Positions 1 to 64,000 of a stretch of 64,000 nt of DNA are shown here, piece after piece; within the stretch, counting starts at the first letter, position 1; every line of letters starts with the position of its first letter. The notes under the pieces are model-generated. The model made no database searches, had not been told where the DNA came from, and worked only from the letters and a program-made list of their open reading frames with translations. Source of the DNA: Candidatus Bathyarchaeia archaeon. Lineage in GTDB: Archaea > Thermoproteota > Bathyarchaeia > Bathyarchaeales > Bathycorpusculaceae. The stretch is taken from positions 544,001-608,000 of the forward strand of contig JBEKOM010000001.1 of assembly GCA_049521795.1 (NCBI GenBank). The letters run 5' to 3'. The position numbers and the translations under genes were made by a program.

Positions 1-623
1 ACACGGCTGGGGTTGAAATTAACAAGCGCTACGAAGACATGGGAAGAATGGCAATATCAACAGGCGGCTTTGTCATGAACAACGTCAAGATACCTGACGC
101 CTATCGCTTAGGCGACGTGGACAAGGGTTTCTACCTTACGATGGAAGGCTTCGACGCCGCGCGCATCCTCATCTCCAGCGTTTGCGTCGGCGCTGCGAGA
201 CGCGCCCTCGACGTTGGCATGGAATATATAAAAGAGCGAAAAGCCTTCGGCAGAGCCATCGGCAAGTTCCAGGGCATCCAGTTTGAAATGGCAGATGATT
301 GGGCGCACCTTGAGGCTCTGCGGTCTCTGACGTACAGAACTGCGTGGATGTTGGACATGCGCTACAAGGAAAACAAGTTTACTCCGCTTGAGGTGACCAA
401 AATGATCGCGGCTTGCAAGCTCCTGGCCCCGCATCTGGCCTTTGACGTTTACAAGCATGCTATGATCTGGCTTGGAGCATGGGGCTACACCAGAGAATGC
501 CCGTTGGAGATGGGTCTGCGCGGCATAATGTCCTACTGCGTTGGAGCTGAAGGGGCCACGAACATACAGCGAACGGTGATTGCAAGAGAACTGCTGGGGA
601 AGGACTTCATCGCGTACAAGTAG
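1..623 (+). CDS. Acyl-CoA dehydrogenase, C-terminal part (5' truncated by window edge)
   Basis: Frame open from position 3; R-x-AFGRAIGKFQGIQF, LGAWGY and EGATNIQRTVIAR motifs of the ACAD C-terminus. Confidence 0.93.
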   Translation, partial: TAGVEINKRYEDMGRMAISTGGFVMNNVKIPDAYRLGDVDKGFYLTMEGFDAARILISSVCVGAARRALDVGMEYIKERKAFGRAIGKFQGIQFEMADDWAHLEALRSLTYRTAWMLDMRYKENKFTPLEVTKMIAACKLLAPHLAFDVYKHAMIWLGAWGYTRECPLEMGLRGIMSYCVGAEGATNIQRTVIARELLGKDFIAYK

Positions 624-664
624 GTTAAACCCTTCTCGTTTTTCCCTTTGAATAAAGTGAAGAT

Positions 665-1639
665 TCACTGAAGCTGTCTTTTCAATGCGTCTTTGAGGGC
701 TGGCAACACTTCGTAAAGGTTGCCCACGACTCCGTAGTCTGCGATTTCGAATATCGGTGCTTCTGGGTCCTTGTTTATCGCCACGATTATCTTGGAGTCG
801 CGTATGCCGGCGACGTGCTGGATCACGCCCGAAATGCCGCATGCCATGTAGAGTTTAGGTTTGACCTTGTGTCCAGAGAGCCCTATCCATTCTGTGAACC
901 ACTTTCTGTCCTCGACCAGCGGGCGTGAGCAGCCGACTTGGCCGCCTAGAACGTTTGCGAGTTCTTCTAGCAGGAGCTTGTCGTCTTTTTTCTCTAGGCC
1001 TCTTCCACAGCAGACCAGGTACTCGGCTTCCTCGACGTTCACGCTTGACGTTTCAAGGGGTTTTCTTTCAACGACTTGGGTCTTCGGTTCCTCAACCTTC
1101 ACGTCTAGTTTGATCACCTGTCCGTTTCGGGTTTGAGGCGTGGGCTTCTCAAACGCTCTTGCGGGCACGGTTGCTACCTGCGGCTTGGACTTGAAGGTCA
1201 CCTTGGCCACGGCGTTTCCGCCGTAGGTTATCCTTTCGCCGATGAGTCTTCTGTTCTCGTCAACGCTCAGTCTTGCGCAGTCTGGCACGCATCCAGTGGT
1301 TAGCCGGGTTGCGAGTCTGGCTGCAAGGGGCTTTCCGTTTCTGGTCGACCCGACGAGCAGGATTTCTGGCCGGTAGGTCATGACCAAGTTGTGCAGGATG
1401 CCTAGGTAGGCTTCAGCCTGAAAATGCTCCAGAGCCGGGTTGTCGGCCAAGAAGACCTTGTCTGCGCCGTATCTTATCAGTTCGTTTGCTTTGTCTTGCA
1501 CGTTGTTTCCGATAAGGATGGCTGTGAGTTCCGTTTGCAGCTTGTCTGCCAGTTCTCTTCCTTTTCCGAGCATTTCGATGGTCAGGTCGTGCGCTTCTGA
1601 GAAGACCCAGACTCCCCTGTTTTCGCTCATCCGGTTCAC
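665..1639 (-). CDS. etfA: Electron transfer flavoprotein alpha subunit
   Basis: GGQVGCSRP, IGLSGHKVKPKLYMACGISGVIQH, AINKDPEAPIF motifs. Confidence 0.96.
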   Translation of the reverse strand: MNRMSENRGVWVFSEAHDLTIEMLGKGRELADKLQTELTAILIGNNVQDKANELIRYGADKVFLADNPALEHFQAEAYLGILHNLVMTYRPEILLVGSTRNGKPLAARLATRLTTGCVPDCARLSVDENRRLIGERITYGGNAVAKVTFKSKPQVATVPARAFEKPTPQTRNGQVIKLDVKVEEPKTQVVERKPLETSSVNVEEAEYLVCCGRGLEKKDDKLLLEELANVLGGQVGCSRPLVEDRKWFTEWIGLSGHKVKPKLYMACGISGVIQHVAGIRDSKIIVAINKDPEAPIFEIADYGVVGNLYEVLPALKDALKRQLQ

Positions 1640-2424
1640 CTTCCGACGACGCCCTCTTGAATCAGTGCTTTGGCCAGCTTCTCCGCGATCTCCTGCACGG
1701 ATTCGCCTGTGATCTTGATCTTCTTTCTCTCCATCTTCGGTGCCAAGGCGTCTATGACTTCGGTTTTTGCGGCGATTTTTTCAGTGGAAACGTTGAGGTC
1801 CTTCAGCGTCCAAGTGACGATTTCTTTCTTCGAAGCTTTCATTATCATCATGAGCGACGGGATTCTCGGCTGGTTTATTTCCCGCGTTACCGAGATTAAG
1901 GCAGGCATCTTCGCCTTCACGGTCTCGCTTGCGTCCTCAAGCGACCTTTCAGCGACGACCGTGTCGCCTTCCACCGCAACTTTTCGCACAGAGGTTATCT
2001 GAGGCAGGTTTAACAGTTCTGCCAGTCTGGGACCGACAAGCCCGCTGAAGCTGTCCAGCGATGCTTCGCCGCAGAGAATCAGGTCGAAGTCAACGATCTT
2101 CTTTATCATTTCAGCAAGAACGTAAGCCGTACCCAAAGTGTCTGCTCCCTGAACGCTTGGGTCATTGACGACGTAGGCTCTGTCAGCACCGATCGCAAGC
2201 GTTTCCCTCAACACGGGCTTTGCGTCTTCAGGGCTCACAGTCAGCGTGACAACTTCGACGCCGCCGAGCTTCTCTTTGATCCTGATAGCCTCCTCCAACG
2301 CGTTCTTATCGAAATCGCTCATTTTCTTAGGCGCGCCAGCCGTGACCAGCCTTCTAGTCGCGGGGTCAACCTTCAACTGTGAAACGTCAACTGCCTGTTT
2401 GAGGCAAACGAGTATGCGCTTCAA
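1636..2424 (-). CDS. etfB: Electron transfer flavoprotein beta subunit
   Basis: ILVCLKQ, D-x-NALEEA, DLILCGEASLD, EINQPRIPS motifs; overlaps etfA by 4 nt. Confidence 0.96.
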   Translation of the reverse strand: MKRILVCLKQAVDVSQLKVDPATRRLVTAGAPKKMSDFDKNALEEAIRIKEKLGGVEVVTLTVSPEDAKPVLRETLAIGADRAYVVNDPSVQGADTLGTAYVLAEMIKKIVDFDLILCGEASLDSFSGLVGPRLAELLNLPQITSVRKVAVEGDTVVAERSLEDASETVKAKMPALISVTREINQPRIPSLMMIMKASKKEIVTWTLKDLNVSTEKIAAKTEVIDALAPKMERKKIKITGESVQEIAEKLAKALIQEGVVGR

Positions 2425-2531
2425 ATAATTTCACCCGTGGCAATCCTTATTGGAGAAACGAAGCATAGAACATGGCATATTAAAACTTTCGCATGACCCT
2501 GTTGAAGAGTCTAATGCTCAAAGAAGATCGA

Positions 2532-2636
2532 CGCGCTGGCTTATCCTCAAATTCGCAACAATTTTGATTTTAAGAGTATATACGTTTTGCATATACACTT
2601 TGTATATACACTTGGCGAGCATCGTTGAAAACGCTG
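2532..2636 (+). repeat. 105-bp direct repeat copy 1, containing three tandem 13-bp units with TGCATATACA-like near-palindromes
   Basis: 85/105 ungapped identity to 7121-7225 by manual alignment. Confidence 0.9.
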
Positions 2637-2920
2637 TTCGTCTGGGCAGGAACGCTACATCCCTGTATTCGCGTTTTGGCCCCGTCTATTTCACCCCCCT
2701 CCCCCTAGGGTACTAGTACTGCACGCAGGCGTTGCGAAGGGCCCTACTAGATTTGCACAGGTCTGAAGCCGAGTTAATGGGAAGGGTTTGGCGGAGGATC
2801 TCGGCAAGGGCGGTGACTTTTCAATGCGCTCGGCCATCACGCCGTCTTTGCCACACGCACACTCTGCAGTATTCACTTCGCATTTAGGCGAAGGTTATAA
2901 TCCTTGTTTGTTGTCACTGT

Positions 2921-3034
2921 TTGATTCTAAGAAGGGAAGATTTGCTTGAACCGATCGAGGAAAAAGCAGGCGAAAAGAGAACGATCTTTGAAAAGAATGA
3001 AAAGTCGAGGAACATGGAAACACGGAAAAAGTAA
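2921..3034 (+). CDS. Possible 37-aa charged small protein (MILRREDLLEPIEEKAGEK...)
   Basis: TTG start about 25 nt after the BRE/TATA-like GAAGGTTATAAT; no homology evidence. Confidence 0.3.
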   Translation: MILRREDLLEPIEEKAGEKRTIFEKNEKSRNMETRKK

Positions 3035-3471
3035 CGGTGAGAAAGTAAGAAGACTAGAAAAAGCGCGAGCTCTTCTAGCCAATGCGTCTCCATAGGACAA
3101 GGCGTCCGCAACTTGCGAAACATGCCTATTCTCTATTAGTTCCTTTCTCTGCGCTTGAGCAAAGGAATCATAACACAGCCTGAACGCCTAGTCCAACGTT
3201 TTCGCGATGTTTCTAAAGCCTGTCTGCGTAGAACAAGGCATCGATGCCATTGCTTTCTCAACCTTCCTTTGAATGAACGTCGTCATTGCGCCCTTTCTTC
3301 TATGAGATTGACCCAATAACTAAATGGCGCGCATGCTTGTTCCTAAATTCATAAATTCCGTTCAAGAGGAAGGCATGACTTTTCCGATGGTGTATGTTTA
3401 CTGTCCCAGTTCGGGCTGGGTGCTTTCTTGCTCTCACACCCTCCCTCCCGGGTATCCTATATGACCCAAAT

Positions 3472-3603
3472 ATGATTGAAGAGCAAAACGAGCAACACAA
3501 GCTGCGTTTCAAACAAATTCAGGAACGTGCTAGCCCGCGGAAGAAGCGCGAAGAAACCCGAAGAGAACGTAAAAAAGCGACTTTTGGCCTCTCATCCTTA
3601 TAA
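3472..3603 (+). CDS. Possible 43-aa basic small protein
   Basis: MIEEQNEQHKLRFKQIQERASPRKKREETRRERKK...; purine-rich coding-like strand bias. Confidence 0.35.
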   Translation: MIEEQNEQHKLRFKQIQERASPRKKREETRRERKKATFGLSSL

Positions 3604-3705
3604 GCTAGGCTGAGAACGTATATTGCAAGAAAGGCGCGCTAACCAACTTATCGCAACATCATTTGCCTTAGGACTAGCTTGCTTTTTTCTGAAGGGTATT
3701 ACAAC

Positions 3706-4005
3706 ATGTTAAATGTGGGGAAGGTATCTGACGGAAACCGTAGCAGATTACAGATCATAGCGGAGATTCTGAGGCAGCTGCGAATGCCGTTAGGAAAGGC
3801 GAACATCATGTCCCATTGCAACATGAGCACAGCACAATCAGGGCAATACTTGAATCTTACGACGTCAAGTAATCTCATTCAGATGGGTGCTGATGCAGGA
3901 AAAGTGACGTACCTGAGAACAGAAGCTGGTCTGGAGTTTCTAGAATTGTACAAGAAGATGGCTCTGCTACTTGATACTGGCATTTCTTCACCTTTTCTAG
4001 TTTAG
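3706..4005 (+). CDS. Archaeal winged helix-turn-helix transcriptional regulator (COG3432-like)
   Basis: RSRLQIIAEIL...KANIMSHCNM...YL...LI...Y-x-x-TEAGLEFL pattern. Confidence 0.85.
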   Translation: MLNVGKVSDGNRSRLQIIAEILRQLRMPLGKANIMSHCNMSTAQSGQYLNLTTSSNLIQMGADAGKVTYLRTEAGLEFLELYKKMALLLDTGISSPFLV

Positions 4006-4033
4006 CCAATGCAGAGAAAAGAATGAAGGAGAG

Positions 4034-4216
4034 GTGATGTTGTTGCTGAATATTAAGGATGTCAGGAAGTGCAGGAACTCTTTGGAGCTGAACGACTTTA
4101 TCGAGAAGTACATTGCCGAGGGGAACTCGAAAGACGAGAGTATCGACAGTACATACTGGAGTCTGTTCGAAGAATGGAAAAGAGCTCTGAAGAAGAAGCC
4201 CACGAGCATGCTTTAA
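4034..4216 (+). CDS. Hypothetical small protein
   Basis: 60-aa ORF with GGAGAGGTGA SD-like sequence, downstream of the wHTH gene. Confidence 0.5.
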   Translation: MMLLLNIKDVRKCRNSLELNDFIEKYIAEGNSKDESIDSTYWSLFEEWKRALKKKPTSML

Positions 4217-4273
4217 CGCGCGCTTAAAAAAGGGCAAACTGCCTATTTTTAGGCGTCGATCTGCAAGCGCTTC

Positions 4274-4471
4274 TTGCAGTTGGTCGAGGAATCTGGAATG
4301 AAGAAGAGTGTAGAGAAAATCAATAATTCGGCGTTCGCATCGAACGCATTTGGAATCACAGAGGAGGGGTCGAATAAAGCAGTGAAGAAGTTCAGGTCAT
4401 TAGAGGACATATCCATAGAGCAGAGAAGGAGAGGTGCAAGTCAACCTCTCTACTTGTACCGATATGAGTAG
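4274..4471 (+). CDS. Hypothetical small protein
   Basis: 65-aa ORF with plausible composition; no recognisable motif. Confidence 0.4.
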   Translation: MQLVEESGMKKSVEKINNSAFASNAFGITEEGSNKAVKKFRSLEDISIEQRRRGASQPLYLYRYE

Positions 4472-4491
4472 CGGGCAGATATTGAAGCGGA

Positions 4492-4716
4492 TTATCCGAG
4501 CAGGACTTCCAGTATCAATTTGTGACGTAAGACCTCAGCAAGGTCTGCTTGTTCTATGGCATTTTCCAAAGCATCAAGTTCTTTTTGCACAGTCTTTCTC
4601 ATTTCTTCGCTGATTTTTTGATTGATCTCTTTCATTTGTCTCTGATACAGGTCGTCCGCCTCTCCTCTAAGTCTCCAATAACGCTCCAGCAAAGATTCTT
4701 TTTTGGTTTGTTCCAT
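4492..4716 (-). CDS. Hypothetical small helical/coiled-coil protein
   Basis: ATG preceded by AGGTGTGA; amphipathic helical sequence. Confidence 0.65.
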   Translation of the reverse strand: MEQTKKESLLERYWRLRGEADDLYQRQMKEINQKISEEMRKTVQKELDALENAIEQADLAEVLRHKLILEVLLG

Positions 4717-4858
4717 TATTCACACCTTTTTCATCTGTTTTTGTTTGTTATTTGGGTTGCCTCAGTTCATTGATTGTATCAACAGGCATTAATAGTTTGA
4801 GCACCCACGAGAGAAGAAGACAGGCGTCTTTGTTCTCAGGTGAGAAGAAGGCAGTTAC

Positions 4859-4987
4859 ATGGGTTACGCAAGAGGAAAAACAAGAGAAGAAGATCTGAAA
4901 AAACCTAAGCCTCAGAAAAAGAAAGAAAGGGAAGAGAAGCGGAAGAAGAAAAAACTTGCCCGACTCGAAAGACAGCAGTCCAGATAG
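4859..4987 (+). CDS. 42-aa Lys/Arg-rich small protein (MGYARGKTREEDLKKPKPQKKKEREEKRKKKKLARLERQQSR)
   Basis: Translated by hand; ATG to TAG, AGGTGA upstream; below ORF track cutoff. Confidence 0.55.
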   Translation: MGYARGKTREEDLKKPKPQKKKEREEKRKKKKLARLERQQSR

Positions 4988-5208
4988 GCTCGTCTAGAGC
5001 ACAAGCAAGAGAGATTTTCTGTTCGCACAGCACGCGCGTGGCGTGAGTCTATTTCTCACGCAGCGATTGTCTTCTTTTCAGCGCTCGTTTTTGCACGTAA
5101 CGAGCTTACAAAGGTTCTAGGCTATGCCATAAAGACGCACACCAGAGTTTACACGTGCAAATGATTTATATCCGACTTTCCTAGACTCTTTCCTCCGAGA
5201 GTGAAATT

Positions 5209-5526
5209 ATGCCAATATTTTTGATAGTTTCTAGGCATTCTGCAGAGAACTGTCCGCTGAACAATGAGAAGATGAAGAAAATGACGTTAGAATTGCCAGC
5301 CAAATTGGGCGGATTGGAGAAGAAACATGGAGTGAAGAGGATTGGAGCATGGACTGTAGTTCCGGAACATCTGTTGATTTGGGTCTATGAAGCCCCAAGC
5401 TCAGATGCTCTGCAAAAATTCTCGATGGAACCAGAAATGGTAAGATGGATGGCTTGGAACACCAGCGAAATCAAACTAGCAATGAGTCTCGAAGAAAGCC
5501 TGAAACTTCTAAAACAAGTCAAATGA
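5209..5526 (+). CDS. DUF3303/GYD-like dimeric alpha-beta barrel protein
   Basis: H-x-x-ENCP N-terminus, GVK-x-IGAW, EH-x-x-x-x-V-x-EAPS pattern; TTTATA promoter upstream. Confidence 0.7.
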   Translation: MPIFLIVSRHSAENCPLNNEKMKKMTLELPAKLGGLEKKHGVKRIGAWTVVPEHLLIWVYEAPSSDALQKFSMEPEMVRWMAWNTSEIKLAMSLEESLKLLKQVK

Positions 5527-5586
5527 AATCGCAACTTCTTTTTTCTCTGATTTTGCACCGGTCATTCAGCCAGCGTGCGCTCGTAA

Positions 5587-5868
5587 TTAATCTCTGTGTT
5601 CGTGGGATTCCTCTTCAGACTCTTCTTCATTCTCTTCTTCTTCCTCGGCAGCTTCTTCTCCTACGGCTCTTGCTTCTTCTTCAGCTTCTCCTTCTGCAGA
5701 ATAAGCCTCATCTAACCAGATCCTGAACTGTTCTTTGCTCTCAGGATCGGAAAAGGCCCACTCGCACAGTTGACTGACAACGGCGTTTAGATCGATGTCA
5801 TGATCGTCGGCCAAATTCTTCAGAAACTGTTCCCACTTTGGAGGCAGAGATATCGAAGACCCAACCAT
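5587..5868 (-). CDS. Hypothetical protein with RHH-like N-terminus and very acidic tail
   Basis: SISLPPKWEQFLKNLA...LNAVVSQL beta-helix-helix pattern, then poly-Glu. Confidence 0.6.
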   Translation of the reverse strand: MVGSSISLPPKWEQFLKNLADDHDIDLNAVVSQLCEWAFSDPESKEQFRIWLDEAYSAEGEAEEEARAVGEEAAEEEEENEEESEEESHEHRD

Positions 5869-6060
5869 TTTACTCTTTCACCATCACCTTTTATCATTCA
5901 AGCCATATTTAAGCTTCAGACGTACTTTTTGCCCGAAAGGTGCCTGAAACTGAGCGCGCGCTTCAAGCTAGCGAGCGTTTTCGCAGAATGAATCAGGCAA
6001 AATGATAAACAATTTATGAATCCGAAATCTAGACGCACGCTAAAGGAAAGAGACTGGATT

Positions 6061-6213
6061 CTATCTTTGTTCTTTTACCAACAACAGTCTCTTCGCGGTC
6101 TCTTTAGCGATCTTTTCAAGGCCCTCGGCTAATTCTGCACGGGTAACCTCGTCTATTGGATACACTTTCCCATTCTTATCGATGAATGCAAGTTCCAACT
6201 TCCTTTTTTCCAC
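6061..6213 (-). CDS. 50-aa hypothetical protein (MEKRKLELAFIDKNGKVYPIDEVTRAELAEGLEKIAKETAKRLLLVKEQR)
   Basis: Translated by hand; GTG start with strong GGAGGTGA Shine-Dalgarno. Confidence 0.65.
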   Translation of the reverse strand: MEKRKLELAFIDKNGKVYPIDEVTRAELAEGLEKIAKETAKRLLLVKEQR

Positions 6214-6302
6214 CGTTTCACCTCCTTCACACTCTATCATCTGCTACGGCGCGCGCCAACCTAAGAATCACAAGTTCCAATCCGCCATGTAAATCTAGTT
6301 TT

Positions 6303-6602
6303 TTAGTAGTTGCCGCGAGCGCGAGCAAGCTTGTAATTTCTATCTGACTCATCTGACGCTTGCTTGACCTTTCTATCTGACTCCTCGATCGCTCGATCTC
6401 GATCGATCGACGCTTGCTTGATATAGTTGTGTTCGCTCAGGTAGGCCATCACGATTGATCTGATTATTTCTGCGTCCTTTGTTCCAAAGCCTTTCAACGA
6501 CTGGATAATCTCCACTTGGTCTTCATCGAAGGTCACAAGAACGCGTTTACGCGAGCGTGCACCTTGACTAATCACTTCTGTCATGTATTCCTTAATCTTC
6601 AT
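6303..6602 (-). CDS. CopG/ribbon-helix-helix DNA-binding protein
   Basis: RKRVLVTFDEDQVEIIQSLKGFGTKDAEIIRSIVMAYL is a typical RHH strand-helix-helix. Confidence 0.75.
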   Translation of the reverse strand: MKIKEYMTEVISQGARSRKRVLVTFDEDQVEIIQSLKGFGTKDAEIIRSIVMAYLSEHNYIKQASIDRDRAIEESDRKVKQASDESDRNYKLARARGNY

Positions 6603-7120
6603 GCACGGTCATATATTCTTTGAGATCCCTGTCTCTTCCTCATTCAGAAAGACCGAATGGTTGCCGTGCTAGGAAGCATTGACGATGCAGTTATGTTCAA
6701 ACTCGGATATGTCAATATGAAGCTTCAAGATCAGATAAGGCCGTTCACATCGCTAAGCAGTTTGTCTCAAGCAAAATGGAAGTACAGAATCAGGTCTTGT
6801 AGAAATAAGTATACGTATTTCTCTCTTGTCATGAAGCGACGATACTCGATAATGAAACCGATCAGGACAACACAAGGTCTGCAAGAGCGAAAACGCACGG
6901 TCAGCCTAAGTCTGAACTTCAAAAGTGAACTCAAAGCTTTTTATCTCAAAAGCGTCCTGTTTTCTTTCATGTGCCCTGGATCTAGCAAAAGGTATGCACG
7001 CGATTACACAGATGAGGAGCTTCGGGCTCAGGCTCGCGATCTCGAGTGCGCCGTAACGATTCCCGTGAACGTGCCGGTGTCTTATTGTGAGCGCGTAAAG
7101 CAGCGCATCGTGGCCTTCGG

Positions 7121-7225
7121 CGCGTTGGCTTGTCCCTAAATTCGCAAAAAGTGCTGATCTGAAAGCATATACAATTTGCATATACACTTTGCATATACAG
7201 TTGACGAGCATCGTTGAAAACGCTG
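7121..7225 (+). repeat. 105-bp direct repeat copy 2
   Basis: 85/105 identity to 2532-2636; units AGCATATACAATT, TGCATATACACTT, TGCATATACAGTT. Confidence 0.9.
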
Positions 7226-7352
7226 AGGCCGTTCAGGTTGGCTGCCGAGCTGTGTGGGCGGTTCAAGTGCGCACGCATAATAGAGGGACACGGCAGCGTG
7301 CTTTACCGCAAGTGATTTAAGAAAAAGGTAGCATCGGCAAGTGGGGAATGGA

Positions 7353-8222
7353 ATGGCTTCTCTTCAATCTGTTAATGTCGATAGTGTTGAGCTGAGTTTC
7401 GTTGAGAGAGGCGCTGGGCGGTCAGTCATCTTCATTCATGGGATACCCACGGATTACAGGGCGTGGGATGCTCAAGTGGAAGCACTGTCGAAAGGTTTTC
7501 ACACGCTTAGCTACAGTAGGAGATGCGCATACCCTAGCAAGAGGAAGGACTTCGAGAACAGCACGATCGAGAATAACGCGAAGGACCTTGCTGGGCTGAT
7601 AAAGACGGTTGATGACGGTCCGGTTCATCTGGTGGGCCACTCGTACGGCGGGTTCGTCGCTGTCTACTGCGCGTTTCAGCACCCCGAGCTTGTGCGGAGC
7701 CTCGTTTTGGCCGTGCCCTACATTCCTACCTTGCTTATCAGGAACTTGGACTCTGCTCTGGATAAGTTCTCCCTTCTGGTGAGGAAGCCCTCAGTAGCGT
7801 TGTCTGCACAGAAGTTGTTGAATAACGCGGTTTACCCAGCGTTGAAGGAGCTTGACCAAGGAAACGGTGAGAAAGCCCTGAGGATACACCTCGACGGGTT
7901 GCAGCAGAGGCAGAACGCTTTCGACCAGTTCCCTGAACAAGTCAAGTCGATGCTGCTGGACAATAAAGAGACCATCAGGGAACTGACGACGAAGCTTCCG
8001 CCGTTCACCAGTGAAGAAGCCAGAACGGTTTCTGCGCCCACGTTGTTGATCAGAGGCGATAGCTGTCCGAAAGCCCTATGCGCCATAATCGAACTTCTCG
8101 CCAAAAGCATGCGCAAGAGCCAATCCACAACGGTCAGCAATTGTGCTCACTTCCCGCATTTTGAGAACCCTGAAGAGTTCAACTCGAAGATAAACGAGTT
8201 CCTTTCAAAACAAACCCCATAG
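7353..8222 (+). CDS. Alpha/beta fold hydrolase
   Basis: FIHG oxyanion motif, GHSYG nucleophile elbow, AHFPHFENP catalytic His region. Confidence 0.93.
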   Translation: MASLQSVNVDSVELSFVERGAGRSVIFIHGIPTDYRAWDAQVEALSKGFHTLSYSRRCAYPSKRKDFENSTIENNAKDLAGLIKTVDDGPVHLVGHSYGGFVAVYCAFQHPELVRSLVLAVPYIPTLLIRNLDSALDKFSLLVRKPSVALSAQKLLNNAVYPALKELDQGNGEKALRIHLDGLQQRQNAFDQFPEQVKSMLLDNKETIRELTTKLPPFTSEEARTVSAPTLLIRGDSCPKALCAIIELLAKSMRKSQSTTVSNCAHFPHFENPEEFNSKINEFLSKQTP

Positions 8223-8247
8223 GCCCTTGAGCCCGCAAAATGTAGGT

Positions 8248-8275
8248 TGATTGGCGTAAAGTTTTATCCAAACCA
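8248..8275 (+). repeat. Imperfect 11-6-11 palindromic site, copy 1 (TGATTGGCGTA AAGTTT TATCCAAACCA)
   Basis: Three similar sites in direct orientation at 8248, 8657 and 9259. Confidence 0.8.
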
Positions 8276-8656
8276 AACTTGACGACGATGCCTTGCCGTG
8301 GAAAAAGGCAACCATTGTCAGGGCAATGTATACAGTTCAGAAGACACGGCATTCGCATTGCAAAAAGAGGCTATTAAGAGAATCAGGTCATAATAGGGTG
8401 GGATATAGGTAGTATCGGAATCGAGTATACGGTCGCGTCAATTCCTTTTCAAAAATCTATCATAGGATGGCTGTATCTTTTTTGAGACGTCTTTATTTCT
8501 TCTTATTTGCTTTTTTAGCGCATTGGGCACTGCAATATTTGTTTTTGTTATCTAACGTCGTAAAGACTTTTCCGCAAATTGAACATTTCTTTTGAATAAT
8601 TCCCATTCAGTAGACCTCACCACTACAATTACGATTCAACAAATATAAGATTGCGC

Positions 8657-8684
8657 TGGTTGGGGTAAAGTTTTATCCCAAACC
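8657..8684 (+). repeat. Imperfect 11-6-11 palindromic site, copy 2 (TGGTTGGGGTA AAGTTT TATCCCAAACC)
   Basis: Similar to copies 1 and 3. Confidence 0.8.
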
Positions 8685-8766
8685 CAAACCCGAAGAATCG
8701 AGATGCAGAAAAGTTATAGCCGACCCAAATCAAGACTATCTTGTTTTGGCAGTGAAGGTGTCGACA

Positions 8767-9252
8767 ATGATTGACATATCTACTGTTTCCATTGCGATTG
8801 CTTCTGCTGGTGTGCTAGCAGGCGTCATATATTACGTCCTAGAGATTCGGCATCAGAGCAGATTAAGACAAACGGAGAGTATGATTAGACTATCTCCATG
8901 GTTCAATATGAGCGCTAGAGAAGTGCAGGAAGCAATAACTCTAGTCTGTTCAATCGAATACGAAGACTATGATGACTATCTTGCAAGGTATTCGGAAAAA
9001 CCAGAGCACATGATGTTGAAGATTCTTGGCAACTATTTCGAAGGGATAGGCATCCTTGTCTACAGAAAACTGGTAGAAGCAGACATTGTGTCCGATTTCT
9101 GGGGAGATATCATCCGATCATCATGGGAGAAGATTGAGCCACTGATAGTGGACATGCGAAAGGATTCTGGCGACCTTGGCATGTTTGAGTACTGGGAGTA
9201 TCTCTACGAACAAATGAAAAGAAGAAAGCAGAAGCTTCGACCAACAGCATAG
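8767..9252 (+). CDS. Membrane-anchored DUF4760-like protein
   Basis: N-terminal TM helix, then GNYFEGIGILVYRKLV...FWG...W...FEYWEYL pattern. Confidence 0.75.
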   Translation: MIDISTVSIAIASAGVLAGVIYYVLEIRHQSRLRQTESMIRLSPWFNMSAREVQEAITLVCSIEYEDYDDYLARYSEKPEHMMLKILGNYFEGIGILVYRKLVEADIVSDFWGDIIRSSWEKIEPLIVDMRKDSGDLGMFEYWEYLYEQMKRRKQKLRPTA

Positions 9253-9258
9253 ATTTGG

Positions 9259-9286
9259 GGTTTGGGGCAGAGTTTTATCCAACCAA
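9259..9286 (+). repeat. Imperfect 11-6-11 palindromic site, copy 3 (GGTTTGGGGCA GAGTTT TATCCAACCAA)
   Basis: Starts 7 nt after the DUF4760-like stop codon. Confidence 0.75.
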
Positions 9287-9392
9287 CCACAAACTACCGA
9301 CCACTGACCACTCTCAACTACTACCCTTACACCTACCTATGCCTACCTACCCATATACAACGCACACGGAGTGAGAGTGAGTGAAGGGCGCG

Positions 9393-9683
9393 TTAGTGTT
9401 TACACTTAGAAAGAATACTATTGACTTCCTCTAAGCTGACATCTCTAATCAGAATTTTCTTCTGCTTTGAAGTAAAACCAGAAATAATTTCACCTTTCTT
9501 CTTGAAAATCCTTGAAAGTTCCTTTATCAACTCTCTATTAACCTTACCTTTTACTGGAGACTCTTTACAATGCACCACAAGTTCATCATCTTCGATCTCA
9601 ATTTTGAATTCTCTCGAGTCTGGCTTAGCGTAGACATTCAGGACTACTCCTTGGTCCGTTTTCAACAGTTTCATTGTTGACAC
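9393..9683 (-). CDS. DUF167 / UPF0235 (YggU-like) protein
   Basis: LNVYAKP, PVKGKVNRELIKELS, IISGFTSKQK motifs. Confidence 0.9.
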   Translation of the reverse strand: MSTMKLLKTDQGVVLNVYAKPDSREFKIEIEDDELVVHCKESPVKGKVNRELIKELSRIFKKKGEIISGFTSKQKKILIRDVSLEEVNSILSKCKH

Positions 9684-9769
9684 AACTTTCTAGTTTCTTG
9701 TTTCTAAATTTGAATGGCTACTTTTAAATATGCGTGCGCCCTCGCTGATACAGGTTCAAGGGATACGTA

Positions 9770-10210
9770 ATGCCCAAGCAGGAAAAGGGAAAGTCGCATC
9801 AGACGAGGCCTGTCGGCAAGCGGCCTCCGAGCTGGTGCAAGTATCAGCCTGAGGAAGTGGAAGCCTTCATCGTCAAGCTGGGCAAGGAGGGGCATTCGCC
9901 GAGCAGGATAGGGACGATCCTGAGGGACCAGCAATCGGTTCCTTTGTCGAAGGCGATAACCGGCAAGAGAGTCTTAAAGGTGCTCAGGGAGAACGAATTG
10001 GCTCCATCCTTACCTGAGGACTTGGCAAGTCTGCTTAAGAAGGCTCACAGTCTGGGGCTTCACTTGGAGAAGAACAGGACCGACCTTTACAACAGAAGGG
10101 CGCTTCAGCTGATTGAAGCGAAGATCCACAAGCTCTCCAGGTACTATAAGCGTGAAGGTCTCTTGCCGCCCGCGTGGAAGTACGAACCCAAAATAGCTTC
10201 AATAACCTGA
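9770..10210 (+). CDS. rps15: 30S ribosomal protein S15 (uS15, archaeal S13e-like)
   Basis: GKSHQTRP, PSRIGTILRDQ, LPEDL, LIEAKIHKLSRYYK, WKY. Confidence 0.97.
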   Translation: MPKQEKGKSHQTRPVGKRPPSWCKYQPEEVEAFIVKLGKEGHSPSRIGTILRDQQSVPLSKAITGKRVLKVLRENELAPSLPEDLASLLKKAHSLGLHLEKNRTDLYNRRALQLIEAKIHKLSRYYKREGLLPPAWKYEPKIASIT

Positions 10211-10308
10211 ACACTCCCTTATTCCAAGCGCTTTCCAACAAACATATCTGCTAGCGGCCGCCGGAATGTGCAGTTTAAATCCTTAAATAACTGGGTTCCT
10301 AGCCTAAA

Positions 10309-11772
10309 GTGATTGTCATGGCCTCAGCTTTCGAAGATCAGGCCGCAGGTTTTTTAGGATTGGCTGAAAGTGCAGCCAAAACAATCTCAGAAACTGCCAG
10401 GCAAGACGGGTTGATACACGTTTTCTCGCACTTGGACGCTGACGGGATTGCCGCAGCCGGAATCATAGGAAAAGCGTTGTTGAGGCAGGACGCGAAGTTT
10501 CGAATCCGAATAACCCAGTGGATAGAGGACAAAATCGTCGGCGAGGTTCTTTCAGACAAGCCTCAGCTCATAATCTTCACTGACCTGGGAAGCGGCTACG
10601 TTGACCTGCTCAACCAGAAACTTCCAGACTTCAAAATCGTGATCTTGGACCATCATCAAATCGTCGGCAAAGAGTCAGACAACATTGTCCACGTGAACCC
10701 TCATCTGCAAGGCGTTGATGGGGCCAGAGACATCAGCGGTTCCGGCGTTGCCTACTTCGTGGCTAAGGCTCTGGACAAAGTGAACGTTGACCTATCGCCC
10801 GTCGCTGTCGTCGGCGCCCTCGGAGATCTGCAGGACAAGTATGACCAGCGCATGCTAAAGGGGCTGAATGAAAAGATCGTTGAGGACGCAACAAACTCTG
10901 GTCTCCTGACCGTTGACAAAGACCTTATTTTCTTCGGAAGAGAAACTCGGCCAATCATCAGAGCCTTGGCTTCGACGACAAATCCCTTCATCCCGGACAT
11001 AAGCGGCGACGAGAACAACAGCCTTGCTTTCCTGAAAAGCTTAGGCATTGAGCCAAAGGTTGGGGACAAGTGGCGCGCCCTGAGGGACCTCTCGGAAGAA
11101 GAAAAGAAACGTTTGTGCTCAAAGTTGGCCGACCACCTGGTTTCGAAAGGCCTGCACTACGAGGTGTCGAGCCTCATCGGACACGTTTACATCCTGTGCA
11201 GTGAGGAGCCTTGGACCCCGCTCAGGGACGCCCGTGAGTTTGCCGTCTTGTTGAACGCGACAGGGCGAATGGACAAGGCTGGTCTCGGAGTGGCCGTCTG
11301 CATGGGTGACAGGGGTTCAGCGCTCGAAGAAGCCAACAGAGTGCTTGAGGATTACCGAAGAACCATAAACAAGTACCTCGGCTGGGTGATGGAGAAGCCT
11401 GAAAGAATGAAGGAGTTCGAAAACATATACGTCGTTTACGGGGAAGACTTTATCAACGACAAGATGGTGGGAGCGATCTCGTCTATACTGACTTCAAGCC
11501 TTCCAAACCCGGAGAAACCCTTGATCGCTTACGCAAACCTGCAGGACGAAGGAATCGCAAAAATCTCGGCTAGAACCATGGACACCGTCATAAACAGAGG
11601 CGTTAACCTGGGCGAAGTGATGCAGGTTGCCGCCGAAAAATTCCATGGAAACGGCGGTGGACATAACATAGCCGCAGGTGCGCAGGTCTCGATAGGAAAC
11701 GTCGGCGACTTCATAAAAACTGTGAACGAACTCGTCGGCAAACAGCTCAAGGGCGAGAAGATTGGAAGCTGA
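10309..11772 (+). CDS. DHH family phosphoesterase (RecJ-like)
   Basis: HLDADG, FTDLGSG, LDHH, GGGHNIAAG; conserved position after rps15. Confidence 0.93.
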   Translation: MIVMASAFEDQAAGFLGLAESAAKTISETARQDGLIHVFSHLDADGIAAAGIIGKALLRQDAKFRIRITQWIEDKIVGEVLSDKPQLIIFTDLGSGYVDLLNQKLPDFKIVILDHHQIVGKESDNIVHVNPHLQGVDGARDISGSGVAYFVAKALDKVNVDLSPVAVVGALGDLQDKYDQRMLKGLNEKIVEDATNSGLLTVDKDLIFFGRETRPIIRALASTTNPFIPDISGDENNSLAFLKSLGIEPKVGDKWRALRDLSEEEKKRLCSKLADHLVSKGLHYEVSSLIGHVYILCSEEPWTPLRDAREFAVLLNATGRMDKAGLGVAVCMGDRGSALEEANRVLEDYRRTINKYLGWVMEKPERMKEFENIYVVYGEDFINDKMVGAISSILTSSLPNPEKPLIAYANLQDEGIAKISARTMDTVINRGVNLGEVMQVAAEKFHGNGGGHNIAAGAQVSIGNVGDFIKTVNELVGKQLKGEKIGS

Positions 11773-12010
11773 AATAACGCTGGAATACGAAGATGTGCGA
11801 CTTGCCGAGGCTGTTGCTAAAGCAGTTTCGCCTGACAACCTAAAAACGCCGAGGGGTTTGTCCATCAAAACAGCGTGGCAGGCAAAAAGAGTAATGACTC
11901 ACATAAAATACCATGGAAAGCTCGCAACATTCATCGCCACAATCGACGACCTTCTCTTTTGCGCATCAACAGCAGAAAAAGCTCTTCAAACGGCAAGAAA
12001 TCTTGAGTGA
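11762..12010 (+). CDS. pcc1: KEOPS complex subunit Pcc1
   Basis: AV-x-PDN and ATIDDLL motifs; canonical neighbourhood. Confidence 0.85.
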   Translation: MEAEITLEYEDVRLAEAVAKAVSPDNLKTPRGLSIKTAWQAKRVMTHIKYHGKLATFIATIDDLLFCASTAEKALQTARNLE

Positions 12011-12227
12011 GACTCTTCGGGGCCAAGGTCGTCTCCAGCTTATTGAATGTGCTTGGCGCGCGCAATATCAACGGATTTTTGAGCTCATCTGGTTGTGCAT
12101 GGTGTTCGGTAGACGAACAGTATGGTCTCGTTTTTCATGCGTCCATATAAGATTGCTTATGTAGATTGTAGGCACTAACCTATCAGACCTATAAGAAACA
12201 ACGGATATAGATAGACTCGGTAAGAAT

Positions 12228-12287
12228 ATGCCAAAGAAAAGAGCACACGCAGGACTCAAGAAGAAGAAGAAACATCAAGAAACATAA
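12228..12287 (+). CDS. Possible 19-aa lysine-rich peptide (MPKKRAHAGLKKKKKHQET)
   Basis: Translated by hand; CTATAAG TATA-like element about 38 nt upstream. Confidence 0.3.
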   Translation: MPKKRAHAGLKKKKKHQET

Positions 12288-12438
12288 TCGACGCACCGCG
12301 CTAATAGAATGAGAACAATATCGCCTCCATCACTCGACTGTTAACAGGAAGAACCGTCACCCGCCAAGTTACTAGAACCCTTTATCATAAGGTTAAATAG
12401 CTAATTCAAGGCTAGACCTAAAGGCTGCGAGTGAAAGC

Positions 12439-13728
12439 ATGCTGGATATCAAACTGATTCGCGAAAGCCCTGAACTCGTGAGGAACAACCTGAGGAAGAG
12501 GGCTGACCCTGACAACCTGAAGATGCTCGATGAACTAATCGACTTCGACAGAAAATGGCGCCAGTACCTGACAGAGTTGAACGACCTTCGCCACGAAAGG
12601 AGACAGGTAACAGCGAAGATTGCTGAGGCCAAAAAGAAAGGAACGGATTCAAGCAGCGAGATGTTGAAAGCAAAAGATGTTGATGCCAAGATCACGAAAC
12701 TGGAAAAACAAGTGACAGAGTGCGAAGAGAAGGTTCACGGCTACCTGATGCGCCTTCCAAACCTTCTGCACGAAACTGTTCCACTTGGCAAGGACGAGAA
12801 TGACAATGTCGAAATAAGAAAGTGGGGCAACATACCCAAATTCGCTTTTCAAGTGAAGGATCACATGGACCTAGGCCTAAACCTCCACATAGTTGATATT
12901 GAAAGAGCGGGAAAGATTGCTGGAGCCCGCTTCTTCTACCTGAGAGGAGACGCGGTTCTCCTCGACATGGCTCTGGTCAACTTTGCCTTGGAAGAGATAG
13001 GCAAGAAAGGCTACACGCCGATAGAACCGCCTTTCCTCATGAGACGAAGACCGTACGAAGGCGTCGTGGCCCTGAGCGACTTCGAAGATGTGCTCTACAG
13101 GGTTGAGGGCGAAGACCTGTATCTGATCGCAACTTCTGAGCATCCGATGGCAGCGATGTTCATGGACGAGGTGCTGAAAGCTGAGGACTTGCCGCTGAAG
13201 CTTGTCGGTGTGAGCACAAACTTTAGGAAAGAGGCAGGTGCACACGGCAAGGACACCCGCGGCATATTCCGGACGCACCAGTTCAACAAGGTTGAACAGT
13301 TTGTTTTCAGCAGGCCCGAAGATTCATGGACAATTCATGAGGAACTCATACGCAACGCTGAGGAGCTTGTGCAAAAACTCGGGTTGCCTTACCGAGTTGT
13401 CAATGTTTGCACGTCGGACATGGGCACGGTTGCGGCGAAGAGATACGATGTTGAAGTTTGGATGCCCGCGCAAAATGCGTACAGGGAAGTGATCTCGTGC
13501 AGCAACGACACAGACTATCAGGCTCGAAGGCTAAACATAAGGTACAGGGAAAAGGAAGGTGCAGCGCCAAAGGGGTTCGTGCACACCTTGAACTCAACAG
13601 CCTTGGCCACCGGCAGAACTATCGTTGCGATAATCGAAAACTATCAACAGAAGGACGGGTCTGTGATCGTCCCAGAAGCATTGAGAAAGTACATGGGCGG
13701 CATCAAGAAAATGGCTCCAAAGCGGTAA
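12439..13728 (+). CDS. serS: Serine--tRNA ligase
   Basis: MLDIKLIRE, LIATSEHP, FRKEAG, FRTHQFNKVE, REVISCSN, HTLNST. Confidence 0.98.
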   Translation: MLDIKLIRESPELVRNNLRKRADPDNLKMLDELIDFDRKWRQYLTELNDLRHERRQVTAKIAEAKKKGTDSSSEMLKAKDVDAKITKLEKQVTECEEKVHGYLMRLPNLLHETVPLGKDENDNVEIRKWGNIPKFAFQVKDHMDLGLNLHIVDIERAGKIAGARFFYLRGDAVLLDMALVNFALEEIGKKGYTPIEPPFLMRRRPYEGVVALSDFEDVLYRVEGEDLYLIATSEHPMAAMFMDEVLKAEDLPLKLVGVSTNFRKEAGAHGKDTRGIFRTHQFNKVEQFVFSRPEDSWTIHEELIRNAEELVQKLGLPYRVVNVCTSDMGTVAAKRYDVEVWMPAQNAYREVISCSNDTDYQARRLNIRYREKEGAAPKGFVHTLNSTALATGRTIVAIIENYQQKDGSVIVPEALRKYMGGIKKMAPKR

Positions 13729-13778
13729 AACTTTTAATACTATGTTGTGAACTTTGAAGCTGCATTCGGAGGGTAAGA

Positions 13779-14387
13779 GTGTCCTCAAAGACGAAGCGTG
13801 TGCGCGATAAGTGGCGGGGCAAGCAATGGTACATGGTGTTGTCTCCACCGTACTTTGGAAACGTTGAGCTGGGAGGAGTACCAGCTGACGAGCCGGAAAA
13901 ACTGATCGGAAGAGTCGTTGACTCAACGCTCTACGACATTACGAACGACTTTGCCCATCAGTACATGAAGATGCGCTTCCAAATAACCGAGGTTGACGGC
14001 AAAATTGCCAAGACAATATTCAAGGGACATGAATACTCCCGAGACTACTTGCGCAGTCTTGTAAGAAGACGGACGACTAAAGTTGACGGCTTGTTCGGTG
14101 TTACAACGAAAGACGGGTACAGGCTGCGAGTGGCTGTTAGCGCTTTTACGCTTTCAAGGATCAAGACGTCTCAAGAGAAAGTTCTGCGCGCAATCATGAA
14201 CAGGATCATAAAGGAAAAGGCCGCGGCGCTTACGATGGACCAAGTTGCGCAGGAGATGGTGTTGGGAAAGATAGCTTCGGACATTTACAACGAAGCCAAG
14301 AAGATTGCTCCGTTGCGCCACGTAGGCATCAGAAGCTCCAAAGTCGTGACGCAACTGGCTAAGGCGCAGGCGGCAGAGGCTAAGTAG
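13779..14387 (+). CDS. rps3ae: 30S ribosomal protein S3Ae (eS1)
   Basis: DKWRGKQWY, GRVVDSTLYDIT, RDYLRSLVRR, IAPLR. Confidence 0.97.
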   Translation: MSSKTKRVRDKWRGKQWYMVLSPPYFGNVELGGVPADEPEKLIGRVVDSTLYDITNDFAHQYMKMRFQITEVDGKIAKTIFKGHEYSRDYLRSLVRRRTTKVDGLFGVTTKDGYRLRVAVSAFTLSRIKTSQEKVLRAIMNRIIKEKAAALTMDQVAQEMVLGKIASDIYNEAKKIAPLRHVGIRSSKVVTQLAKAQAAEAK

Positions 14388-14930
14388 CTACGCGGCGAGT
14401 GTTTTCCCGTATTCGTAGCCTTTTTCGAAAGCCGTCAGGTTCAGTTCTTCGGTGCCCTTAGGTATGTTCTCTTTGATCGATTCTTTGACGGCGTTTTCGT
14501 CCAGCAGTCTTGTGATTGCAACGAGCGCGCCTAGCATGACGATGTTTGCGACTATTCTTCTGCCAAGTTCTTCTGCGATTTTGGTGGCCGGAACTCGGAA
14601 GACCCTGGTATTTTCTAGGTTCTTCTCCGTGGGAATCATGTCTGGATCTATGATCACCGTGCTGCTAGGCTTGACGTCTGCTGCGTACTCATTGTAGGCG
14701 TGTTGCGACATGAGGATCAAGATGTCGGGCTGAACCACTTTCGGAAAGTCTATCTCTTCTTCTGATATCACGACTTCAGACTTGCAGGCTCCGCCTCTTG
14801 ATTCTGGACCGTAAGACTGAGTTTGAACAGAGTTCTTTCCGGCGTGTATACTGGCTGCTGCGGCCACGATTATGCCTGACTTGATTATTCCTTGACCGCC
14901 GAAACCAGCAAACCTAACTTCAACTCGCAC
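14388..14930 (-). CDS. korC: 2-oxoacid:ferredoxin oxidoreductase gamma subunit
   Basis: AGFGGQG, QSYGPESRGG, NIVMLG. Confidence 0.92.
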   Translation of the reverse strand: MRVEVRFAGFGGQGIIKSGIIVAAAASIHAGKNSVQTQSYGPESRGGACKSEVVISEEEIDFPKVVQPDILILMSQHAYNEYAADVKPSSTVIIDPDMIPTEKNLENTRVFRVPATKIAEELGRRIVANIVMLGALVAITRLLDENAVKESIKENIPKGTEELNLTAFEKGYEYGKTLAA

Positions 14931-14931
14931 G

Positions 14932-15780
14932 TCAGCTCACTTTCTCCATCGCTTCTTCGTTTATCTTGGATATTTTCTCGTGGAGCATTCTCTCGTAACT
15001 GAGCTTCTCAACGTCCACAAACTCGCCGACTGCTATTCTTTCAGGCGTGATTTCCGCCTTTGAGGGGTCTGAGAAGCTGTCGATGACCGAGGCCTTCTTG
15101 AACCATCCCATCATCTCAAGACCTGACCGCATCTTGTTGTAGCGGCCGTATATCTCAGGACAGGGTGAAAGCACTTCGATGAAGCAGAAGCCCTTCTTCT
15201 GCAGCATCCTCTCGATCGACTGTGTCAGCCTTCGCACGTGCAGGGTCGTCCATCTGGCGACGTACGTAGCTCCAGACGCTGCTGCCAAGTGCACGAGGTT
15301 GAACGGGTGCTCGATGTTTCCATAGGGGCTCGTGGTCGTTATCGACTCAAGCGGGGTTGTCGGGCCCTGCTGTCCGCCTGTCATTCCGTAGTTCAAGTTG
15401 TTGGCGCAGAGGACCTTTATTCCTATGTTTCTTCGGGCGGCGTGTATGAAGTGGTTTCCGCCTATAGCGAAGAGGTCGCCGTCTCCACTTATCACCATGA
15501 CCTCCAATTCGGGGTTCGCGAGTTTTACTCCTGTCGCAAAGGCCAACGCGCGGCCGTGCGTCGTGTGGAACGAGTCCGCGTTTACGTAGCCGGCTGTTCG
15601 TCCGATGCAGCCGATGCCTGATACGACTATAAGCTTGTCTAGGTCGAACTTCAACTCGTCCAGTGCGTGAGCGAAGCAGTTGAGGACAACGCCGTTGCCG
15701 CAGCCTGTGCACCATATGTGTGGCATCATCTCGGCTCGGAGGTACTTTGAAAACGGATGCGTCATTTCCTGAACCATCAA
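14932..15780 (-). CDS. korB: 2-oxoacid:ferredoxin oxidoreductase beta subunit
   Basis: WCTGCG, SGIGC, HTTHGR, GDGD, NNLNYGMTGGQ (TPP binding). Confidence 0.94.
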   Translation of the reverse strand: MMVQEMTHPFSKYLRAEMMPHIWCTGCGNGVVLNCFAHALDELKFDLDKLIVVSGIGCIGRTAGYVNADSFHTTHGRALAFATGVKLANPELEVMVISGDGDLFAIGGNHFIHAARRNIGIKVLCANNLNYGMTGGQQGPTTPLESITTTSPYGNIEHPFNLVHLAAASGATYVARWTTLHVRRLTQSIERMLQKKGFCFIEVLSPCPEIYGRYNKMRSGLEMMGWFKKASVIDSFSDPSKAEITPERIAVGEFVDVEKLSYERMLHEKISKINEEAMEKVS

Positions 15781-16928
15781 GCAGCCCTCTTTATTGCGTC
15801 AAGAATCTCCGTTGGAGTGTGCGGTTCTTCCCCGAGCTTGGAGAGAAAAGTCACGGGCGTTTCTTTTGCTGCCCTTTCTACTTCTCGCACGAGCTGTCCG
15901 CAGTTCATCTCAGGAACGGCGATTGCTCGAACGTGCTGTGCGACTTTTGCCACGTGTTCTTCTGGAAACGGCCACAGCGTGATCAGGCGTAGCAATCCTG
16001 CCTTGATTCCTTTTTCTCTTGCCTTCCTTATGGCGCTCAACGCGGACCGCGCAACTATGCCGTACGCTACGACGGCGACATCCGCATCGTCGAGCATAAC
16101 TTCTTCAACTCTCACTATCCTGTCAGCGTTCTTCTGTATCTTTTCGCACAGCCTGTTGACCAGCCTTGTCTGGTCTTCAGAGCTTGAAGTCCTAGGATAA
16201 CCGCTCTCGTTGTGCGTTAAGCCCGTGGCATGGAAATGGTATCCCTCTCCGAAGCAGGCCATAGGCGGAACCAAATCGTCATCAGGCAAGAACGGCTTAT
16301 ACTCTTCCGGTGACACCGTCGGCTTCTTGCGGTTAACTATCCTCACCTTGTCCATCGGCGGAATGACCACTTTTTCCCACATGTGGCCAACGATCTCGTC
16401 GGCCATCAGGAGCGTCGGCACTCTGAACGTTTCAGAAAGGTTGAAAGCCTCAACCGTGAGGTCGAACATCTCCTGAACAGAAGAAGGCGTCAGCGCAATT
16501 ATACCATAGTCTCCATGCGAGCCCCATTTTGCCTGCATGACATCCTGCTGCCCAGGCATCGTTGGCTGTCCAGTGCTCGGTCCAGCTCGCATAACGTCCA
16601 CGATGACGCAAGGCGCTTCTGTCATAACGGCGAGTCCAATGTTTTCCTGCATCAGGCTAAAGCCCGGTCCAGAAGTGGCCGTCATCGCTTTCAAACCAGA
16701 ATATGAGGCGCCGATCACCGCCGCAAGCGAAGCGATCTCGTCTTCCATCTGTACGTAAATTCCGCCAAGCTCAGGCATCCTCATAGACAGGGTTTCCGCA
16801 ATCTCCGTTGCGGGTGTGATCGGGTAGCCCGCGAAAAACCGGCAGCCCGCAACAAGCGCGGCCTCAGCGCATGCTACGTCGCCGTTCAGGAAATGTGCGC
16901 CTGTCATTATGTTCTTAGCTTTTAGCAT
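15777..16928 (-). CDS. korA: 2-oxoacid:ferredoxin oxidoreductase alpha subunit
   Basis: AGYPITP, QMEDEIA, TATSGPGFSL, RAGPSTG, PEMNCGQ. Confidence 0.95.
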   Translation of the reverse strand: MLKAKNIMTGAHFLNGDVACAEAALVAGCRFFAGYPITPATEIAETLSMRMPELGGIYVQMEDEIASLAAVIGASYSGLKAMTATSGPGFSLMQENIGLAVMTEAPCVIVDVMRAGPSTGQPTMPGQQDVMQAKWGSHGDYGIIALTPSSVQEMFDLTVEAFNLSETFRVPTLLMADEIVGHMWEKVVIPPMDKVRIVNRKKPTVSPEEYKPFLPDDDLVPPMACFGEGYHFHATGLTHNESGYPRTSSSEDQTRLVNRLCEKIQKNADRIVRVEEVMLDDADVAVVAYGIVARSALSAIRKAREKGIKAGLLRLITLWPFPEEHVAKVAQHVRAIAVPEMNCGQLVREVERAAKETPVTFLSKLGEEPHTPTEILDAIKRAA

Positions 16929-17208
16929 GCTTCACGTCCTTCTCGTTTGGTTTTTCAACGACAAAAATCGCGAAATCTGGGCAGACCGCGGTGCAGAAGC
17001 CGCAGTTCATGCACTTGCTTTCGTCCACGACTCTCGGAGGGTGAACTCCCCTCGCGTTTATTTCATCAGATTCTTCCAGGACTTTCCGTGGGCAATACTC
17101 GATGCAGTAGCCGCATCCTTTGCACTCATCCTTGATCAGATGGATTTCTGTCTTCACCTGTTTTATCGTTTCTTTGTCTAGCGCGGCGTGCCGAATTCTT
17201 TCAGGCAT
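16915..17208 (-). CDS. korD: 2-oxoacid:ferredoxin oxidoreductase delta subunit (2x[4Fe-4S])
   Basis: CKGCGYCIEYCP and CMNCGFCTAVCPDFAI. Confidence 0.93.
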   Translation of the reverse strand: MPERIRHAALDKETIKQVKTEIHLIKDECKGCGYCIEYCPRKVLEESDEINARGVHPPRVVDESKCMNCGFCTAVCPDFAIFVVEKPNEKDVKHAKS

Positions 17209-17211
17209 GTG

Positions 17212-19647
17212 CTAACTTCCTTCCAAAGCTTTCTTAAAGACTTCTTTGGCCTTTTCAATTTCCTCTGGCTTGACTTTGTCCACTGTCGACTTCATCTCGC
17301 GGATTTTTGAAGCGAACTTTTCGCCCTCGGCGGCTGAACACCATAGAAGCTGTAGTCTTTCCTTGTTCAGTCCGGTCTGCTCCATCTTCTTCCAGAATCG
17401 TTCCACCCGCTTTTGAGTTTGGTAGTTAGCGTTAATGTAGTGGCAGTCTCCGATGTGGCAGCCGCTAACCAAGACCGTTGCGGCTCCTCTTGCGAACGCT
17501 CTTTCAATAAACTTGGGTGCCACGCGGCCGGAACACATGGTTCTTATTATGCGCACGTTCGGCGGGTACTGCATTCTGCTGACTCCCGCGAAGTCTGCGC
17601 CCGCGTAGGAGCACCAGTTGCAGTTGAACGCCACGATCTTCTTGTCTGCGTCGTGCTCCGTGACGGCGTCTATCTGTCCGATTATCTGGTCATCAGTGAA
17701 ATGGCTCTGCGTGATCGCGCCGAAGGCGCATTCTGCTGCGCACGTTCCGCATCCACTGCAGGCAGCCTCGATGATTTCGATGCACTTCTTTTCCTTGTTG
17801 AGAATAATCGCGTTGTACGGGCAGACATTCACGCATAGTCCGCACGCTTTGCATTTTTCTGGAAAAACTATGGGCGTGATGGCTTCAACGGTCACTTTTC
17901 CTTTCGCCATCAGTATGCCTGCACGCGCTGCCGCCGCGCTTGCCTGGGTCACACTGTCCCTTATGTCCTTGGGAGACTCGGCGCAGCCGGCGAAGAAGAC
18001 GCCGCCTGTTGCAGCGTCCACGGGCCTCAGCTTGGGGTGTGCTTCCAAGAAGAAACCATCCTGGTTTCTTGACAGCGTCAACAGACGCTGGATCATCTCG
18101 CTGTCCTTTCTGGCTTCTAAGCCTACTGAGAGAATGGCCATGTCAGCTCTTATCCTGTAAACTTCGTTTTTCAGTGTGTTCTCTCCGATGAGCCAAAGAT
18201 TGTGGGTTTTCCTGTTCTCCTTTATCTCTGCTGGCAACCCGCGAATGAACACGACGCCCTCTCCTCTGGCCCGTTTGTAAAGGTCTTCGAAGCCTTTTCC
18301 GTAGGCTCTTATGTCAACGTAGAACACGTAGATCTCGGTGTCCGGCCAGTGCTCCTTGATGAGCAAGCTGTCCTTAATTGTGTTCATGCAGCAGACATTG
18401 CTGCAGTAAAGCTTTCCAGCCTTGTCCGAACGGGAGCCCACGCACTGGACGAACGCTACGCGTTTCGGAATCTGTTTGTCACTGGGCCTTATCAGGTGTC
18501 CGCCTGACGGGCCGCCTGCGTTGATTAACCTCTCGAACTCGAGTGAGGTGATGACGTTTGGAAACTTGCCGTAGCCATAGTTGGGCAACACTGAAGGGTC
18601 AAAAACGTCTGCGCCCGTCGCGACTATTATCGTGCCAACTTCGACCTCTTGGGTTTCAGGCTTCATCTCGAACTTTATCGCTTGCCTTTCGCATGCTTTA
18701 ATGCACTTGTCGCAAACGATCACGCCTTCCTTGTTGAGGCAGAGGTTCATGTCAACAATGTACGTGGACGGAACCGCCTGCGCAAACGGTGTGAAAATCC
18801 CGTGTCTTGTGGCTAATCCCACGTCAAACTCGTTTGGAGCAACTATCGGGCAGACTGTCACGCATTCTCTGCAGGCTGAACAGTCCTTAGTGACGTAGCG
18901 TGGTTTCTTGAGCACTTTAACGTGGAAGTTGCCGATGTACCCCTTCACCTCCGTAACTTCGCTGTTGGTCAACAACTCAATGTTCGGATGATGGCCCACA
19001 TCGGACATTTTTGGCGCCAGTATGCAAATCGAGCAGTCCATCGTTGGGAAAGTCTTGTCTATACGCGCCATCATCCCGCCTATGCTGGGCTCTTTCTCAA
19101 CCACGTACACGCTGTAACCAGTGTCCGCAAGGTCCAGAGCAGCTTGGATACCAGCAACTCCACCGCCTATGACCAGAGCCTTTCGGGTGATCGGCACTTC
19201 AGCCTCTATTGCGGGCTGAAGCAAAGCAGCCTTAGCCACGGCCATCTTAACCAAGTCTTTGGCCTTTTCTGTAGCTGCCTCGCGGTCGTGGAGGTGAACC
19301 CAACTGCAGTGTTCACGGATGTTGGCCATTTCGAAAAGGTACTTGTTGAGTCCCGCTTCTTCGCATGCTTTCCTGAAGGTCGGTTCGTGAAGCCTGGGGG
19401 AGCACGATGCAACCACAACTCGATTTAGCCTCTGCTCTTTGATGTCCTTCTTTATGCCTGCCTGACCCTGATCTGAACACGTGTAACGGTTATCCTGAGC
19501 CAGGACAACGTGCGGCAACGTGCCCGCAAACTTTGCTACTTCAGCGCAGTCCACGGAGCCAGCGATGTTCAAGCCACAGTGGCAGACGTACACTCCTATG
19601 CGAGGTTCTTCTTTCTGTTTTGACTGTGGTTCCTTGTTTTCTGGCAT
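17212..19647 (-). CDS. hdrA: Heterodisulfide reductase subunit A fused to a C-terminal MvhD [2Fe-2S] domain
   Basis: GVYVCHCG, CSPRLHE, NIRE, GGGVAG, KTFPTMDC, QCVGSR, CSNVCC; C-terminal FNCNWCSY...MCSGR...GCHIGDCHY is MvhD. Confidence 0.95.
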   Translation of the reverse strand: MPENKEPQSKQKEEPRIGVYVCHCGLNIAGSVDCAEVAKFAGTLPHVVLAQDNRYTCSDQGQAGIKKDIKEQRLNRVVVASCSPRLHEPTFRKACEEAGLNKYLFEMANIREHCSWVHLHDREAATEKAKDLVKMAVAKAALLQPAIEAEVPITRKALVIGGGVAGIQAALDLADTGYSVYVVEKEPSIGGMMARIDKTFPTMDCSICILAPKMSDVGHHPNIELLTNSEVTEVKGYIGNFHVKVLKKPRYVTKDCSACRECVTVCPIVAPNEFDVGLATRHGIFTPFAQAVPSTYIVDMNLCLNKEGVIVCDKCIKACERQAIKFEMKPETQEVEVGTIIVATGADVFDPSVLPNYGYGKFPNVITSLEFERLINAGGPSGGHLIRPSDKQIPKRVAFVQCVGSRSDKAGKLYCSNVCCMNTIKDSLLIKEHWPDTEIYVFYVDIRAYGKGFEDLYKRARGEGVVFIRGLPAEIKENRKTHNLWLIGENTLKNEVYRIRADMAILSVGLEARKDSEMIQRLLTLSRNQDGFFLEAHPKLRPVDAATGGVFFAGCAESPKDIRDSVTQASAAAARAGILMAKGKVTVEAITPIVFPEKCKACGLCVNVCPYNAIILNKEKKCIEIIEAACSGCGTCAAECAFGAITQSHFTDDQIIGQIDAVTEHDADKKIVAFNCNWCSYAGADFAGVSRMQYPPNVRIIRTMCSGRVAPKFIERAFARGAATVLVSGCHIGDCHYINANYQTQKRVERFWKKMEQTGLNKERLQLLWCSAAEGEKFASKIREMKSTVDKVKPEEIEKAKEVFKKALEGS

Positions 19648-19651
19648 CAGT

Positions 19652-21088
19652 TTATCCTTCTCTCAAAGGTTTCATGTGGTTCTCAATCGATTCTGCCGCG
19701 CGTTTTCCATCTCGGATTGCCTCTATCACGGAAGCTGGTCCGCTAACGGTGTCTCCGCCTCCGAAAACTCCTGGCAGGCTGGTCTCCATCGTTATCGGGT
19801 CCACCCAGAGCGTTCCATCTTCGTTTAACTCAACATCTTTCGGCAAAAACGCGAGATCAGGAGATTCGCCTATCGCAAGAATAACCATGTCCGTTTCCCG
19901 CTTGAACTCCGACCCTTCCACCGGAATCGCCTTTCTCCGGCCAGTTTCATCTGGCTCACCCAGCTGCATGCGGACGCACTCAATCGCGCAGACTTTGTCG
20001 TTTTCACCCAGAATCTTCTTGGGCGAGACGAGAAATTCGATTTTCACCCCTTCATGTTCAGCCTCTTCAACTTCGCGTGGGTTTGCGGGCATTTCATCCT
20101 CGGACCTGCGGTAAAGAATAGCTACTTCGTTTGCTCCGAGGCAGCGTGCTGTTCTAGCCGCGTCCACGGCAACGTTTCCTCCGCCTACCACAACGACGCT
20201 TTTTCCAACGTCGACCTTCTTACCGAGGTTCGAGTCCCACAGAAAATCAAGAGCGTTAGTCACTCCTTTCAAGTCCGAGCCTTCAGCCTTCAGTTTTTGA
20301 CTCCTGTGGGCTCCTGCGCCTATGAAAACCGTCTTGTAACCTTCTTTCTTCAAATCCGCAAAGCCCATGTCCTTGCCAATCTTGATGCCCGTTTTGATTT
20401 CCACGCCTAGGTTCTTTATGAACTGAATCTCTTTGGCAACGACCTGTTTTGGCAAGCGATTCTGCGGTATGCCTTTCCTCAGCATCCCGCCTGGTTCTGA
20501 AAGAGCTTCAAAAACTGTGACCGCGTATCCTTTTCGTCTCAACTCGTAGGCAACGGTGAGTCCAGCAGGGCCAGAACCGATGACCGCAACTTTCTCCTTC
20601 GCAGACTTCGTTGCTTTCTCTCTCTTCTTCATCTTGAACAATTCTTCCCGCATTTGCTCAATTTTCTCCAAGACAGTCTCCTTTTTCAGTCCAGCACGTT
20701 CTGGATGAAAACAGACTAAGGTCGTCACAAGTGGAAGGGGAACATTTTCTACGATCTTCTGAAGGGCTTTGTCAAAGGCTTGCGTGTGCCCTTGGGTTAC
20801 TGCAGTTGACCGCATGAGCAAGAATATTTCTGGCAGGTTCAATGCTTGGGGGCAACGGTTGTGACATCGATAACACCATGCGCAGGCCCATATTGCCTCC
20901 GAGGCCAAGACTTTTTCAGGGTTCGAGTAGATGTCTTCGAGAAGTCGTCTGGGGCTGTACTCGTTTCCCAGCATCTCAGCCATAGAACAGCTGGCTGTGC
21001 AGATGCCGCATTCAAAGCAGTTTTTCAGCTTCTTGGCGTCCAGTATTTTTTCTACGACTTCTTTGGTGATGGAGGTTGAGCTTTCCAA
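19652..21088 (-). CDS. HdrC-like [4Fe-4S] domain fused to a GltD/NfnB-like NAD(P)H-dependent FAD oxidoreductase
   Basis: CFECGICTASC and WACAWCYRCHNRCP (HdrC type), then GSGPAG, GGGNVAVD-x-AR, YRR, GGDTVSG; TTG start at 21088 below a TTTTATAT box. Confidence 0.85.
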   Translation of the reverse strand: MESSTSITKEVVEKILDAKKLKNCFECGICTASCSMAEMLGNEYSPRRLLEDIYSNPEKVLASEAIWACAWCYRCHNRCPQALNLPEIFLLMRSTAVTQGHTQAFDKALQKIVENVPLPLVTTLVCFHPERAGLKKETVLEKIEQMREELFKMKKREKATKSAKEKVAVIGSGPAGLTVAYELRRKGYAVTVFEALSEPGGMLRKGIPQNRLPKQVVAKEIQFIKNLGVEIKTGIKIGKDMGFADLKKEGYKTVFIGAGAHRSQKLKAEGSDLKGVTNALDFLWDSNLGKKVDVGKSVVVVGGGNVAVDAARTARCLGANEVAILYRRSEDEMPANPREVEEAEHEGVKIEFLVSPKKILGENDKVCAIECVRMQLGEPDETGRRKAIPVEGSEFKRETDMVILAIGESPDLAFLPKDVELNEDGTLWVDPITMETSLPGVFGGGDTVSGPASVIEAIRDGKRAAESIENHMKPLREG

Positions 21089-21215
21089 CGCCGTGGGCCC
21101 TCTCAAGTACTGGGGTTGCCAGAGATATAAAAGTTTACAAACGTAAAGGTTTTGAATGAACATACGAGCCGCGAGTTGTTTCGAGTGCACTTTATATGAT
21201 GAGACACAATAGAGC

Positions 21216-22274
21216 ATGAACCTAAAGGAGAAGGTTTCGGTGGAAAAAGTGAAGGTCCTATCCTACGGCGTAGGCGTCGTCGGCGGTTACATCGCGAAAT
21301 ACTTGCTTGAAAAAGAAGGAGTGCAAGTCATCGGTGCAGTCGACGTCGCCAAGGACAAGGTCGGCAGGGACCTGGGCGAAGTTCTTGGGCTTAAAAAGAG
21401 AGTTGGTGTAACAGTCTGTGGCAACATCGATTCAGCCCTTTCGACGGTTAAAGCTGACATTGCAGTTCACACTACATCTTCCTACCTGAAGGACACCTTT
21501 GTACAAATAGCCTCAATCATGGAACACGGAGTCAACGTCATATCAACCTGCGAAGAGCTGTCTTATCCATACGTTTCTGAACCAAGGCTTGCGAAAAAGC
21601 TTGACGCCTTGGCCAAGAAGCACGACGTGACGGTCTTGGGAACGGGCATAAACCCGGGCTTTCTCATGGATGCTCTTGTCATAACGCTGACCGCGCCATG
21701 TCAGAAGATAGAGAAGATCGAGGCAGTCAGAGTCATGAACGCTGCTACGAGGCGTTTACCCTTCCAGAAGAAGATAGGTGCCGGTCTGTCAGTTCAAGAG
21801 TTCACGCGGAAGATCGCGAACAAACAGATCACGGGCCATGTTGGTCTTGAGCAATCCATCGCCATGATCGCTGACGCTTTAGCTTGGAAACTCGACAAAA
21901 TGGTCGTGCAGCCCGCAGAGGCGGTGATCGCAAAGAAACCTGTCGAGAGCAAAGACATAAGGGTCAGCGCAGGAAAAGTGGCCGGTCTTAAACAAAAAGC
22001 AAAAGGCATTGCCAAAGACAAAGAAGTCATAGTCTTAGACTTCAGGGCTTACATAGGGGCTGAAGAAGAGTACGACGCAGTAACGATCAAGGGCGTGCCA
22101 GAAATCAGACAGAGAATAAGTCCATGCGTACATGGCGACTTGGGAACAGTAGCGATGATCGTCAACTCGATTCCGAAAGTGATCAACGCGCCTGCTGGCT
22201 TGTTTACGATGAAGGACCTGCCCGTTCCGTCGGCTGCACTCGAAGACATGCGAAAATACATGAAAACAGTTTGA
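21216..22274 (+). CDS. 2,4-diaminopentanoate dehydrogenase / DapB-like NAD(P)-dependent amine dehydrogenase
   Basis: YGVGVVG Rossmann motif, NVISTCEE, LGTGINPGF, GHVGL, HGD-x-GT. Confidence 0.8.
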   Translation: MNLKEKVSVEKVKVLSYGVGVVGGYIAKYLLEKEGVQVIGAVDVAKDKVGRDLGEVLGLKKRVGVTVCGNIDSALSTVKADIAVHTTSSYLKDTFVQIASIMEHGVNVISTCEELSYPYVSEPRLAKKLDALAKKHDVTVLGTGINPGFLMDALVITLTAPCQKIEKIEAVRVMNAATRRLPFQKKIGAGLSVQEFTRKIANKQITGHVGLEQSIAMIADALAWKLDKMVVQPAEAVIAKKPVESKDIRVSAGKVAGLKQKAKGIAKDKEVIVLDFRAYIGAEEEYDAVTIKGVPEIRQRISPCVHGDLGTVAMIVNSIPKVINAPAGLFTMKDLPVPSAALEDMRKYMKTV

Positions 22275-22324
22275 GTCGGCAGAGCTACAGTATTTATCAA
22301 GCTCGTGGGTAACAGTTCTTCATC

Positions 22325-22798
22325 ATGGTGACAACCGTGACAAAGACAGCAGGGGTTCATGAAAAAGGAACAGTCTCTCTAGTAGACGTGATAAACAGCA
22401 CCAAGGGCAAACGGGGTTTTCGAAAAGCCGGAGCGATTGCAGTGTTTATCGGCGTCGTGCGAGGAGAGGCGTTAAAGGGTGAAAAAGTCCAGAGGCTGGA
22501 GCTGCAAGCATATCAGGAAAAGGCAGACCAGGTGCTCACGAACATCTGCGACGACCTGAAAAGAAAGCCCGGCATAGTCGACGTGCAAATCCACCATCTA
22601 CTCGGTGAATTCCACGTTGGTGAGGACATCGTCTATGTTCTCGTTACAGGTTCTCATCGTGAAGAGGTTTTCCCTGTTCTGGAAGAGGCGGTTGAAAGGT
22701 ACAAGAAAGACGCACCTATCTTCAAGAAAGAATCAGTCACGACTGTGAAGGGCGAGAAAAGGGCTTACTGGTTGGAAGAACGAGAGAGCCATCGGTAA
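22325..22798 (+). CDS. moaE: Molybdopterin synthase catalytic subunit
   Basis: GAIAVFIGVVR, HR-x-E-x-F, KKDAPIFKKE, terminal W. Confidence 0.9.
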   Translation: MVTTVTKTAGVHEKGTVSLVDVINSTKGKRGFRKAGAIAVFIGVVRGEALKGEKVQRLELQAYQEKADQVLTNICDDLKRKPGIVDVQIHHLLGEFHVGEDIVYVLVTGSHREEVFPVLEEAVERYKKDAPIFKKESVTTVKGEKRAYWLEERESHR

Positions 22799-22843
22799 AA
22801 CTGTAATGAAACATTAGTTGCGTAACGAAACACTTAATCGTCC

Positions 22844-24656
22844 GTGCCTGTTTTTGAAGATAAGATGATTCATGTGACGAAGGCAAGCATTGCCTGGGAC
22901 CTGTCTGAGATTTTTCCGAGCACCACAGACCCCTCAGTCCAAGAATCCATCGATCACGTCACCAAAATGGCCGAGCAGTTTGCGGAGAAATACCAAGGAA
23001 AAATCAGAGGTCTGTCGGCAAAGGGTCTCCTAGAGTGCATCGAGGAGTTTGAGGTCTGTCAAGCCGAGCTCGGTGATATTTCCTTGTTTGCTGGCTTGGC
23101 GTTTGCGGCAGATATGACGTTGCCCGCCACTCAGATGCTTCACGACAAAGTGACGAAGACCGAGGCGAAATTGGGCAAGATGCTCGCGTTCTTTGAGCTT
23201 GAAGTTGGAGCTCTGGTTTCCCAAAAGCCAAGAATCTTCCTTGATCCGATGCTGACGAACTATGCGCACAGTTTGGAGAGACTTAAGCGAGAAGCCACCC
23301 ACAGGCTGTCTGAAGTTGAAGAGCAGCTGATCATCGAGAAAGACCAGTTTGGAGTTAAAGCTTGGGAAGAGTTGCAAAACAAGTGGCTCAACACTCGGAC
23401 GTTCGAAGTTGAAGTCGAAGGCAAGAAGAAGACAATTTCATTTGGCGAAGCGGGCGCCTTGCTGCCTCATCCTGACCGAGCCACTCGGGAGTCAGCAAAC
23501 AAATCGATTTACGGGCTTCTGGGAGAGGTCGGAGAGGTGTTCGCATCAGCTCTCAGAAACATCTGCAACGACTGGTTGAACATCTGCGAGAGAAGGAAAT
23601 ACGATTCTCCAATTGATGCGAGCATAATCGCAAACGATGTTGAGGAGCAAACTATCGAAAACCTGCTGAAGACAGTTGCGGACCACACCAGTCTCTACCA
23701 AAGATATCTAAGGCTAAAAGCCCGGCTTATGGAGCTTCCGAAACTCGGTTGCCACGACATAATTGCACCTTTACCGAATACCCCGCGCATGAAGTTTGAC
23801 TATGACAGGGCAAAGGATCTGATCATCCAAGCCTACAGCAAGTTCGATCAAGACTACGCCTTTGCCGTCAAAGACATGTATGCCAAAAACCACATGGATG
23901 CCTCACCAAGATTTGGCAAGCAAAACGGAGCCTTCAGCGCAAGCTGGTACAACGGAAAATCCGCCTTCATACTCAGCAGCCACAACGATACTCTGCGTGA
24001 CGTCTACACTCTCGCCCACGAACTCGGCCACGCGACTCATGACTATTATTCTCAACGGAGCCAGACAATCCTGAACCTTAAAATACCAATGGTCGTAGCG
24101 GAAACCGCTTCAACATTCGGCGAGTTACTGCTCACCGACCTTCTGCTCAGCAAAGCAGGGTCGGACAATGAAAAGAAAGCGATTCTCTGCTCAGTCCTTG
24201 ATGGGGCAGGAAGCATAATCTTCAGGGCAACAGCAAGAGCATGGTTTGAACAGAAGTTGTATGATGAGATCCGGAAAGGAGAATACCTGAACTATGAAGC
24301 CATATGCAACCATTGGAAGGAAGCAAGGGCCATGATCTTCAGCAACTCCGTAGAATGGTTTGATGAGTTGGAAGCAGAATGGACTGTACCGCCACACTAT
24401 TACATGGCCAACTTCAGATTTTACAATTACCCATACGTGTATGCCCAACTGTTCGTCTATGCCCTCTATCAGAAATACTTGGAAGAAGGCAGAGTTTGTT
24501 CCCAAACTCAAGAGAATCCTTTCAGCAGGCAGCAGCATATCTCCAAGAGAGATCGGCAAGATCGTCGGTCTTGACATAACCGACGTAAATTTCTGGAAAC
24601 TCGGAATGAACCAATACGAACATTTTCTCGCAGAACTCGAGAAGATCGCCAATTAG
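22844..24656 (+). pseudogene. pepF: M3 oligoendopeptidase F with a frameshift near the C-terminus (pseudogene or sequence error)
   Basis: WDLS, HELGH, AETAS, HYY...FYNYPY; expected tail EFVPKLKRILSAGSS...DITDVNFW continues in the +1 frame from about 24492. Confidence 0.85.
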
Positions 24657-25125
24657 AGAGCACATCGATGCCGCTGATGGAGGATTTAAGAAACAAATGT
24701 GCGCTAAAGCAAAGAGGATTTGCTAGCAGAACGCAAGAGTCCTCAACGATTGCAAAAGTGCAAAAGGTTCTAGCGATTTTTCTATATAGAATAGATAGCT
24801 TTTGATAGAATATTTGGAAATTCCAAATATGCAAGGACTCCGATGTTTGTACGCGGAGGTACTGCGATGCAAAGAAGCAGCAGAAAAAGGAAACAGGATG
24901 AAAAACTGAGTGATCCCTGGTACTTTACGCATTCTTGAGGTTGACCTCTTCAATGCTGAACGAAGTCAAGGAAGATCGTGCACATCCAAACAAGAGAAAA
25001 GCCAAAGAACCGGCGACGAGACCAAACGCAGAGGTCATTGATTGGTTTTTGGCCATAGACTTGATACACGTATAATGATATGCGGATCAAGTTTCCAACG
25101 TAAATAGATTACAATAGAAACAGTC

Positions 25126-26202
25126 TCATTTTCTTTGAAACTGCCGACTTATGACAGATTCTACAGTCAGATTGAGGACAATTTCCCCGATGTCGGACGC
25201 GTATTCCGCTGTTCTTCTAACGCTTTCTATGATCAATCGGACGTTTGCAGCTTCTTCGACACCGATTTCCTGAGCCGCCAAAACAGCCTCTTTTTCCATG
25301 GCAAGGATGCCCTTCGTCTTTTCGATGGCATTCTCCGCAAGTTCAAAATCTCGTTTGAACAGAGATTCTATCGCGTTTTCAAAGATTGAAATGGCCAGTG
25401 AGCTCATGTCAAGAATCTTCTTGAGAATTCTCTCGTCGAGATGCTTCTTCAAAGGCAGAACATTTTCGGCGATGCTGACAGCGTGATCAGCCGTTCTTTC
25501 AACTGACTTGGTTACGAGCCGGTATCCGAGACATTCTCTTGCGTTAGCCAATCCTGTTTCTTTTATGATTGTTGGATTCTGTATAGCCATCTTAAGCTGA
25601 CGAATCACGTACAGGTTAAACCGGTCAACTTCATTATCAGTTGCCATAACCTCTTTTGCAAGCTGATGGTCCCCCTTCTGGAGAGCCACTATTGCGTCCT
25701 TGTGCATCGAAGCCGTGATTATTGCCATTCTTCGCAAGGCACTTTGCACGGAAAGCTCAGGATAGCTCAGCAGGACTTGTAATATCAACTCTGCAGGCGT
25801 ATCTGCAACTATCTCGGTTCCCACGAGCAGATCGCGCGCAAAGCTCTTCAATGAACTCCGTTGCTTTGAAGAGAGCTGCTGTCCGTCCTTGGCTTTGATG
25901 TGCACTGTGTTGTAACCGACCAGGTAGGCAGAAACTGTTTTCCGAATTATCGGGTCAGGCTGGTCCTTTGGCGAAACCATGACGTAGGCCTCTTGCAGTG
26001 GTTCTTGTTTTGCCAAGTCTGACGGCATTATTGACAATGATCCATCGTCTTCTGAACGTACGAGAATCGTACTACTCTTCTTCAGTTGATTCTGAATTAT
26101 CCATTTCTTTGGTAGAGAGATTACGTACGTTGAACCGCCTGTCAGCTGAAGTCTTCTCGTTTCTCCTTCCTGTTTTCTCGAAGCAGATGCCAGTCTACTC
26201 AT
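25126..26202 (-). CDS. AbrB-PhoU fusion phosphate uptake regulator
   Basis: RRLQLTGGSTYVISLPKKW (AbrB) plus DNEVDR and ERTADHA PhoU repeats; divergent from pstS. Confidence 0.93.
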   Translation of the reverse strand: MSRLASASRKQEGETRRLQLTGGSTYVISLPKKWIIQNQLKKSSTILVRSEDDGSLSIMPSDLAKQEPLQEAYVMVSPKDQPDPIIRKTVSAYLVGYNTVHIKAKDGQQLSSKQRSSLKSFARDLLVGTEIVADTPAELILQVLLSYPELSVQSALRRMAIITASMHKDAIVALQKGDHQLAKEVMATDNEVDRFNLYVIRQLKMAIQNPTIIKETGLANARECLGYRLVTKSVERTADHAVSIAENVLPLKKHLDERILKKILDMSSLAISIFENAIESLFKRDFELAENAIEKTKGILAMEKEAVLAAQEIGVEEAANVRLIIESVRRTAEYASDIGEIVLNLTVESVISRQFQRK

Positions 26203-26220
26203 ATTTATAGTCCAATACAA

Positions 26221-26282
26221 TCTATTTATTAAATGTTTGTCTATATAGTTTATAAAGAATATATAAGCAACCTATATAATTA
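26221..26282. promoter_or_regulatory. AT-rich divergent promoter with helically phased TATATA repeats (candidate Pho box)
   Basis: CTATATAG / TTATAAAG / ATATATAAG / CCTATATAAT spaced about 10 bp apart between regulator and pstS. Confidence 0.5.
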
Positions 26283-26400
26283 CCCCCGACCACCTTAGAA
26301 TCGAAAAAATAAAGCAAAACGATGAGATGTCAAGTATGAACTCAAAAGTGGTAGCACACGCAGAAACGGTCACTACAACGCAATTAAAGAAGGTGGAAAA

Positions 26401-27528
26401 ATGAGGTACAGAATTGCTATTGCAATAGTTGCAATCGTTGTCATAGTAGGGAGTATTTCTGCCTACGCGTATCTACAATCGGTCTCCCAAACGACGCCAT
26501 CGAACAACCCGACACCAATAACGCTAAACGGTGCAGGGGCCACATTCCCGTACCCGCTGTTATCCGTGATGAATTCGCACTATCATGAACAAAACACCAG
26601 CGTCTCGATCAACTATCAACCGATAGGAAGTGGAGGCGGTATCTCGGATCTCGAGAACAAGTTAGTCGATTTCGCTGCCTCAGATGCGCCACTCGGTCCA
26701 GCTGATATCGCGAAAGCAAATAGCTCACTTCACATTCCAGAGACAATCGGCGCCGTCACAATTGCATACAATCTACCAGGCATCGCAACTGGCCTTCACT
26801 TGACTGGCAAGGTCATCGCTGACATCTTTGATGGCAACGTGACGATGTGGAACGATGCAGAGATACAAAACCTCAATTCAAACGTGACGTTACCGGCCAA
26901 GAGCATATTTCCCGTTCACCGGTCAGATGGCTCCGGAACAACTTTCATCTTCACCGGCTACTTAAGCGTGTCCAGTTCTGTTTGGAACCAGACCATTGGA
27001 CAGGGCAAGACGGTTGCTTGGCCCGGTGGGAGCCTCGGCGCGAGCGGCAATGCCGGAGTGGCACAAGACGTCAATAACACTCAGTACACCATTGGGTATG
27101 TCGAGTTGGCCTACGCTCTGCAGAATGCTATGACAGTAGCAGCGGTTCAGAACCCGACGGGCAACTGGATTCTACCTTCCCTCAACACCATCCAGCTAGC
27201 TGTACAAACAGCGGCTTCAAGCGGCCTACCAGCAGGCAATCAGAGTTGGACAAACGTAAGTCTTCTCAACGCCAACGACTCGGAAGCTTATCCGATAGTC
27301 AGCTTCACCTATCTATTAGTGTATCAAGAACTCAACGTAGTCCCAGGAATGACGCAGGCTAGGGCAACAGCTCTTGTTCAATACCTTTGGTGGGTGGTAC
27401 AACCAAACGGCGGCCAGCAGTATTCAACAAGCTTGGAATACGTGCCACTTCCAGCGAACGTAGTACAGATTGATGAAGCCACTATTCAGTCAATAACCTT
27501 CAACGAACAACATCTACCTACGAGCTAA
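26401..27528 (+). CDS. pstS: Phosphate ABC transporter substrate-binding protein
   Basis: GAGATFP, GSGGG, DFAASD, HRSDGSGTT, IGYVE, YPIVSFTY. Confidence 0.96.
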   Translation: MRYRIAIAIVAIVVIVGSISAYAYLQSVSQTTPSNNPTPITLNGAGATFPYPLLSVMNSHYHEQNTSVSINYQPIGSGGGISDLENKLVDFAASDAPLGPADIAKANSSLHIPETIGAVTIAYNLPGIATGLHLTGKVIADIFDGNVTMWNDAEIQNLNSNVTLPAKSIFPVHRSDGSGTTFIFTGYLSVSSSVWNQTIGQGKTVAWPGGSLGASGNAGVAQDVNNTQYTIGYVELAYALQNAMTVAAVQNPTGNWILPSLNTIQLAVQTAASSGLPAGNQSWTNVSLLNANDSEAYPIVSFTYLLVYQELNVVPGMTQARATALVQYLWWVVQPNGGQQYSTSLEYVPLPANVVQIDEATIQSITFNEQHLPTS

Positions 27529-27609
27529 TAGCGTGTTGGGAATTGTCAGACACAACTACCCAAAATCTTTTTCTAAACTCGATCTCAGCACGGATGAGGA
27601 CAGGTTGAC

Positions 27610-28563
27610 TTGAACCCAAAAATGTCAGGGGACATCCTGTTCAAGATACTGGTTGTTACGCTCGCAGCTTCAGCGGCTGTCGTCCTCGCATTCACCGGAT
27701 ACACTCTTTTCACAGGTTCTTTGCCCGTGTTGCAGCGGTTTGGACTCTTCTTCTTCACAGGAACCAAATGGAACCCAAACCCCACGACATTGTCGCCAGA
27801 GATATATGGTGCGTTCCCTTACCTACTCGGAACGCTCGTCACTTCAGGCATCGCTCTCCTAATAGGCGTCCCCATAAGCCTCGGCATCGCGATCTTTCTC
27901 GTGGAGATGGCTCCCAGAGCGATAAGAGTACCCGTTTCGTACCTTGTGGATCTGCTCGCGGCAGTTCCCAGCGTGATATACGGGCTGTGGGGAGTCTTCG
28001 TGCTGCGTTTTTGGATTCTCGACTACGTTGAGATTCCATTGTCCCATTACCTAGGATGGTTCCCACCATTCAGCGGAGCCCCTCAGGGTCTCGATGTTCT
28101 CAATGGCGGAATAATCTTGGCGATCATGATAATACCTACAGTGTCATCAGTCTCACGAGAAGTCATTCAAGCGGTTCCCAACTCCATCAGGGAGGGGGCC
28201 TACAGCATCGGCGCAACGAAGTGGGAAGTGATCAGAAACTGGGTGTTAAGCTATGGTCGTTCAGGAATCTTTGGAGCAGTTATCCTGGGTCTCGGTAGGG
28301 CCGTCGGCGAGACGATGGCAGTCACCATGGTGATCGGAAATGCCATCGGTCCGGCTGCCATCCCTACCTCTCTGTTCAGACCTGGCCAGACGATGGCATC
28401 GCTGATAGCCAATGACTTCTTGGAGGCGACGCCGGGTTCTCTGGAATTGTCAGCATACATAGGCGTTGGATTGTTCTTGCTTCTGCTAAGTCTTTCAATA
28501 AACGTGATTGCCCAAATCATGGTGACCCGCGTCCTCAAAATCAAAGGGGGTGCCGTCGAGTAA
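27610..28563 (+). CDS. pstC: Phosphate ABC transporter permease
   Basis: LLAAVPSVIYGLWG, LGLGRAVGETMAV. Confidence 0.96.
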   Translation: MNPKMSGDILFKILVVTLAASAAVVLAFTGYTLFTGSLPVLQRFGLFFFTGTKWNPNPTTLSPEIYGAFPYLLGTLVTSGIALLIGVPISLGIAIFLVEMAPRAIRVPVSYLVDLLAAVPSVIYGLWGVFVLRFWILDYVEIPLSHYLGWFPPFSGAPQGLDVLNGGIILAIMIIPTVSSVSREVIQAVPNSIREGAYSIGATKWEVIRNWVLSYGRSGIFGAVILGLGRAVGETMAVTMVIGNAIGPAAIPTSLFRPGQTMASLIANDFLEATPGSLELSAYIGVGLFLLLLSLSINVIAQIMVTRVLKIKGGAVE

Positions 28564-29415
28564 GTGACAAGCTACGCCTATAGGAAGTTCAAGAATAGAC
28601 TCTTCTTCGTACTCAGCCTTGGATGCGTAGTCATCGCCATCATACCCTTGCTGAGCATTCTCATCGAAGTCATCGTGAATGGAGCGCCACAGCTCAGCTC
28701 TCAGTTCATTACTCAACCCGCTGGTGTAATAGGGTCAACGTCCGCAGGCGGGATAGGCCCTGCAATACAGGGTACTTCAATCCTGATAGGCCTTACTTGC
28801 CTTATCGGCATGCCACTCGGAGTAATGTCAGGAATATTCTTGGCCGAACACGGCAACAACAAGTACGTGCGCGCGTATGCCGCTCTGATGAGAATTTTCA
28901 ATAACGCGCTAACGGGGGTTCCATCCATAGTCGTCGGAATCACGGTCTTCGCTATTGTAGTTCTCACTCTCGGTCACTATTCTCCACTTGCAGGCGCCTT
29001 TGCCCTTTCATTCATTTTGATTCCCATCGTTGCTAGGACCACTGAAGAATCGTTGAAGCTAGTTCCAAACTCTGTTCGTGAAGCATCACTTGCCCTCGGC
29101 GTGCGCAATTGGAGAACCATAGTCAGCGTCGTGTTGCCAGACGCAAAGAAAGGTCTGGTTACCGGAGCTCTCCTCGCCGTAGCTAGAATCGCCGGCGAAA
29201 CTGCGCCCCTCATCATGACGATTCTCGGCAGTCAATATTTCTTCCAAGGCTTTGGTCAACCAATGGACGCTCTCCCGTTGAGGATTTACAGGGATGCAGC
29301 ATTACCTTATGCGCCCTTCATAGCACAAGGCTGGGGAGCGGCGCTGGTCTTGATTCTGATAGCCTTAAGCCTTAACATCGGCGTCAGAGTGGTTAGCCGT
29401 CGGCTTGGAAAGTGA
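28564..29415 (+). CDS. pstA: Phosphate ABC transporter permease
   Basis: [26 protein letters not shown]. Confidence 0.96.
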
Positions 29416-30235
29416 AAAGATGAATGAAGGTAATGCAGACGCTAAGGAGGCTCCTAATATGCAAGATTCAGCGCTAACCTCCGAAAAGATGGAAAGCAGA
29501 AAACTGGATGCGTGGTTCGGCGCTAAACGGGCCTTGACAAACATAAATCTTCCCATTAGAGCCAACATAATTACCGCCATAATAGGCCCCTCTGGTTGCG
29601 GAAAATCAACGTTCGTGCGGTGTCTCAACAGAATGCATGAATTGGTTCCTGGAGCGGGAGTTTCGGGACAGGTGCTTCTTGACGGAAAAAACATTTACGC
29701 CAAAGGAGTTGACCCAGTGCTGATCCGTAGAAGGGTCGGGATGGTTTTCCAGAAGCCTAACCCTTTTCCCACCATGTCCATATACGATAACGTGGCAGCT
29801 GGATTGAGGTTGACGGGGTTGAAGAAGGGGAAGAACCTTGACCAGATCGTCAGGCATAGCCTTGAACAGGCCACCCTATGGGATGAGGTGAAGGACGAGT
29901 TGAAGAAGCCAGGGACAAGCCTCTCGGGAGGGCAGCAGCAACGACTGTGCATCGCAAGAGCAATTGCGTTGCAGCCTGAAGTCATACTGATGGACGAACC
30001 CTGTTCAGCCCTCGATCCAGTTGCTACCTCCAAGATAGAAGAGTTGATAGTGTCCCTCAAGGAAAACTACACCGTAGTGATAGTCACGCACAATATGCAG
30101 CAGGCAGCAAGAGTGTCCGATTTCACGGCGTTTCTTTATTTAGGAGGACTCGTTGAGTATGGAAATACAAGAAGCGTGTTTGAAAATCCAACGAATGAAC
30201 TTACGGAGAAGTATATCACTGGAAAATTCGGTTAG
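29405..30235 (+). CDS. pstB: Phosphate ABC transporter ATPase
   Basis: [46 protein letters not shown]. Confidence 0.97.
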
Positions 30236-30883
30236 GTGAAGAATTTGAGCAGACTGTTAGACATCGGTTTAGAACAACTAACTGCTAGCGTCCTAAAGAT
30301 GGGCGAGGCCGCTGAAAAGGCAGTCAGGACATCTGTCGCAGGGTTCATGGATGGCAGGGACGTAAGTGAACAAGTCAGAGAACTGTCGGAAATGCTGGTC
30401 ACAATGACCGTAAGCGTTGAAGACAAGGCATTCGAGCTGATAGTGAAGTATCAGCCTGTTGCGTCAGACTTGAGGATAATAAATTCCTACATGAAAATCG
30501 CCTACGACTTTGAAAGGTACGGCCGGTATGCTTGGGACATCTCTTTTACCCACCGAAAATTCGCTGCCTCAGAGAAATGCGCGTACTCATGGGATATGAT
30601 GGAAAGGATGACCGAGAAAACGTTGTATATGGTTCGGACGAGCATAGGAGCCCTAAGGACTAATGACGGAGAACTGGCCAAGTCTCTTGCGAGCACTGAG
30701 AACGAGGTTGACGAGATGTACTCCAAATATCTGGACAAGTTGTCAAAGGCTCCTCCCACCACAAAATGCATAGTCTGCAACCTTTTGGTGGTCAGGTACC
30801 TCGAAAGGATAGCGGACCACGCAACTTACGTTGGTGAAGCGATTTATTACATCGCGAGCGGCGAGAAAATAAGTCTAAGGTGA
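30236..30883 (+). CDS. phoU: Phosphate signalling protein PhoU
   Basis: QPVASDLR, ENEVD, YLERIADHA. Confidence 0.93.
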   Translation: MKNLSRLLDIGLEQLTASVLKMGEAAEKAVRTSVAGFMDGRDVSEQVRELSEMLVTMTVSVEDKAFELIVKYQPVASDLRIINSYMKIAYDFERYGRYAWDISFTHRKFAASEKCAYSWDMMERMTEKTLYMVRTSIGALRTNDGELAKSLASTENEVDEMYSKYLDKLSKAPPTTKCIVCNLLVVRYLERIADHATYVGEAIYYIASGEKISLR

Positions 30884-30959
30884 AGCTTACCCTGAGGTTT
30901 TGGGCCTAAGAAAGGTTATAAGCAAATATGGAAAGGTAGTTTTACGGGAGACGTAGAAC

Positions 30960-31628
30960 TTGGAAAAAAGAAGCTATGCATGGTTTGAAAAGCGTCGCAG
31001 GACAAAAGCTTTAGACTTGGCTCAAGAGCAGATAGCGAAAGCAATCGATACTGTAACGCTGTTACATCAGGCAACGAAGGGCATTGCAGAAGGGAAGACA
31101 AAGGAAGCGATGCAGCGGATTGAGATTCTCTTCAAGACTGAAGAAGAGGTGGACCGTCTGCGAATGGACGTTTTCAAGGAACTGTCAAAGGGTGCAGCTT
31201 TGGTTGCTGATTATCGTGAGGACCTGCTTCATCTTGTGAAAAGGCTCGACACTCTGGCTGATGATGTGAAGGATGCTGCAAGGTGTATGGAGATGCTCGG
31301 AGACACTCAGATTCCGCAGGAGCTCCGCGAAAACACGGTGTGCATGACATCGGACCTGGTGGATTGTGCCCGTGCTCTACATAACAGCATCGAGAAGATC
31401 TCGGTGGCTCCGGCAGAAGCGACAGAAGGTTCCAAGAAAGTTGAAGAGATCGAGCATCGAATTGACGACGATTATCTTAAGACAAAGAAATTGTTCATCA
31501 AATACGGAGAGCAGATGAACGCGGGCACCATGGTAATCTTTGACGATTTGATCGAATTCATTGAACAGGCTGCTGACATGTGTGCAGACACCGCTGACTA
31601 CATCGTTTTACTTTCCAACAGGGAATAG
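30960..31628 (+). CDS. DUF47 family (PhoU-like) phosphate transport regulator
   Basis: EEEVDRLR, REDLLHLVKRLD-x-LAD, IEHRID, AD-x-C-x-DTAD. Confidence 0.85.
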   Translation: MEKRSYAWFEKRRRTKALDLAQEQIAKAIDTVTLLHQATKGIAEGKTKEAMQRIEILFKTEEEVDRLRMDVFKELSKGAALVADYREDLLHLVKRLDTLADDVKDAARCMEMLGDTQIPQELRENTVCMTSDLVDCARALHNSIEKISVAPAEATEGSKKVEEIEHRIDDDYLKTKKLFIKYGEQMNAGTMVIFDDLIEFIEQAADMCADTADYIVLLSNRE

Positions 31629-31883
31629 CAGCAAAAAATCATCGAACAGAACGAGTTGAAGACTATTTATCGACTTTGTCGATCTCGAGATCGCAGAGAG
31701 AAGAGAGGTCCGCAGGCGTCAGAAATCTTGTAGAATGATGATTCCTCTGCGCGCTGAAGAAAATCACTGCCGTGCCTTTTACAATTTCAAAGAAAGGAAG
31801 AGCCTAGTGTTTACGGAATTGAACGAACCACATTATCGAACTTCTTTTTCTAACACGAAGACGTGCGCCCTAGCTTAAGCATG

Positions 31884-32501
31884 TTACCCTGGATACATTA
31901 GTTGACCTAATATGATAGCATCAAGAATGTTCACGATACCATCATCATTCAAGTCGGCCCGCGGGTTCCAATTGCTATCTTTCGGAGTAGATCCGAATGC
32001 TGCCGCCTGCATTATCACGTCAAGTACGTTGACGACACCATCCCCGTTAATGTCTCCAAGAATGTACCCTTCCACACCGAAAACTATGTCGAAACCAAAA
32101 GCAGAAATGCCCCCTGCGTTCGGAGAAACATAAAGGCTTTGCGTAACCTGAACAGCCTTGCCCGGTACGACCCCTGCGTCCACGCAGGTCCAAGTGAAAT
32201 TCAGAAACTCGGAAGCATTCGCTGGGCTGTAATTCATCGGCGCGATTGTCAGCAGAACTGGCTGATTACCTTCGTTCCGAGCGTAGACCACAACTTCCTT
32301 TGTCTGCCCGGGCGATAGAACACCCCAATCTATTGAAGACACTGTCTTAGTACAGCCCGCATCCCAGTAGATGCCGATGCTGCCTGTAGCCACGACTGCA
32401 GAGACGTTTGGAACAGAGTTCCTCAGGTAAAGGAATTCAAACGTGCTAACAGCTAGCATCAACACTAGTACCATGAGCAAGTAGGGCACTTTGCTGTGCA
32501 A
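31884..32501 (-). CDS. Secreted/membrane protein with C-terminal type I dockerin-like domain
   Basis: N-terminal hydrophobic helix; duplicated Ca-binding loops GDINGDGVVNVLD and ADLNDDGIVNILD. Confidence 0.85.
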   Translation of the reverse strand: MHSKVPYLLMVLVLMLAVSTFEFLYLRNSVPNVSAVVATGSIGIYWDAGCTKTVSSIDWGVLSPGQTKEVVVYARNEGNQPVLLTIAPMNYSPANASEFLNFTWTCVDAGVVPGKAVQVTQSLYVSPNAGGISAFGFDIVFGVEGYILGDINGDGVVNVLDVIMQAAAFGSTPKDSNWNPRADLNDDGIVNILDAIILGQLMYPG

Positions 32502-32839
32502 CCGCCTTCTCCCCCACCATGCGAAACTCCAGACCGGAATATCTGTCTTTCCGTCTTGGACGATTGCAAAGTAGACGTTGCAACAAAAGAAGAAGGCAGT
32601 CAAGGTGTGGCATACGAGCTCAAAAGTTCATAGATTGAAAATCCCGCGCATGTCGTGGCCACTTCGCCAGCGCAGCTGAGCGTTAAAGTGATAGCTGATC
32701 TCGCGGAAGTTCTGAGGTTTGTCGCTCAGCATGATGCGCACAGAGCGTGTGTCCACTCGCGTCTAACAGAAGTCAAACAAAGAAAGAAAAGGCGAGGTTC
32801 TCGCCAAATGGGGTACTTGGTTTTTTAGGATTTCTTTTT

Positions 32840-33127
32840 CTAATCCTTTGCCAGCGTTATTTCCATTGTAGAAACCGCTCTTGCACCGCTTTCGCCTTCC
32901 CTGGCGGGCATCTGCTCTGTACCTATGGCGATCTTTTGAACTTTCAGGTCCTTGAGGAAGCGGCTTCTCGTTATCTCAGCAACGTCAACCGCTGTCGTGA
33001 TTGCTTGTCCTCTTGCCTTCAGTGTTATCTCTTTGCTGTTGGATGCCGATAGGCTGGTAATGATCGCCAGGACGTAGCTCATTGCTGGTTTCCTGCCAAT
33101 GAAAACAATTTTCGAACTCTCTGCCAT
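32840..33127 (-). CDS. albA: DNA/RNA-binding chromatin protein Alba
   Basis: IGRKPAMSYV, LKARGQAI-x-x-AVDVAE, VSTMEI. Confidence 0.96.
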   Translation of the reverse strand: MAESSKIVFIGRKPAMSYVLAIITSLSASNSKEITLKARGQAITTAVDVAEITRSRFLKDLKVQKIAIGTEQMPAREGESGARAVSTMEITLAKD

Positions 33128-33452
33128 TTTTTTCACTCCTTTTGTTTTTAATTGTGTGTAGCGTTGTGTCTCTGTCTCATGTTCTCAACAGAACGCTACC
33201 GCGCCCTAATAATGCGCAACTCTCCTTTATAAACGCGCTGAAAACAAACTTCTATTCGATGCCTCTAGACAAAATCTGTTCAGGGGCCGTCAATGATCCA
33301 GATTGGTTCAGCCACTATTCGTGTAACCACACACTTACTCGTTTATGATCCGAAGTCAAGTTTTTCCTGTTAAATTCGTGGGCACTGCACGATGACAAAT
33401 CTCTTATGCTCTAATTCGACTGATAAGTAGAGACTGAGAGGTGAATTCGCGG

Positions 33453-33758
33453 ATGGGGTTTGTGAAAGTCGCTTCGACAAGGGACCTGAAGCCAGGTGAG
33501 ATGAGAGAAGCCGGCGCAGGAGGAAAAGAGATCTGCGTTGCCAACGTGGGAGGCAAGTACTACGCGATTGGCAATCGTTGCACACACATGGGCTGCTTGC
33601 TTTCAGACGGCACGTTAAGGGGGGAAAACGTAACGTGTCCGTGTCACGGTTCAGTTTTCAACGTTCTAACCGGTGCCGTGGTGAAAGGACCTGCACAAAA
33701 ATCTGAACCTGCGTATGGAACAAGGGTATTAGAAGACCAAGTGTCGATCGACGTGTGA
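33453..33758 (+). CDS. Rieske-type [2Fe-2S] ferredoxin
   Basis: CTH and CPCHGSVF motifs; GAGGTGA SD. Confidence 0.93.
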   Translation: MGFVKVASTRDLKPGEMREAGAGGKEICVANVGGKYYAIGNRCTHMGCLLSDGTLRGENVTCPCHGSVFNVLTGAVVKGPAQKSEPAYGTRVLEDQVSIDV

Positions 33759-33798
33759 ATGGGAAGTTACTCCTTTTGAGCAAGCGCATCTGGGGAGT

Positions 33799-35232
33799 CT
33801 ATAGGCTTTTCAGGAAGCCTCTGGTGACGTCCCTTGCGGATTGAAGAAGGGGGTGTTTTATTTCTGTGACAGCTCCAAACTTTCTGAGTCTTTCGACTCT
33901 GAAGTAGATAGGCGGATGTGGATCAAAGCTTATCCATTCTTGAAAGCGATACGCAGGGATCCGCTCATAGAGAAGTCTTTTGAACCCTATTTCTTCTAGC
34001 GCGTTGGCCAGAATGTTTGGTTGTCCCATTACGATCGCTGACGTTAAGTCTGCCCTTGCTTCGAAGAACTTGGCGATGAAATACGTGATCGTCGAGAGCA
34101 CCCAGAAATAGATGAAGAGAAGAACAATGGAGCTTGTTGGAAAGAATCCGAAGATTACGTAGAACCACAGAAGGTATTGCACAGCAGATAGTCCGTAGAG
34201 CCAGAAGGGATCACGCCCTCTTAGGTGTCCAAACTCGTGTCCTAGGACGCTGAGAAGCTCGTCTTCCTCGAGTTGTACGAGAGCCCCCGTGGTAATCAAG
34301 ACTATTCCTCGGCTTGGGCTTGGGCCGGAGGCAGCTGCGTTAGGAGCTAAAGTGTTGGTGACCACGATCTCTGGCACTTTAAAATGGAATTTGTCTGCCA
34401 CCTTTTTTACAAGTTCGTAAACATTTACCTTTGTTGAAGACAGATTCTCTGGGCTGCACTCAAGTCCATACTTTCTAAAAATCTGCCCAGTCGTCTCGCA
34501 GTTGATTTCCCCGTTCTTGGCGATTGTCTCTTGATAAATCTCTTTCTTTATTTCTGCGAGCTTTTTAGGAGGGTACTTCTGCCTGAAATCGTCCTGTCGT
34601 TCAATCGGCACGTTGTATTCAAGAATATGTATTGTCGGGTTCTCTTCGGTGATTCGCCAGTCTGAGGTTCTTTCAATAATCTTCGGTGAATACACGACGA
34701 ATATCAACATAAACGCCAGTAGGACAATCGGCGTGTAAGGACCGATGAGGAAGAACAGGAACAAGCCTAGCGTGATGAATATGACGAAGAGGAAAACTTG
34801 AGTCTCGAGAAAAATGCGGTTCAACGGTTTCTTTTCTTTACCAGAAATCTTTTCTGGTACAATCCTCTCACCTTCTCGCCACGCAAAGAAGAGTGTGCCC
34901 GCTCTAACCTTTTCTTCAAATGATTGAACTGAGATCACGAGGTCCTGCCTAACTTGGGTTATCGTGTCTTCAGGGAGGTTTTCACTTAGCGGCGTCATGT
35001 TTACTTCAATCGGCTTCCCACCATTGACCACCACTTCTAGAAGACGTGTTCCAGACTGATCCAGAGTTGTGAAGGTAAGGGAAGAACGGCCGCCGACCGT
35101 GACTCTTGAGATGTTGGCAAACCTTTGTCCTTGGGGCACGAGGTATTTTTGATAAATATAGTCCAACAAGCTTCCCACGAAGCTTTCGGGAATTTCCATG
35201 TTAATCGAGAAGGAAACAGCTTTGTTGGACAT
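33799..35232 (-). CDS. M48 (HtpX-like) membrane zinc protease with long N-terminal extension
   Basis: PNAAA, GHEFGH, EARAD, DPHPP-x-x-x-R. Confidence 0.9.
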   Translation of the reverse strand: MSNKAVSFSINMEIPESFVGSLLDYIYQKYLVPQGQRFANISRVTVGGRSSLTFTTLDQSGTRLLEVVVNGGKPIEVNMTPLSENLPEDTITQVRQDLVISVQSFEEKVRAGTLFFAWREGERIVPEKISGKEKKPLNRIFLETQVFLFVIFITLGLFLFFLIGPYTPIVLLAFMLIFVVYSPKIIERTSDWRITEENPTIHILEYNVPIERQDDFRQKYPPKKLAEIKKEIYQETIAKNGEINCETTGQIFRKYGLECSPENLSSTKVNVYELVKKVADKFHFKVPEIVVTNTLAPNAAASGPSPSRGIVLITTGALVQLEEDELLSVLGHEFGHLRGRDPFWLYGLSAVQYLLWFYVIFGFFPTSSIVLLFIYFWVLSTITYFIAKFFEARADLTSAIVMGQPNILANALEEIGFKRLLYERIPAYRFQEWISFDPHPPIYFRVERLRKFGAVTEIKHPLLQSARDVTRGFLKSL

Positions 35233-35327
35233 TCACCTTCCTCTTTCAGCCGCGCATACGTTTCAGTGTCTTACAAACATGTTCATAATAAAGTTGACCG
35301 TCAGACAGGTACAGCCGTAGTCGGAAT

Positions 35328-35939
35328 CTATGGCTTTTCCATGAAAGCGACAAATTCTTCAACGGTGCGCTTTTGCAGTGTGTAGTTCGACCGCCTTTCT
35401 TCGCCGACCGTTGAGTTGGGCTTCGGTCCGTAGTCGTGGCCCGGATAAACTTCGACGTTGTCGTCAAGTTTCATCAGCTTGTCAAAGAGGCTGTGGTACA
35501 TGTCCTCGGAACTTCCATCGCCCAAATCTGTTCTTCCGCACTCGCCTACGAAAAGAGTGTCACCGGTCAGTACTTTCCCGTTGACTAGTAAGCATATGCT
35601 GTCTGGGCTGTGTCCTGGGGTGTGAACGACCTTGATTGAGACTTTGCCAAGCTCCAAAACGTCGCCTTCAACCACTGCTGTATCCTTCCTGGCTCTTGAG
35701 AGTTTGTGGGCGACGATTTTTGCGCCGAAGGCTGACCTTATGTCTTCATTGCCCGCAGTGTGGTCCCCGTGACTGTGCGTGTTTATGACATACTTAGCCA
35801 TCAGGTTTTGGGTGTGCAACAGAAGGCTTATTGCGTCGACGTTGTAACTGGGGTCAACGACCGCGGCTTCTCTGCTGTTCTCATCTGCGATGACGTAGGA
35901 GAAGTTGTCGCCTCGATATTTGATCTGTTTGAAAAACAT
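35328..35939 (-). CDS. MBL-fold hydrolase (glyoxalase II / persulfide dioxygenase-like)
   Basis: THSHGDH, HTPGHS, TGDTLF, CGRTD, YPGHDY. Confidence 0.92.
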   Translation of the reverse strand: MFFKQIKYRGDNFSYVIADENSREAAVVDPSYNVDAISLLLHTQNLMAKYVINTHSHGDHTAGNEDIRSAFGAKIVAHKLSRARKDTAVVEGDVLELGKVSIKVVHTPGHSPDSICLLVNGKVLTGDTLFVGECGRTDLGDGSSEDMYHSLFDKLMKLDDNVEVYPGHDYGPKPNSTVGEERRSNYTLQKRTVEEFVAFMEKP

Positions 35940-35959
35940 GGTTGCACCATCATGCTATC

Positions 35960-37336
35960 TTATTCTTTTCGGATATATGGCTCTGTTGGAAGATGCTCCA
36001 TCTTCATTCCTAGGTCAGCTAGGTCTTTCAAGTTTCCAACGCATCCGACGCTTGCGTCAATGTTGCGGTGTAAAGGATGGAACCACATGTTCTTTGGCAC
36101 GAGGTTGAACTGCAAAGGAATTCTGACTGTGACGCCGTATTTTCCGTTCAGATCCTTGAACAAGGAGCCTGTTGAGCATGCCAGTCGCGTCGTAGTGTAG
36201 CTCTTCAACAACTCTGAAGCGCCGAAGGCTCCGATGCCGTGCCACAGAACAGCGTTTTCCGGTGACGTCAGAGAGTACAGGAAGAACTGGGGTGAAGACG
36301 GCGTTTCCTTGAAGTTGTAGTTGACCAACTTTTCACCTTCCACCGTGAAACTGTCATCAGCTTTTGCTAGGCTGATGTCTGAAGGGTCGATCGCATTCGG
36401 GTAAAGCAGCGTCGTTCGATAGTCGACTTTGACGCTTTTGAGCTTGGTTCCGTCGAAGTAGATCCTCCCTCTCACGGCACGTTTTGACCCGTAGCCCTTC
36501 GGCGAATGTGGAACCGTCAAAAGTGTGGTCAGGTTCTTCATGCTTCTGCCCATGCATCTGTAAACTAGCTCAACCGACGAATAGTCCTTGTGAGCCTCTC
36601 TTATGATGTAGTGTAGCAAGCCGTCTGATGACTCTTTTTCCAGAGCACTCAGTGGTAACCGCATCGAGTAAAGAAGCATGTCGATGCCGAAAGCCTCTGA
36701 CAGCTTTTCCAAGTGTTCATATTTTACGGCGTCTATCATGTCCACGTAGCTCTTGTTGCCAGACTTGAGGTGGCGATATATCCTTTCAACTTCGCCCTTG
36801 CAGAAAAGTGACCCTTCATACTTCTGTGCGAACTGCTGGTCTATCTCAAGCTTCTCTGTGCTCACAGCAGCGGCCGGAAGGGCACTTTGCCCGCTGTTCA
36901 CTATCGACTCTTTAAGCGGGTTCATCGAATACCTGTCCGCCTCGATATCGTCGGTGTTCAGCAGGAAAGAGACGACAAATCCATCAGGAGGCTTCTTCAG
37001 CAATGTGCATATTTCTTCCGTGTCCTGCACGGTCGGCTCATGCAATCCACGCTGGTGAAAGTAGTTAGCGCAGACCTCAAGCAGACGTGTGGCTATGATT
37101 CCCTGAACCTCTTCAACCGTGAGCTGCGGGTTTGAATACTCAACGGAGCATCTTAGGAAGAAGTGTGAGCCGTCACACGGAACGTCGCTTCTCTGCCCGT
37201 TCTTGAGGTAATACAGGTTGACGGGTTTTCTTATATCCTCTTTGAACGTGCCGAGTTCCCGCACTAAGGCATCGACACAAGGCCATGAACTCTTCAGAAA
37301 GTCTTCAACGATTATTCTGCACAGGTCGGACGACAA
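35960..37336 (-). CDS. Hypothetical protein, about 458 aa
   Basis: Long ORF closely spaced between GNAT and MBL genes; TTG start after GAGGGTGA. Confidence 0.8.
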   Translation of the reverse strand: MSSDLCRIIVEDFLKSSWPCVDALVRELGTFKEDIRKPVNLYYLKNGQRSDVPCDGSHFFLRCSVEYSNPQLTVEEVQGIIATRLLEVCANYFHQRGLHEPTVQDTEEICTLLKKPPDGFVVSFLLNTDDIEADRYSMNPLKESIVNSGQSALPAAAVSTEKLEIDQQFAQKYEGSLFCKGEVERIYRHLKSGNKSYVDMIDAVKYEHLEKLSEAFGIDMLLYSMRLPLSALEKESSDGLLHYIIREAHKDYSSVELVYRCMGRSMKNLTTLLTVPHSPKGYGSKRAVRGRIYFDGTKLKSVKVDYRTTLLYPNAIDPSDISLAKADDSFTVEGEKLVNYNFKETPSSPQFFLYSLTSPENAVLWHGIGAFGASELLKSYTTTRLACSTGSLFKDLNGKYGVTVRIPLQFNLVPKNMWFHPLHRNIDASVGCVGNLKDLADLGMKMEHLPTEPYIRKE

Positions 37337-37343
37337 CTCATGA

Positions 37344-38186
37344 TCACCCTCTCTCCAAAGATTCAGCCATGAGGACGCAATCTCCAGTGACCGATGGACC
37401 ATAAAACATCCTTTCCACTCGGAAGCTTTCATGGAAGCCAGATTCCAGCAACATGGAAACAACCCGCTTTTCCCTTTTCGGAACAAACACTGACGCTTCG
37501 AGACCCTCCACCGCGCCTAAAGTGGCTCTTAACAGATCGAGTGCCGTTTTGGCCTGTCCCCTCTTGCACGCTAGGGGGCCTAATTCAGCTACGCCCCTGT
37601 ACACTTTTGCGGCCGAGAACCCTGAGACCTGCCCATCTTCGGTTGATACGAAGCATAAATTGTCACGGTCCATGAGAATCGGTTCAAGCATCCTTCTACG
37701 GGATGCGCCGAAACAAGACTCGTCGAAGGCGATGACATCCGCCAGTTCTTGTTCTTCAGCTTTTCTCACATTAGCCCCGACTGGCGAAGAAAAGCCTTTC
37801 CCCTTCAAGACTGTGAACTCGGAGTCGCGTTTGAAGCCGAGCCTCCTGTAGAACGGGATTTTCTCCATGTACGCGTACAAGCCGACGGTTTCAACGTTTT
37901 TTTCTGTCAAGTACTCAAGAGCGTGCTTGACCAGCAGTGTTCCTGCACCCCTGTTCCTTTTGCTCTCGTCGACGATGAGGTTTCCAAACCAGCCGAGCTT
38001 GCCATAGCTCACGGCGGTCGCGATTCCCACCCTGTCCGAGCCGTCAAGAAGCACAAAACACCCCTCCGGTTCCAACTCCATCATGAATTCAAAGTCTTGC
38101 TCCGCCAACCCCCAGCCCATCAGGCCGGTGATGCGGACGGCGAACTCGAAATCTGCCCTTGACATTTTCCTTACGTGGAACGTCAT
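37344..38186 (-). CDS. GNAT family N-acetyltransferase (two-domain)
   Basis: LIVDESKRNRGAG acetyl-CoA loop, FYRRLGF, LGPL second domain. Confidence 0.88.
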   Translation of the reverse strand: MTFHVRKMSRADFEFAVRITGLMGWGLAEQDFEFMMELEPEGCFVLLDGSDRVGIATAVSYGKLGWFGNLIVDESKRNRGAGTLLVKHALEYLTEKNVETVGLYAYMEKIPFYRRLGFKRDSEFTVLKGKGFSSPVGANVRKAEEQELADVIAFDESCFGASRRRMLEPILMDRDNLCFVSTEDGQVSGFSAAKVYRGVAELGPLACKRGQAKTALDLLRATLGAVEGLEASVFVPKREKRVVSMLLESGFHESFRVERMFYGPSVTGDCVLMAESLERG

Positions 38187-38308
38187 GCGCTCAGCCCTCT
38201 TCACGATGGATTGACGATTCTCAAGACTTATACGAGAGGATAAACTTTACTAACAACTCTCTTCGGGATGAAGACCGCAGGAAGGAACAAACAACGGTAA
38301 CGCCACGC

Positions 38309-38824
38309 TTGCCCGTGAGAATAGTCCGCAAGGCTCCAGTATCAACCTACCCGTTCAAAGATTACTTCAGCGGTTTCGAGAACGTTGAAGCCGTGAAGAA
38401 GATCTTCGGCCAAAAGACGGATGACGTTCTGTCAAATCTGAGGGTAGAGTTCATTGGGCGAAGAGGCTACATGGGCGTCAGCGAGGTCGACGGACACCTC
38501 ATAGCCAGCGCAGATTATTTATGCAGGGGCAACAGGGTCGAGATATACCTCGACATAATCCATGAGTTAGTTCATGTCAAGCAGTTTGCCGAAGGGAAGG
38601 AGCTTTTCGACCACAACTACTCCTACACAGAAAGGCCGACAGAAGTCGAGGCCTACCGATGTGCAGTTGAGGAGGCAAGAAGACTGGGACTGAGTGACAA
38701 AAGAATCTGTGCGTACCTGAAGACCGAGTGGATGACTGACGCCGACTTCAGGCGACTTGCAAAAGCTGTAAACGTTAACTGCGCGAAAAAGCCGAGAAGC
38801 AGAAGTAGTCACAGAGCCCCCTGA
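38309..38824 (+). CDS. Zincin-like hypothetical protein (start uncertain)
   Basis: IIHELVHVKQ HExxH followed by PTEVEAY. Confidence 0.7.
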   Translation: MPVRIVRKAPVSTYPFKDYFSGFENVEAVKKIFGQKTDDVLSNLRVEFIGRRGYMGVSEVDGHLIASADYLCRGNRVEIYLDIIHELVHVKQFAEGKELFDHNYSYTERPTEVEAYRCAVEEARRLGLSDKRICAYLKTEWMTDADFRRLAKAVNVNCAKKPRSRSSHRAP

Positions 38825-38966
38825 CAGCATTTGTGTCCCTTAGAAAAGGGACAAGCTGAAGGACAGCAAGAGACGATCAGCGGAACTAGCCCGTAGCTAC
38901 TCCAAAAGAGCAATATTCCGATTCTGCACAGTAACTGGTGGGAATGAAAATATTGAAAGTTGCGAC

Positions 38967-39983
38967 TTGGAGAGTGCAGCGCCAGTGAAAGGCTCGATCC
39001 AAGGTGCACACTTGATTGGAGTAGACTTGGGAGGTACCCGCGTAAGAGTTGTGCTCTCAGACGAAAAGGGCAACTTCATTGAGAAGAGAAGCGAAGAGGT
39101 TGACAAGAGAAACGCCGAGGCGATCTCCGACCAGATAGTCAAGCTTACGCGTTTCTTATGCACTAAACATGGCTTTGACGTCAAATCATTACTGGGCGTA
39201 GGGATCGTGTCGGCGGGCCCTCTGATTCAAGACGAGGGCGTGCTCTTCAAACCGCCGAACCTGCCGTTTGACCGTATACCTATCACGAAGCCCATCACAG
39301 AAAAGCTCGGCGTACCAGCATGTTTGATCAACGATTGTGTCGGGGCGGTTCTCGGCGAAAAAATGTTCGGCGCCGCAAAAGGGCTGGACAACTGCGTCTA
39401 CATAACCATAAGCACCGGCTTAGGCTGCGGAGCGATCGTTAACGGCACTTTGCTCTTGGGAAAAGATGGGAACGCCCATGAAGTCGGTCATTTCGTCATA
39501 GACTCTCAAGGCAGGCTGACATGTGGCTGCGGAAGACGTGGCCACTGGGAAGCTTATTGCTCTGGGAGAAACATTCCGAACTATGCCAGAATGAGATTCA
39601 AAGAAATGCGTGCGAAAACGGTGAAGGAAAGTTTGCTGTTCAATACAGTAGGAGGCGACCTGTCAAGGTTGGTTGCAGCTGACCTGTTCGCCTGTGCAAA
39701 AAAGGGCGACAGTCTGTCTGTCAAACTCGTCAACGAAATTGGGGTTCTGAACGCAATGGGCTTCGCGAGCGTGATAAACGCCTACGACCCGTCCCTTATC
39801 ACGGTTGGTGGCACTGTAACATTGAGGAACAAGAAAATGATCCTGTCTCCAATCAATAAATACGTGAAAGACTACGCGATAAACAGGGTTCCGAAGATTA
39901 TGGTTACACCTCTGGGCGAGGATGTCGGTGTTTACGGAGCTGTTGCAGCTGCTCTAAAATACATACCATCCGCTGTGAAATAG
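38967..39983 (+). CDS. ROK family sugar kinase
   Basis: GVDLGGT, IND, STGLG, HEVGH, CGCGRRGHWEAYCSG. Confidence 0.94.
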   Translation: MESAAPVKGSIQGAHLIGVDLGGTRVRVVLSDEKGNFIEKRSEEVDKRNAEAISDQIVKLTRFLCTKHGFDVKSLLGVGIVSAGPLIQDEGVLFKPPNLPFDRIPITKPITEKLGVPACLINDCVGAVLGEKMFGAAKGLDNCVYITISTGLGCGAIVNGTLLLGKDGNAHEVGHFVIDSQGRLTCGCGRRGHWEAYCSGRNIPNYARMRFKEMRAKTVKESLLFNTVGGDLSRLVAADLFACAKKGDSLSVKLVNEIGVLNAMGFASVINAYDPSLITVGGTVTLRNKKMILSPINKYVKDYAINRVPKIMVTPLGEDVGVYGAVAAALKYIPSAVK

Positions 39984-40211
39984 TCAGAAACGATGCTTAC
40001 TTGACTTGATCAGTGGGCCAAAAACAGAACCGTTCTAGGTCGTCAGCTTAGATCGTGGAAGTGCTCGTAGGATCTGAAACGTCCATGTAAGCAAAACTGC
40101 AACATACGGGGCTCATTCTTCTCAAGGAGCACTAGTAGTGATATGAGGCCCCCACCTACTTCTCGCATTCACATCTCGACTTCGAGAGTATGCGCGTCAA
40201 CTCAATAGGAG

Positions 40212-40442
40212 CTACTTGGTTGTTGTTGTTGCCTTTGGTGTTTCCTTCTTCATCAGGGCCCATGCGGCTATTATGATGCCAACCAAGCCGATGACTCCGG
40301 CTAAACCGTAAAAGTACCAACCATTGCCTGAACCGTAGGCTATCCCGAAGTCGTAAGCACCGGAATAGCGGACCGCGCCGAGTATTAGAGCAATGATGAT
40401 CAGTATAGCACCGAGGCCCACACCTATAGTCTTGCTATTCAA
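40212..40442 (-). CDS. Small two-TM membrane protein
   Basis: Two hydrophobic helices; GAGGT SD and TTTAAATA box upstream. Confidence 0.7.
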   Translation of the reverse strand: MNSKTIGVGLGAILIIIALILGAVRYSGAYDFGIAYGSGNGWYFYGLAGVIGLVGIIIAAWALMKKETPKATTTTK

Positions 40443-40847
40443 TTTTTTAACCTCTTGCCTAGGCGTTTAGGAGTAAGTGCTATTTAAAATACTCGCAGCT
40501 GGGTTCTGGTACCTCTTCGTCTGTTTTATCTCCTTGTTACTTTTCGTCTGTTACATTCAAAACGGGCCCATATGAGCTTTCTAGACTTTTTTGTCATGGT
40601 TTTTTGTAGCGCGCACCCCGACAAGGTTTTAAATTAGCAATTACAGAGAACATTATAGAAGAATGAGGGGAAGGGCAGGATTTTTTCTCCTTTCTCCCTT
40701 TCTTGCCCTTTCCCCTCTCTCTCTTCTCCTTCTGGTGCAGTCTTGGCACTTAGTATCGCGTACGCTATTACGGCTTATGAAAGATAGTTCTAGAAGAATC
40801 ATCTATTCACTCATGGCTGATTGGCGATTTTTCCTCTGTGAAGTTGT

Positions 40848-41048
40848 TTGGGACATCGCAAAAGCAAATGGGTTGTCGCAAGAAAAGAAGGCAAGCATCC
40901 GATTCGCATTGTTGCTGGAACACATTTTCGCTTGAAAAGAACCGCTATCAAGAAAGCTGGACAACTCAACCGAGCCTTCAGGCCTAGAAAAGATATTCGC
41001 TTCGTCGTTAGGCGTGAGGGTTGGAACAGAAAACGCTGGTATTCCTGA
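40848..41048 (+). CDS. Small Arg/Lys-rich hypothetical protein (passenger)
   Basis: 66-aa basic ORF inside the element. Confidence 0.45.
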   Translation: MGHRKSKWVVARKEGKHPIRIVAGTHFRLKRTAIKKAGQLNRAFRPRKDIRFVVRREGWNRKRWYS

Positions 41049-41059
41049 CAACAGTTGTC

Positions 41060-41317
41060 TTAGGCTTTGCGTTTCCGAGGCAGCGCAAGGTAGAAGCCGA
41101 TCAACATTACTGCGAAAGGATACATCCCAGTTAGAAAGGTGTTTACCGTTGAGAAAGGAAGAAAAAGAGCAAAGGGCTGGAAAATTAATGCGACGACATA
41201 CCTCAAGTTATCCATACCTTGCGCGCTAACCAAATAGCTGACAGAGTTTATCGCAATTCCTGCGCAGAACCCATAGATCACTAAGAATATGCCTATACTA
41301 CGTCGGTTTAGTTTCAT
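41060..41317 (-). CDS. Small membrane protein (passenger)
   Basis: 85 aa from the internal ATG; 2-3 TM helices and basic tail. Confidence 0.6.
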   Translation of the reverse strand: MKLNRRSIGIFLVIYGFCAGIAINSVSYLVSAQGMDNLRYVVALIFQPFALFLPFSTVNTFLTGMYPFAVMLIGFYLALPRKRKA

Positions 41318-41363
41318 TAGCTTCAGAGGAAAAATGCTAAATTCAACCTCTGAGTATGTTTGA

Positions 41364-42047
41364 ATGGAAGAGGGAGAGGGGAGAAGCGTCTTGAAAGGCA
41401 TTATAGTGGTAATTGTCGTATACTTGCTTGTCGTGATTTGTCTCTGTAGCCCAATAGCGAATGCTGATTCGACAACGATTCTTGAGCGAAAACAAAACTT
41501 CATCGTTTACCGCGACACCTTGACTGATGGAACGGGATTGATTGGTTCGGACTTCGGCTATGTTATGCATTCTGGTGAAACTCTTTTTGTTTCATGGAAA
41601 ACAACTGAAACTATCTTCCCTGACCCAATCGTATGGCTATTAACGCAACAACAAAAAGACCATTGGAACTTTGCTGCTGGCGGTGCAATACTCTCTCCTT
41701 ATGGGTATCTTTTGAAAAAAAGTGGACATCAGGCGAGTTTCACTTTTACAGCTCAACAAGATGCAACCTATTATGTCGTTATTCATAACATTGCTTGGGG
41801 AGCATTAGATATTAGTGGACCAACATTAAACGTGGAAGCCTACGAGGCTGATCTGACCATCCCAAGTGCTCCATCTAATCCAACTCAGCCAACGAACCCA
41901 TCAGTCGGTGGAACTTGGAGTCCGATAACGAATCTTGATCTGTTTAATCATTGGGAAAGCTTGGTCTTTCTGATGATAGCATTGATAACATTGGTCGTAT
42001 GTGTTCAGAAATCTCATAATTTTTTAAACGCTAGCCATCATAGATAA
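41364..42047 (+). CDS. Secreted protein with Pro/Thr linker and VGG-TM C-terminal anchor (passenger)
   Basis: Signal peptide, beta-rich domain, PSAPSNPTQPTNPS-VGG-x-x-x-P, TM helix. Confidence 0.75.
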   Translation: MEEGEGRSVLKGIIVVIVVYLLVVICLCSPIANADSTTILERKQNFIVYRDTLTDGTGLIGSDFGYVMHSGETLFVSWKTTETIFPDPIVWLLTQQQKDHWNFAAGGAILSPYGYLLKKSGHQASFTFTAQQDATYYVVIHNIAWGALDISGPTLNVEAYEADLTIPSAPSNPTQPTNPSVGGTWSPITNLDLFNHWESLVFLMIALITLVVCVQKSHNFLNASHHR

Positions 42048-42184
42048 GTTTACAGTATCTAGAAAAAGAACCATAAGTCAAGGCATGGCAATCGTAGAAA
42101 TAAAAACAAAAATAGAATATCTAGAAAAGGGCTTTAACGAACTCAAAACAAATGCCACTTGGAAGAAAAGCTAGCATCTCCCTT

Positions 42185-43297
42185 CTATTTTTTGCTTGCG
42201 TTTTGAATCAATGTCAACCACTTGTTTTTTCCTTCTACCGTGATACCGCAAGCTTCCGCTGGTGTTCTTCCTTCTAATGCTTCGTGTGGTCTGATGTAGT
42301 TGTGGAAAATCTGATAACCTGAGAGAATCGGCGTTTCTTTGGTTTTGAGTCCTCGCATGGTTTTTTCTCTGTCTCTGATTTCTCCGTTGAACCTTTCCAT
42401 CTTGTTGTTATTTCTATCTCCTCTAAAGGCGATGTGTCTAACGTGTTGGGTTCGTGGGCCCTTCCTTGTCCAGAAGGCTTTTTTGTAAGCATCATGATAA
42501 ATTAGCAAACCATCGGTTATCAATGTGGCAGGTTTCTTTCCCATTAATTGTTCTCCTAGTTCGAAGAGTTTTCTTGCGTCATGCTTGTACTTTGTCTCTG
42601 CAACTTCCTGAGCAATCCAGAAACGAGTCTCATCGTCCAACAAAGCGAAAACATACTTCATGTTGCCTTTGACTTTAACGTATAATTCGTCGGCTCTCCA
42701 TGTGTCGCTTACGTTAGGCTTGAAATTCTCAACATAATCCTTCATCAATTTAACGTACTTCTTGATCCACATGAAAACGGTTTTATGAGTAACTTCCACG
42801 CCTAACAATTTTAGCGATTTCTGAGTATTCCTTAAAGACTCTCCGCTGAAATATAGTTGCATGGCAGAGGTGATAGCTTGAGGATTATGCTTCATTCTTT
42901 CAAAGCCAATGTTAATGGTAAAGTAGTGGTGACAATCTCGGCAATGGAACTTCTGAATAGCTCCTGTCTTATTCCTTCTAATTCCATCTTTCTTGAGGTT
43001 GCTTGAACCGCAATATTGGCAATCCTGAACATTTACCTCTTGAATAACTCGGCTAGTTTGGACTTCTTTTCTGATTTGGCTTGAAAATTCAACTGCAAAA
43101 ATATGTTTGCACTTTTCATGGCGATAAACATGATCTGCACATTCACAGTACCATTCTCCAGAGACTTTGAAAACCTTGTATTCTCCGTTGTTTGACTGTG
43201 ATTTTACAACGTATGTCTCTGCATCGATTCTATTGATCTGGTTTGGCATTTTTGCGATGTCTAAGCCTTTTTGTTCACGTTGGTTCAATGTTGCCAT
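42185..43297 (-). CDS. IS6-family DDE transposase with N-terminal SWIM and Zn-ribbon domains
   Basis: CECAD...CKH (SWIM), CQYC...CRDC, WRADELY, LITDG, NNKMER, HNYIRPH. Confidence 0.93.
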   Translation of the reverse strand: MATLNQREQKGLDIAKMPNQINRIDAETYVVKSQSNNGEYKVFKVSGEWYCECADHVYRHEKCKHIFAVEFSSQIRKEVQTSRVIQEVNVQDCQYCGSSNLKKDGIRRNKTGAIQKFHCRDCHHYFTINIGFERMKHNPQAITSAMQLYFSGESLRNTQKSLKLLGVEVTHKTVFMWIKKYVKLMKDYVENFKPNVSDTWRADELYVKVKGNMKYVFALLDDETRFWIAQEVAETKYKHDARKLFELGEQLMGKKPATLITDGLLIYHDAYKKAFWTRKGPRTQHVRHIAFRGDRNNNKMERFNGEIRDREKTMRGLKTKETPILSGYQIFHNYIRPHEALEGRTPAEACGITVEGKNKWLTLIQNASKK

Positions 43298-43420
43298 GTT
43301 ACTACACCACTATCTAGTAGTATAGTATTAAACAGCTATTTAAGGCTTACTACGAACGCACTACCACAACATAATAAGCTAAAACTATTTATACGACCTA
43401 GTAGTATTAACTATCGGTGA

Positions 43421-43591
43421 TTGAAAACGCCAACAAATGAAAAAGAACAAATCGTAACCTCTCTGAAGGTTAGCCCTCAGTTATGGAAGCAAGCCAAAAT
43501 AGCAGCTCTTGAATGCGACATAACTCTGGGCGAACTCATAGACCAAGCTGTGCGAGATTGGATACAGAAACAGGAGAAAGGCAAAAAATGA
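43421..43591 (+). CDS. 56-aa ribbon-helix-helix regulator divergent from the transposase
   Basis: Translated by hand: MKTPTNEKEQIVTSLKVSPQLWKQAKIAALECDITLGELIDQAVRDWI...; GGTGA upstream; ATGA overlap with next gene. Confidence 0.8.
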   Translation: MKTPTNEKEQIVTSLKVSPQLWKQAKIAALECDITLGELIDQAVRDWIQKQEKGKK

Positions 43592-44082
43592 ATGAAGCAA
43601 CAGAAAAATACCTTCAAAACGTACTTGACAAGGGCAAGCAAAAAATAAACAAACAATTTATTCCGAGAATAAACCGCAATTACCATCAACAAACATTGGC
43701 TACGTTTAGAATGGACAGAGCATTAAAACACGATTTGGCATCTGCAAAGGCATTTCACGCTTCAAAAGGATTCATGTTCTACCAGTTTGCTGATATTTAC
43801 ACGATACTCGGTAACCTAGTTCAAAATCTGATGGAGAATGCAATACAGAATATTGCGGATTTGGATCAATTAAAGGAGAGCATTAAAGAAATCCGCGATA
43901 CGCTTGGAATGGATGTGTCAAAGGTGAAGGCTGACATCGAAGGCATTAAAGCAACCGTTAACTCAAAAGAAATTGCTATACTTGCCAAATTTGCGGAAGA
44001 CTTTAACAAACAGGTAGAAGAAACAAAGAGGAAGCTAGAAGAATACGCCAAGAAAATGAGGGAAAACGACCTTGCCTCATGA
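43588..44082 (+). CDS. Coiled-coil hypothetical protein (passenger)
   Basis: ATG overlapping the RHH stop; heptad-rich C-terminal half. Confidence 0.75.
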   Translation: MNEATEKYLQNVLDKGKQKINKQFIPRINRNYHQQTLATFRMDRALKHDLASAKAFHASKGFMFYQFADIYTILGNLVQNLMENAIQNIADLDQLKESIKEIRDTLGMDVSKVKADIEGIKATVNSKEIAILAKFAEDFNKQVEETKRKLEEYAKKMRENDLAS

Positions 44083-44410
44083 TACCGTCACAGAAATCAT
44101 CGATACTCTTACAGAATTAAAACGTATGCATCAGCTTAACTTAGAGCTTCTTGAACAGTTAAGCGTATCCTGTAGTTGGCTTATGGAACATAATGTTCCA
44201 ATACCGAATGCAGAGACCATTTGCTCTTTGCTCAAGAAGGCAACGATACTGTTGAGCGAAATCCAAGCTGACCAGCCAAAGATTCTTCAATATAAAAAGC
44301 TAGCAGACGAAAAGAAACAGCCTTTCAAAACAGACGACAAGGAAACAGAACCCGCAGCTGGAGGCGCAACTGCGCGCTTGAGAGAAAGCGGTTTGACCTT
44401 TAATTCTTGA
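44072..44410 (+). CDS. Helical hypothetical protein reading through the right inverted repeat
   Basis: Overlaps upstream stop; codons LADEKKQPFKTDDKETEP lie on the IR and the stop is in target DNA. Confidence 0.65.
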   Translation: MPHDTVTEIIDTLTELKRMHQLNLELLEQLSVSCSWLMEHNVPIPNAETICSLLKKATILLSEIQADQPKILQYKKLADEKKQPFKTDDKETEPAAGGATARLRESGLTFNS

Positions 44411-44669
44411 TTCGCTGTTAGTGCGCGCTTTGAAGTCCATTTTCTTGGAAAAAACTCGCAAAACAGTTACGCCACATGTGGACAACCTGACAATGTTAAC
44501 GTGAGTGCGCGGCATGTCCTTTGTGAAGTGCAATGAATGTGCGAATAAGCTGTCAAGTTCGTTGCTCGATTGCTGCAGGTCAGATGCTTATCCGACAAAG
44601 CTTTAAGGCTTATATCCTATGATTCGGATTATTTTCAAAGAAGTGTTTGTGGGGGAATAATGGAAAGCT

Positions 44670-47378
44670 ATGTTGAAACGTTTTGCAGCGTTTTTCATGG
44701 TATTGATAGTTGTCGCAAGCGTTAGCAATGTTGCCTTCAGAGTCTCTGCTGTTCAGAGTTCAAGCTTGCCTCAATCCACGGGGCATAATGGCCTTGTCTC
44801 AGTTAATGGTGATCCAAATCAGTTGGTTATAGGCGTAAATCAGACAACTCCATGGGCCTATGACGAATTGACAAGCCTTGTTCTGAGAACAGGAGGAAAA
44901 AGCGTGAGCAACGTTTCAGTTGAAGGGCAGGCTATCGCGATTGTTGTTGACGTGCCTTCAGACAATTTGTCAATTCTTTCGAATGAGGTCCAAAGGACAG
45001 GGCTGGCCAGATACGTGGAACCCAACATGCTGTTCGAGGTACAGTTCGTTCCGAACGACCCGCTCTACGGCAATCAGTGGGCTCTGCCCAAGATTCAGGC
45101 TGACTGGGCATGGAACACGACCACAGGAAACTCGTCCGTGCTTGTGGCCATCATAGATACTGGGATTGATTATAACCATCCTGACCTGAAGAACAACTAC
45201 GTTGCCCTTGGCAAAAACTGGGTCAACAATAGCAGTGATCCGATCGACGATAATGGACATGGAACACATGTTGCTGGAATAATTGGAGCGGTCTTGAACA
45301 ATGGGGTGGGCATTGCAGGGATTGCTCAGGTCAGCATCATGGCTGAGAAAGCCTTGAACGCCACTGGCTGGGGTCTTGAAACCGACTTGGCGAATGCCAT
45401 AATCGACGCAGTGCAAAAAGGTGCGCGCATTCTGAGCAACAGCTGGGGCGGTGGTTCTGACAGTTCGCTCATTCACGATGCTGTTCGCTACGCGTACCAG
45501 CATGGGGTCCTAGTGCTTGCTGCGGCAGGAAACTCGAATTCTGATGCGAGGTTTTACCCCGCGGCCTACGACGAAGTTGTCGCGGTTGCCGCCACAAACG
45601 CGTTCGACACAAAGGCGGCGTTCTCAAACTGGGGAAGCTGGATTGCGGTTTCAGCACCTGGCGTCAACATTTTTTCAACGATGCCCACATACCATGTGAC
45701 ACTGAACGATTATCCCTACTCTGAGTCTATGAACTATGATTATCTGAGTGGCACATCAATGGCTTGTCCGCAGGCCGCAGGTGTGGCTGCTCTCATCTGG
45801 AGCAGTTTTCCCAACGCGACGAGAGACTGGGTAAGAGGTCAATTGAGCTTCACCTCTGACGATTTGGGAGACCCTGGTTTCGACGTGATCTATGGCGCTG
45901 GAAGAGTCAACGCAAGGAAAGCCGTTGAACAGCAACCGTTACAGCACGATCTGTTCCTGTACAGATATGATATGCCAACTTTTGTTCAACCTGGAGACAT
46001 GGTTCCGATCAGCCTGACTGTTCTTAATTTTGGATCAAGCAGCGAAAGCAACGTTAACGTAAGCATTCTTGTCGATGGGACCGTTGTTGATTCAACGATC
46101 CTTCAACCTTTGGCAAGTGACTCGTTCGCCACGCCGGTTGTGCTCTTTTGGAATCCTCTTGAAAATGGGACCCACAATGTGACCATGTACGTTCAGCCCG
46201 TCACTGGTGAAACCATTGTCAGCGACAACGTAATATCAGTCCAGGTCAACGTGCAATTCTTGGTTAGCTTAAGTCCGTCACGAGGCCCCGTCGGAACAGG
46301 CGTAACAGTCACGGGTGTCCAGTTTACTCCCAGCAGCGTAGTGGAAATCACGTTTAACGACATGTTTCTGGGCTATGCGGCCACAGATTCTGTTGGCGAT
46401 TTCACGTTCACGTTCAACGTGCCATTTTCGACGGCTGAAACATGGATCGTTAAGGCTTTTGACGCTAACGTCTTTGGTGAAACCAACTTCACCGTCGTCG
46501 ATGTCACTCCGCTGAACGTTCAAGTAGATGTTGGCGCGCTTCAATTCAGAGGCGAAGTTGTCACGTTTCTGATATACGCAGCTTTCAACGGGTCCGCAGC
46601 CAACGCCACGGTTTCAAGCGCCTTGCTTTACAAGCCTGACGGTTCCAACCAAACATTGACGGTTCAACCCGTTGCAGAAGGGCTTTCTCAGGCGTCTTAC
46701 ACGTTGCCCGCCGATGCTCAGACAGGCTCCTACGCGTTGGTCATCACTGCGGGCTACTCATCAAGCCTGGTGCAATCTTTGGGAACGGCGTTCAAATCAT
46801 TCTTGGTGAGCCCAACCCTCTCAGGGTGGAACGCCGTGCTCACCACCGTCAACCAAACTGTTGGAACGATACGGACAGATCTGGGCTTAGTGAACGTGCG
46901 CCTTGACGCGCTTGACCTGACTCTAGCGCGCATTGAGGGAGACGTTGTGACGTTAAACTCCTCTTTGGGAACGATTCAGTCTGACTTGGAGACGATAGGA
47001 TTCAAAGTCACAGCGATAAACGGGACGATAGCAACCATGGAAACTGTTCTGGGCACAGTTAACGGGACAGTGACTTCAATCAGGGATGAGAAGGCAACCA
47101 TCATAATTCAAGGAATCGGACAGGTGGAGAGTGACGTTTCCAGTTTGAAGGTTGAGCAAGGAAACTGGACGATACCGCAGTACGCCATCCTAGCCTCAAC
47201 GCTGGTCGCAGCGGCATGCGCGTTGCTGGCGATTGCGATGTTCAGGCGCAGGAGAGCAGCTGCACCCATACACGAAGAACCCAAAAGCGAAGAACCCAAA
47301 AGTCCCGAGGGCCAGCCCGAAAGTTCTGGACAGGATTTGACGACGGGGCAAGAGAGCGGGCAAGAGGGCGTCACCTGA
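44670..47378 (+). CDS. Membrane-anchored S8 subtilase with CARDB/Ig-like domains and repetitive stalk
   Basis: Signal peptide; IIDTG, HGTH, AAAGN, SGTSMA; C-terminal TM followed by RRRR. Confidence 0.95.
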   Translation: MLKRFAAFFMVLIVVASVSNVAFRVSAVQSSSLPQSTGHNGLVSVNGDPNQLVIGVNQTTPWAYDELTSLVLRTGGKSVSNVSVEGQAIAIVVDVPSDNLSILSNEVQRTGLARYVEPNMLFEVQFVPNDPLYGNQWALPKIQADWAWNTTTGNSSVLVAIIDTGIDYNHPDLKNNYVALGKNWVNNSSDPIDDNGHGTHVAGIIGAVLNNGVGIAGIAQVSIMAEKALNATGWGLETDLANAIIDAVQKGARILSNSWGGGSDSSLIHDAVRYAYQHGVLVLAAAGNSNSDARFYPAAYDEVVAVAATNAFDTKAAFSNWGSWIAVSAPGVNIFSTMPTYHVTLNDYPYSESMNYDYLSGTSMACPQAAGVAALIWSSFPNATRDWVRGQLSFTSDDLGDPGFDVIYGAGRVNARKAVEQQPLQHDLFLYRYDMPTFVQPGDMVPISLTVLNFGSSSESNVNVSILVDGTVVDSTILQPLASDSFATPVVLFWNPLENGTHNVTMYVQPVTGETIVSDNVISVQVNVQFLVSLSPSRGPVGTGVTVTGVQFTPSSVVEITFNDMFLGYAATDSVGDFTFTFNVPFSTAETWIVKAFDANVFGETNFTVVDVTPLNVQVDVGALQFRGEVVTFLIYAAFNGSAANATVSSALLYKPDGSNQTLTVQPVAEGLSQASYTLPADAQTGSYALVITAGYSSSLVQSLGTAFKSFLVSPTLSGWNAVLTTVNQTVGTIRTDLGLVNVRLDALDLTLARIEGDVVTLNSSLGTIQSDLETIGFKVTAINGTIATMETVLGTVNGTVTSIRDEKATIIIQGIGQVESDVSSLKVEQGNWTIPQYAILASTLVAAACALLAIAMFRRRRAAAPIHEEPKSEEPKSPEGQPESSGQDLTTGQESGQEGVT

Positions 47379-47399
47379 TAACACTTTCTCGTACGACTC

Positions 47400-48050
47400 T
47401 TATCCAAATAGATGGCTATGCCCGTTCGCATTCGAGCGTGTCAGAAACGACAGGCCAAGGTTGGCAAGTTGTTGAGCCGCAAGTGACAGAAAGATTCCCC
47501 CAACAACATCTGTCAAATAGTGTGCCCCGAGAACGATTCTGCTCAAAGAAACTAAGAATATAGCCACCGTTGCCAGTGATTGTCTGATTCCGCTTCCTCT
47601 CGACAGAATTATGAATGCGCCGACGGCTCTGGAAACGTGGCCAGAAGGGTATGAAAACGAAGACATGAGGTCCTCATCATACACGCTGATGCCGGAACAG
47701 TTCGGTCTCGGACGGGCAAAAACCATCTTTATCAAATAGGTGAGCGCGGTCGTAATGATTAGGAAGATCGCAAGTTCACTTGCGGAAGCAAGATACTTTC
47801 TTGACTTGAAGTATGCGTAAAAGAAGTAGATAGAAGCAAGAATGACCCAAACGTAAAAGTCACCTAAGTATGTTAAAACTTGGAAGACTTGTAATCCTAT
47901 GGTCTTTTGAACAAAATTCTGCACGTTAAAGACGATGTTGCATTCCGTTCCATTGAGTGGCAATAAGACAACTAATATGCCTATTAGAAATACCAAGACC
48001 AAGTAGACTGATGTTAAGAAATAAGGATTTCTTAAACGGGTTCGGTTCAA
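47400..48050 (-). CDS. PAP2 family phosphatase
   Basis: K-x6-RP, PSGH, SR-x5-H-x3-D. Confidence 0.92.
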   Translation of the reverse strand: MNRTRLRNPYFLTSVYLVLVFLIGILVVLLPLNGTECNIVFNVQNFVQKTIGLQVFQVLTYLGDFYVWVILASIYFFYAYFKSRKYLASASELAIFLIITTALTYLIKMVFARPRPNCSGISVYDEDLMSSFSYPSGHVSRAVGAFIILSRGSGIRQSLATVAIFLVSLSRIVLGAHYLTDVVGGIFLSLAAQQLANLGLSFLTRSNANGHSHLFG

Positions 48051-48142
48051 TTAGATGGCTCATGGCAGAATAGCGGAGTTGAGCCTTAAACGTTTTCACT
48101 TATCTAGTGAGGTATCGCCTTGTTTGAAAAACCATGTGAAGA

Positions 48143-48910
48143 CTACTTTCTTCTGCCGAAAGCCCATGTTCCGATCGCTATCATGGCAAGATCGAAGCAG
48201 GTCACCACGAGGAGTTCCACGTAGAGGGGGTAGAGGGGCTGCCACGACCCGCCGAGGATCACTGTTCTCAAAGCGTCAACGGCATAAGTGAACGGGTTGC
48301 AGCTTGCGGCTATCTGCAACCAGCTTGGAACACCCGTGCCCCGAACAAGGAATATTGCCCCGCTCAGGAAGAACATTGGCATGTTAATGAAGTTCACGAT
48401 CAACCCGAAGCTTTCTAGGCTTTCCATGAAACTGGCCACTGTAAGCCCGATGCTTACCAGTCCAAACGTTACTAGAATCATGACTGGCAACGCCTCCGCA
48501 AGAATCAAAGGATTAGTAGTTATCCCCAAAAGTGCGCCCAGCACGAAGACGAGCACTCCCTGGATCATGGCATCAGTGCTGGCACCCAACAGCTTACCTG
48601 TAAAAACGGAGAAACGCGAGATCGGTGCCACCATTATTTCTTTTAGAAAACCGAATTCTCTGTCCCATATCACTGAGATGCCTATAAACATCGAAGTGAA
48701 GAGAAGTGTTTGTCCAACGATTCCAGGTAAGATGTACTGTTGATAGGTTAGCCCTGGTATCGGAATCCGGACCAAAGCGCCGAGGGCGCTTCCAAATATC
48801 ACAAGCCACAGTAGCGGCTGAACGAAGCTACTCACGATTCTTGCCTTGTCCCTGACGTAGCGCTTGATCTCGCGTAGCCAAAGGGTGTAAATCCCCCTGA
48901 TCTCGGTCAT
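48143..48910 (-). CDS. ABC-2 type transporter permease
   Basis: DREFGFLKEI, PMFFLSG, NPFTYAVDALR. Confidence 0.93.
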   Translation of the reverse strand: MTEIRGIYTLWLREIKRYVRDKARIVSSFVQPLLWLVIFGSALGALVRIPIPGLTYQQYILPGIVGQTLLFTSMFIGISVIWDREFGFLKEIMVAPISRFSVFTGKLLGASTDAMIQGVLVFVLGALLGITTNPLILAEALPVMILVTFGLVSIGLTVASFMESLESFGLIVNFINMPMFFLSGAIFLVRGTGVPSWLQIAASCNPFTYAVDALRTVILGGSWQPLYPLYVELLVVTCFDLAMIAIGTWAFGRRK

Positions 48911-49905
48911 TTGATACGTCTCCTTTGGACAGCCGCCATACCATGCAGCTCCTCACCGCCTTCAACACGAATCGCTCGACCAGTATAGTGTAAGAAGACG
49001 TCTCCGAGGTTCGGTTCTCGCAACGAGACCGATTCAACGAAAATGCCGCTTTTCGCCGCTGCTTCCACTATTCTGGGCAAGAGAGCCTTTCCACCATGAA
49101 CCGTGAGTTCAAGTCTCTCGCCTACTACGTTGGTCTTCAGAATGCCTGCAGTTCCAGCAACAGCAGAAGAGAGCTTCGACGCCTCCTTGGTGTTCACCGT
49201 TATGACGTCACCCTCAAGCGTTTCCTTCAGCGCGGTAGGAGTGCCTGAAGCCACAATCTTGCCGAAATCCATAATCGCTATGCGGTCAGAAAGCCTGTCA
49301 GCCTCATCCATGTAATGTGTCGTTAGAACCATGGTAACGTCATGAGACTTTCTCAACCCCTCAATATGCGACCAAATGTGCTCCCGCGTCTGAGGATCAA
49401 GTCCAATCGTAGGCTCATCCAGAAACAAAACCTTGGGAGAATGAATCAACCCCCTCGCAATCTCCAACCGCCGCCGCATCCCGCCCGAATAAGTCCGCAT
49501 TAGATCGTCAGCTCTGTCCTCAAGCTCAACGAGCTTCAAAACGCCGTCAATACGCGACCTCTGCTCGCCCGGCGGCACACCGTACAGATTGGCATGCATG
49601 TAGAGGTTTTCACGTCCCGTCAACCTGTCATCAATACTTGGATCTTGAAAAACAATGCCAATCGACTTCCGCACCTGCATGTCCTGCTTAACAATGTCAA
49701 AACCATTGACCCTCGCGGTTCCAGAAGTAGGCTTCAAAATGGCACAAAGCATCGAAATCGTCGTCGTCTTGCCGGCGCCGTTAGGCCCCAGCAACCCAAA
49801 GACCTCCCCACGCTCAACCGAAATGTTCAGCTTGTCAACTGCCACAAGGCCGTTAAAGCGCCTCGTCAGCTCGGTCGTCTCTATAGCATTCTCCAACCGC
49901 TTCAC
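48907..49905 (-). CDS. ABC transporter ATPase (DrrA-like)
   Basis: GPNGAGKTT, YSGGMRRRLE, LDEPT, TTHYMDEA. Confidence 0.95.
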   Translation of the reverse strand: MKRLENAIETTELTRRFNGLVAVDKLNISVERGEVFGLLGPNGAGKTTTISMLCAILKPTSGTARVNGFDIVKQDMQVRKSIGIVFQDPSIDDRLTGRENLYMHANLYGVPPGEQRSRIDGVLKLVELEDRADDLMRTYSGGMRRRLEIARGLIHSPKVLFLDEPTIGLDPQTREHIWSHIEGLRKSHDVTMVLTTHYMDEADRLSDRIAIMDFGKIVASGTPTALKETLEGDVITVNTKEASKLSSAVAGTAGILKTNVVGERLELTVHGGKALLPRIVEAAAKSGIFVESVSLREPNLGDVFLHYTGRAIRVEGGEELHGMAAVQRRRIK

Positions 49906-50100
49906 TTTCGATTTTTACGACGCTCTTAGCCAAAGAAAAGGCTAAGGCCACAATAAAAGTTTACGTAAAGACATTTTGCATTGAGACTCTTCGCGGGAGG
50001 AAAAAGGAGGGCTCTCTGCGATGATTCTGGCGTCTGTGGCAACCAAGGGCCGCTTGAGCAAAAACATACAAGTCTCAACTGTCTGACTAGTACTCTTGTC

Positions 50101-51162
50101 ATGAAGCGGATAAGAATTTTGGGTGCTGGTCTTTCTGGTCTTGTAGCCGGAATAAACCTTGCAAGAAATGGGTACGAGGTGGACGTTTACGAGAGAAATG
50201 AAGATGTAGGTATGAGGTTTAACGGCGACGTGCAAGGTTTAGAGAACTGGTCTGAAAAGAAAGATTTACTAGAAGAACTGAGAGAAATGAACATTGAAAC
50301 AAGTTTTGACTGTGACCCTTTTTCAAAAATGACCCTGACCAATTGCTCAAAAACCAAGACAATCAATTCCCTAAGACCGCTGTTCTACTTGGTCAAAAGG
50401 GGTTCCTTTTGCGGAACAATCGACTATGGTCTGAAAGCGCAAGCGTTGAAACTAGGCACAAACCTGCATTTTCGACAGACACTTTCCCAGGAAGAAGCTG
50501 ATATTGTGGCGACAGGTCCTGCACATTGGAAAGTCCGCGGGATCGTTAAAGGGATTGTTTTCAACACCGATGTTGCTGATACAGCAATCGTGGTGTTTAA
50601 CAACAATCTAGCTTTCAAAGGATACTCCTACCTCGTAGTCACCAAAAAATATGGGTGCATGTGCACAGTAGTACTCGATGAAATCTGGCGAGCCAATGAG
50701 TGTTTTGAGAAGACAAGAGAATATTTCGCGAGAAAACTCGACCTAAAGATGAGGTCAATCAAAGAGGTTGCGGGGTTTGGAAATTTCTCATTGAAATGTG
50801 CCAGGGAAAGAACTCCCCTACACGTCGGAGAAGCTGCCGGGCTGCAGGACTTTCTTGGGGGATTCGGAATGAGGTTTGCTATCACGTCGGGTTATCTTGC
50901 AGCTCAGAGTCTTATTGAAAACAGAGACTATGGAAGCATTGCGAAAGGACGTTTTCAAAACAAGTTGAAAGCAGGTGTTGTCAACAGATATTTGTGGGAA
51001 AACGTCCTGTCCAAGGGAAATTATGCGTTTCTAATCAACATTTCAGAATTTGTAAAGGTCAATCTCCGCTCGATGTACAATTACAGTTTGTTGCAGAGAA
51101 TGATTTACCCACTCGCTTTTGCCAAATTGCAGAAAACGTACCCTCAACTTGAATGCTTCTGA
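50101..51162 (+). CDS. FAD-dependent oxidoreductase (geranylgeranyl reductase-like)
   Basis: ILGAGLSG, GYSY, VGEAAGLQD-x-x-x-GFG-x-x-x-A-x-x-SG. Confidence 0.85.
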   Translation: MKRIRILGAGLSGLVAGINLARNGYEVDVYERNEDVGMRFNGDVQGLENWSEKKDLLEELREMNIETSFDCDPFSKMTLTNCSKTKTINSLRPLFYLVKRGSFCGTIDYGLKAQALKLGTNLHFRQTLSQEEADIVATGPAHWKVRGIVKGIVFNTDVADTAIVVFNNNLAFKGYSYLVVTKKYGCMCTVVLDEIWRANECFEKTREYFARKLDLKMRSIKEVAGFGNFSLKCARERTPLHVGEAAGLQDFLGGFGMRFAITSGYLAAQSLIENRDYGSIAKGRFQNKLKAGVVNRYLWENVLSKGNYAFLINISEFVKVNLRSMYNYSLLQRMIYPLAFAKLQKTYPQLECF

Positions 51163-51357
51163 CATAAGCTGGCATCGATAATAATGTAGAGACGACGAAA
51201 AATGGTTTCTTAAGGACCCGGCGCATTTCGGAAATGCTTGAAGATCTCGGTTCCGCTGTAACCGCCTCCCTAGTTGGTTGTGAGAATTGGATTGGACCGA
51301 AGCATTAACTCTAAGAGTTCGGCGAATGATACAGTGGGTAGCTATGTGGTGAAAGGG

Positions 51358-52227
51358 ATGAAGAGAACAGTGAAGCAGATTCTGAAGAGTAAGGTAACGA
51401 TGGAGGGCGCGGGTGTCCGACTCAAGCGAGTTTTTGGCTATAATGAGGTTCCTCTGTTTGACCCCTTTCTGCTTTTGGACCATTTTGGTTCAGAAAACCC
51501 TGAGGACTATATCAGAGGATTTCCGTGGCACCCTCATAGGGGGATTGAAACTGTCACTTACATGCTGAGTGGGGAAGTTGAGCATGGTGACAGCATAGGT
51601 AACAGCGGCGTGATTAGGTCCGGTGACGTTCAATGGATGACTGCTGGGTCAGGGATAATCCATCAGGAAATGCCCAGAAGATATGAGGGCTTGATGCAGG
51701 GATTCCAACTTTGGGTGAATCTGCCCGCAAAGAAGAAGATGATTGACCCAAGATACCGCGGAATCGCTGAGGACCAAATTCCAGTGTTGGAAAAAGAAGG
51801 AGCTGAGATCAAGGTAATAGCAGGGATTTTCGATGGGACTGAGGGGCCAGTTCAAGATCTTGTGGTTGACGTTGAATATTTCGATGTCGAACTAGCTGCT
51901 TCCAAAACGTTCGAACACTCAACAGAAACGGATTGGAAAACGTTTGCCTACGTGGTTAAAGGTTCAGGCTATTTCGACGACAAGCTAATCGAATCCCAAC
52001 AATGTGCCTTGTTCGGTAGGGGCAACAGCGTCAGAATAAAGACAAAAGATGGCATCCGCTTCTTGTTCGTGTCAGGAAAGCCGCTAAAAGAACCTGTAGC
52101 TTGGGGAGGGCCTATTGTCATGAACACTCAGGAGGAGTTGGCAAGAGCCTTCCGGGAGCTTGATCAAGGCACCTTCATCAAAAACGGCAGAACAGTAAAA
52201 CCGACAAGAAACTTCTACCGAAGCTAA
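51358..52227 (+). CDS. Pirin family protein
   Basis: DPFLLLDHF, HPHRGIETVTY, WMTAGSGIIHQE, GPIVMN. Confidence 0.96.
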   Translation: MKRTVKQILKSKVTMEGAGVRLKRVFGYNEVPLFDPFLLLDHFGSENPEDYIRGFPWHPHRGIETVTYMLSGEVEHGDSIGNSGVIRSGDVQWMTAGSGIIHQEMPRRYEGLMQGFQLWVNLPAKKKMIDPRYRGIAEDQIPVLEKEGAEIKVIAGIFDGTEGPVQDLVVDVEYFDVELAASKTFEHSTETDWKTFAYVVKGSGYFDDKLIESQQCALFGRGNSVRIKTKDGIRFLFVSGKPLKEPVAWGGPIVMNTQEELARAFRELDQGTFIKNGRTVKPTRNFYRS

Positions 52228-52368
52228 ACATGGTGACCTGCTGGAAAGTGCATCCAAAAACTATATCTCCAGCACTGCGCAACCTCACGCAGAACAGCTG
52301 TACAGAATGGGGCTAATCAGTTCAATGAGACTGTGTGAAGAGGATGGTTGTGTGCGGGTGTGCTTGGA

Positions 52369-53334
52369 ATGATTCCGGTTGAAATCTCTTCAGTCAAGAA
52401 GTTCTACGGCGAAATCAAAGCTGTTGACGGGGTGTCTTTTTCCGTTAACGAGGGCGAGGTTTTTGCTCTTCTCGGCCCGAACGGCGCTGGCAAGACGACG
52501 CTAATAGAGATTTTGGAGGGTTTGCGGAAACGAGACGATGGTATCGTGAAGGTGCTCGGTCTCGATCCGTGGGGAAACAGCTACGCGCTTCACAGGAGAA
52601 TTGGGGTGATACCGCAAGACTTCACGTTCTTTGACAAAGCTAATCCAAGAGAGGCGGTGAGATATTACGCGGATCTTTTCGGTGTCAGTGTTGACCCGGA
52701 TCAGATCTTGAAAGAAGTTTTACTGGACGATTCAACAGGTGTACTTTTTGAAAATCTTTCAGGAGGACAGAAGCAGAAGATGGGTCTTGCTCTCGCTTTG
52801 GTGAATTCTGCTGAGCTTCTTTTCCTCGACGAACCGACCACGGGACTTGATCCGAACGCGAGAAGAGCGATGTGGGACGTGATAAGAGGGTTGAGGAGCA
52901 AGGGCAGGACGGTTATTCTGACCACTCATTACCTCGATGAGGCCCAGCAGCTTTCCGACAGGGTTGCCATAATGAATCATGGACACATAGTGGCCATAGG
53001 AACTTCTGAGGACATCATTGAAATTCATGGTTCTGGTGAAAGGTTGGAAATCCACGGAACAGAGGAGCTGGCTGCCTACGTCAGGGCGAACACGAATCTG
53101 AAGGCTGAGTACAACGGCAAGGGTTTGGTCAGCATAGCGATCAGTCAGAAGCATGATGCGTTGGCGGCCTTGACGGCTGTTGAGCGGTCAGGACTCGAAT
53201 GGCGCGACCTTCACACGCGCCGTGACAGTTTGGACGATGTGTTTGTCAAACTTGTAAGCGGAAGGATCGATGAGAAGGGCGAGATCAGCGTTGACAATGC
53301 TAGTGAGAATTCACGTGATCAGGGCAGGCGTTAG
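52369..53334 (+). CDS. ABC transporter ATPase
   Basis: GPNGAGKTT, LSGGQ, LDEPTTGLD, TTHYLDEA. Confidence 0.95.
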   Translation: MIPVEISSVKKFYGEIKAVDGVSFSVNEGEVFALLGPNGAGKTTLIEILEGLRKRDDGIVKVLGLDPWGNSYALHRRIGVIPQDFTFFDKANPREAVRYYADLFGVSVDPDQILKEVLLDDSTGVLFENLSGGQKQKMGLALALVNSAELLFLDEPTTGLDPNARRAMWDVIRGLRSKGRTVILTTHYLDEAQQLSDRVAIMNHGHIVAIGTSEDIIEIHGSGERLEIHGTEELAAYVRANTNLKAEYNGKGLVSIAISQKHDALAALTAVERSGLEWRDLHTRRDSLDDVFVKLVSGRIDEKGEISVDNASENSRDQGRR

Positions 53335-53339
53335 GGCGA

Positions 53340-54443
53340 ATGGCTAGTGCAAGAAGAATCGTTTCTGACCTTCGCCTTTTCGGCCGGGGATATCTGAGAA
53401 ATCCCGCAGGACTGTTCTTCGGTCTGATTTTCCCAGTGATTCTCATACTCATTTTCGGCGCCATTTTCTCGTCAGGCTTTTCAGGAACGATAACATTGTA
53501 TTATCAGAACAAGGACGGTGGTTTGTACTCAACTTCCTTTTTGGACGCGCTTAACAGGACAAACACACTTAGCCTTGTATATGTGAACGCGTCTGAAGAC
53601 TTCTCTCACTACCTCTCAACGCATTCTGCGTCAGACGGACTAGTTATTCCGGCGGGTTTCTCGGCGAACTATTCATCAGGCAACCCCGTTAACGTGACGA
53701 TCTATGGCAACCCTTCCCAAAGCTCCAGTAGCATCGTGAGCGGAGTCGTCACGGGGGTGATAAACTTGTTTAACCTAAAATATTACGGAGGTCCGCAGGT
53801 TTCACCGATAATCGGTGTGAATCAGACTACAGGGAATGCTCAGGTGACGAAGTACATCGATTTCCTAGTTCCGGGACTCATCGGCTTTTCAATACTCATC
53901 AGCCCGATGTTTTCCCTGGTAAACATATCCTCCGAGTACAAGAGAACAAAGCTTTTCAAACAGTTATCTTTGACTCCTCTCACCAAGATCGAGTGGCTAG
54001 CTTCCAAAGTACTCTTCTATATTCTCCTGTCAGTGGCGTCATTCCTGTTGATGGTTGCCGTAGGGGTCATCGCCTTCGGCGCACATGTTGCGTTCTCACT
54101 GTGGCTCATACCGTTCCTGATACTTGGACCGATGTTCTTCGCTTCGCTGGGCATGCTAGTTGGAACCATCTCAAAGAGCACCGAAACAGCCAGCGTTGTC
54201 GGAAACATCATAACCTTCCCAATGATGTTTCTCTCAGGCACGTTCTTCCCAATCTCGCTCATGCCCACGTACCTGCAACTCTTGGCGCACGTCTTACCCC
54301 TCTTCTACATCATCGACGGACTCAACGCGGTTATGATATACAACAACTATGCACAGGCAACGATAGACCTGATAGTAGTCTCGACAATCACGATCGTCGC
54401 CTTCGTAGCTGCCGCGAGAGTATTCAAGTGGAGAGAAGACTAG
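53340..54443 (+). CDS. ABC-2 type transporter permease
   Basis: YIDFLVPG, PMMFLSGTFFP, FKWRE. Confidence 0.93.
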   Translation: MASARRIVSDLRLFGRGYLRNPAGLFFGLIFPVILILIFGAIFSSGFSGTITLYYQNKDGGLYSTSFLDALNRTNTLSLVYVNASEDFSHYLSTHSASDGLVIPAGFSANYSSGNPVNVTIYGNPSQSSSSIVSGVVTGVINLFNLKYYGGPQVSPIIGVNQTTGNAQVTKYIDFLVPGLIGFSILISPMFSLVNISSEYKRTKLFKQLSLTPLTKIEWLASKVLFYILLSVASFLLMVAVGVIAFGAHVAFSLWLIPFLILGPMFFASLGMLVGTISKSTETASVVGNIITFPMMFLSGTFFPISLMPTYLQLLAHVLPLFYIIDGLNAVMIYNNYAQATIDLIVVSTITIVAFVAAARVFKWRED

Positions 54444-54608
54444 CATCCGCAACAAGTACCCATGGTGATTTCAAGAATCGTCAATGAAGAGATTCGAAAG
54501 AGCGCGTTGCTACTCAACACGGTGCGAGCTTCTAGTACGTGTCATTTGAACGATTGTGAAACACGAAAGGTTTTATTCACACGTACGTCGTTGTTCTTTT
54601 GTGAGTAA

Positions 54609-55136
54609 ATGAGCGGTACAAATTCTCTCCTTGAAATCAACGATCTCGTGTTGAAGAAGAAGATACTGTCTGTGCGCGAGCACTACGATTTGGAGGATGT
54701 GAATGGGACGAAATTGGGAGAAGCTGATGGCAATCTCTTTCAGTTTCCAGCGAAGTTCGTCGTCATCGATACCAACGGTTCGGAGCTGATGCACCTCGAA
54801 GGGAAAATACTTTCGCTCCGAAGGCAGTTCACTTTCCATGACAATGCCGGAGTGGAACTAGGAACCATACAAAAGAAGATAGTCAAGCTGATTGGAGAAG
54901 AGTACTGGGTGGAAAGAGACGGGCGTGAGTTCATGCGTATCTACGGGAATTTCACGGAGCACGACTATCAGATGCAAGTCAACGGCGTCCAGGTCGCCTC
55001 TGTACACAAGAAGTGGGTCTCGGTGCGAGATCAGCTCGAGGTCTCGATAACAGGAGACGCTGATCACCGAGTGGTGATCGGAGCGGTGATCGTGATCGAA
55101 CACGTGGAGGTCACTGAGAAGCAGAGCCAGCACTGA
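54609..55136 (+). CDS. LURP-one / scramblase-like (tubby C-terminal fold) protein
   Basis: Repeated KKI-x-S-x-R-x-x-Y/F units, GNFTEHDY, VHKKWVSVRD. Confidence 0.85.
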   Translation: MSGTNSLLEINDLVLKKKILSVREHYDLEDVNGTKLGEADGNLFQFPAKFVVIDTNGSELMHLEGKILSLRRQFTFHDNAGVELGTIQKKIVKLIGEEYWVERDGREFMRIYGNFTEHDYQMQVNGVQVASVHKKWVSVRDQLEVSITGDADHRVVIGAVIVIEHVEVTEKQSQH

Positions 55137-55438
55137 ACTGCAACACAGGTCAACCTTGATCTGGGCAGTTTGTCGGATTTCTGGGCTCCTCCTAAAGTAT
55201 TAGCCATAGAGACCAGCAACGTTCCGGGTGCGGAACCTGCGGGTGCATACGCTAAACTCCTTCCATCTAGTTCCAATAAAGGAGAAACAGATCTTTGACC
55301 TAGGTGAGGAGTAATGGGTCGGACAGACCAGAAATCACGTTGCCGAGGTTATGTCTATGCGCGCGCTCGCTGGCTTCAAACTCTTCTTTGACAGCAGATA
55401 AGTCATGTATCGAACCAAAACAGCGGGGTGTTCAATGA

Positions 55439-55455
55439 TGGTGCGGGGGGTGGGA
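55439..55455 (-). other. tRNA-Leu-like 3'-end fragment (TCCCACCCCCCGCACCA), candidate att remnant
   Basis: Matches T-stem 3' strand, acceptor strand, discriminator and CCA of archaeal tRNA-Leu; rest of the tRNA absent. Confidence 0.55.
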
Positions 55456-55492
55456 CCCCCACCCAACTTTACCGGTAAAAAGACCATGACTA

Positions 55493-55517
55493 TGGCGGGT
55501 CCGAGGGTATCTATACC
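55493..55517 (-). other. Degenerate tRNA-Arg/Lys-like 3'-end fragment (GGTATAGATACCCTCGGACCCGCCA)
   Basis: Resembles GGTTCAAATCCCCTCGGACCCGCCA; rest of the tRNA absent. Confidence 0.4.
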
Positions 55518-55765
55518 TAGTTGAGTGCAGATACCTATACTACCATTATCTAGCGCGCACGTGCCTATTAGCGAGCGATATTCTATTCCAGCACTGTCCG
55601 TCTTGTTATGGTTAAGGCCACTATATGTTTGCGCGTTTTGAAGAGGAAAATTGACTATTTGCTGAACTGCACTTCTCAAAAACCCTTAAGAACCCGCGCG
55701 CGTAAGAGCTATTCCGAGAAAGAGAAGATATCTGTTTGAGTTTCTGATGATTTAGGAGGTTCAAG

Positions 55766-56122
55766 GTGGCCGTTAAAGTCAAGTTGAACTTCAAGTTGTT
55801 ATCGGCAGCGAAGATTGCGGGTGGTCACTTGTTGACGTTGAACCTGAAAAACGTTGGAAGTAGCATCTTGAAGAACTTAGTTGTGCGGCTGCACTCCCCG
55901 GATCTGGGCGTTTCAGTTGATTGTGCTGGGTGCTTTATCTACGCTTTGATGCCCAGTGCAGATGAGAATGTAAAGTTTCGGGTTTTTGCCTCTTCATTAG
56001 CGCTGGCTTACTTTTCGGTCTCCGGGTATGCGAGCGGGGACGCGTATTTTTCCGTGGAATCGCCTGCAATGGCGGTTCAGACAAGAAAGCGCGAGCGCGA
56101 GAATAGCATGTTGTTGATGTGA
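55766..56122 (+). CDS. Hypothetical Ig-like beta-sandwich protein
   Basis: AGGAGGT SD; L-x-LKNVG...L-x-V-x-L pattern. Confidence 0.65.
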   Translation: MAVKVKLNFKLLSAAKIAGGHLLTLNLKNVGSSILKNLVVRLHSPDLGVSVDCAGCFIYALMPSADENVKFRVFASSLALAYFSVSGYASGDAYFSVESPAMAVQTRKRERENSMLLM

Positions 56123-56196
56123 CTGTTTCTGCGCTTTTCAGCTTTGGTTGCTGGGTGGTCATGAAATCTGGGCAGAGCATTTGATTAGTTCAGAAT

Positions 56197-57090
56197 TTAT
56201 TTCCTGGGCATCAGTTCGTTAAGTTCATACGTCGCTAAGCACAATACACTGTCGGCGCCTCCGTAGTACACTAAGACTTTGTCGTTGATGAGTACGTTTC
56301 CGCAACTGAATACCACGTTCGGTACTTTGCCGAAGCGTTCGCAGTCGGCGACGGGTGTCAATATTGGTGTTTCGGAGCGATAGAGGATGGTTTCGGGGTT
56401 GTCCCTATCCAGTAGGAGTACGCCGAGTGAATAGACTTTTTCGAAGCTTACGCCGTGGTAGATAACGAGCCAGCCTTCGTTAAGTTCAATTGGGGGTCCG
56501 GCTGCGCCTATTTTCCAGCAATCCCAGCTTTTCGTTCTTGGTCTCATCAAGGCTCTGATGTCGTACCATCGTATGAGGTCGTCAGAGTACGCCACACACA
56601 CGTCTGGGTCCAAGCGGTGGAACATAACGTATTTGCCTCCGATTTTCTTGGGGAAAACAACAGCGTCTTTGTTGCGTACACCTCTGAAGGGCAGCAATCG
56701 TTCATTCCATTTCCATTGTTTGCTCAAGAAATCATCGACTGAGATGGATGTTAGGGAGATTTGGTAGAGCTGTTCATGGTCAATTTCAGTTAGAGCTGTG
56801 TATGCCATTATTATTTGGTTGTCGAAGCGGGTTAGTCTCGGGTCCTCGCATCCGTAGTCTTCAGCTTTATTGTTGGGTTCAAAAACGGGGATTGGCGACC
56901 GCTCGTCGATTATGTATCCGTCAGAGGAGGCGGCGTATCCGATGCGGGATATGCCGTCGTTTCCTATCGCCCTGTATAGAATGTGAACTCGTTTGCCCAC
57001 TGCGATGGCGGCAGCGTTGAACACTGTTCTGGATTCCCATGGGTTTGATGCTATTGCCTGAAGGATTGGATTGTCTTGGAACCGTCTCAT
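56197..57090 (-). CDS. GH130 family glycoside phosphorylase/hydrolase
   Basis: FNAAA, LYRA, GCEDPR, NKD, YHGV, PNVVF, YYGGAD. Confidence 0.92.
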   Translation of the reverse strand: MRRFQDNPILQAIASNPWESRTVFNAAAIAVGKRVHILYRAIGNDGISRIGYAASSDGYIIDERSPIPVFEPNNKAEDYGCEDPRLTRFDNQIIMAYTALTEIDHEQLYQISLTSISVDDFLSKQWKWNERLLPFRGVRNKDAVVFPKKIGGKYVMFHRLDPDVCVAYSDDLIRWYDIRALMRPRTKSWDCWKIGAAGPPIELNEGWLVIYHGVSFEKVYSLGVLLLDRDNPETILYRSETPILTPVADCERFGKVPNVVFSCGNVLINDKVLVYYGGADSVLCLATYELNELMPRK

Positions 57091-57104
57091 TTTTTTTCTG
57101 TGTC

Positions 57105-57500
57105 CTAGCAGTATTTTGATGTGGTGAGTCCAAAGAGTTCATCGAGGAGTCTTCTGACGGAGAGTAGGCCCACTAGTTCTCCTTTGCTGTCTACCACTGG
57201 CAGGTGTCTGATTCCGTGTGAGATTATGAGTCGTCTCGCTTCCTCCAGCGAAGCCTCTATTCCGATCGTGGCGACATTTTTCGTCATCACTTGTTCGATG
57301 GGGGTGTCAAGTGAGACGTCGCTGGCTATCATTCTTATGGCGTCTCGCTCGGTGAAGATTCCCATGCATTTTTCGTTGTTGTCCGTGATGACAATTGAGC
57401 CCACGTGTTTTTCTTGCAGTGTTCTGACGGCATCTTTGACAGTGATGTTGGGCTTCGCGGTTACCACGTCTTCGATCATTATGTGCTTTACCATTAGCAC
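57105..57500 (-). CDS. CBS domain pair protein
   Basis: GIFTERD, IRHLPVVD-x-x-G-x-LVG. Confidence 0.93.
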   Translation of the reverse strand: MLMVKHIMIEDVVTAKPNITVKDAVRTLQEKHVGSIVITDNNEKCMGIFTERDAIRMIASDVSLDTPIEQVMTKNVATIGIEASLEEARRLIISHGIRHLPVVDSKGELVGLLSVRRLLDELFGLTTSKYC

Positions 57501-57638
57501 GTTTGTTTTGCCTCTGTGGCTAGTTGTGGTTTTCTTGACTAATAAGGCGAACTGTCTGAGGATTCACAAAAAATGCTGTGCGGGAGACTTTCCGCGCGAA
57601 CAAGGGCGAGAACGTTTCGGATCTGGTGTTTGCGGGTT

Positions 57639-58667
57639 CTATTTGGAGGTTTGAAGCTCGATGCGGGCGGAAAGGTAGCAAACGATGGCTTCGGCTCCTT
57701 GGTTGTAGTTCAGTCCTTTTTCAGTTATTCCGTCGTAGCAGCCGCCCGTTGTGGAATTATAAACAAAGGCGTTTTGGGTGTTCTTCCCGAGAAACCAGTT
57801 GAAGATTGTTCGTGCCATAATTTTGTAGTGGCGGTTGCCTGTTTCGCGGTAAGCTGACAACGCTGCTTCCGTCATTGAAGCTGCTTCCACGGATTGCTGA
57901 TCGTATATGGACCGCGGTTCTCCTTTTTTGTACCAGCCGTGGTTGCCTATGGGTATGAATTTGTCGTTTAGTATCTGAACTTCAAGGAGGAACTTTAGCG
58001 ATTCATCTGCAACTCGAATGTATTTGGCTTGTTTTGTTTCTCGGTAGGCTTCGAAAAGGGCTTGCGGGATTCTACCGTTTACGTAGGTGAGGTAAGGTTC
58101 AAACCAGCGCCAGTCGTTGGAGCGCGTGTTTGTGTAGTATTCGAGCAGTTTGTCTGATAGTGTCTTTATGTTCTGGGTTAGGTTTTCGTCTTTTGTGTAA
58201 GCCTTGTGGTAATGACTTAGGCCAAGTATTGCGAAGGCTTTCGCTCTGGGGGATTTGAAGAAGCATGCCCATCGAAAGGCTTTATCGAAGATTTCTTTTG
58301 CTAGAAGTCTCCTCTCGGTTGATAGCTTGCTATTTATTACGTATCCGCAGGCCCATAGGGTGCGACCTTCACAATCTTCGGAGCCTTCGTCGTCGATGAA
58401 GTTTCGATCGTAGCTTAGGAAGTTATGCATTTTGCCGTCTGCTCTTTGCATGTGCAATAGGAAGCTTAGGTATGTGTCTATCAACCTGTCCGATTTGGAG
58501 TTTCCTTTGATTTGGCTGTGCTTGCTGATGGCTATTAGGGCTCGGGCGTTGTCGTCGGTTGTGTATCCTTCTAGCCGATTTGGTGTTCCGAATTTCGAAT
58601 GTTGAAAGATACCAGTATCGTCTGTGATTGCTTTGAGGAAGTTTAGTTTGATAGGTGGGAGATTCAC
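57639..58667 (-). CDS. Glycosyltransferase-associated (alpha/alpha)6-like protein
   Basis: GIFQH, GYTTDDNARAL, SED-x-x-GR, WFE-x-x-LTY-x-N, DQQ-x-VE, GGCYDG, NQGAE. Confidence 0.8.
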   Translation of the reverse strand: MNLPPIKLNFLKAITDDTGIFQHSKFGTPNRLEGYTTDDNARALIAISKHSQIKGNSKSDRLIDTYLSFLLHMQRADGKMHNFLSYDRNFIDDEGSEDCEGRTLWACGYVINSKLSTERRLLAKEIFDKAFRWACFFKSPRAKAFAILGLSHYHKAYTKDENLTQNIKTLSDKLLEYYTNTRSNDWRWFEPYLTYVNGRIPQALFEAYRETKQAKYIRVADESLKFLLEVQILNDKFIPIGNHGWYKKGEPRSIYDQQSVEAASMTEAALSAYRETGNRHYKIMARTIFNWFLGKNTQNAFVYNSTTGGCYDGITEKGLNYNQGAEAIVCYLSARIELQTSK

Positions 58668-58679
58668 GTGAGCGTCCTC

Positions 58680-59858
58680 TTAAGCGTGTATCGCTTGTTT
58701 GAGTATGTCTGTGTATTTTTGGGCGACCTTTGGCCATATGAAGCTTCGACTGTATCTGTAAGCTTTCTTCTCTATGTCTCTTCTCAGGTCTTCGTTTTCT
58801 AGAAGTCTGTTCACTTCTTCGGCGATTGAGCCTGGGTTTTTAAACTCGCAGAACAAGCCTCGTCCGTGAGACAGCACCTCTTTAGCGTGGAGGTAGGGAG
58901 TTGATACTACTGCTCTACCGGCTCCTAGAGCGTAGACTAATGTGCCGCTGCTGATTTGGTTTGGGCCGATGTAGGGTGTGATGTAGATGTCTGTGGCGTG
59001 GAGGTACCTTATTAGTTCTCTTTTTGTTAGGAAGCGGTTGTGAAATCTGACGTGATTCTTTAGCCCCAGTTGGTCGACTAGTTTGATGAGGTTCATGCGG
59101 TATGATTCGCCTTCGATTTTTCTTACTTCGGGGTGTGTTTCGCCGATTATTAGGTAGAGTATGTTTGGATGTTTTTCAACTAGGGGTGGGAGTGCTTGAA
59201 TGGCGTACTCGATGCCTTTGCCTCCGTTTATTAGGCCGAAAGTGGACAGGATGGTTCTTCCTTTCAAACCCAGCGAAGGCTTTACGCTGTCACTAGTTAA
59301 GAAAGGGATGTCTGGGCAACCGTGTTGGACGACGTTGATTTTCTTGTTCGGGACGTCGTATTCCTTGAGAATGTTCTTGCCGGCTTTAGCCATGACCACG
59401 ATTGCTTTGCTGTAAGCGGTGATTTCTTTCAGCACGTTTCGTGCTTTCGGCTCAAAGTCTGGTTGGACTGTATGAAGTGTGGTTATGACCGGTTTCTGTA
59501 CGCTTTGTAGGAAGGAGAGAATATACTTTCCCCATTCTCCTCCGTATATTCCGAATTCATGTTGCAGGTTTACTACGTTGATTCGGGATGAGTTGATGTA
59601 GTTGGCGGCTTGAACATAATCCTCTTCATAATCCTGCCTTATCTGTTGTTTGACTCGGCTGTCGTAGTCGTAGATTGTCTCTATTTCGTTTACGCTTATG
59701 ACTCGGGCTGGGGCAAATTCAGCGAGAAGGTCTATGGAGTCGATTAGGTCTTTCGTGAAGGTGGCTATGCCGCATTCTCTGGGGGTGTATGTGCCTAGAA
59801 AGGCAATGTGTTCTTCGTTTGATTCTGGAACTCGAGGTTTTGTGGACAATTCTGACAT
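58680..59858 (-). CDS. GT4 family glycosyltransferase
   Basis: Y-x-PRECGIATFT, QHEFGIYGG, KGIE, G-x-THP, SSGTL, VVSTPY. Confidence 0.92.
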   Translation of the reverse strand: MSELSTKPRVPESNEEHIAFLGTYTPRECGIATFTKDLIDSIDLLAEFAPARVISVNEIETIYDYDSRVKQQIRQDYEEDYVQAANYINSSRINVVNLQHEFGIYGGEWGKYILSFLQSVQKPVITTLHTVQPDFEPKARNVLKEITAYSKAIVVMAKAGKNILKEYDVPNKKINVVQHGCPDIPFLTSDSVKPSLGLKGRTILSTFGLINGGKGIEYAIQALPPLVEKHPNILYLIIGETHPEVRKIEGESYRMNLIKLVDQLGLKNHVRFHNRFLTKRELIRYLHATDIYITPYIGPNQISSGTLVYALGAGRAVVSTPYLHAKEVLSHGRGLFCEFKNPGSIAEEVNRLLENEDLRRDIEKKAYRYSRSFIWPKVAQKYTDILKQAIHA

Positions 59859-60086
59859 TACCTTGCCTGAATTAGCGCGCGCTAAGTGTTAAATACTTTT
59901 CAGACTTCGCATACAATGATTACTGAGTAGCGCGCGCGGAAACGCAAAGGAAACACCGCTAGCCCGCATCATAAACGATTATGATTGGCAAAGAAAAGCT
60001 CTGATTAAGACTCTAGTAGAAAAAGGACCGATGGGGCTGCGCGCGCCAGTCCGTTGCTAAATTAGCTTTTATGTGTTTATTCCGCT

Positions 60087-60805
60087 GGTTCTGTTAACTC
60101 TTGGGCGCTATAGTGAGCTTTGGAAATGTCTGTTAACCATCGGCGCTTTTTTTGCACGAGATAATGATGTGTCTTGATACAAATGGCGATTAGGGAATTA
60201 ACCGAGCAGAAAAAAGAGGGAAGCCTGAAACCAGAATAGGATCAGTTGAGGTTATTTTTCCTTCTTCGGCGTGGGCATAAGGCCGAGTTGCTGCATCAAG
60301 CTCAAAGTATCATACCTTGACCAGCCTTCCACGAACTTGCCCCCGGCGAAGCGGTCAATCTGGATCTCCCACACCGTTATCTTCTTGTTGGTAGGAGGGA
60401 TTCCCATAAATGCACCTTTGTTTGTGCCAGTCCCTGTAAGGCGCACTGCTACCTTGTCTCCTTCGGCGACCATGTCATCAATGGTGAAATGAAGGTCTGG
60501 AAAAGCGCTGTAGAACTCGCTGATATGTTGTTTATAGTCCTTGATGCCGTGTATATCCCTGCCAGTGCTACTGTGATAGACGATGTCGGTGGCGTATAAC
60601 TCGTCTATTACGGCCAGGGCCGCTTCCTTCCCCTCGTTGCACTCCTCATACAAACGACGCTCGAGTGCCTTAATTTCTTTCGCTGACATGACAAATCACC
60701 TGCTTATTGCATTAACTGTATCTGTTATTTATAACATTAAAGTATCCTCTCAGGTAGCACGTGCTACTTCGTAGTCCATGCGCGCGCCGAAGGGTTAACA
60801 GAACC
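60087..60805. mobile_element. 719-bp non-autonomous IS6-type insertion cassette carrying one gene
   Basis: IRs GGTTCTGTTAACTCTTGGGCGC / GGTTCTGTTAACCCTTCGGCGC (20/22); flanking 8-mers ATTCCGCT (60079-60086) and ATTCAGCT (60806-60813); no transposase inside. Confidence 0.88.
60252..60689 (-). CDS. SnoaL-like ester cyclase family protein
   Basis: AFPDLHFTIDDMVAEGDKV, GTNKGAFMGIPPTNK, LMQQLG; AGGTGA SD. Confidence 0.93.
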   Translation of the reverse strand: MSAKEIKALERRLYEECNEGKEAALAVIDELYATDIVYHSSTGRDIHGIKDYKQHISEFYSAFPDLHFTIDDMVAEGDKVAVRLTGTGTNKGAFMGIPPTNKKITVWEIQIDRFAGGKFVEGWSRYDTLSLMQQLGLMPTPKKEK

Positions 60806-61280
60806 ATTCAGCTCATTTTGCAAGTAATGTTATGGATCGTGCTTTTTCTACGATTTGCATCCTGAGTGCAGCAACCGCATTCAGAAGTTTGACAATCCTT
60901 ATCAGACAATGGTTAAGCTGGATTATAAGGGCGAAGTTTCAAGAGCCATCGAAGCTGAAACTGGTGAAAAACTGGCTTTTCCTAGGTTGCCGCAGGACAT
61001 TCAGGATCGCTATGAGAATTGGAGGGCCGAGTGTAACAAGCGGTTTGATGAGGGTGAAGGCGAATGGCGACTAAGAAGCATTTTGAACGTGTTGACTGAT
61101 GAGGCTAAGGAACTGTTGACCTCCATAGTTCAGCATGGCAGTTACGAGCGACAGTCCATCATCACCGACATGAAGAAGGGGGACGAGTTGAAGCTGTTGA
61201 TTAACTGCGGTTTGGTGGAGAAGTTTGGGGACACGATTGTTCCGACTAAACAAGCTCGGAAAATGGTGAAGCTAGTTTGA

Positions 61281-61484
61281 TTACATTATTCCCATTTTCT
61301 TTTCGTAAGGCTTGCTCGTTCCTGCATAAACAGCAATAGTCTTGTCTGACACGATCATCGTAAACCGTTTCAAGTCATCCCGAGTCATCTCATACTCTTC
61401 TGTCAACTGCTTCACCCTCTCCGCTCTCTCTCGATGAGGCCACGTGGCATCCTCGGTTTTTCCATTTGCAAGTGACTCCTTCAC
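61281..61484 (-). CDS. Hypothetical small protein or gene remnant
   Basis: 67-aa ORF whose stop abuts the stop of the convergent gene. Confidence 0.35.
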   Translation of the reverse strand: MKESLANGKTEDATWPHRERAERVKQLTEEYEMTRDDLKRFTMIVSDKTIAVYAGTSKPYEKKMGIM

Positions 61485-61531
61485 AAAAAGCTAAAAGCAC
61501 GGGGATACGGGGTATCTTTCGGTTGTCGCTC

Positions 61532-62617
61532 ATGAAAACTCAGATAGTCTATGAAACAAACATCGATTTTGGGGCTTCAGTTGAAAAGATCGCAGAGTCC
61601 ACACTTATTGTTTGGGATAGAACTGAAAGAGCCCTTGTTTGGTTTCAGATCAAAGGAACTACAACGGTCTTCGTGCTGTCTCCTCGCGGTAAGATGCAAG
61701 TGAAATGGGAAAACCCGGAGGAAAAGAGAATCTTCATGAAAGTGATAGAAAACATACTTGTTCCCAGAGATGGACAAAAGCTAGAAACCAAACCGGTTAG
61801 CCAGCAGGCTTTTGTTAAGTATCCGCCTCCAGAGAAGTTCAGGTTGTATTGGTGTGATGAAACAACGGAATATGAAAGGCAGGCCCTCCAAAAAGAGATG
61901 TATGGAGATGCGTTTGCAACCGCTCTCTCCACTGGAAAATTCGTGCTGGCAACTGTTGGCAAATCGGAGATTCAGCGGGAGGTATGTGAGATGCGGTTGG
62001 AGCAGATTGAGCGATATCTACAGAACTCTTCTTTGTCAACGCGTCTGGCAACGAGAGGAGAAGAAGCGCGGTTCTTTCTAACAAACCTCGTATCAGAGTT
62101 TAGCGAAAATGCACAGGAATTCTCAGTTATGATGCTTCAGTCAAAAGAAGGTACGCGTGTTCAATTAACTGAAGAAGAAATGCTTCACCTGCTAGGGAAG
62201 GCAGAGAAACGTGATTTGATTCGCAGTGTGTTCAATGCGCGATGGAATCTGGCTCGATCTCATCCCACAAAAGACGACTTACCAATCGCGGACCAAAGGT
62301 TCGGTGAAACATGGATCGTTCTGCGTTGGAAACCGGCCCCGAGATTGCCAAGAAAGAGGCTTGACACTGTGAGTTTTGCTCGCGAAGAGAAATGTTTTGT
62401 CGAATGGTTAGGACAGTTCAAGAGACTGTCATATAACAAGAAGCTTGTCGATTACGCGATGGGGCCAGGACCTCGCGGTACTGCGGATTGGCTGTCTGCA
62501 ACCGATCATTGGAGTTCTGAAGACAAAAAGAAATTCAGTTTACTAAGAGAAAAGTATTCTGAATACCGAAGAAAGAAGAGCAGAATTGAAACCATCTATT
62601 TTAGAGGATTGTCTTAG
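61532..62617 (+). CDS. Hypothetical protein with a possible N-terminal TBP-like domain
   Basis: Long ORF; first about 90 aa follow the TBP repeat pattern by eye. Confidence 0.7.
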   Translation: MKTQIVYETNIDFGASVEKIAESTLIVWDRTERALVWFQIKGTTTVFVLSPRGKMQVKWENPEEKRIFMKVIENILVPRDGQKLETKPVSQQAFVKYPPPEKFRLYWCDETTEYERQALQKEMYGDAFATALSTGKFVLATVGKSEIQREVCEMRLEQIERYLQNSSLSTRLATRGEEARFFLTNLVSEFSENAQEFSVMMLQSKEGTRVQLTEEEMLHLLGKAEKRDLIRSVFNARWNLARSHPTKDDLPIADQRFGETWIVLRWKPAPRLPRKRLDTVSFAREEKCFVEWLGQFKRLSYNKKLVDYAMGPGPRGTADWLSATDHWSSEDKKKFSLLREKYSEYRRKKSRIETIYFRGLS

Positions 62618-62692
62618 AAGCGCGCGCTATTTACTCCTCAGAGGCTTTTTACACTATCAAGGTAAGATAAATATCCAGCGACAAACCTTTCA

Positions 62693-63724
62693 ATGGCAAT
62701 GATTTCCAACAAAAAACGTGAAAAGAAATCAAAAAAGAACTACGAAAATGCTTGCTCGAAAGGATACTGTCCGAGTTTAGCAGAGAGGGAAAACAGCAGG
62801 GTAAAAGAGCTGGCAAATAGGCTCAACGCAACTTCAGATAAAGAGGTTTTGACAAATGTGTTGGAATGGCAGGATAGAAATATAGTTTTTTGGTTCGAAC
62901 GGTATCCGTTAGCTCTTGCCATATGGGGCGCTTTCTTGGGCGTTGCTATATTGGGGGCAATCATTGTTCTCTTGGTTACAAATCCCTTTGTGAGTTTGAT
63001 TTCCCCGATATTGTTCGAGTGTTTTACTGTTGTTGCTTCAGTTTTTGTAACCTTATCGTTAATAGCGATTTACATGATTCATTCTTACAGAAAACTTCCG
63101 TTAAAACACCTGCGCGACATCTTTGCATTTAGTCTCTCGATAAACTCGATTCTTGAAAATAAACTGTGTGTTTGCAGAGACTACGCAAAACTAACGGCCT
63201 GTTTATTGTTTAAAAAATATCCTCAACTGGAAATCTATTTCGTTCAAGCCCCGAATCATGTAGCAACTGGAATGATGATTGATAAGAAGTTGTACATTCT
63301 AGACCAGCGGCTACCAGTAGTTACCATTGATAGGTGGCACAAACGATGGCATAAATATAAATTTTCAAAGAAAACCGTTGAAAGGGTTAAGGGAACGAGT
63401 CTGGAATCAGTTTGCCTCAATTGCCTTTTGTCAAAAACGAACTTACCAGAACTGGATAAAGATAAACTAGCGAATGAACTGAAAAGGCGTTTAAACATTC
63501 AAAGTTCGACGATTGACACAGAAGGTGTTCCATTGAAAATAATGCAGTGGAAAAAGGGAGCTATCCTCTATGAGGATGACGAAATCGTCAATTACTCTCT
63601 TGCGCGACGACTTAAGATGCTAATTTCTCGCGAAATGTTAGATGTAAATAATGTAATAAATATCAAAATAGACCAAAAGAAAGACGACTTAATTTTTCGA
63701 GTTGACCTCAAATCGAATAAATGA
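62693..63724 (+). CDS. Membrane-bound transglutaminase-like cysteine protease
   Basis: Two TM helices, then VCRDYAKL, NHVA, YILDQ (Cys-His-Asp triad). Confidence 0.87.
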   Translation: MAMISNKKREKKSKKNYENACSKGYCPSLAERENSRVKELANRLNATSDKEVLTNVLEWQDRNIVFWFERYPLALAIWGAFLGVAILGAIIVLLVTNPFVSLISPILFECFTVVASVFVTLSLIAIYMIHSYRKLPLKHLRDIFAFSLSINSILENKLCVCRDYAKLTACLLFKKYPQLEIYFVQAPNHVATGMMIDKKLYILDQRLPVVTIDRWHKRWHKYKFSKKTVERVKGTSLESVCLNCLLSKTNLPELDKDKLANELKRRLNIQSSTIDTEGVPLKIMQWKKGAILYEDDEIVNYSLARRLKMLISREMLDVNNVINIKIDQKKDDLIFRVDLKSNK

Positions 63725-64000
63725 ACCAATCTTTTGTCCAAGATTTTCAAAATAAAGACGGTTTGTATTTGCTGTTTGTTTGTGTGATATGTATGTGCGC
63801 GAGCGTTCCCCAAAAAGGAACCGTGAATCTGGACTAGTGCGCGCTATCGAGATGTCTTCTCAGGGTTCTTATCGTGTCCAACTTGAGTTGTGGGGCTGAA
63901 AAGGGATTTATCAAAAAGTACTGCTTGCGAAAAGGGCGCGCGTTGATTATTAATCCCTGAAGGCATTTTGCCTCATTCAGGAAGAATAGTCCGTCTTTCA

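Follow-up and report, generated by a model that had tools for sequence, protein, structure and literature searches.

A promoter-like 17-bp core at the borders of accessory-gene modules in a Bathyarchaeia genome: candidate portable promoter cassettes

The 64,000-nt stretch of archaeal DNA analysed here (the window) carries three members of a family of short intergenic sites, and from sequence comparison we lean towards reading these as portable promoter cassettes whose short identical cores would also serve as recombination joints for modules of accessory genes. The sites share a core flanked by simple-sequence arms, they are restricted to variable DNA, the core is where homology between relatives breaks, and its centre is identical to the promoter of the signal recognition particle (SRP) RNA gene. 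In what follows G000 denotes the genome of the window, G001 its closest complete relative, and further genomes are numbered from G002 onwards.

The preliminary description of this DNA had reported three sites in the same orientation, 409 and 602 bp apart, and all of them were found at their places: copies of GGGTAAAGTTTTATCC lie on the + strand at window positions 8254, 8663 and 9265, whereas none is expected by chance. The 22-mer given in that description, allowing up to three mismatches, matches exactly three times in the 64-kb window and not once in 100 dinucleotide-preserving shuffles of it. Sites and neighbouring genes are, in window coordinates:

7341 to 8222, + strand: alpha/beta hydrolase gene, left neighbour of site 1
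8254 to 8269, + strand: core of site 1, GCGTAAAGTTTTATCC, about 8246-8279 with its arms, 31 nt past the last base of the hydrolase stop
8273 to 8437, + strand: conserved non-coding element of ~165 nt, directly 3' of site 1
8493 to 8606, - strand: zinc-ribbon ORF of 37 aa with two CxxC pairs, transcribed away from site 2
8663 to 8678, + strand: core of site 2, GGGTAAAGTTTTATCC, the exact consensus, about 8657-8693 with its arms
8767 to 9252, + strand: DUF4760 gene (Pfam PF15956, E 9e-14), cargo of the 602-bp module
9265 to 9280, + strand: core of site 3, GGGCAGAGTTTTATCC, starting 12 nt past the DUF4760 stop codon
9393 to 9683, - strand: DUF167 (YggU) gene (Pfam PF02594, E 7e-14), its 3' end facing site 3

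The 28-bp site 1 as originally drawn does start 25 nt past the TAG stop of the hydrolase gene, as had been claimed, but a fixed 11-6-11 layout does not describe the sites well, the unit kept among them being a 16-17-bp core flanked by variable simple-sequence arms. Apart from its last ~75 nt, which recur in G001 together with the site (1739360-1739487), the hydrolase gene finds no DNA counterpart among the other genus genomes. Site 2 is placed between the divergent zinc-ribbon and DUF4760 genes, and G009 has 35-bp stretches 100% identical to it; site 3 is placed between convergent genes and is followed by a nearly G-free C/A-rich tract that extends to ~9365.

Both window modules occur elsewhere in relatives. 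The first of them, the 409-bp module, has a second occurrence in G001, bounded there by two sites whose outer flanks are unrelated; it is not organised around the stop-interrupted hydrophobic frame described earlier and holds the ~165-nt element and the zinc-ribbon ORF. In the ~165-nt element a ~115-nt domain, which a helix of 13 bp closes, comes after a variable 5' hairpin region. Six genomes together contain 10 copies, of which 8 directly follow an intact core; the element starts ~10-15 nt past the core in 8 of the 10. The closing helix, paired in 92% of cells, is the sole helix conserved according to RNAalifold; covariation was no better than in shuffles (for a second helix added by hand, 117 of 500 shuffles reached the observed score), and neither the sites nor the module had an Rfam match at E<=1 in a scan of window positions 5500-10500. 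It is possible that this element is a small RNA transcribed from the core. The zinc-ribbon ORF, which yields only weak zinc-finger matches in Pfam, has its own TATA-like box (8640-8648, minus strand) and the ribosome-binding-like sequence GGTGAGGT (8614-8621, minus strand). Across the unit 8477-8678 identity to G005, G009 and G002 is 93-96%, as compared with a RecJ identity of 74-76% in G005 and G009 and of 92% in G002. That the 602-bp module holds a DUF4760-like gene was borne out by the Pfam match; the gene has an ATG at 8767 and an in-frame TTG upstream at 8746. This module (8666-9278) is 92% identical to G002:C21:17274-17886, and its G002 copy sits directly upstream of the SRP RNA gene. 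The DUF167 gene is a third module, core-adjacent in other genomes too, being 91-92% identical at G001:1263430-1263756 and G002:C28:15752-16124, each time beside a core.

The family to which the three sites belong is real, and its centre is conserved and asymmetric, as had been described for the spacer. It comprises 41 sites in G000 (2.44 Mb), where the 15-mer core is found 16 times exactly, 30 times at up to one mismatch and 45 times at up to two, against 0, 0 and 3 matches in the reversed-sequence control. All 10 other genus genomes have the core, with 20-38 matches (at up to one mismatch) in the six largest and 0 in the reversed control; outside the genus it is rare, no genome having more than 6. 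The full core is the near-palindromic GGGTAAAGTTTTATCC(C), 16-17 bp long. Across 74 sites from G000 and G001 there is hardly any variation from position -1 to position +15; G and C make up 34% and 11% of the 20 nt on the left side, and 15% and 32% of those on the right. This strand asymmetry is that of simple repeats: GGTTT, GGTT, GA and GT (G-rich, C-poor) in left arms, CCAAA, CCAA, TC and CA (C-rich, G-poor) in right arms, often in non-complementary combinations such as GA on the left with CA on the right. Conservation extends ~5 bp to either side of the AAGTTT centre and gives way farther out to variable repeats. A scan of IMG/VR with the 17-mer returned 17 stretches, 7 of which are unrelated conserved coding sequence, while typical arms accompany 9 stretches on 6 contigs (3 overlap on one contig with 3 sites); these matches are too few for a judgement on viral carriage of the cassette.

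At the centre of the core stands TAAAGTTTTAT, a sequence that agrees with the SRP RNA promoter, itself conserved across the order. In the 8 genus genomes with sequence upstream of this gene (Rfam RF01857, 158-161 bits), GGCAAAGTTTTATA is invariant ~28-38 nt before the first base of the Rfam match, and TAAA[G/C]TTTTAT-like boxes stand at the same position in most of the 27 order genomes inspected. Archaeal core promoters consist of a purine-rich BRE beside an AT-rich TATA box, ~25-30 nt before the transcript start, and both layout and distance fit at the SRP RNA gene of the 8 genomes. Given that the centre of the core is the SRP BRE-TATA sequence, the cassette is most likely a portable archaeal promoter, and we infer promoter activity at the multi-copy sites on this ground. 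The tRNA, 5S and RNase P promoters of G000 follow a somewhat different consensus (CGAAAG/CGATAAG, then CTTA...), so the core represents an SRP-type variant rather than a general promoter. A second promoter motif, TTTAAA..GCGTGC, was dropped, since it had only 2 copies. Among the genus genomes the sequence upstream of the SRP promoter is mostly unrelated (it is alike in G000 and G010); therefore, synteny mostly breaks there too. In G002 the core at the right end of the DUF4760 module is the SRP promoter itself, which acts as a joint although it has neither the right half-site nor the C-rich arm.

The placement of the sites among genes bears on such a role in both directions. Among 75 sites flanked by ORFs of at least 100 aa, both ORFs run with the site at 23 (>S>), 22 sites lie between divergent ORFs (<S>), 17 between convergent ones (>S<) and 13 have both ORFs against them (<S<); site orientation relative to the flanking ORFs is therefore close to random, the downstream ORF being co-directional at 45 of the 75. 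Seven ORFs of at least 100 aa begin 33-68 nt past a core, which leaves no room for another promoter. On the other hand, some downstream genes have their own TATA-like box between site and start codon (as a GNAT gene at 64 kb of contig C3 and the zinc-ribbon gene), and at the 17 convergent sites there is no obvious protein gene for a promoter to drive. The cassette might fire in both directions, since the core has near symmetry and the outward strand is C-rich on either side, while incoming G-rich strands may hamper read-through, the arms thus acting as putative insulators. Many sites begin 12-90 nt past a stop codon (window sites 1 and 3 at 31 and 12 nt) and the core contains TTTT, so that the sites could be seen as transcription terminators in which a T-run behind a G-rich tract ends the upstream genes. 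This is highly improbable: nothing is there to terminate at the 22 divergent sites, the minus strand offers TTT only, no strong hairpin is formed, and the same sequence is the promoter of the SRP RNA gene.

The sites are confined to the flexible part of the genome. None of the 41 sites of G000 falls inside megablast blocks shared with G001, as against 443 of 931 intergenic midpoints (48%), and all lie within 273 kb of islands. The cargo is of accessory type, including ~11 GNAT acetyltransferases, methyltransferases and metallo-beta-lactamase-fold hydrolases near sites, as well as SnoaL/DUF4440, glyoxalase, PIN, AbiEii, HEPN and two more DUF4760 genes. Sites standing singly after conserved genes, an invariant module content and a variable spacer were also looked for, and none of the three was found. 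The suggestion of gene-cassette shuffling thus stands in that small accessory genes lie at the sites, content and neighbours vary and breaks occur at the sites, but it does not extend to the islands as a whole, the sites bounding only some island genes. The outer borders of four simple insertion-type islands, as compared with G001, are not at sites, nor are several module ends, which indicates that other processes reshape these regions too.

Confinement to variable regions, in every intergenic context, would also be expected if the core were the operator of a dimeric DNA-binding protein that regulates, silences or insulates acquired genes and marks foreign DNA because its regulon is made of island genes. 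A 17-bp near-palindrome is typical of dimeric regulators, and three AsnC-type HTH genes and an RHH-like gene adjoin sites. We nevertheless regard an operator as quite unlikely, as it leaves unexplained the simple-sequence arms, why the sequence coincides with an essential RNA gene's promoter and why homology breaks in the core and not at any point of the spacer, and no candidate protein is conserved beside the sites. Selfish repeats of REP/BIME or MITE type, spread by a transposase and piling up in dispensable DNA, would likewise be multi-copy, intergenic and nearly random in orientation; moreover, arm families recur inverted on either side of different cores, and an unrelated MITE family is abundant in G000. 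This origin is very unlikely, since the Y1 (RAYT/IS200-type) transposase PF01797 has 0 matches in G000 (98.75% complete), the hairpins of the three window sites are poor on both strands (z-scores of -1.46 to +0.12 against shuffles), no clean insertion into an otherwise syntenic spacer was seen relative to G001 (of 844 megablast block ends only 4 come within 30 nt of a site, and resumed synteny flanks no site), and the centre is conserved instead of the termini. The ~30-nt inverted arms of one module (G000 C7 29028-31078) had suggested a transposon with terminal inverted repeats and target duplication, which was rejected as a general explanation, since modules are not alike in their arm families; same-type arms bound 6-7 of 11 modules in a by-eye tally, not clearly above chance.

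The case for the core as a joint comes from the places where homology ends. In 16 non-allelic site pairs one flank is shared (at least 100 bp at 80% identity or more) and the alignment stops at the core in both partners. At 61-67 kb of G000 C3 2,971 bp with three modules stand in place of 574 bp of G001, with a shared site downstream. In one site trio each half-core stays with the flank on its own side, the right one in a variant form. A half-core linkage test for a central crossover, run on the 16 pairs, gave 6 mismatches in the left half-core versus 3 in the right for right-shared pairs and 5 versus 4 for left-shared direct ones, differences too slight to count for or against such a crossover. 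Skip-joints between sites in metagenome contigs have short sides of 21-40 nt that are indistinguishable from other repeat copies. Cassettes, in the reading we prefer, would sit at the joints of independently assorting units (accessory genes, the small RNA-like element, the zinc-ribbon mini-gene), and recombination inside a cassette would exchange flanks among loci and also among the species of the genus. Most likely this would proceed by recombination over the 17-35 bp of shared identity, as has been proposed for cassettes of T4-type phages.

The preliminary description had suggested, for the same features, a possible recombinase acting in trans. In such a model a dedicated site-specific enzyme would act on att-like sites, the crossover would fall in AAGTTT, and the modules would be excised as circles and re-inserted elsewhere. 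The conserved asymmetric centre with imperfectly inverted half-sites, the breaks of homology within the core and the direct orientation of 11 of the 14 adjacent site pairs of G000 (up to 3.1 kb apart, counted by inspection) would all agree with it, and the cargo recalls that of integron cassettes, where acetyltransferases, toxin-antitoxin genes and small enzymes are found alike. There are 9-12 tyrosine recombinase genes per genus genome examined, some a few kb from sites, and a variant palindromic site abuts the stop of an XerA-like integrase gene just outside the window (C1 609359-610370). Two back-joints in metagenome (Logan) contigs, from 9294 to 8704 (X3) and from 8655 to 8253 (X4), are of a form that a circle or a tandem copy would produce. 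However, these joints are short-sided and fit tandem paralogous modules equally well, and no recombinase consistently adjoins the sites (PF00589 has 10 matches in G000 and 9-12 in four relatives; of the 9 in G001 just 1 is found less than 1 kb from a site). G001, assembled in one contig and 97% complete, has 35 sites without an XerA-like gene (best tblastn E 7e-4); the gene near the window lies in a tRNA-Leu-adjacent island absent from G001, and both XerA-like genes of G000 are in islands that G001 lacks. The SRP promoter, as noted, is a joint of incomplete structure, and the conservation of the core has a simpler reason, overlooked before: it is the same sequence as the SRP RNA promoter, and promoter function alone accounts for it. 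The drive by an Xer or tyrosine recombinase is thus not sustained; we consider a dedicated recombinase unlikely, and one of Xer or integron type less likely than recombination over short identity.

In Xer/dif recombination, and in the pdif modules of Acinetobacter plasmids, where sites stand in alternating (inverted) orientation, sites bound modules as they do here and a layout of ~11-6-11 can be drawn in both cases. The adjacent pairs of G000 are instead mostly direct, and dif sites depend on the host Xer recombinase that G001 appears to do without. Two conserved 11-bp binding arms around a 6-bp spacer belong to the dif layout; in the present sites the outer arm positions are variable simple repeats beyond the ~5 bp kept on each side of AAGTTT. 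The attC sites of integrons end in R'' (RYYYAAC) and R' (GTTRRRY) boxes. That such ends are missing from the present sites, as first described, was confirmed, the core's GTTTTAT and ATAAAAC each departing from its box at two positions; what is conserved lies in the centre here and at the ends in attC, and attC is an imperfect palindrome of 55-141 nt forming a stable single-strand hairpin, in contrast to the weak hairpins of the window sites. Integron cassettes are mostly promoterless and co-oriented, whereas the ORFs here take all four orientations and some have TATA-like boxes of their own. Integron arrays have an IntI-type integrase beside them; among the PF00589 matches here no IntI gene was identified, and none keeps a fixed place by the sites. 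The likeness lies in arrays of small accessory genes parted by a repeated site, in adjacent sites that are mostly direct and in clusters that can occur without a neighbouring integrase, as reported for integrons including archaeal ones (Ghaly et al. 2022, PMC9668308). It is a fairly unlikely prospect that the sites form a non-integron cassette system in which the promoter-identical 17-bp core with strand-asymmetric arms would be a dedicated joint to excise, capture and re-order self-expressing modules by means of a putative recombinase or of transcription-coupled recombination; the module pool would then be common to species, as module DNA is 93-96% identical where a housekeeping gene is ~75% identical.

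By analogy we incline, with about the same reserve as for the promoter-cassette reading itself, to see in the sites an archaeal chromosomal counterpart of the promoter-early stem-loops (PeSLs), mobile regulatory cassettes of T4-type phages (Arbiol et al. 2010, PMC2839356; Comeau et al. 2014, PMC4122927). As far as these accounts go, PeSLs are likewise short conserved promoter-containing cassettes (candidate ones in our case) concentrated in hyperplastic or variable regions; they flank small, mostly non-essential genes, the ends of indels and replacements between relatives fall in them, and shuffling by cassette-cassette recombination has been proposed (PMC2839356, PMC4122927). The phage cassettes differ in having a sigma-70 promoter, a terminator stem-loop and mini-circles, whereas the archaeal chromosomal sites have a BRE-TATA type promoter, predicted from sequence, and strand-asymmetric simple-sequence arms. 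Near-identical promoter sequences (putative ones here) at many intergenic places, whatever the gene downstream, are also known from the promoter-bearing intergenic repeats of halovirus HF2 (PMC8707807) and from 'promoter reuse' (Nijveen et al. 2012, PMC3575422); within one virus genus the HF2 repeats keep their positions, and a role as joint does not figure in the description drawn on here (PMC8707807). Our literature search found no description of such promoter-copy shuffling in a cellular archaeal chromosome, the process having been described so far for T4-type phages.

If our reading is right, an uncultured and globally abundant archaeal lineage would reshuffle its accessory genes at copies of one of its own strong promoters, each transferred module would arrive ready for expression, and one short sequence would tie gene regulation to pangenome dynamics. 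In these metagenome-assembled genomes the 17-mer is a simple marker of module borders and of the flexible genome. For genetic tools yet to be developed in the group the core is a candidate strong promoter, and the ~165-nt element that follows some cores may be a new small RNA. As a separate observation, in metagenome (Logan) contigs from four runs the stretch 8314-8715 reaches up to ~100x the summed depth of its neighbours, and many of the contigs diverge at 8657 and at 8687-8690.

The three direct repeats reported in the preliminary description are real and far above chance: they occupy the positions given there on the same strand, their 16-bp cores beginning at window 8254, 8663 and 9265, and the 22-mer by which they had been defined, with up to three mismatches allowed, matches only these three places within the window and none in window shuffles. 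The flanking genes are also as described, i.e. an alpha/beta hydrolase gene ending 25 nt upstream of site 1 as originally delimited, a DUF4760 gene filling the 602-bp module between sites 2 and 3, and a DUF167 gene on the opposite strand past site 3. For the 409-bp module between sites 1 and 2 (module 1), the first reading as an interrupted hydrophobic frame overlooked two features.

Features of the 409-bp module
Window 8273-8437, directly after site 1: conserved non-coding element of ~165 nt
Window 8493-8606, - strand: zinc-ribbon ORF of 37 aa, with its own TATA-like box and a ribosome-binding-like sequence

These sites belong to a family of repeats combining a near-palindromic core with a G-rich left arm and a C-rich right arm. 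The genome under study (G000; 2.44 Mb, 69 contigs, the window being C1:544001-608000) holds 16 exact copies of the 15-mer core, 30 at up to one mismatch and 45 at up to two, against 0, 0 and 3 for the reversed 15-mer. The working set was built on a 16-mer with up to two mismatches, from which 41 sites were kept in G000 (43 matches) and 35 in the relative G001 (37 matches); the four other matches, which lack arms and include two inside aligned genes, were excluded by eye. Site counts are lower bounds, since variants with a one-base deletion also exist. The motif was found in each of the 10 further genomes of the genus (20-38 matches at up to one mismatch in the six largest, none for the reversed control) and at most six times in any of the 30 genomes searched outside it. 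Core positions -1 to +15 are near-invariant (74 sites), the left 20 nt being 34% G and 11% C and the right 20 nt 32% C and 15% G. Left arms are made of GGTTT, GGTT, GA/GAA, GT or GC repeats and right arms of C-rich counterparts, these types mixing freely (e.g. left GA with right CCAAA), and longer arm families of 60-180 nt reappear next to different cores, sometimes on the opposite side as the reverse complement. Folding revealed no strong hairpin at the sites (z-scores -1.46 to +0.12). In IMG/VR, one predicted viral contig of 9.9 kb carries three armed cores inside 2.6 kb (stretches L217-L219), and five other contigs carry one armed core each.

Every site is intergenic, and the sites are confined to variable DNA. 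G001, a complete single-contig genome, aligns with G000 over ~1.50 Mb at 91% identity, and the aligned blocks span none of the 41 sites, compared with 443 of 931 ordinary intergenic midpoints. The sites are distributed over 25 variable islands, which range from 0.8 to 43 kb, amount to 273 kb and hold one to five sites each, and the ORFs near the sites are of accessory type: about 11 GNAT acetyltransferases, several methyltransferases and metallo-beta-lactamase-fold hydrolases, as well as SnoaL/DUF4440, glyoxalase, cupin, isochorismatase, PIN, AbiEii, HEPN, HTH regulators and two more DUF4760 proteins. The S15 and RecJ-like genes, adjacent in G000 (window 10210-10309), are separated by 5-6 kb in G001 (1743561-1749727) and in its congener G002 (C1:227442-232418) and by 1.8 kb in G010; in G001 these borders hold no site. 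Runs of GCGCGC(GC) were seen by eye at several conserved/variable borders of G000 (C1:480653, C4:132901, C4:137126 and C5:9980) and close to many arms. A MITE-like repeat of ~183 bp at window 7120-7302, whose 23-nt terminal inverted repeats are 74% complementary, has ~23 partial or full copies in G000 at 73-90% identity and many more in G001 and G002.

The proposal of cassette shuffling holds in outline, as modules are exchanged at the sites. A copy of module 1 in G001 (394040-394470, 89% identity) is bounded by two sites with unrelated DNA outside, a copy of the DUF4760 module lies on a different contig in G002 (92% identity), and the DUF167 gene is also found next to a core at unrelated loci of G001 and G002. 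Copies of the zinc-ribbon unit with site 2 show 93-96% identity in the congeners G005, G009 and G002, the homology ending at the core's right edge in every copy; since RecJ is only 74-76% identical to that of G000 in G005 and G009 (92% in G002), these figures suggest recent transfer of the mini-gene within the genus. In G000 and G001 together, 16 non-allelic site pairs share one flank (at least 100 bp at 80% identity or more) with the alignment stopping at the core in both members, and lower thresholds add still more. At 61-67 kb of contig C3 in G000, 2,971 bp between conserved flanks face 574 bp at the equivalent place in G001.

Content of the variable segment at G000 C3 61-67 kb and of its counterpart
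G000, 2,971 bp: methyltransferase, site, GNAT gene, degenerate site, RHH-like gene, final site
G001, 574 bp: one site and a different small gene

In one site trio the right flank is accompanied by a variant right half-core (TTTAATCC) and the left flank by a left half of normal sequence, which locates the exchange inside the core; a systematic half-core test encountered little half-core variation among the pairs. No site lies at the outer borders of the four islands examined or where the zinc-ribbon unit begins on the left.

The Xer-type mechanism originally put forward to drive this exchange finds no support, as both XerA-like genes of G000 lie inside islands missing from G001, and G001 (rated 97% complete) yielded no XerA-like gene in tblastn searches with both G000 proteins (best E 7e-4). 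More generally, tyrosine recombinase genes are present (ten in G000 and 9-12 in each of four relatives), but only one of nine recombinase genes in G001 falls within 1 kb of a site, so that a dedicated recombinase system acting at the sites seems unlikely. No Y1 transposase was found in G000. One XerA-like integrase is encoded just beyond the end of the window (G000 C1:609372-610370), its stop codon abutting a palindromic site variant; it resides in an 11.6-kb island (C1:599317-610905; window 55317-64000 and beyond) that is missing from G001, ends at a tRNA-Leu gene and is probably an ordinary integrated element. None of the public sequencing runs listed for this DNA is an RNA run. On metagenome contigs the site and the zinc-ribbon unit, set between diverse flanks, are highly repeated in the communities, and two back-joints have the form expected of either a circle or a tandem copy. 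Elsewhere, at G000 C4:107392-108630, a tyrosine integrase ORF and the RNase P RNA gene overlap, the former at its start and the latter at its 3' end, and in G001 a different integrase (32% identical) directly follows the same conserved block; the RNase P RNA gene looks like an integration hotspot.

The identity of the core emerged from a stable RNA gene. In G002 the core at the right end of the DUF4760 module continues directly into the archaeal SRP RNA gene (Rfam, 160.5 bits), an arrangement also present at the SRP RNA genes of G000 and G001; G000 encodes SRP and RNase P RNAs that are both archaeal. In the eight genus genomes with sequence there, GGCAAAGTTTTATA lies ~28-38 nt upstream of where the SRP RNA match begins. 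Of the 27 genomes examined across the order, most carry a TAAA[G/C]TTTTAT-like box at the equivalent position, and one genus has AGGGTAAAGTTTTATAGG there. Archaeal promoters consist of a purine-rich BRE adjoining a TATA box centred ~26 nt upstream of the start. As it fits this layout, the conserved box is, judged from sequence, the SRP RNA promoter, with which the multi-copy core is identical in sequence; the tRNA, 5S and RNase P promoters show a related but different pattern. G/T-rich arms precede the SRP promoter in six of the eight genomes, and the DNA upstream of it is mostly unrelated within the genus (common to G000 and G010), so that synteny mostly breaks at this promoter too.

Spacing favours promoter function at the multi-copy sites. 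For seven ORFs of at least 100 aa the start lies 33-68 nt past a core, too close for another promoter to fit in between. The ~165-nt element occurs directly behind a core in 10 copies from 6 genomes, starting 10-15 nt after it in 8 of the 10, and the start predicted from SRP spacing would fall where its folded part begins. This element combines an invariant 3' block (CATAATAGGG...GGAATCGAGTATAC) with a 13-bp closing helix built from two GTATAC boxes, has no Rfam match and may represent a small RNA or an element acting at the DNA level. The 17 sites flanked by convergent ORFs (>S<), site 3 among them, and the TATA-like boxes that some downstream genes own count against a promoter role, as does an overall orientation relative to ORFs of at least 100 aa that is close to random (n=75; >S> 23, <S> 22, <S< 13, signs giving ORF directions in site orientation). 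The near-symmetry of the core and the C-richness of both outward strands make it reasonable to envisage initiation in both directions, which might give small or antisense RNAs. With moderate confidence we regard the sites as portable promoter cassettes of SRP type that recombine at their short identical core.

No description of such an element in archaeal chromosomes was found in the literature searched. The sites lack defining features of attC and pdif, and the known archaeal integrons with canonical attC sites (PMC9668308) are a different thing. Repeated intergenic sequences bearing promoters have been described for halovirus HF2 (PMC8707807) and in 'promoter reuse' surveys (PMC3575422). In function the sites come closest to the PeSL cassettes of T4-type phages, conserved promoter/terminator motifs that lie in hyperplastic regions and between which recombination shuffles small genes and gives mini-circles (PMC2839356, PMC4122927).

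Follow-up and report, generated by a model that had tools for sequence, protein, structure and literature searches.

A probable cargo transposon with an IS6-type transposase and two-box ends in a Bathyarchaeia genome

Canonical members of the IS6/IS26 family, such as IS26, IS257, IS6100 and IS240, are described in the accessible text of a 2021 review as elements of 0.7-0.9 kb with one gene and repeats of 14-20 bp, the longest member listed there measuring 1.76 kb (PMC7986276). Their tips follow a consensus that comprises a GG start, a G at position 7 and a cTGT motif, as given in the accessible portions of two papers (PMC7986276, PMC6807381). The same portions place long clostridial members with zinc fingers in clades h and i (PMC7986276), which correspond to VII and VIII (PMC6807381), and name ISDsp3 of Dehalococcoides sp. 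BAV1 as the only passenger-carrying member (PMC7986276). Harmer and Hall argue, in the text available, that the IS6/IS26 family may not include the archaeal and the long 'IS6' elements (PMC6807381). A 2019 survey of thaumarchaeal mobile elements states, in its accessible part, that passenger-carrying DNA transposons had not been detected in archaea (PMC6563490).

Here we analysed a 64,000-nt stretch of a Bathyarchaeia peat archaeon genome (the window), in which positions 40502-44352 are a 3851-bp insertion with about eight genes, abutted at both ends by a perfect 8-bp target duplication, CGCAGCTG (40494-40501 and 44353-44360). The insertion encodes an intact DDE transposase, and we consider it very probable that it is an autonomous cargo transposon with an IS6-type transposase, whose mechanism we infer. 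Its features in window coordinates are as follows.

40494-40501 (no strand): left copy of the target-site duplication CGCAGCTG, found as a single copy at the G001 and G002 empty sites
40502-40553 (+): left end, distal to the transposase, with the tip GGTTCTG and two boxes of about 20 nt that lie 27 nt apart (repeat search, end comparison)
40506-40525 and 40533-40552 (+): left-end boxes with the core TCGTCTG (direct repeat of 20 nt, 80%, spacing 27)
40619-40809 (+): conserved non-coding stretch with a TTTAAAT box, a purine/pyrimidine hairpin and a 35-nt core (recurrence in genomes)
40848-41048 (+): small, very basic 66-aa passenger protein (recurs on sibling elements)
41060-41317 (-): predicted 85-aa membrane protein, element-specific cargo (hydrophobic ORF; weakly supported gene)
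41364-42047 (+): 227-aa protein, hydrophobic segments at both termini, element-specific cargo (ORF and homologues)
42185-43297 (-): intact 370-aa transposase (domain matches, alignment of relatives)
43298-43420 (no strand): control region between the divergent transposase and RHH genes (motif repeats; TATA-like boxes from sequence)
43421-43591 (+): 56-aa ribbon-helix-helix (RHH) protein, divergent from the transposase (weak Pfam RHH matches)
43588-44082 (+): 164-aa coiled-coil protein encoded by a subgroup accessory gene (seven members at the same position)
44072-44410 (+): 112-aa helical-hairpin protein (19 profile matches, alignment, structure model)
44301-44352 (-): right end with two boxes, on the accessory-operon side (repeat search, end comparison)
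44353-44360 (no strand): right copy of the target-site duplication CGCAGCTG (sequence and empty-site comparison)

In two genomes of the same genus, G001 and G002, the flanks abut and the uninterrupted site contains the 8-mer once (CGTAACTG and CGCAACTG, respectively); all 3851 bp are missing as a single block, and the flanks of these empty sites are 83-91% identical to those of the element. Both the perfect duplication and the empty allele anticipated by the original prediction were thus recovered. The insertion had also been called recent, which holds relative to the split from these congeners but not more narrowly: in three further peat-metagenome runs, contigs span the two occupied junctions without a single difference, and no contig joining 40501 to 44353, as an empty allele would, occurs in metagenome runs X1-X4, where contigs drop rare variants. 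The host genome contains no second copy of the exact element, and it is diverged siblings with such ends that prove the class. One end pair encloses the transposase together with cargo that differs between siblings, inserted as one block, as in a unit transposon or a passenger-carrying IS (tIS).

The predicted inverted-repeat ends, each with two boxes 27 nt apart, were confirmed by repeat search. Both begin GGTTCTG and agree at 39/52 positions over their 52 bp, or 41/56 when extended, with inverted arms of 27 nt (40501-40527/44327-44353, 85%) and 19 nt (40535-40553/44301-44319, 89%). Their starts, GGTTCTGG and GGTTCTGT, show the GG, the G at position 7 and the cTGT motif of IS6-family tips. 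The boxes are TGTTTC on the operon side and TGTTAC on the other, an asymmetry common to the sibling L048. Since a two-box regular expression, run over the 2.44 Mb of the genome on both strands, matched only four places, chance is excluded for the end structure; the matches were both ends of this element, one end of the C2 element, whose partner end needed a looser pattern, and a lone end at C9:695. Across the family, the distal 8-mer recurs with at most one mismatch 25-45 nt inward at 45 of 75 ends, compared to 1.8% upon shuffling and 10.8% when 8-mers from other elements are used. Comparing the boxes as ungapped 19-mers gave values only slightly above controls (mean 10.9 vs 9.7-9.9), and because the boxes differ by 1 nt in length, the 8-mer test carries the claim that two-box ends are, at the level of sequence, a family trait.

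Consistent with the predicted central position at about 1.7 kb and 1.05 kb from the ends, the measured distances of the transposase ORF are 1683 and 1055 bp. The protein contains a SWIM-like CxC..CxH finger (C51, C53, C63, H65), a zinc ribbon (C93, C96, C119, C122), an HTH and an IS6-type DDE core (D203, D262, E301), and these last three residues together with the eight Cys/His positions are invariant in 35/35 full-length relatives. Pfam PF13610 matched at 60.2 bits (cut-off 27, E 3e-16). The top NCBIfam match, the IS6 model NF033587, was aligned over model positions 1-200 of 202 with an E of 6e-34 and scored 117.5 bits, below the curated cut-off of 125, followed by the IS1 model with 55.8 bits; an IS1/IS1595-type zinc domain was found at aa 93-127. 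Annotated plasmid IS6 transposases are 23-32% identical to the protein, long clostridial plasmid copies align by tblastn from aa 54-74 to aa 360 with 27-28% identity, and a PDB sequence search returned 0 matches. Scans with Pfam and NCBIfam revealed no resolvase gene on the element.

Like canonical IS6/IS26 members, the element has an 8-bp duplication, the tip motif and no resolvase, and its DDE core and HTH match IS6 models best. Unlike them, it is 3.85 kb long, carries about eight genes and ends in 52-bp two-box structures, which sets it apart from the small, single-gene, short-repeat IS6 format, and its 370-aa transposase bears two additional zinc modules at the N-terminus and does not exceed 32% identity to annotated IS6 transposases. 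An N-terminal zinc-finger extension before the IS6 core is shared with the long clostridial members; those, however, are given in the accessible text as 1.2-1.8 kb, bacterial and coding for a transposase only, and its descriptions of them report no SWIM-like finger, accessory operon, cargo or two-box ends (PMC7986276, PMC6807381). Compared by description only, and from the accessible text, ISDsp3 is likewise an IS6-type element with a passenger gene, but it is bacterial, single-copy and has one hypothetical passenger. With Tn3-family and Tn7-like transposons the element shares a single end pair, a transposase accompanied by a regulator, variable and often defence-related passengers and ends with multiple protein-binding sites, putative in the present case, whereas the transposases are unrelated and scans with Pfam and NCBIfam showed neither a resolvase nor TnsABCDE on the element. 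The target duplication is 5 bp in the Tn3 and Tn7 groups, of which the former encodes a resolvase and the latter TnsABCDE, and Tn3-family members have a transposase of about 1000 aa and 38-bp repeats. The element instead presents a 370-aa IS6-type transposase, an 8-bp duplication and no resolvase match. No description of its architecture was found in the searchable literature, which agrees with the earlier suggestion of a possibly undescribed archaeal element class. The derivation of a unit transposon from IS6, proposed at the same time, is supported by the IS6-type DDE transposase, the GG...G7 tips, the 8-bp duplication, the adjoining RHH gene and the variable cargo.

Between the divergent transposase and RHH genes, the motif CTAGTAGTAT..TAGTATTAA is repeated at 43309-43331 and 43393-43410, beside two TATA-like boxes. 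These repeats would form the operator of the 56-aa RHH protein, a putative repressor, homologues of which adjoin the transposase in the opposite direction at 28/76 loci and in E2. The coiled-coil protein produced only weak matches of the coiled-coil type in Pfam, NCBIfam and the ESM Atlas (best Atlas score 0.78, uninformative). A profile of the helical protein detected 16 ORFs of 90-154 aa at the equivalent position, one of them the element's own, and three short remnants. The two boxes and the tip of the right end code for the acidic C-terminal tail of the protein (..DE..DD..TEP), whose stop codon follows 58 nt beyond the element; in 8/8 members of ORF clusters 1 and 7 the stop is similarly located outside the member's own element. 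The protein is modelled by AlphaFold as two helices with a disordered tail (pLDDT 72), and a Foldseek comparison of the model with the PDB gave no match at E<=0.001. Sequence comparison indicates that the coiled-coil and helical genes are a conserved accessory module in the element's subgroup rather than cargo. Passengers had been predicted on both sides of the transposase; this was correct for the variable left-hand genes, but the RHH, coiled-coil and helical genes on the right constitute a module that is conserved across sibling loci.

Of the left-hand proteins, the basic one has eight homologues (66-89 aa) on or beside sibling elements, with 47% identity to the E4 copy, and no Pfam or NCBIfam match. 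The 85-aa membrane protein also lacks a Pfam or NCBIfam match and has no homologue in the genome or in 82 loci. The 227-aa protein, probably a surface protein, has no homologue in sibling elements and three outside its own cluster among 5.8 billion proteins; these are 44-51% identical and one contains PKD domains.

We found an end pair (at least 30/52) together with a target duplication at 32 of 76 related loci, and at 0 loci in reversed and in shuffled copies. The duplications at the 32 loci match at 8/8 positions in all but one case (7/8) and the elements measure 1983-6076 bp, siblings overall being 2.0-7.2 kb; five more siblings reside within the same genus. Their common core is the transposase and an adjoining, oppositely transcribed small RHH gene. 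Cargo, scanned in 146 of 164 ORFs of at least 60 aa, varies and often concerns defence (restriction-modification, PIN, MazF, Fic, GmrSD), and the comparison of cargo that had been proposed revealed differences between siblings sharing this core. The sibling L048 (2129 bp) carries the core genes alone, and E6 (1591 bp) has the same ends without a transposase; no clean empty site was found for E6, the flanks of which are rearranged in congeners. Related transposases are found in several archaeal phyla; of the 301 genomes sampled within the class, 44 contain the transposase, and 5386 protein clusters represent it. Judged by these relatives, the element belongs to a large family that extends over Bathyarchaeia and Nitrososphaerota, and passenger-carrying transposons are common in both groups.

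Nine tandem arrays of different family members were found. Neighbours in them are invariably separated by exactly 8 bp, and this spacer is identical to the outer target duplication in each array. Of 11 exact matches to the pattern CAGAACC-N(0-60)-GGTTCTG in 3.44 Mb, 10 have a spacer of 8 nt. Exact tips were used because allowing one mismatch per tip was too noisy (27 matches at spacer 8 vs about 10 at other spacers). With this pattern, the 8-bp junction was absent from three of five further transposase clusters (L126-L128). The tandem spacing suggests that insertion is directed to the tip of an element already in place; if insertion beside resident tips is indeed this precise, arrays of different elements would therefore grow at one spot. 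Insertion beside a family member recalls IS26, which targets a resident IS26 copy, and the spacing may link the family mechanistically to this clinically important element. The conservative IS26 reaction, unlike the arrays, leaves no 8-bp spacer or duplication. The exact spacing also provides a simple, testable handle on target choice by a DDE transposase.

These observations suggest a possible transposition cycle. The transposase would bind two boxes per end through its SWIM-like finger, zinc ribbon and HTH, and a multi-subunit complex would then cut the target with an 8-bp stagger and join the element ends to it. As no resolvase is present, a cointegrate that is subsequently resolved by host recombination is the probable route, by analogy with IS26; it is an analogy only, because archaeal and long elements may lie outside the IS6/IS26 family in the accessible account of that group (PMC6807381). 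The RHH protein would repress both divergent promoters via the motif found at both. Target choice or regulation are possible roles of the coiled-coil and helical proteins, conserved accessory factors whose operon reads outward through the right end. The left 1.7 kb carries the basic, membrane and surface proteins as passengers, in places equivalent to those where siblings carry, and would move, restriction-modification, toxin-antitoxin and other defence genes, and family members would tend to insert exactly in the 8 bp beside a resident member's tip. We tentatively propose, with slightly less than even confidence, that this is an undescribed IS6-derived class of archaeal cargo transposons, in which a three-module transposase reads two boxes per end, copies are aimed at the 8 bp beside any resident tip, arrays grow at one spot into landing pads that extend themselves and, in Bathyarchaeia and ammonia-oxidising archaea, accumulate defence genes, and fusion of neighbours captures cargo.

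A two-step origin was considered, in which a core element of about 2.1 kb, made up of the accessory genes and the transposase and resembling L048, joined a neighbouring cargo element and the inner ends were lost. Core-only and transposase-less relatives with the same ends both exist, as L048 and E6, and since the arrays place different elements 8 bp apart, deletion of an inner junction would fuse two of them. Yet there is no internal end-like motif between 40553 and 44301, the whole 3851 bp are missing as one block, with one target copy left, in G001 and G002, and the asymmetry of the ends is already common to L048. We therefore regard such a compound as very unlikely, and it would at most describe the origin of the element and not its present state. 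That the locus is the remnant of an integrated plasmid or virus which merely contains an IS6-like gene is more improbable still: most of the genes are without known function and related transposases are spread over several archaeal phyla, but Pfam and NCBIfam scans identified no integrase, replication, capsid or conjugation genes on the element, inverted-repeat ends and the 8-bp duplication fall exactly at the insertion boundaries, and the same end structure bounds 32/76 related loci.

A fixed, inactive relic, intact in appearance but immobile and with some genes taken over by the host, is unlikely, and this alternative bears on activity rather than identity. It would fit the single copy in the genome, the occupied site in three other runs with no empty allele seen, and the frameshifts in two sibling transposases of the genus (E2 and E3). 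The transposase ORF of the element, however, is whole and keeps every invariant residue, the duplication is perfect and both ends retain both boxes.

Finally, we examined the conserved non-coding stretch upstream of the basic-protein gene. An ORF at 40663-40935 (90 aa) had no homologue and was treated as non-coding. An Rfam scan of 40300-44500 yielded no family above threshold, with sub-threshold microRNA-like matches on the hairpin at 40657-40726. A role in the transposition machinery was rejected, as the core is also present at five sites that lack an element end in the 600 nt upstream. The 35-nt core (40773-40809) recurs at 88-94% in four genomes, and the 190-nt stretch may supply the basic-protein gene with its promoter and leader.

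The octamer CGCAGCTG lies immediately outside both ends of the element, at 40494-40501 and again at 44353-44360. Both ends start with GGTTCTG (the tip) and are identical to one another at 39/52 positions, or 41/56 over 56 nt, and a repeat search showed that each contains two direct repeats of ~20 nt (boxes) with a TCGTCTG core and a spacing of 27 nt, confirming the ends and the perfect 8-bp duplication claimed in the original prediction. A genome search for the end motif, run as a two-box regular expression over both strands of the 2.44 Mb, gave four matches. Two are the ends of the element itself, one is an end belonging to a second element, which lies on contig 2, and the fourth, at C9:695, is a lone end. 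The anticipated empty site was also found. Using the window's own flanks to search 40 relatives, we recovered the site without an insertion in G001 and G002, two genomes of the same genus; in each, the two flanks (83-91% identical) are joined directly with a single target copy, CGTAACTG and CGCAACTG. Since the flanks abut with one target copy in both genomes, 40502-44352 (3851 bp) is a single inserted block with an 8-bp duplication. In addition, both occupied junctions were spanned, with 0 differences, by contigs of three other peat-metagenome runs from three other studies, and no contig skipping the element was present among the contigs of the peat-metagenome runs searched.

We then examined the genes of the element, beginning with its transposase:
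42185-43297, minus strand, transposase, 370 aa, intact
Pfam DDE_Tnp_IS240 (PF13610) matches aa 198-336 (E 3e-16), and the best NCBIfam match is the IS6 model, covered over positions 1-200 of 202 by aa 132-334 with a score of 117.5 bits, below the cut-off of 125. D203, D262 and E301 are invariant across 35 full-length relatives (41-78% identical), as are C51, C53, C63 and H65, which form a SWIM-like CxC..CxH motif, and C93, C96, C119 and C122; an IS1/IS1595-type zinc domain occupies aa 93-127, and a precomputed Pfam label of SWIM is attached to some of the close homologues. The protein shares 23-32% identity with plasmid-borne transposases annotated as IS6, long clostridial IS6 transposases align from aa 54-74 onward, and a sequence search of solved structures gave no match. 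By sequence, the transposase is an intact DDE enzyme of the IS6 type. Summed over the contigs of four peat metagenome runs, depth at 42284-42439, which encodes roughly aa 287-338 around E301 in the C-terminal region, was 9- to 25-fold above the rest of the element, suggesting that many related elements exist in the sampled peat communities.

Three genes lie to the right, the first being divergent from the adjoining transposase gene:
43421-43591, plus strand, ribbon-helix-helix (RHH) gene, 56 aa
43588-44082, plus strand, coiled-coil protein, 164 aa
44072-44410, plus strand, helical protein, 112 aa
The 123-bp gap between the RHH and transposase genes contains a motif twice (43309-43331 and 43393-43410), each copy beside a TATA-like box read by eye; these are putative operators, through which the RHH protein may act as a repressor. 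Profile searches of all ORFs of 82 loci and the genome placed an RHH gene next to the transposase gene in opposite direction at 28/76 loci and in the sibling E2, and recovered 16 ORFs of 90-154 aa for the helical protein at its end-adjacent position, as well as seven members for the coiled-coil protein. The helical-protein reading frame crosses the right end, with its stop codon 58 nt beyond the element, and the end-adjacent ORF likewise terminates outside its element in 8/8 members of ORF clusters 1 and 7; the conserved tail of the family, ..DE....D[ED].TEP, results from translating the two boxes and the tip. The helical protein is modelled as two helices forming a hairpin, plus a disordered tail (pLDDT 72); a fold search against the PDB gave no match. 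Because the RHH, coiled-coil and helical genes recur across loci, the profile searches identify the right-hand genes as a conserved module. Thus, of the passengers originally placed on both sides, those on the left stand as variable cargo, but those on the right are not cargo. The accessory operon reads outward via the right end toward a gene for a 902-aa subtilisin-like protease (44670-47378, same strand, 310 nt downstream), and such outward transcription could alter expression of this gene upon insertion. At the lone end, C9:695-750, no partner end was found; an 85-aa ORF reads outward over it, and its sole match is to the tail that the end encodes in the helical-protein family.

Left of the transposase, three proteins are encoded: one of 227 aa whose termini are hydrophobic, a predicted membrane protein of 85 aa, and a very basic one of 66 aa, none with a family match in Pfam or NCBIfam. 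The 227-aa protein has only three relatives beyond its own cluster (44-51% identical) and none on sibling elements. The basic protein has eight members in the profile search of the 82 loci and the genome. Very basic proteins of 55-89 aa form a recurrent family downstream of the transposase in several elements, with the consensus ..VVR.KG...R.V.G..[YF]R.K..A.KEA......VRKEGW.RKRW.S and no known family matches, and they may bind nucleic acid:
window 40848-41048
this genome, C1:89374-89583, C1:97944-98111 and C11:78833-79042
loci L042, L059, L061 and L063
A conserved non-coding stretch at 40619-40809 has a TTTAAAT box, a purine/pyrimidine hairpin and a core of 35 nt that ends in TCTATTC. G001 and G010 have sequences that match the whole stretch at 76-77% identity. 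The core by itself is found at 88-94% identity in four genomes, and five of the places that have it lack a nearby element end; Rfam returned no family at threshold.

The genome encodes three further transposases of this type, plus fragments, and a search in it for short classical IS6 found none. Scanning species-representative genomes yielded 76 loci, mostly from Bathyarchaeia, but also from Nitrosopumilus, Nitrosotalea, Nitrosotenuis, Nitrososphaerales, Methanoperedens and Methanocellaceae. Requiring GGTTCTG-like tips, 52-nt ends at least 30/52 identical and flanking 8-mers at least 7/8 identical, we obtained 35 end pairs at 32/76 loci, with lengths of 1983-6076 bp; after the sequences of these loci were reversed or shuffled, the count was 0. 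Five siblings in the genus have perfect duplications:
E2, 3195 bp
E3, 3222 bp
E4, 4147 bp
E5, 7161 bp
E6, 1591 bp, this genome C2:127958-129548 (L016 5959-7549), no transposase
E6 has the same two-box ends (43/52), the perfect 8-bp duplication CTTTTCGG and ORFs of 237 and 71 aa without a family match; no clean empty site for it was found in congeners. Decayed sibling remains lie at C11:78833-79818 and C39:1722-1853, with transposase C-terminal fragments 80-85% identical to the element's transposase and, on C11, a basic-protein gene beside the fragment.

At 45/75 ends, the distal 8-mer of the same end is found again 25-45 nt inward (+25 to +27 in 34 cases), compared to 1.8% for shuffled controls and 10.8% with 8-mers from other elements; a cruder ungapped 19-mer comparison of the two boxes was barely above controls. 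Sequence comparison thus demonstrates that ends with two boxes characterize the family and that the boxes co-vary within an element. A multi-subunit transposase complex might assemble on the four boxes.

An exact search for CAGAACC-N(0-60)-GGTTCTG in 3.44 Mb (this genome and the 82 loci) revealed 11 tip-to-tip junctions, with an 8-nt spacer in 10/11. Nine tandem arrays were found, including L129 and L130 among five further transposase clusters that we fetched, the other three not being arrays of this kind:
this genome, C1:88304-99636 (outside the window), three elements, CTTTATCA at 88305, 92460 and 99629
L078, four copies of AAATATCA
L079, L070 and L115, three 8-mer copies each
L046 and L059
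L129 and L130
In every array, the spacer 8-mer equals the outer duplication, and adjacent elements are distinct members of the family. The nine array 8-mers all differ from one another, which argues that the aim is a resident tip, not a sequence; the 8 bp beside the tip of a resident family member would be captured as the preferred target. By analogy with IS26, transposition may be replicative and pass through a cointegrate.

The IS6 review (PMC7986276) gives most members as 700-890 bp, the longer ones (seven of 1230-1460 bp, three of 1710-1760 bp) as all clostridial with zinc-finger extensions, and ISDsp3 as the single member with a passenger gene. Harmer and Hall (PMC6807381) doubt the family membership of archaeal and long IS6 forms, and Krupovic et al. 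(PMC6563490) describe thaumarchaeal IS with one or two genes and report DNA transposons with passengers as undetected in archaea. Searches of the full-text literature turned up no account of this architecture. The transposase is present in 44/301 sampled genomes of the class (27/152 high-quality genomes) and has 5386 relatives among public protein clusters at E<=1e-20, labelled at most 'transposase-like protein'. The element, mainly read correctly at the outset as a cargo transposon with an IS6-type transposase, is an IS6-related passenger-carrying transposon and one member of a large family for which we found no printed description.

Finally, we surveyed sibling cargo by scanning 146/164 ORFs of at least 60 aa. 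Among its products are type I M and S subunits, a fusion of an N6/N4 methylase with an Mrr-type nuclease, type IIG-like enzymes, GmrSD with HNH, PIN, MazF, Fic, SocA/Panacea, ParB-DUF488, DprA with a phosphoribosyltransferase, and proteasome-like subunits. The proteasome-subunit-like genes occur on two siblings (L076 4783-5616 and L107 1353-2099), both next to a small conserved ORF (cluster 2).

Follow-up and report, generated by a model that had tools for sequence, protein, structure and literature searches.

The 719-bp element described here, carried by a Candidatus Bathyarchaeia archaeon, is probably a mobile insertion cassette that belongs to an IS6-like family and was moved in trans. It shows several features typical of such cassettes, namely inverted repeats like those of autonomous insertion sequences, the lack of a transposase, an unrelated passenger coding sequence, and a duplication of the length usual for the family at a site found uninterrupted elsewhere. 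In the arrangement that we favour, one complete foreign transcription unit takes the place of transposase and cargo between bipartite IS6-like ends. The cassette would thus illustrate how archaeal IS6-like transposons package and move single genes. All positions refer to the window, the whole stretch of 64,000 nucleotides that was analysed.

Layout of the element and its SnoaL-like cargo

The features of the element are as follows.

60079-60086, no strand: left copy of the 8-bp target-site duplication, ATTCCGCT, 7/8 against the right copy
60087-60194, no strand: left end module, 108 bp long and lacking homology to other SnoaL loci
60087-60108, plus strand: left terminal inverted repeat, GGTTCTGTTAACTCTTGGGCGC (sequence, repeat search); its 16-19-nt core ends many Bathyarchaeia elements
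60129-60146, plus strand: subterminal repeat, TCTGTTAACCATCGGCGC, a second copy of the repeat core (sequence)
60195-60742, minus strand: captured transcription unit with TATA box, 5' leader with Shine-Dalgarno site, CDS and T-rich 3' end (blastn and alignments to metagenome homologues)
60252-60689, minus strand: SnoaL-like (NTF2-fold) gene, intact, 145 aa (PF07366, E = 6.8e-37)
60695-60701, minus strand: Shine-Dalgarno site AGGTGAT, upstream of the SnoaL-like gene
60726-60736, minus strand: TATA-like box of the SnoaL-like gene, GTTATAAATAA, aligned to ATTATATATAAT and GGTGATTTGTCATG of 10 repeat-less homologues
60754-60767, no strand: perfect palindrome of 14 bp, GTAGCACGTGCTAC; part of the right end module, beyond the homology shared with SnoaL loci
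60784-60805, minus strand: right terminal inverted repeat, GGTTCTGTTAACCCTTCGGCGC on the minus strand (sequence, repeat search)
60806-60813, no strand: right copy of the target-site duplication, ATTCAGCT, 7/8 against the left copy

Read off the sequence, the element spans 60087-60805 (719 bp) and, with both flanking 8-mers, 60079-60813. Its 22-bp terminal repeats are identical at 20 of 22 positions, and a repeat search returned them as inverted arms at 60086-60108 and 60784-60806 (23 nt, 91%); the size, the repeats and the 7/8 flanking match given in the original prediction were all recovered. Both ends read GGTTCTG, with the GG start and the G at position 7 that the excerpted text of PMC6807381 gives for IS6/IS26 repeats. 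With at most one mismatch allowed, the 12-mer GGTTCTGTTAAC occurs in the 64-kb window only at the two cassette ends. On its own this is only mildly unusual, because 5 of 100 shuffles reach two or more matches (0.27 expected); the 22-nt inverted pairing and the 8-bp repeat jointly exceed chance.

The left end is bipartite: the predicted internal copy of the repeat core is present, its GTTAAC beginning 47 nt from the tip, and the first 64 bp of the cassette share 83% identity with a left end in G001, a genome of the same genus. Inspection of the sequence inside the right repeat revealed no subterminal GTTAAC. The position that this motif and a CATGGA..TCCATG inverted repeat hold in other right-type ends is occupied here by the palindrome, which has one exact match in the 2.44-Mb genome and five further matches at two mismatches. 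The palindrome is as perfect as first described, but it lies outside the captured promoter.

The only long open reading frame of the cassette is the SnoaL-like gene, as had been claimed together with its Shine-Dalgarno site and TATA box; the ORF list, Pfam and tblastn with a family transposase revealed no transposase within 60087-60805. Residues 11-135 of the protein align to positions 4-126 of the 126-position PF07366 model (126.5 bits, cut-off 28.4). Scores against the NCBIfam subfamily models fall below their cut-offs, and the protein is therefore given no specific enzyme name. It is up to 93% identical to metagenome homologues of equal length. Outside the cassette, SnoaL homologues are ordinary genes without the repeats, which were absent from all 110 homologue loci inspected (80 from metagenomes, 30 from genomes).

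Comparison with these loci delimits the captured DNA. Homology to the repeat-less genes begins near 60195, and blastn matches to the 80 metagenome homologues are limited to about 60195-60742 (for example 60196-60732 for L174 and 60195-60742 for L206), which leaves only ~108 bp and ~63 bp of end sequence around the captured gene. The TATA box, the GGTGAT site and the T-tract are conserved in alignments of the repeat-less homologues, in agreement with the proposal that the gene brought its own promoter along. These alignments place the ends of the captured DNA to within a few bases, and the ends coincide with a whole promoter-to-terminator unit, which makes the cassette a concrete, testable example of single-gene packaging for horizontal movement in uncultured archaea. 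The SnoaL-like gene is presumably expressed from this promoter; a promoter and terminator scan found nothing, its models being bacterial and not applicable to archaea. Capture may have involved the motif GCGCGCGC, which adjoins the right repeat at 60780-60787 and also flanks several SnoaL homologues, but is absent at the left cargo junction.

The insertion site

Two features of the surrounding DNA identify the target.

60041-60062, plus strand: terminal inverted repeat of an IS5/IS1182-like element, GCGCGCCAGTCCGTTGCTAAAT, tip of the cassette's target (alignment to a full copy)
60816-60896, minus strand: last 27 codons of an IS5/IS1182-like transposase (remnant), stop codon TGA at 60813-60815

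The full IS5/IS1182-like copy, at locus L131 of genome G043, carries the repeats GCGCGCCAGC(T/C)TGTTGCTAAAT at both ends and encodes a 330-aa transposase (Pfam DDE_Tnp_1, E = 5.2e-28) to which the remnant is 63% identical over 27 aa (tblastn, E = 2.6e-5). The cassette is inserted in the non-coding tip of this element, between the transposase stop codon and the terminal repeat; the target is thus not a gene, as had been supposed. The IS5/IS1182-like sequence in the window is a remnant of only ~130 bp and immobile. Three other identities for the target were rejected. A host gene split by the insertion does not fit, as the joined flanks give no long open reading frame and the flanking genes in G001 are not orthologues. 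For an RNA gene, Rfam scans of the target and its uninterrupted copies gave nothing beyond an RNase_MRP match at E = 0.88. A promoter module common to unrelated genes was ruled out by the identification of the target as the IS5/IS1182-like tip.

That the flanks join across the site, as predicted, was established by uninterrupted copies in five other genomes and on metagenome contigs. The copy in G001 is 84% identical over 86 nt spanning the junction and holds one copy-equivalent of the 8-mer; further copies were aligned in G043 (two), G057, G085 and G013, and others form loose contig ends in metagenome runs X1-X3. In X1, which may be the source sample, and in X3, contigs identical to the window run across the left junction; such contigs run across the right junction in all three runs. 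In X4, a variant of ~97% identity bridges both junctions. These contigs discount an assembly error as the origin of the cassette structure. In the community the IS tip is present in many copies, with a depth of 254.6 vs 22.6 in X1. Samples in which the stretch occurs come from peat and freshwater sediment.

Outside the repeat, at -20 to -14, the A+T fraction of 121 family ends is ~0.70 vs a background of ~0.58, and the cassette carries TTTTATG at this position. No fixed orientation to this box emerged: the transposase-distal end faces it in the cassette, the 3.85-kb element of the window and a 4259-bp element of G001, and the opposite end does so in the 6570-bp element at C1:265763-272332 of G361. 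An open reading frame at 60855-61280 has no Pfam match and overlaps the transposase remnant on the opposite strand; this flanking 141-aa frame is probably spurious. Remnants of mobile elements are nested at this site, and recognising both this nesting and the doubtful frame is of value for annotation.

Related elements and the origin of the cassette

An autonomous relative lies in the window.

40502-44352, no strand: the 3.85-kb element, an autonomous IS6-like cargo transposon of 3851 bp, with the perfect duplication CGCAGCTG and two cargo ORFs
42185-43297, minus strand: its transposase, 370 aa (Pfam DDE_Tnp_IS240, E = 3.1e-16)

Its ends read GGTTCTGG and GGTTCTGT. The two elements had been taken to share a terminus; this holds for GGTTCTG only, as the 22-mers agree at 16 of 22 positions (counted by eye). 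A sister transposase had accordingly been proposed for the cassette, and the transposases of elements with cassette-type repeats fit this claim, sharing only 33-47% identity with the transposase of the 3.85-kb element. Family transposases are 370-382 aa long and have, besides an IS6-type DDE domain, a zinc-binding N-terminal extension and SWIM-like and zinc-ribbon motifs. Scores against DDE_Tnp_IS240 are 60.2 and 69.1 bits (cut-off 27), and the transposase of the 3.85-kb element scores 117.5 bits against NCBIfam transpos_IS6, under the cut-off of 125.

The autonomous relatives measure 3.85-7.16 kb and carry cargo ORFs, as a rule on both sides of the transposase. Three of them, of 3851, 4147 and 7161 bp, lie in the same genome as the cassette and have 8/8 duplications. 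Complete elements of 6570, 5819 and 5818 bp found elsewhere carry the core of the cassette repeat, perfect 8/8 duplications and, inside an end locus of each, a transposase match. The 19-nt core was found at 120 loci or more, mostly in MAGs of Bathyarchaeia, Nitrososphaerota and Asgard archaea, and a second GTTAA(C/G) stands at +25 to +70 in 40 of 76 distinct family ends (modes +35-39 and +45-49; mean 2.1 and maximum 6 in the shuffle control).

The same ends also enclose elements without a transposase. G001 holds a 735-bp sister cassette with a 168-aa ORF. Elements with 8/8 duplications comprise two without an ORF (364 and 502 bp), a 628-bp element encoding a 107-aa protein, an 894-bp element with a MazE-like and two small ORFs, an 1150-bp element with an HTH-MEDS regulator and a 1591-bp element with 237-aa and 71-aa ORFs. 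The 628/635-bp cassette occurs in two genomes, 85% identical over its full length between non-homologous flanks. In all, 8/8 duplications border three autonomous elements and one transposase-less element in the cassette's own genome, five more transposase-less elements at genome loci, and three autonomous elements in other genomes. The expectation that other elements would share these repeats was thus borne out by autonomous elements of 5.8-6.6 kb with perfect duplications as well as by transposase-less ones.

Mobilisation of the 719-bp cassette in trans can be inferred from this family. A cognate transposase supplied in trans would bind the terminal and subterminal repeats and insert the cassette, beside an A/T-rich box as in other family members; if the chemistry is IS26-like, a cointegrate would form and be resolved by homologous recombination, cut-and-paste being an alternative route for this clade. 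The search for an autonomous partner succeeded in related genomes, but no intact transposase-bearing element with matching ends was found in the cassette's own genome, which is 98.75% complete. There the end that matches best, C1:88283-88304, is that of an element with only residues 212-369 of its transposase left. Because the repeats match at only 20/22 and the duplication at 7/8, the right subterminal repeat is lost and no intact matching transposase is present, this is probably an old copy that can no longer move in its own genome.

Several observations weigh against the cassette reading. No second copy was found in its own genome, 40 relatives, 300 genomes of the class or 80 metagenome loci, and the single copy without a second site counts against it together with the imperfect repeats and duplication and the missing right subterminal repeat. 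So do the lack of an intact matched transposase, the IS6 score below cut-off and the rarity of the exact end motif, which 24 of the 401 genomes sampled from the class possess, G000 among them; a class-wide census of the exact 19-nt motif in 401 genomes found no pair less than 2 kb apart except the 719-bp cassette.

The same single copy, repeat and duplication mismatches and lost subterminal repeat would also fit decay in place, in which an autonomous SnoaL-bearing IS6-like transposon inserted here and an internal deletion removed its transposase and other cargo, the 719-bp form never having moved. Autonomous relatives routinely bear cargo on both sides of the transposase and a truncated relative is present in the genome. 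We regard this account as the main competitor, though a clearly less probable one. It is opposed by the lack of a SnoaL-like gene in all 133 repeat-bearing loci and of an IS6-like transposase at all 110 SnoaL loci. Both junctions between module and cargo match the limits of the transcription unit, so that two precise deletions or an earlier capture would be needed, and other cassettes in this size class are found repeatedly with perfect duplications, one of them at two unrelated sites.

It is unlikely that the SnoaL-like gene spread, even partly, as cargo of the IS5/IS1182-like element rather than by IS6-like transposition. The suggestion comes from X4, where the ~97% variant sits at the same IS-tip position but with different sequence left of the tip (before 60041), and where the contig past 60887, translated by eye, goes on into the residues that come next upstream in the IS5-like transposase; the IS copy in X4 is therefore fuller, and the multi-copy state of the tip in X1 points the same way. 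These data amount to one contig per junction at a depth of 12-13 and a 30-nt loose end translated by eye, and the divergent flanks could reflect a rearrangement. Moreover, the ~130-bp remnant in the window cannot move, and the first entry of the cassette into the IS would be left unexplained. That an ordinary chromosomal gene merely happens to lie between inverted repeats, an idea to which the modest rarity of the 12-mer lends some colour, is highly improbable given the 22-nt pairing, the 8-bp flanking repeat, the family-typical subterminal repeat, the uninterrupted target copies and the lack of such flanks in all 110 homologues.

Beyond the preferred reading of the 719-bp element as a cassette moved in trans, we tentatively propose that archaeal IS6-like elements with long transposases may constitute a gene-cassette system. 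Their bipartite ends could enclose any complete transcription unit, and the resulting cassettes of one to three genes, moved in trans, would land by A/T-rich (TATA-like) boxes, and so near promoters, and nest in other insertion sequences that carry them on. In Bathyarchaeia and neighbouring archaea, such a system would be the transposon-based equivalent of gene-cassette exchange.

Comparison with known mobile elements

For the Bacillus cereus group, Chen et al. (1999, cited in PMC6542083) reportedly described MIC231 and further mobile insertion cassettes based on IS231, of the IS4 family. Like MIC231, the present cassette has no transposase, carries the inverted repeats of an autonomous insertion sequence around a passenger unrelated to transposition and would depend on a transposase acting in trans. 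Unlike MIC231, it has bipartite, IS6-like ends, a presumed IS6-like rather than IS4 transposase, an 8-bp duplication and an archaeal host.

Among IS6 elements, the closest counterparts are non-autonomous MITEs with IS6-type ends listed in ISfinder, MITEBth2 and MITEHarch3 (excerpts of PMC6807381 and PMC7986276), which measure 227 and 336 bp and have no ORF (excerpt of PMC7986276). The cassette is likewise a non-autonomous derivative built of IS6-type ends. However, it bears a complete gene with its promoter, and this intact 145-aa gene sets it apart from MITEs, which lack coding capacity; the ORF-less 364- and 502-bp relatives share the archaeal ends.

ISDsp3 is the single passenger-carrying (tIS) IS6 member listed in PMC7986276, and long zinc-finger "clade h" transposases occur in Clostridia. 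The archaeal elements resemble both in their IS6-type DDE domain, N-terminal zinc-binding extension and passengers within the repeats, but the autonomous ones are 3.9-7.2 kb long, hold several passengers and encode 370-382-aa transposases with SWIM-like and zinc-ribbon motifs. A typical IS6 element is compact, ~0.7-0.9 kb with a single ORF (excerpt of PMC7986276), to which the 3.85-7.16-kb relatives do not conform, and Harmer and Hall doubt that archaeal or long forms belong to IS6/IS26 (excerpt of PMC6807381). The archaeal elements do show the 8-bp target-site duplication of the IS6/IS26 family.

In the excerpts of the IS6 reviews (PMC7986276, PMC6807381), the lists comprise no more than two MITEs, both free of ORFs, and a single member with a passenger. 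A full-text literature search that did not extend to the survey of archaeal insertion sequences by Filee et al. (2007) found neither IS6-type mobile insertion cassettes nor, for Bathyarchaeia, IS6-like transposons with cargo described. The cassette finally recalls IS26 pseudo-compound transposons and translocatable units, in which IS6-type chemistry, presumed here, moves passengers with 8-bp duplications; whereas those units keep one or two whole copies of IS26, the SnoaL-like transcription unit is bordered by end modules alone.

The cassette and the IS remnant around it

The window spans positions 544001–608000 of contig C1 of its own genome, G000, whose assembly is 2.44 Mb long and 98.75% complete. 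Direct reading of 59700–61200 and a repeat search delimited a cassette of 719 bp and bore out the structure reported for it, that is, inverted repeats, flanking 8-mers, a copy of the repeat core, a palindrome and a single gene. The features of the region are as follows:

60041–60062: terminal repeat kept from an IS5/IS1182-like element
60087–60108 and 60784–60805: terminal inverted repeats of the cassette, 20/22 identity
Flanking 8-mers of the cassette: ATTCCGCT and ATTCAGCT, 7/8 match
60129–60146: second copy of the repeat core
60252–60689, minus strand: SnoaL ORF, the sole long ORF of the cassette (145 aa, Pfam SnoaL 6.8e-37)
60754–60767: perfect 14-bp palindrome, inside the 63-bp right end module and outside the captured segment
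60813–60815: stop codon of the IS5/IS1182-like transposase remnant
60816–60896, minus strand: last 27 codons of that transposase (63% identity, E 2.6e-5)

The cassette lacks a transposase gene. With at most one mismatch, a 12-mer core occurs in the window at both cassette ends only, against 0.27 occurrences expected; as 5 of 100 shuffles contained it at least twice, the case for the cassette rests on the whole architecture and not on the 12-mer alone.

The site was predicted to be uninterrupted elsewhere, and such copies were found. In G001, a genome of the same genus, an 86-nt stretch is 84% identical across the junction after removal of the 719 bp and one 8-mer, and the genes adjoining it are not orthologues of the window's neighbours; uninterrupted copies are also present in G043 (two copies), G057, G085 and G013. 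Contigs from public sequencing runs agree: window-identical contigs bridge the right junction in all of runs X1–X3 and the left junction in two of them, X1 and X3 (the X2 left-junction contig has 30 nt of flank, 1 nt short of the bridging threshold), and loose contig ends at 60079 and 60081 (X1–X3) run on into the uninterrupted IS tip. The cassette was therefore inserted here, with duplication of the target. In X1, which may be the source sample, the summed depth was 254.6 for the IS tip and 22.6 for the rest of the stretch (about eleven-fold), as expected for an element that is multi-copy in the community.

In G043 the stretch forms the right terminus of an element that is about 1.1 kb long, and the reading of the target as a promoter module was dropped; an Rfam search of the target stretch and its uninterrupted copies found no RNA family. 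The transposase of the G043 element (330 aa, DDE_Tnp_1/DUF772, Pfam 5.2e-28) has IS1182 and IS5 as its best NCBIfam matches, every one below cut-off, and the element's terminal repeats read GCGCGCCAGC(T/C)TGTTGCTAAAT. These repeats start with GCGCGCC; the G043 copy is L131:474–1593, and other genera of this family also have full copies. Of this element the window retains the terminal repeat and the last 27 transposase codons only; with the repeat on one side and the stop codon on the other, the cassette lies between these two parts of the remnant. The insertion target is an IS5/IS1182-like remnant, not a host gene.

The captured transcription unit

Of the 301 class genomes sampled, 47 have a SnoaL homologue, counting G000. 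The closest matches in other genomes share 56–66% amino acid identity and come from two other families, f24 and f11; among metagenome contigs, identity reaches 93%. DNA homology between the cassette and SnoaL loci is limited to about 60195–60742 at most: in the alignments it runs from the T-rich 3′ end through the coding sequence and the Shine-Dalgarno site (GGTGAT) to the TATA box, where it ends. The element's repeats flank the SnoaL gene in none of 30 genome loci and none of 80 metagenome loci, and an IS6-like transposase is present in 0 of these 110. Because the homology reaches the TATA box in loci devoid of the repeats, the promoter belongs to the SnoaL gene itself, as had been proposed; the palindrome, which had been counted with the gene and promoter as content, instead lies in the right end module. 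Judged from these alignments, a transcription unit was captured in full as cargo. A further palindrome with a CACGTG core (CGATGAGGCCACGTGGCATCCTCG) is located at 61432–61455, about 670 bp from that of the cassette.

In several SnoaL homologues (metagenome loci L172, L180, L186 and L206), GCGCGCGC lies 6–10 nt upstream of the TATA box, and it is found again just 3′ of some of them. In the window the motif is placed at 59870–59940, 60039–60047 and 60780–60787, and three motifs of this type fall within one 270-bp intergenic region. Promoter element, IS tip and recombination site are candidate roles, and IS5/IS1182-like tips may account for part of the genome's GCGCGCGC motifs.

Autonomous relatives and sister cassettes

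Three autonomous elements are present in G000; all have GGTTCTG ends, are flanked by perfect 8-bp duplications and encode transposases of 370 aa or close to it:

40502–44352 (40494–44360 with duplications): 3851-bp element, perfect duplication CGCAGCTG
C1:88313–99628: elements of 4147 bp and 7161 bp

Their transposases match Pfam DDE_Tnp_IS240 above cut-off and bear N-terminal zinc-binding motifs, and score 117.5 against a cut-off of 125 for NCBIfam transpos_IS6; by sequence they are IS6-like. Neither of the two ORFs that the 3851-bp element carries as cargo (227 and 189 aa) has a Pfam family above cut-off. The claim that its terminus is that of the cassette holds for the GGTTCTG start but not for the full 22-mer, in which six positions differ. 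The cassette 22-mers are matched best (2 mismatches) at C1:88283–88304, where a truncated element ends whose transposase is reduced to residues 212–369.

A scan of 185,579 species genomes with a 19-nt core yielded at least 120 loci; the matches listed come mostly from Bathyarchaeia, Nitrososphaerota/Thaumarchaeota and Asgard MAGs, with some chance bacterial matches. Among the matches listed, a second GTTAA[CG] lies 25–70 nt inside 40 of the 76 distinct ends with enough sequence (shuffles: mean 2.1, maximum 6), with modes at +35–39 and +45–49. The cassette shares these family ends: its left end has the second copy at +47, and its right end is without one, the palindrome standing where other right-type ends carry a short inverted repeat and the second copy. 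All 12 transposase matches in the end loci are 33–78% identical to the window transposase; at six loci with cassette-like ends (L028, L032, L039, L051, L059 and L064) identity is 33–47%, in line with the sister transposase that the original prediction called for. Autonomous partners were found as well, in other genomes: three complete elements (6570, 5819 and 5818 bp) combine the cassette core with perfect duplications, indicating that cognate partners exist in related genomes, though none is intact in G000.

Elements with the same repeats also include transposase-less sisters, five of them with 8/8 duplications among 80 of the at least 120 loci.

Transposase-less elements
364 bp and 502 bp: no ORF, 8/8 duplications
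628 bp: 107-aa ORF, 8/8 duplication
894 bp: MazE/AbrB-like ORF and two small ORFs, 8/8 duplication
1150 bp: HTH and MEDS domain, 8/8 duplication
509 bp (further pair): ORF with Pfam NIPSNAP at 19.8 bits, below the cut-off of 22.3; 7/8 duplication
735 bp (G001): 21/22 repeats, one 168-aa ORF
1591 bp (second in G000, C2:127958–129548, L170): 23/26 repeats of another subtype (GGTTCTGTAAACTC...), duplication CTTTTCGG (8/8), 237-aa ORF without Pfam match and 71-aa ORF

The 735-bp element occupies part of a 1074-bp unit that is bounded by a perfect CTTTATCA duplication. Ahead of it in this unit (L010:6623–6961) come a solo left end, 83% identical to the first 64 bp of the 719-bp cassette, and about 340 bp of unrelated sequence; this arrangement suggests the fusion or nesting of two cassettes. 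The 628-bp cassette and a 635-bp cassette of another genome are 85% identical over their full length, each present as one full copy per genome, and their flanks, compared over 1.5 kb per side, showed no similarity (blastn, tblastx); this pair is the best evidence that sister cassettes move as units. Of the 401 class genomes sampled, only 24, counting G000, contain the exact motif (0 with the reversed pattern as control), and the 401 yielded no further short pair of it; both results count against a large cassette system.

Mobility and target choice

We propose that the cassette would be mobilised in trans. Were the family to act like IS26, a cointegrate would form and be resolved by homologous recombination between both cassette copies (PMC6807381, PMC7986276). 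The present copy is probably old and inactive. The main rival is that a cargo transposon decayed in place, which is consistent with there being only one copy, with worn repeats and a missing subterminal repeat; however, a SnoaL-carrying autonomous element is present in 0 of 133 repeat-bearing loci. The cassette may also have travelled inside an IS5-like element, since a variant in run X4 (~97% identity) has it at the same IS-tip position with a different left flank, and past 60887 the contig, on inspection by eye, appears to run on into the next part of the IS5-like transposase, but this support consists of single low-depth contigs. The finding is real, and its interpretation as a mobile insertion cassette on archaeal IS6-like ends appears largely right.

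Mobile insertion cassettes of IS231 were reportedly described in the Bacillus cereus group by Chen et al. in 1999, a paper cited in PMC6542083. Our search of the full-text literature found no cargo-bearing IS6-type cassette (an earlier mention in Filee et al. 2007 or Siguier et al. 2014 is possible) and, on IS6 in Bathyarchaeia, nothing except an unrelated CRISPR paper. What makes the finding valuable is its family context and the clean boundaries within which a whole transcription unit was captured. The relevant sections of PMC7986276 and PMC6807381 list MITEBth2 and MITEHarch3 (227 and 336 bp) as IS6 MITEs and ISDsp3 as the sole passenger-carrying member, and describe long zinc-finger IS6 transposases in Clostridia; Harmer and Hall doubt the IS6 membership of archaeal and long forms (PMC6807381).

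At positions −20 to −14 outside the repeat, A+T content is about 0.70, compared with about 0.58 further out (121 ends); the cassette carries TTTTATG there, and TATTTAAAATA is 2 nt away from the 3.85-kb element. Element orientation relative to the A/T box is not fixed. By eye, a small membrane-protein ORF on the minus strand (about 40240–40443) has this TATTTAAAATA as its TATA box. The 8-mer CTTTATCA, which immediately precedes TTAAGTTTAATAG and a proteasome-subunit gene (Pfam 5.8e-55), is used repeatedly: G000 has three tandem elements there, G001 has two and a further genome, G361, has at least two; in these arrays different IS6-like elements are separated by exactly CTTTATCA:

G000 C1:88283–99636 (L171): CTTTATCA insertion hot spot
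L010:6615–11971: the same
G361 C1:265755–272340: the same

The CTTTATCA site is downstream of an MGMT-like gene. Ten predicted viral contigs of IMG/VR contain the motif, three or four with genuine bipartite ends (L267, L270, L271) and one with a transposase; judging by these contigs, IS6-like elements may ride on archaeal viruses or proviruses.
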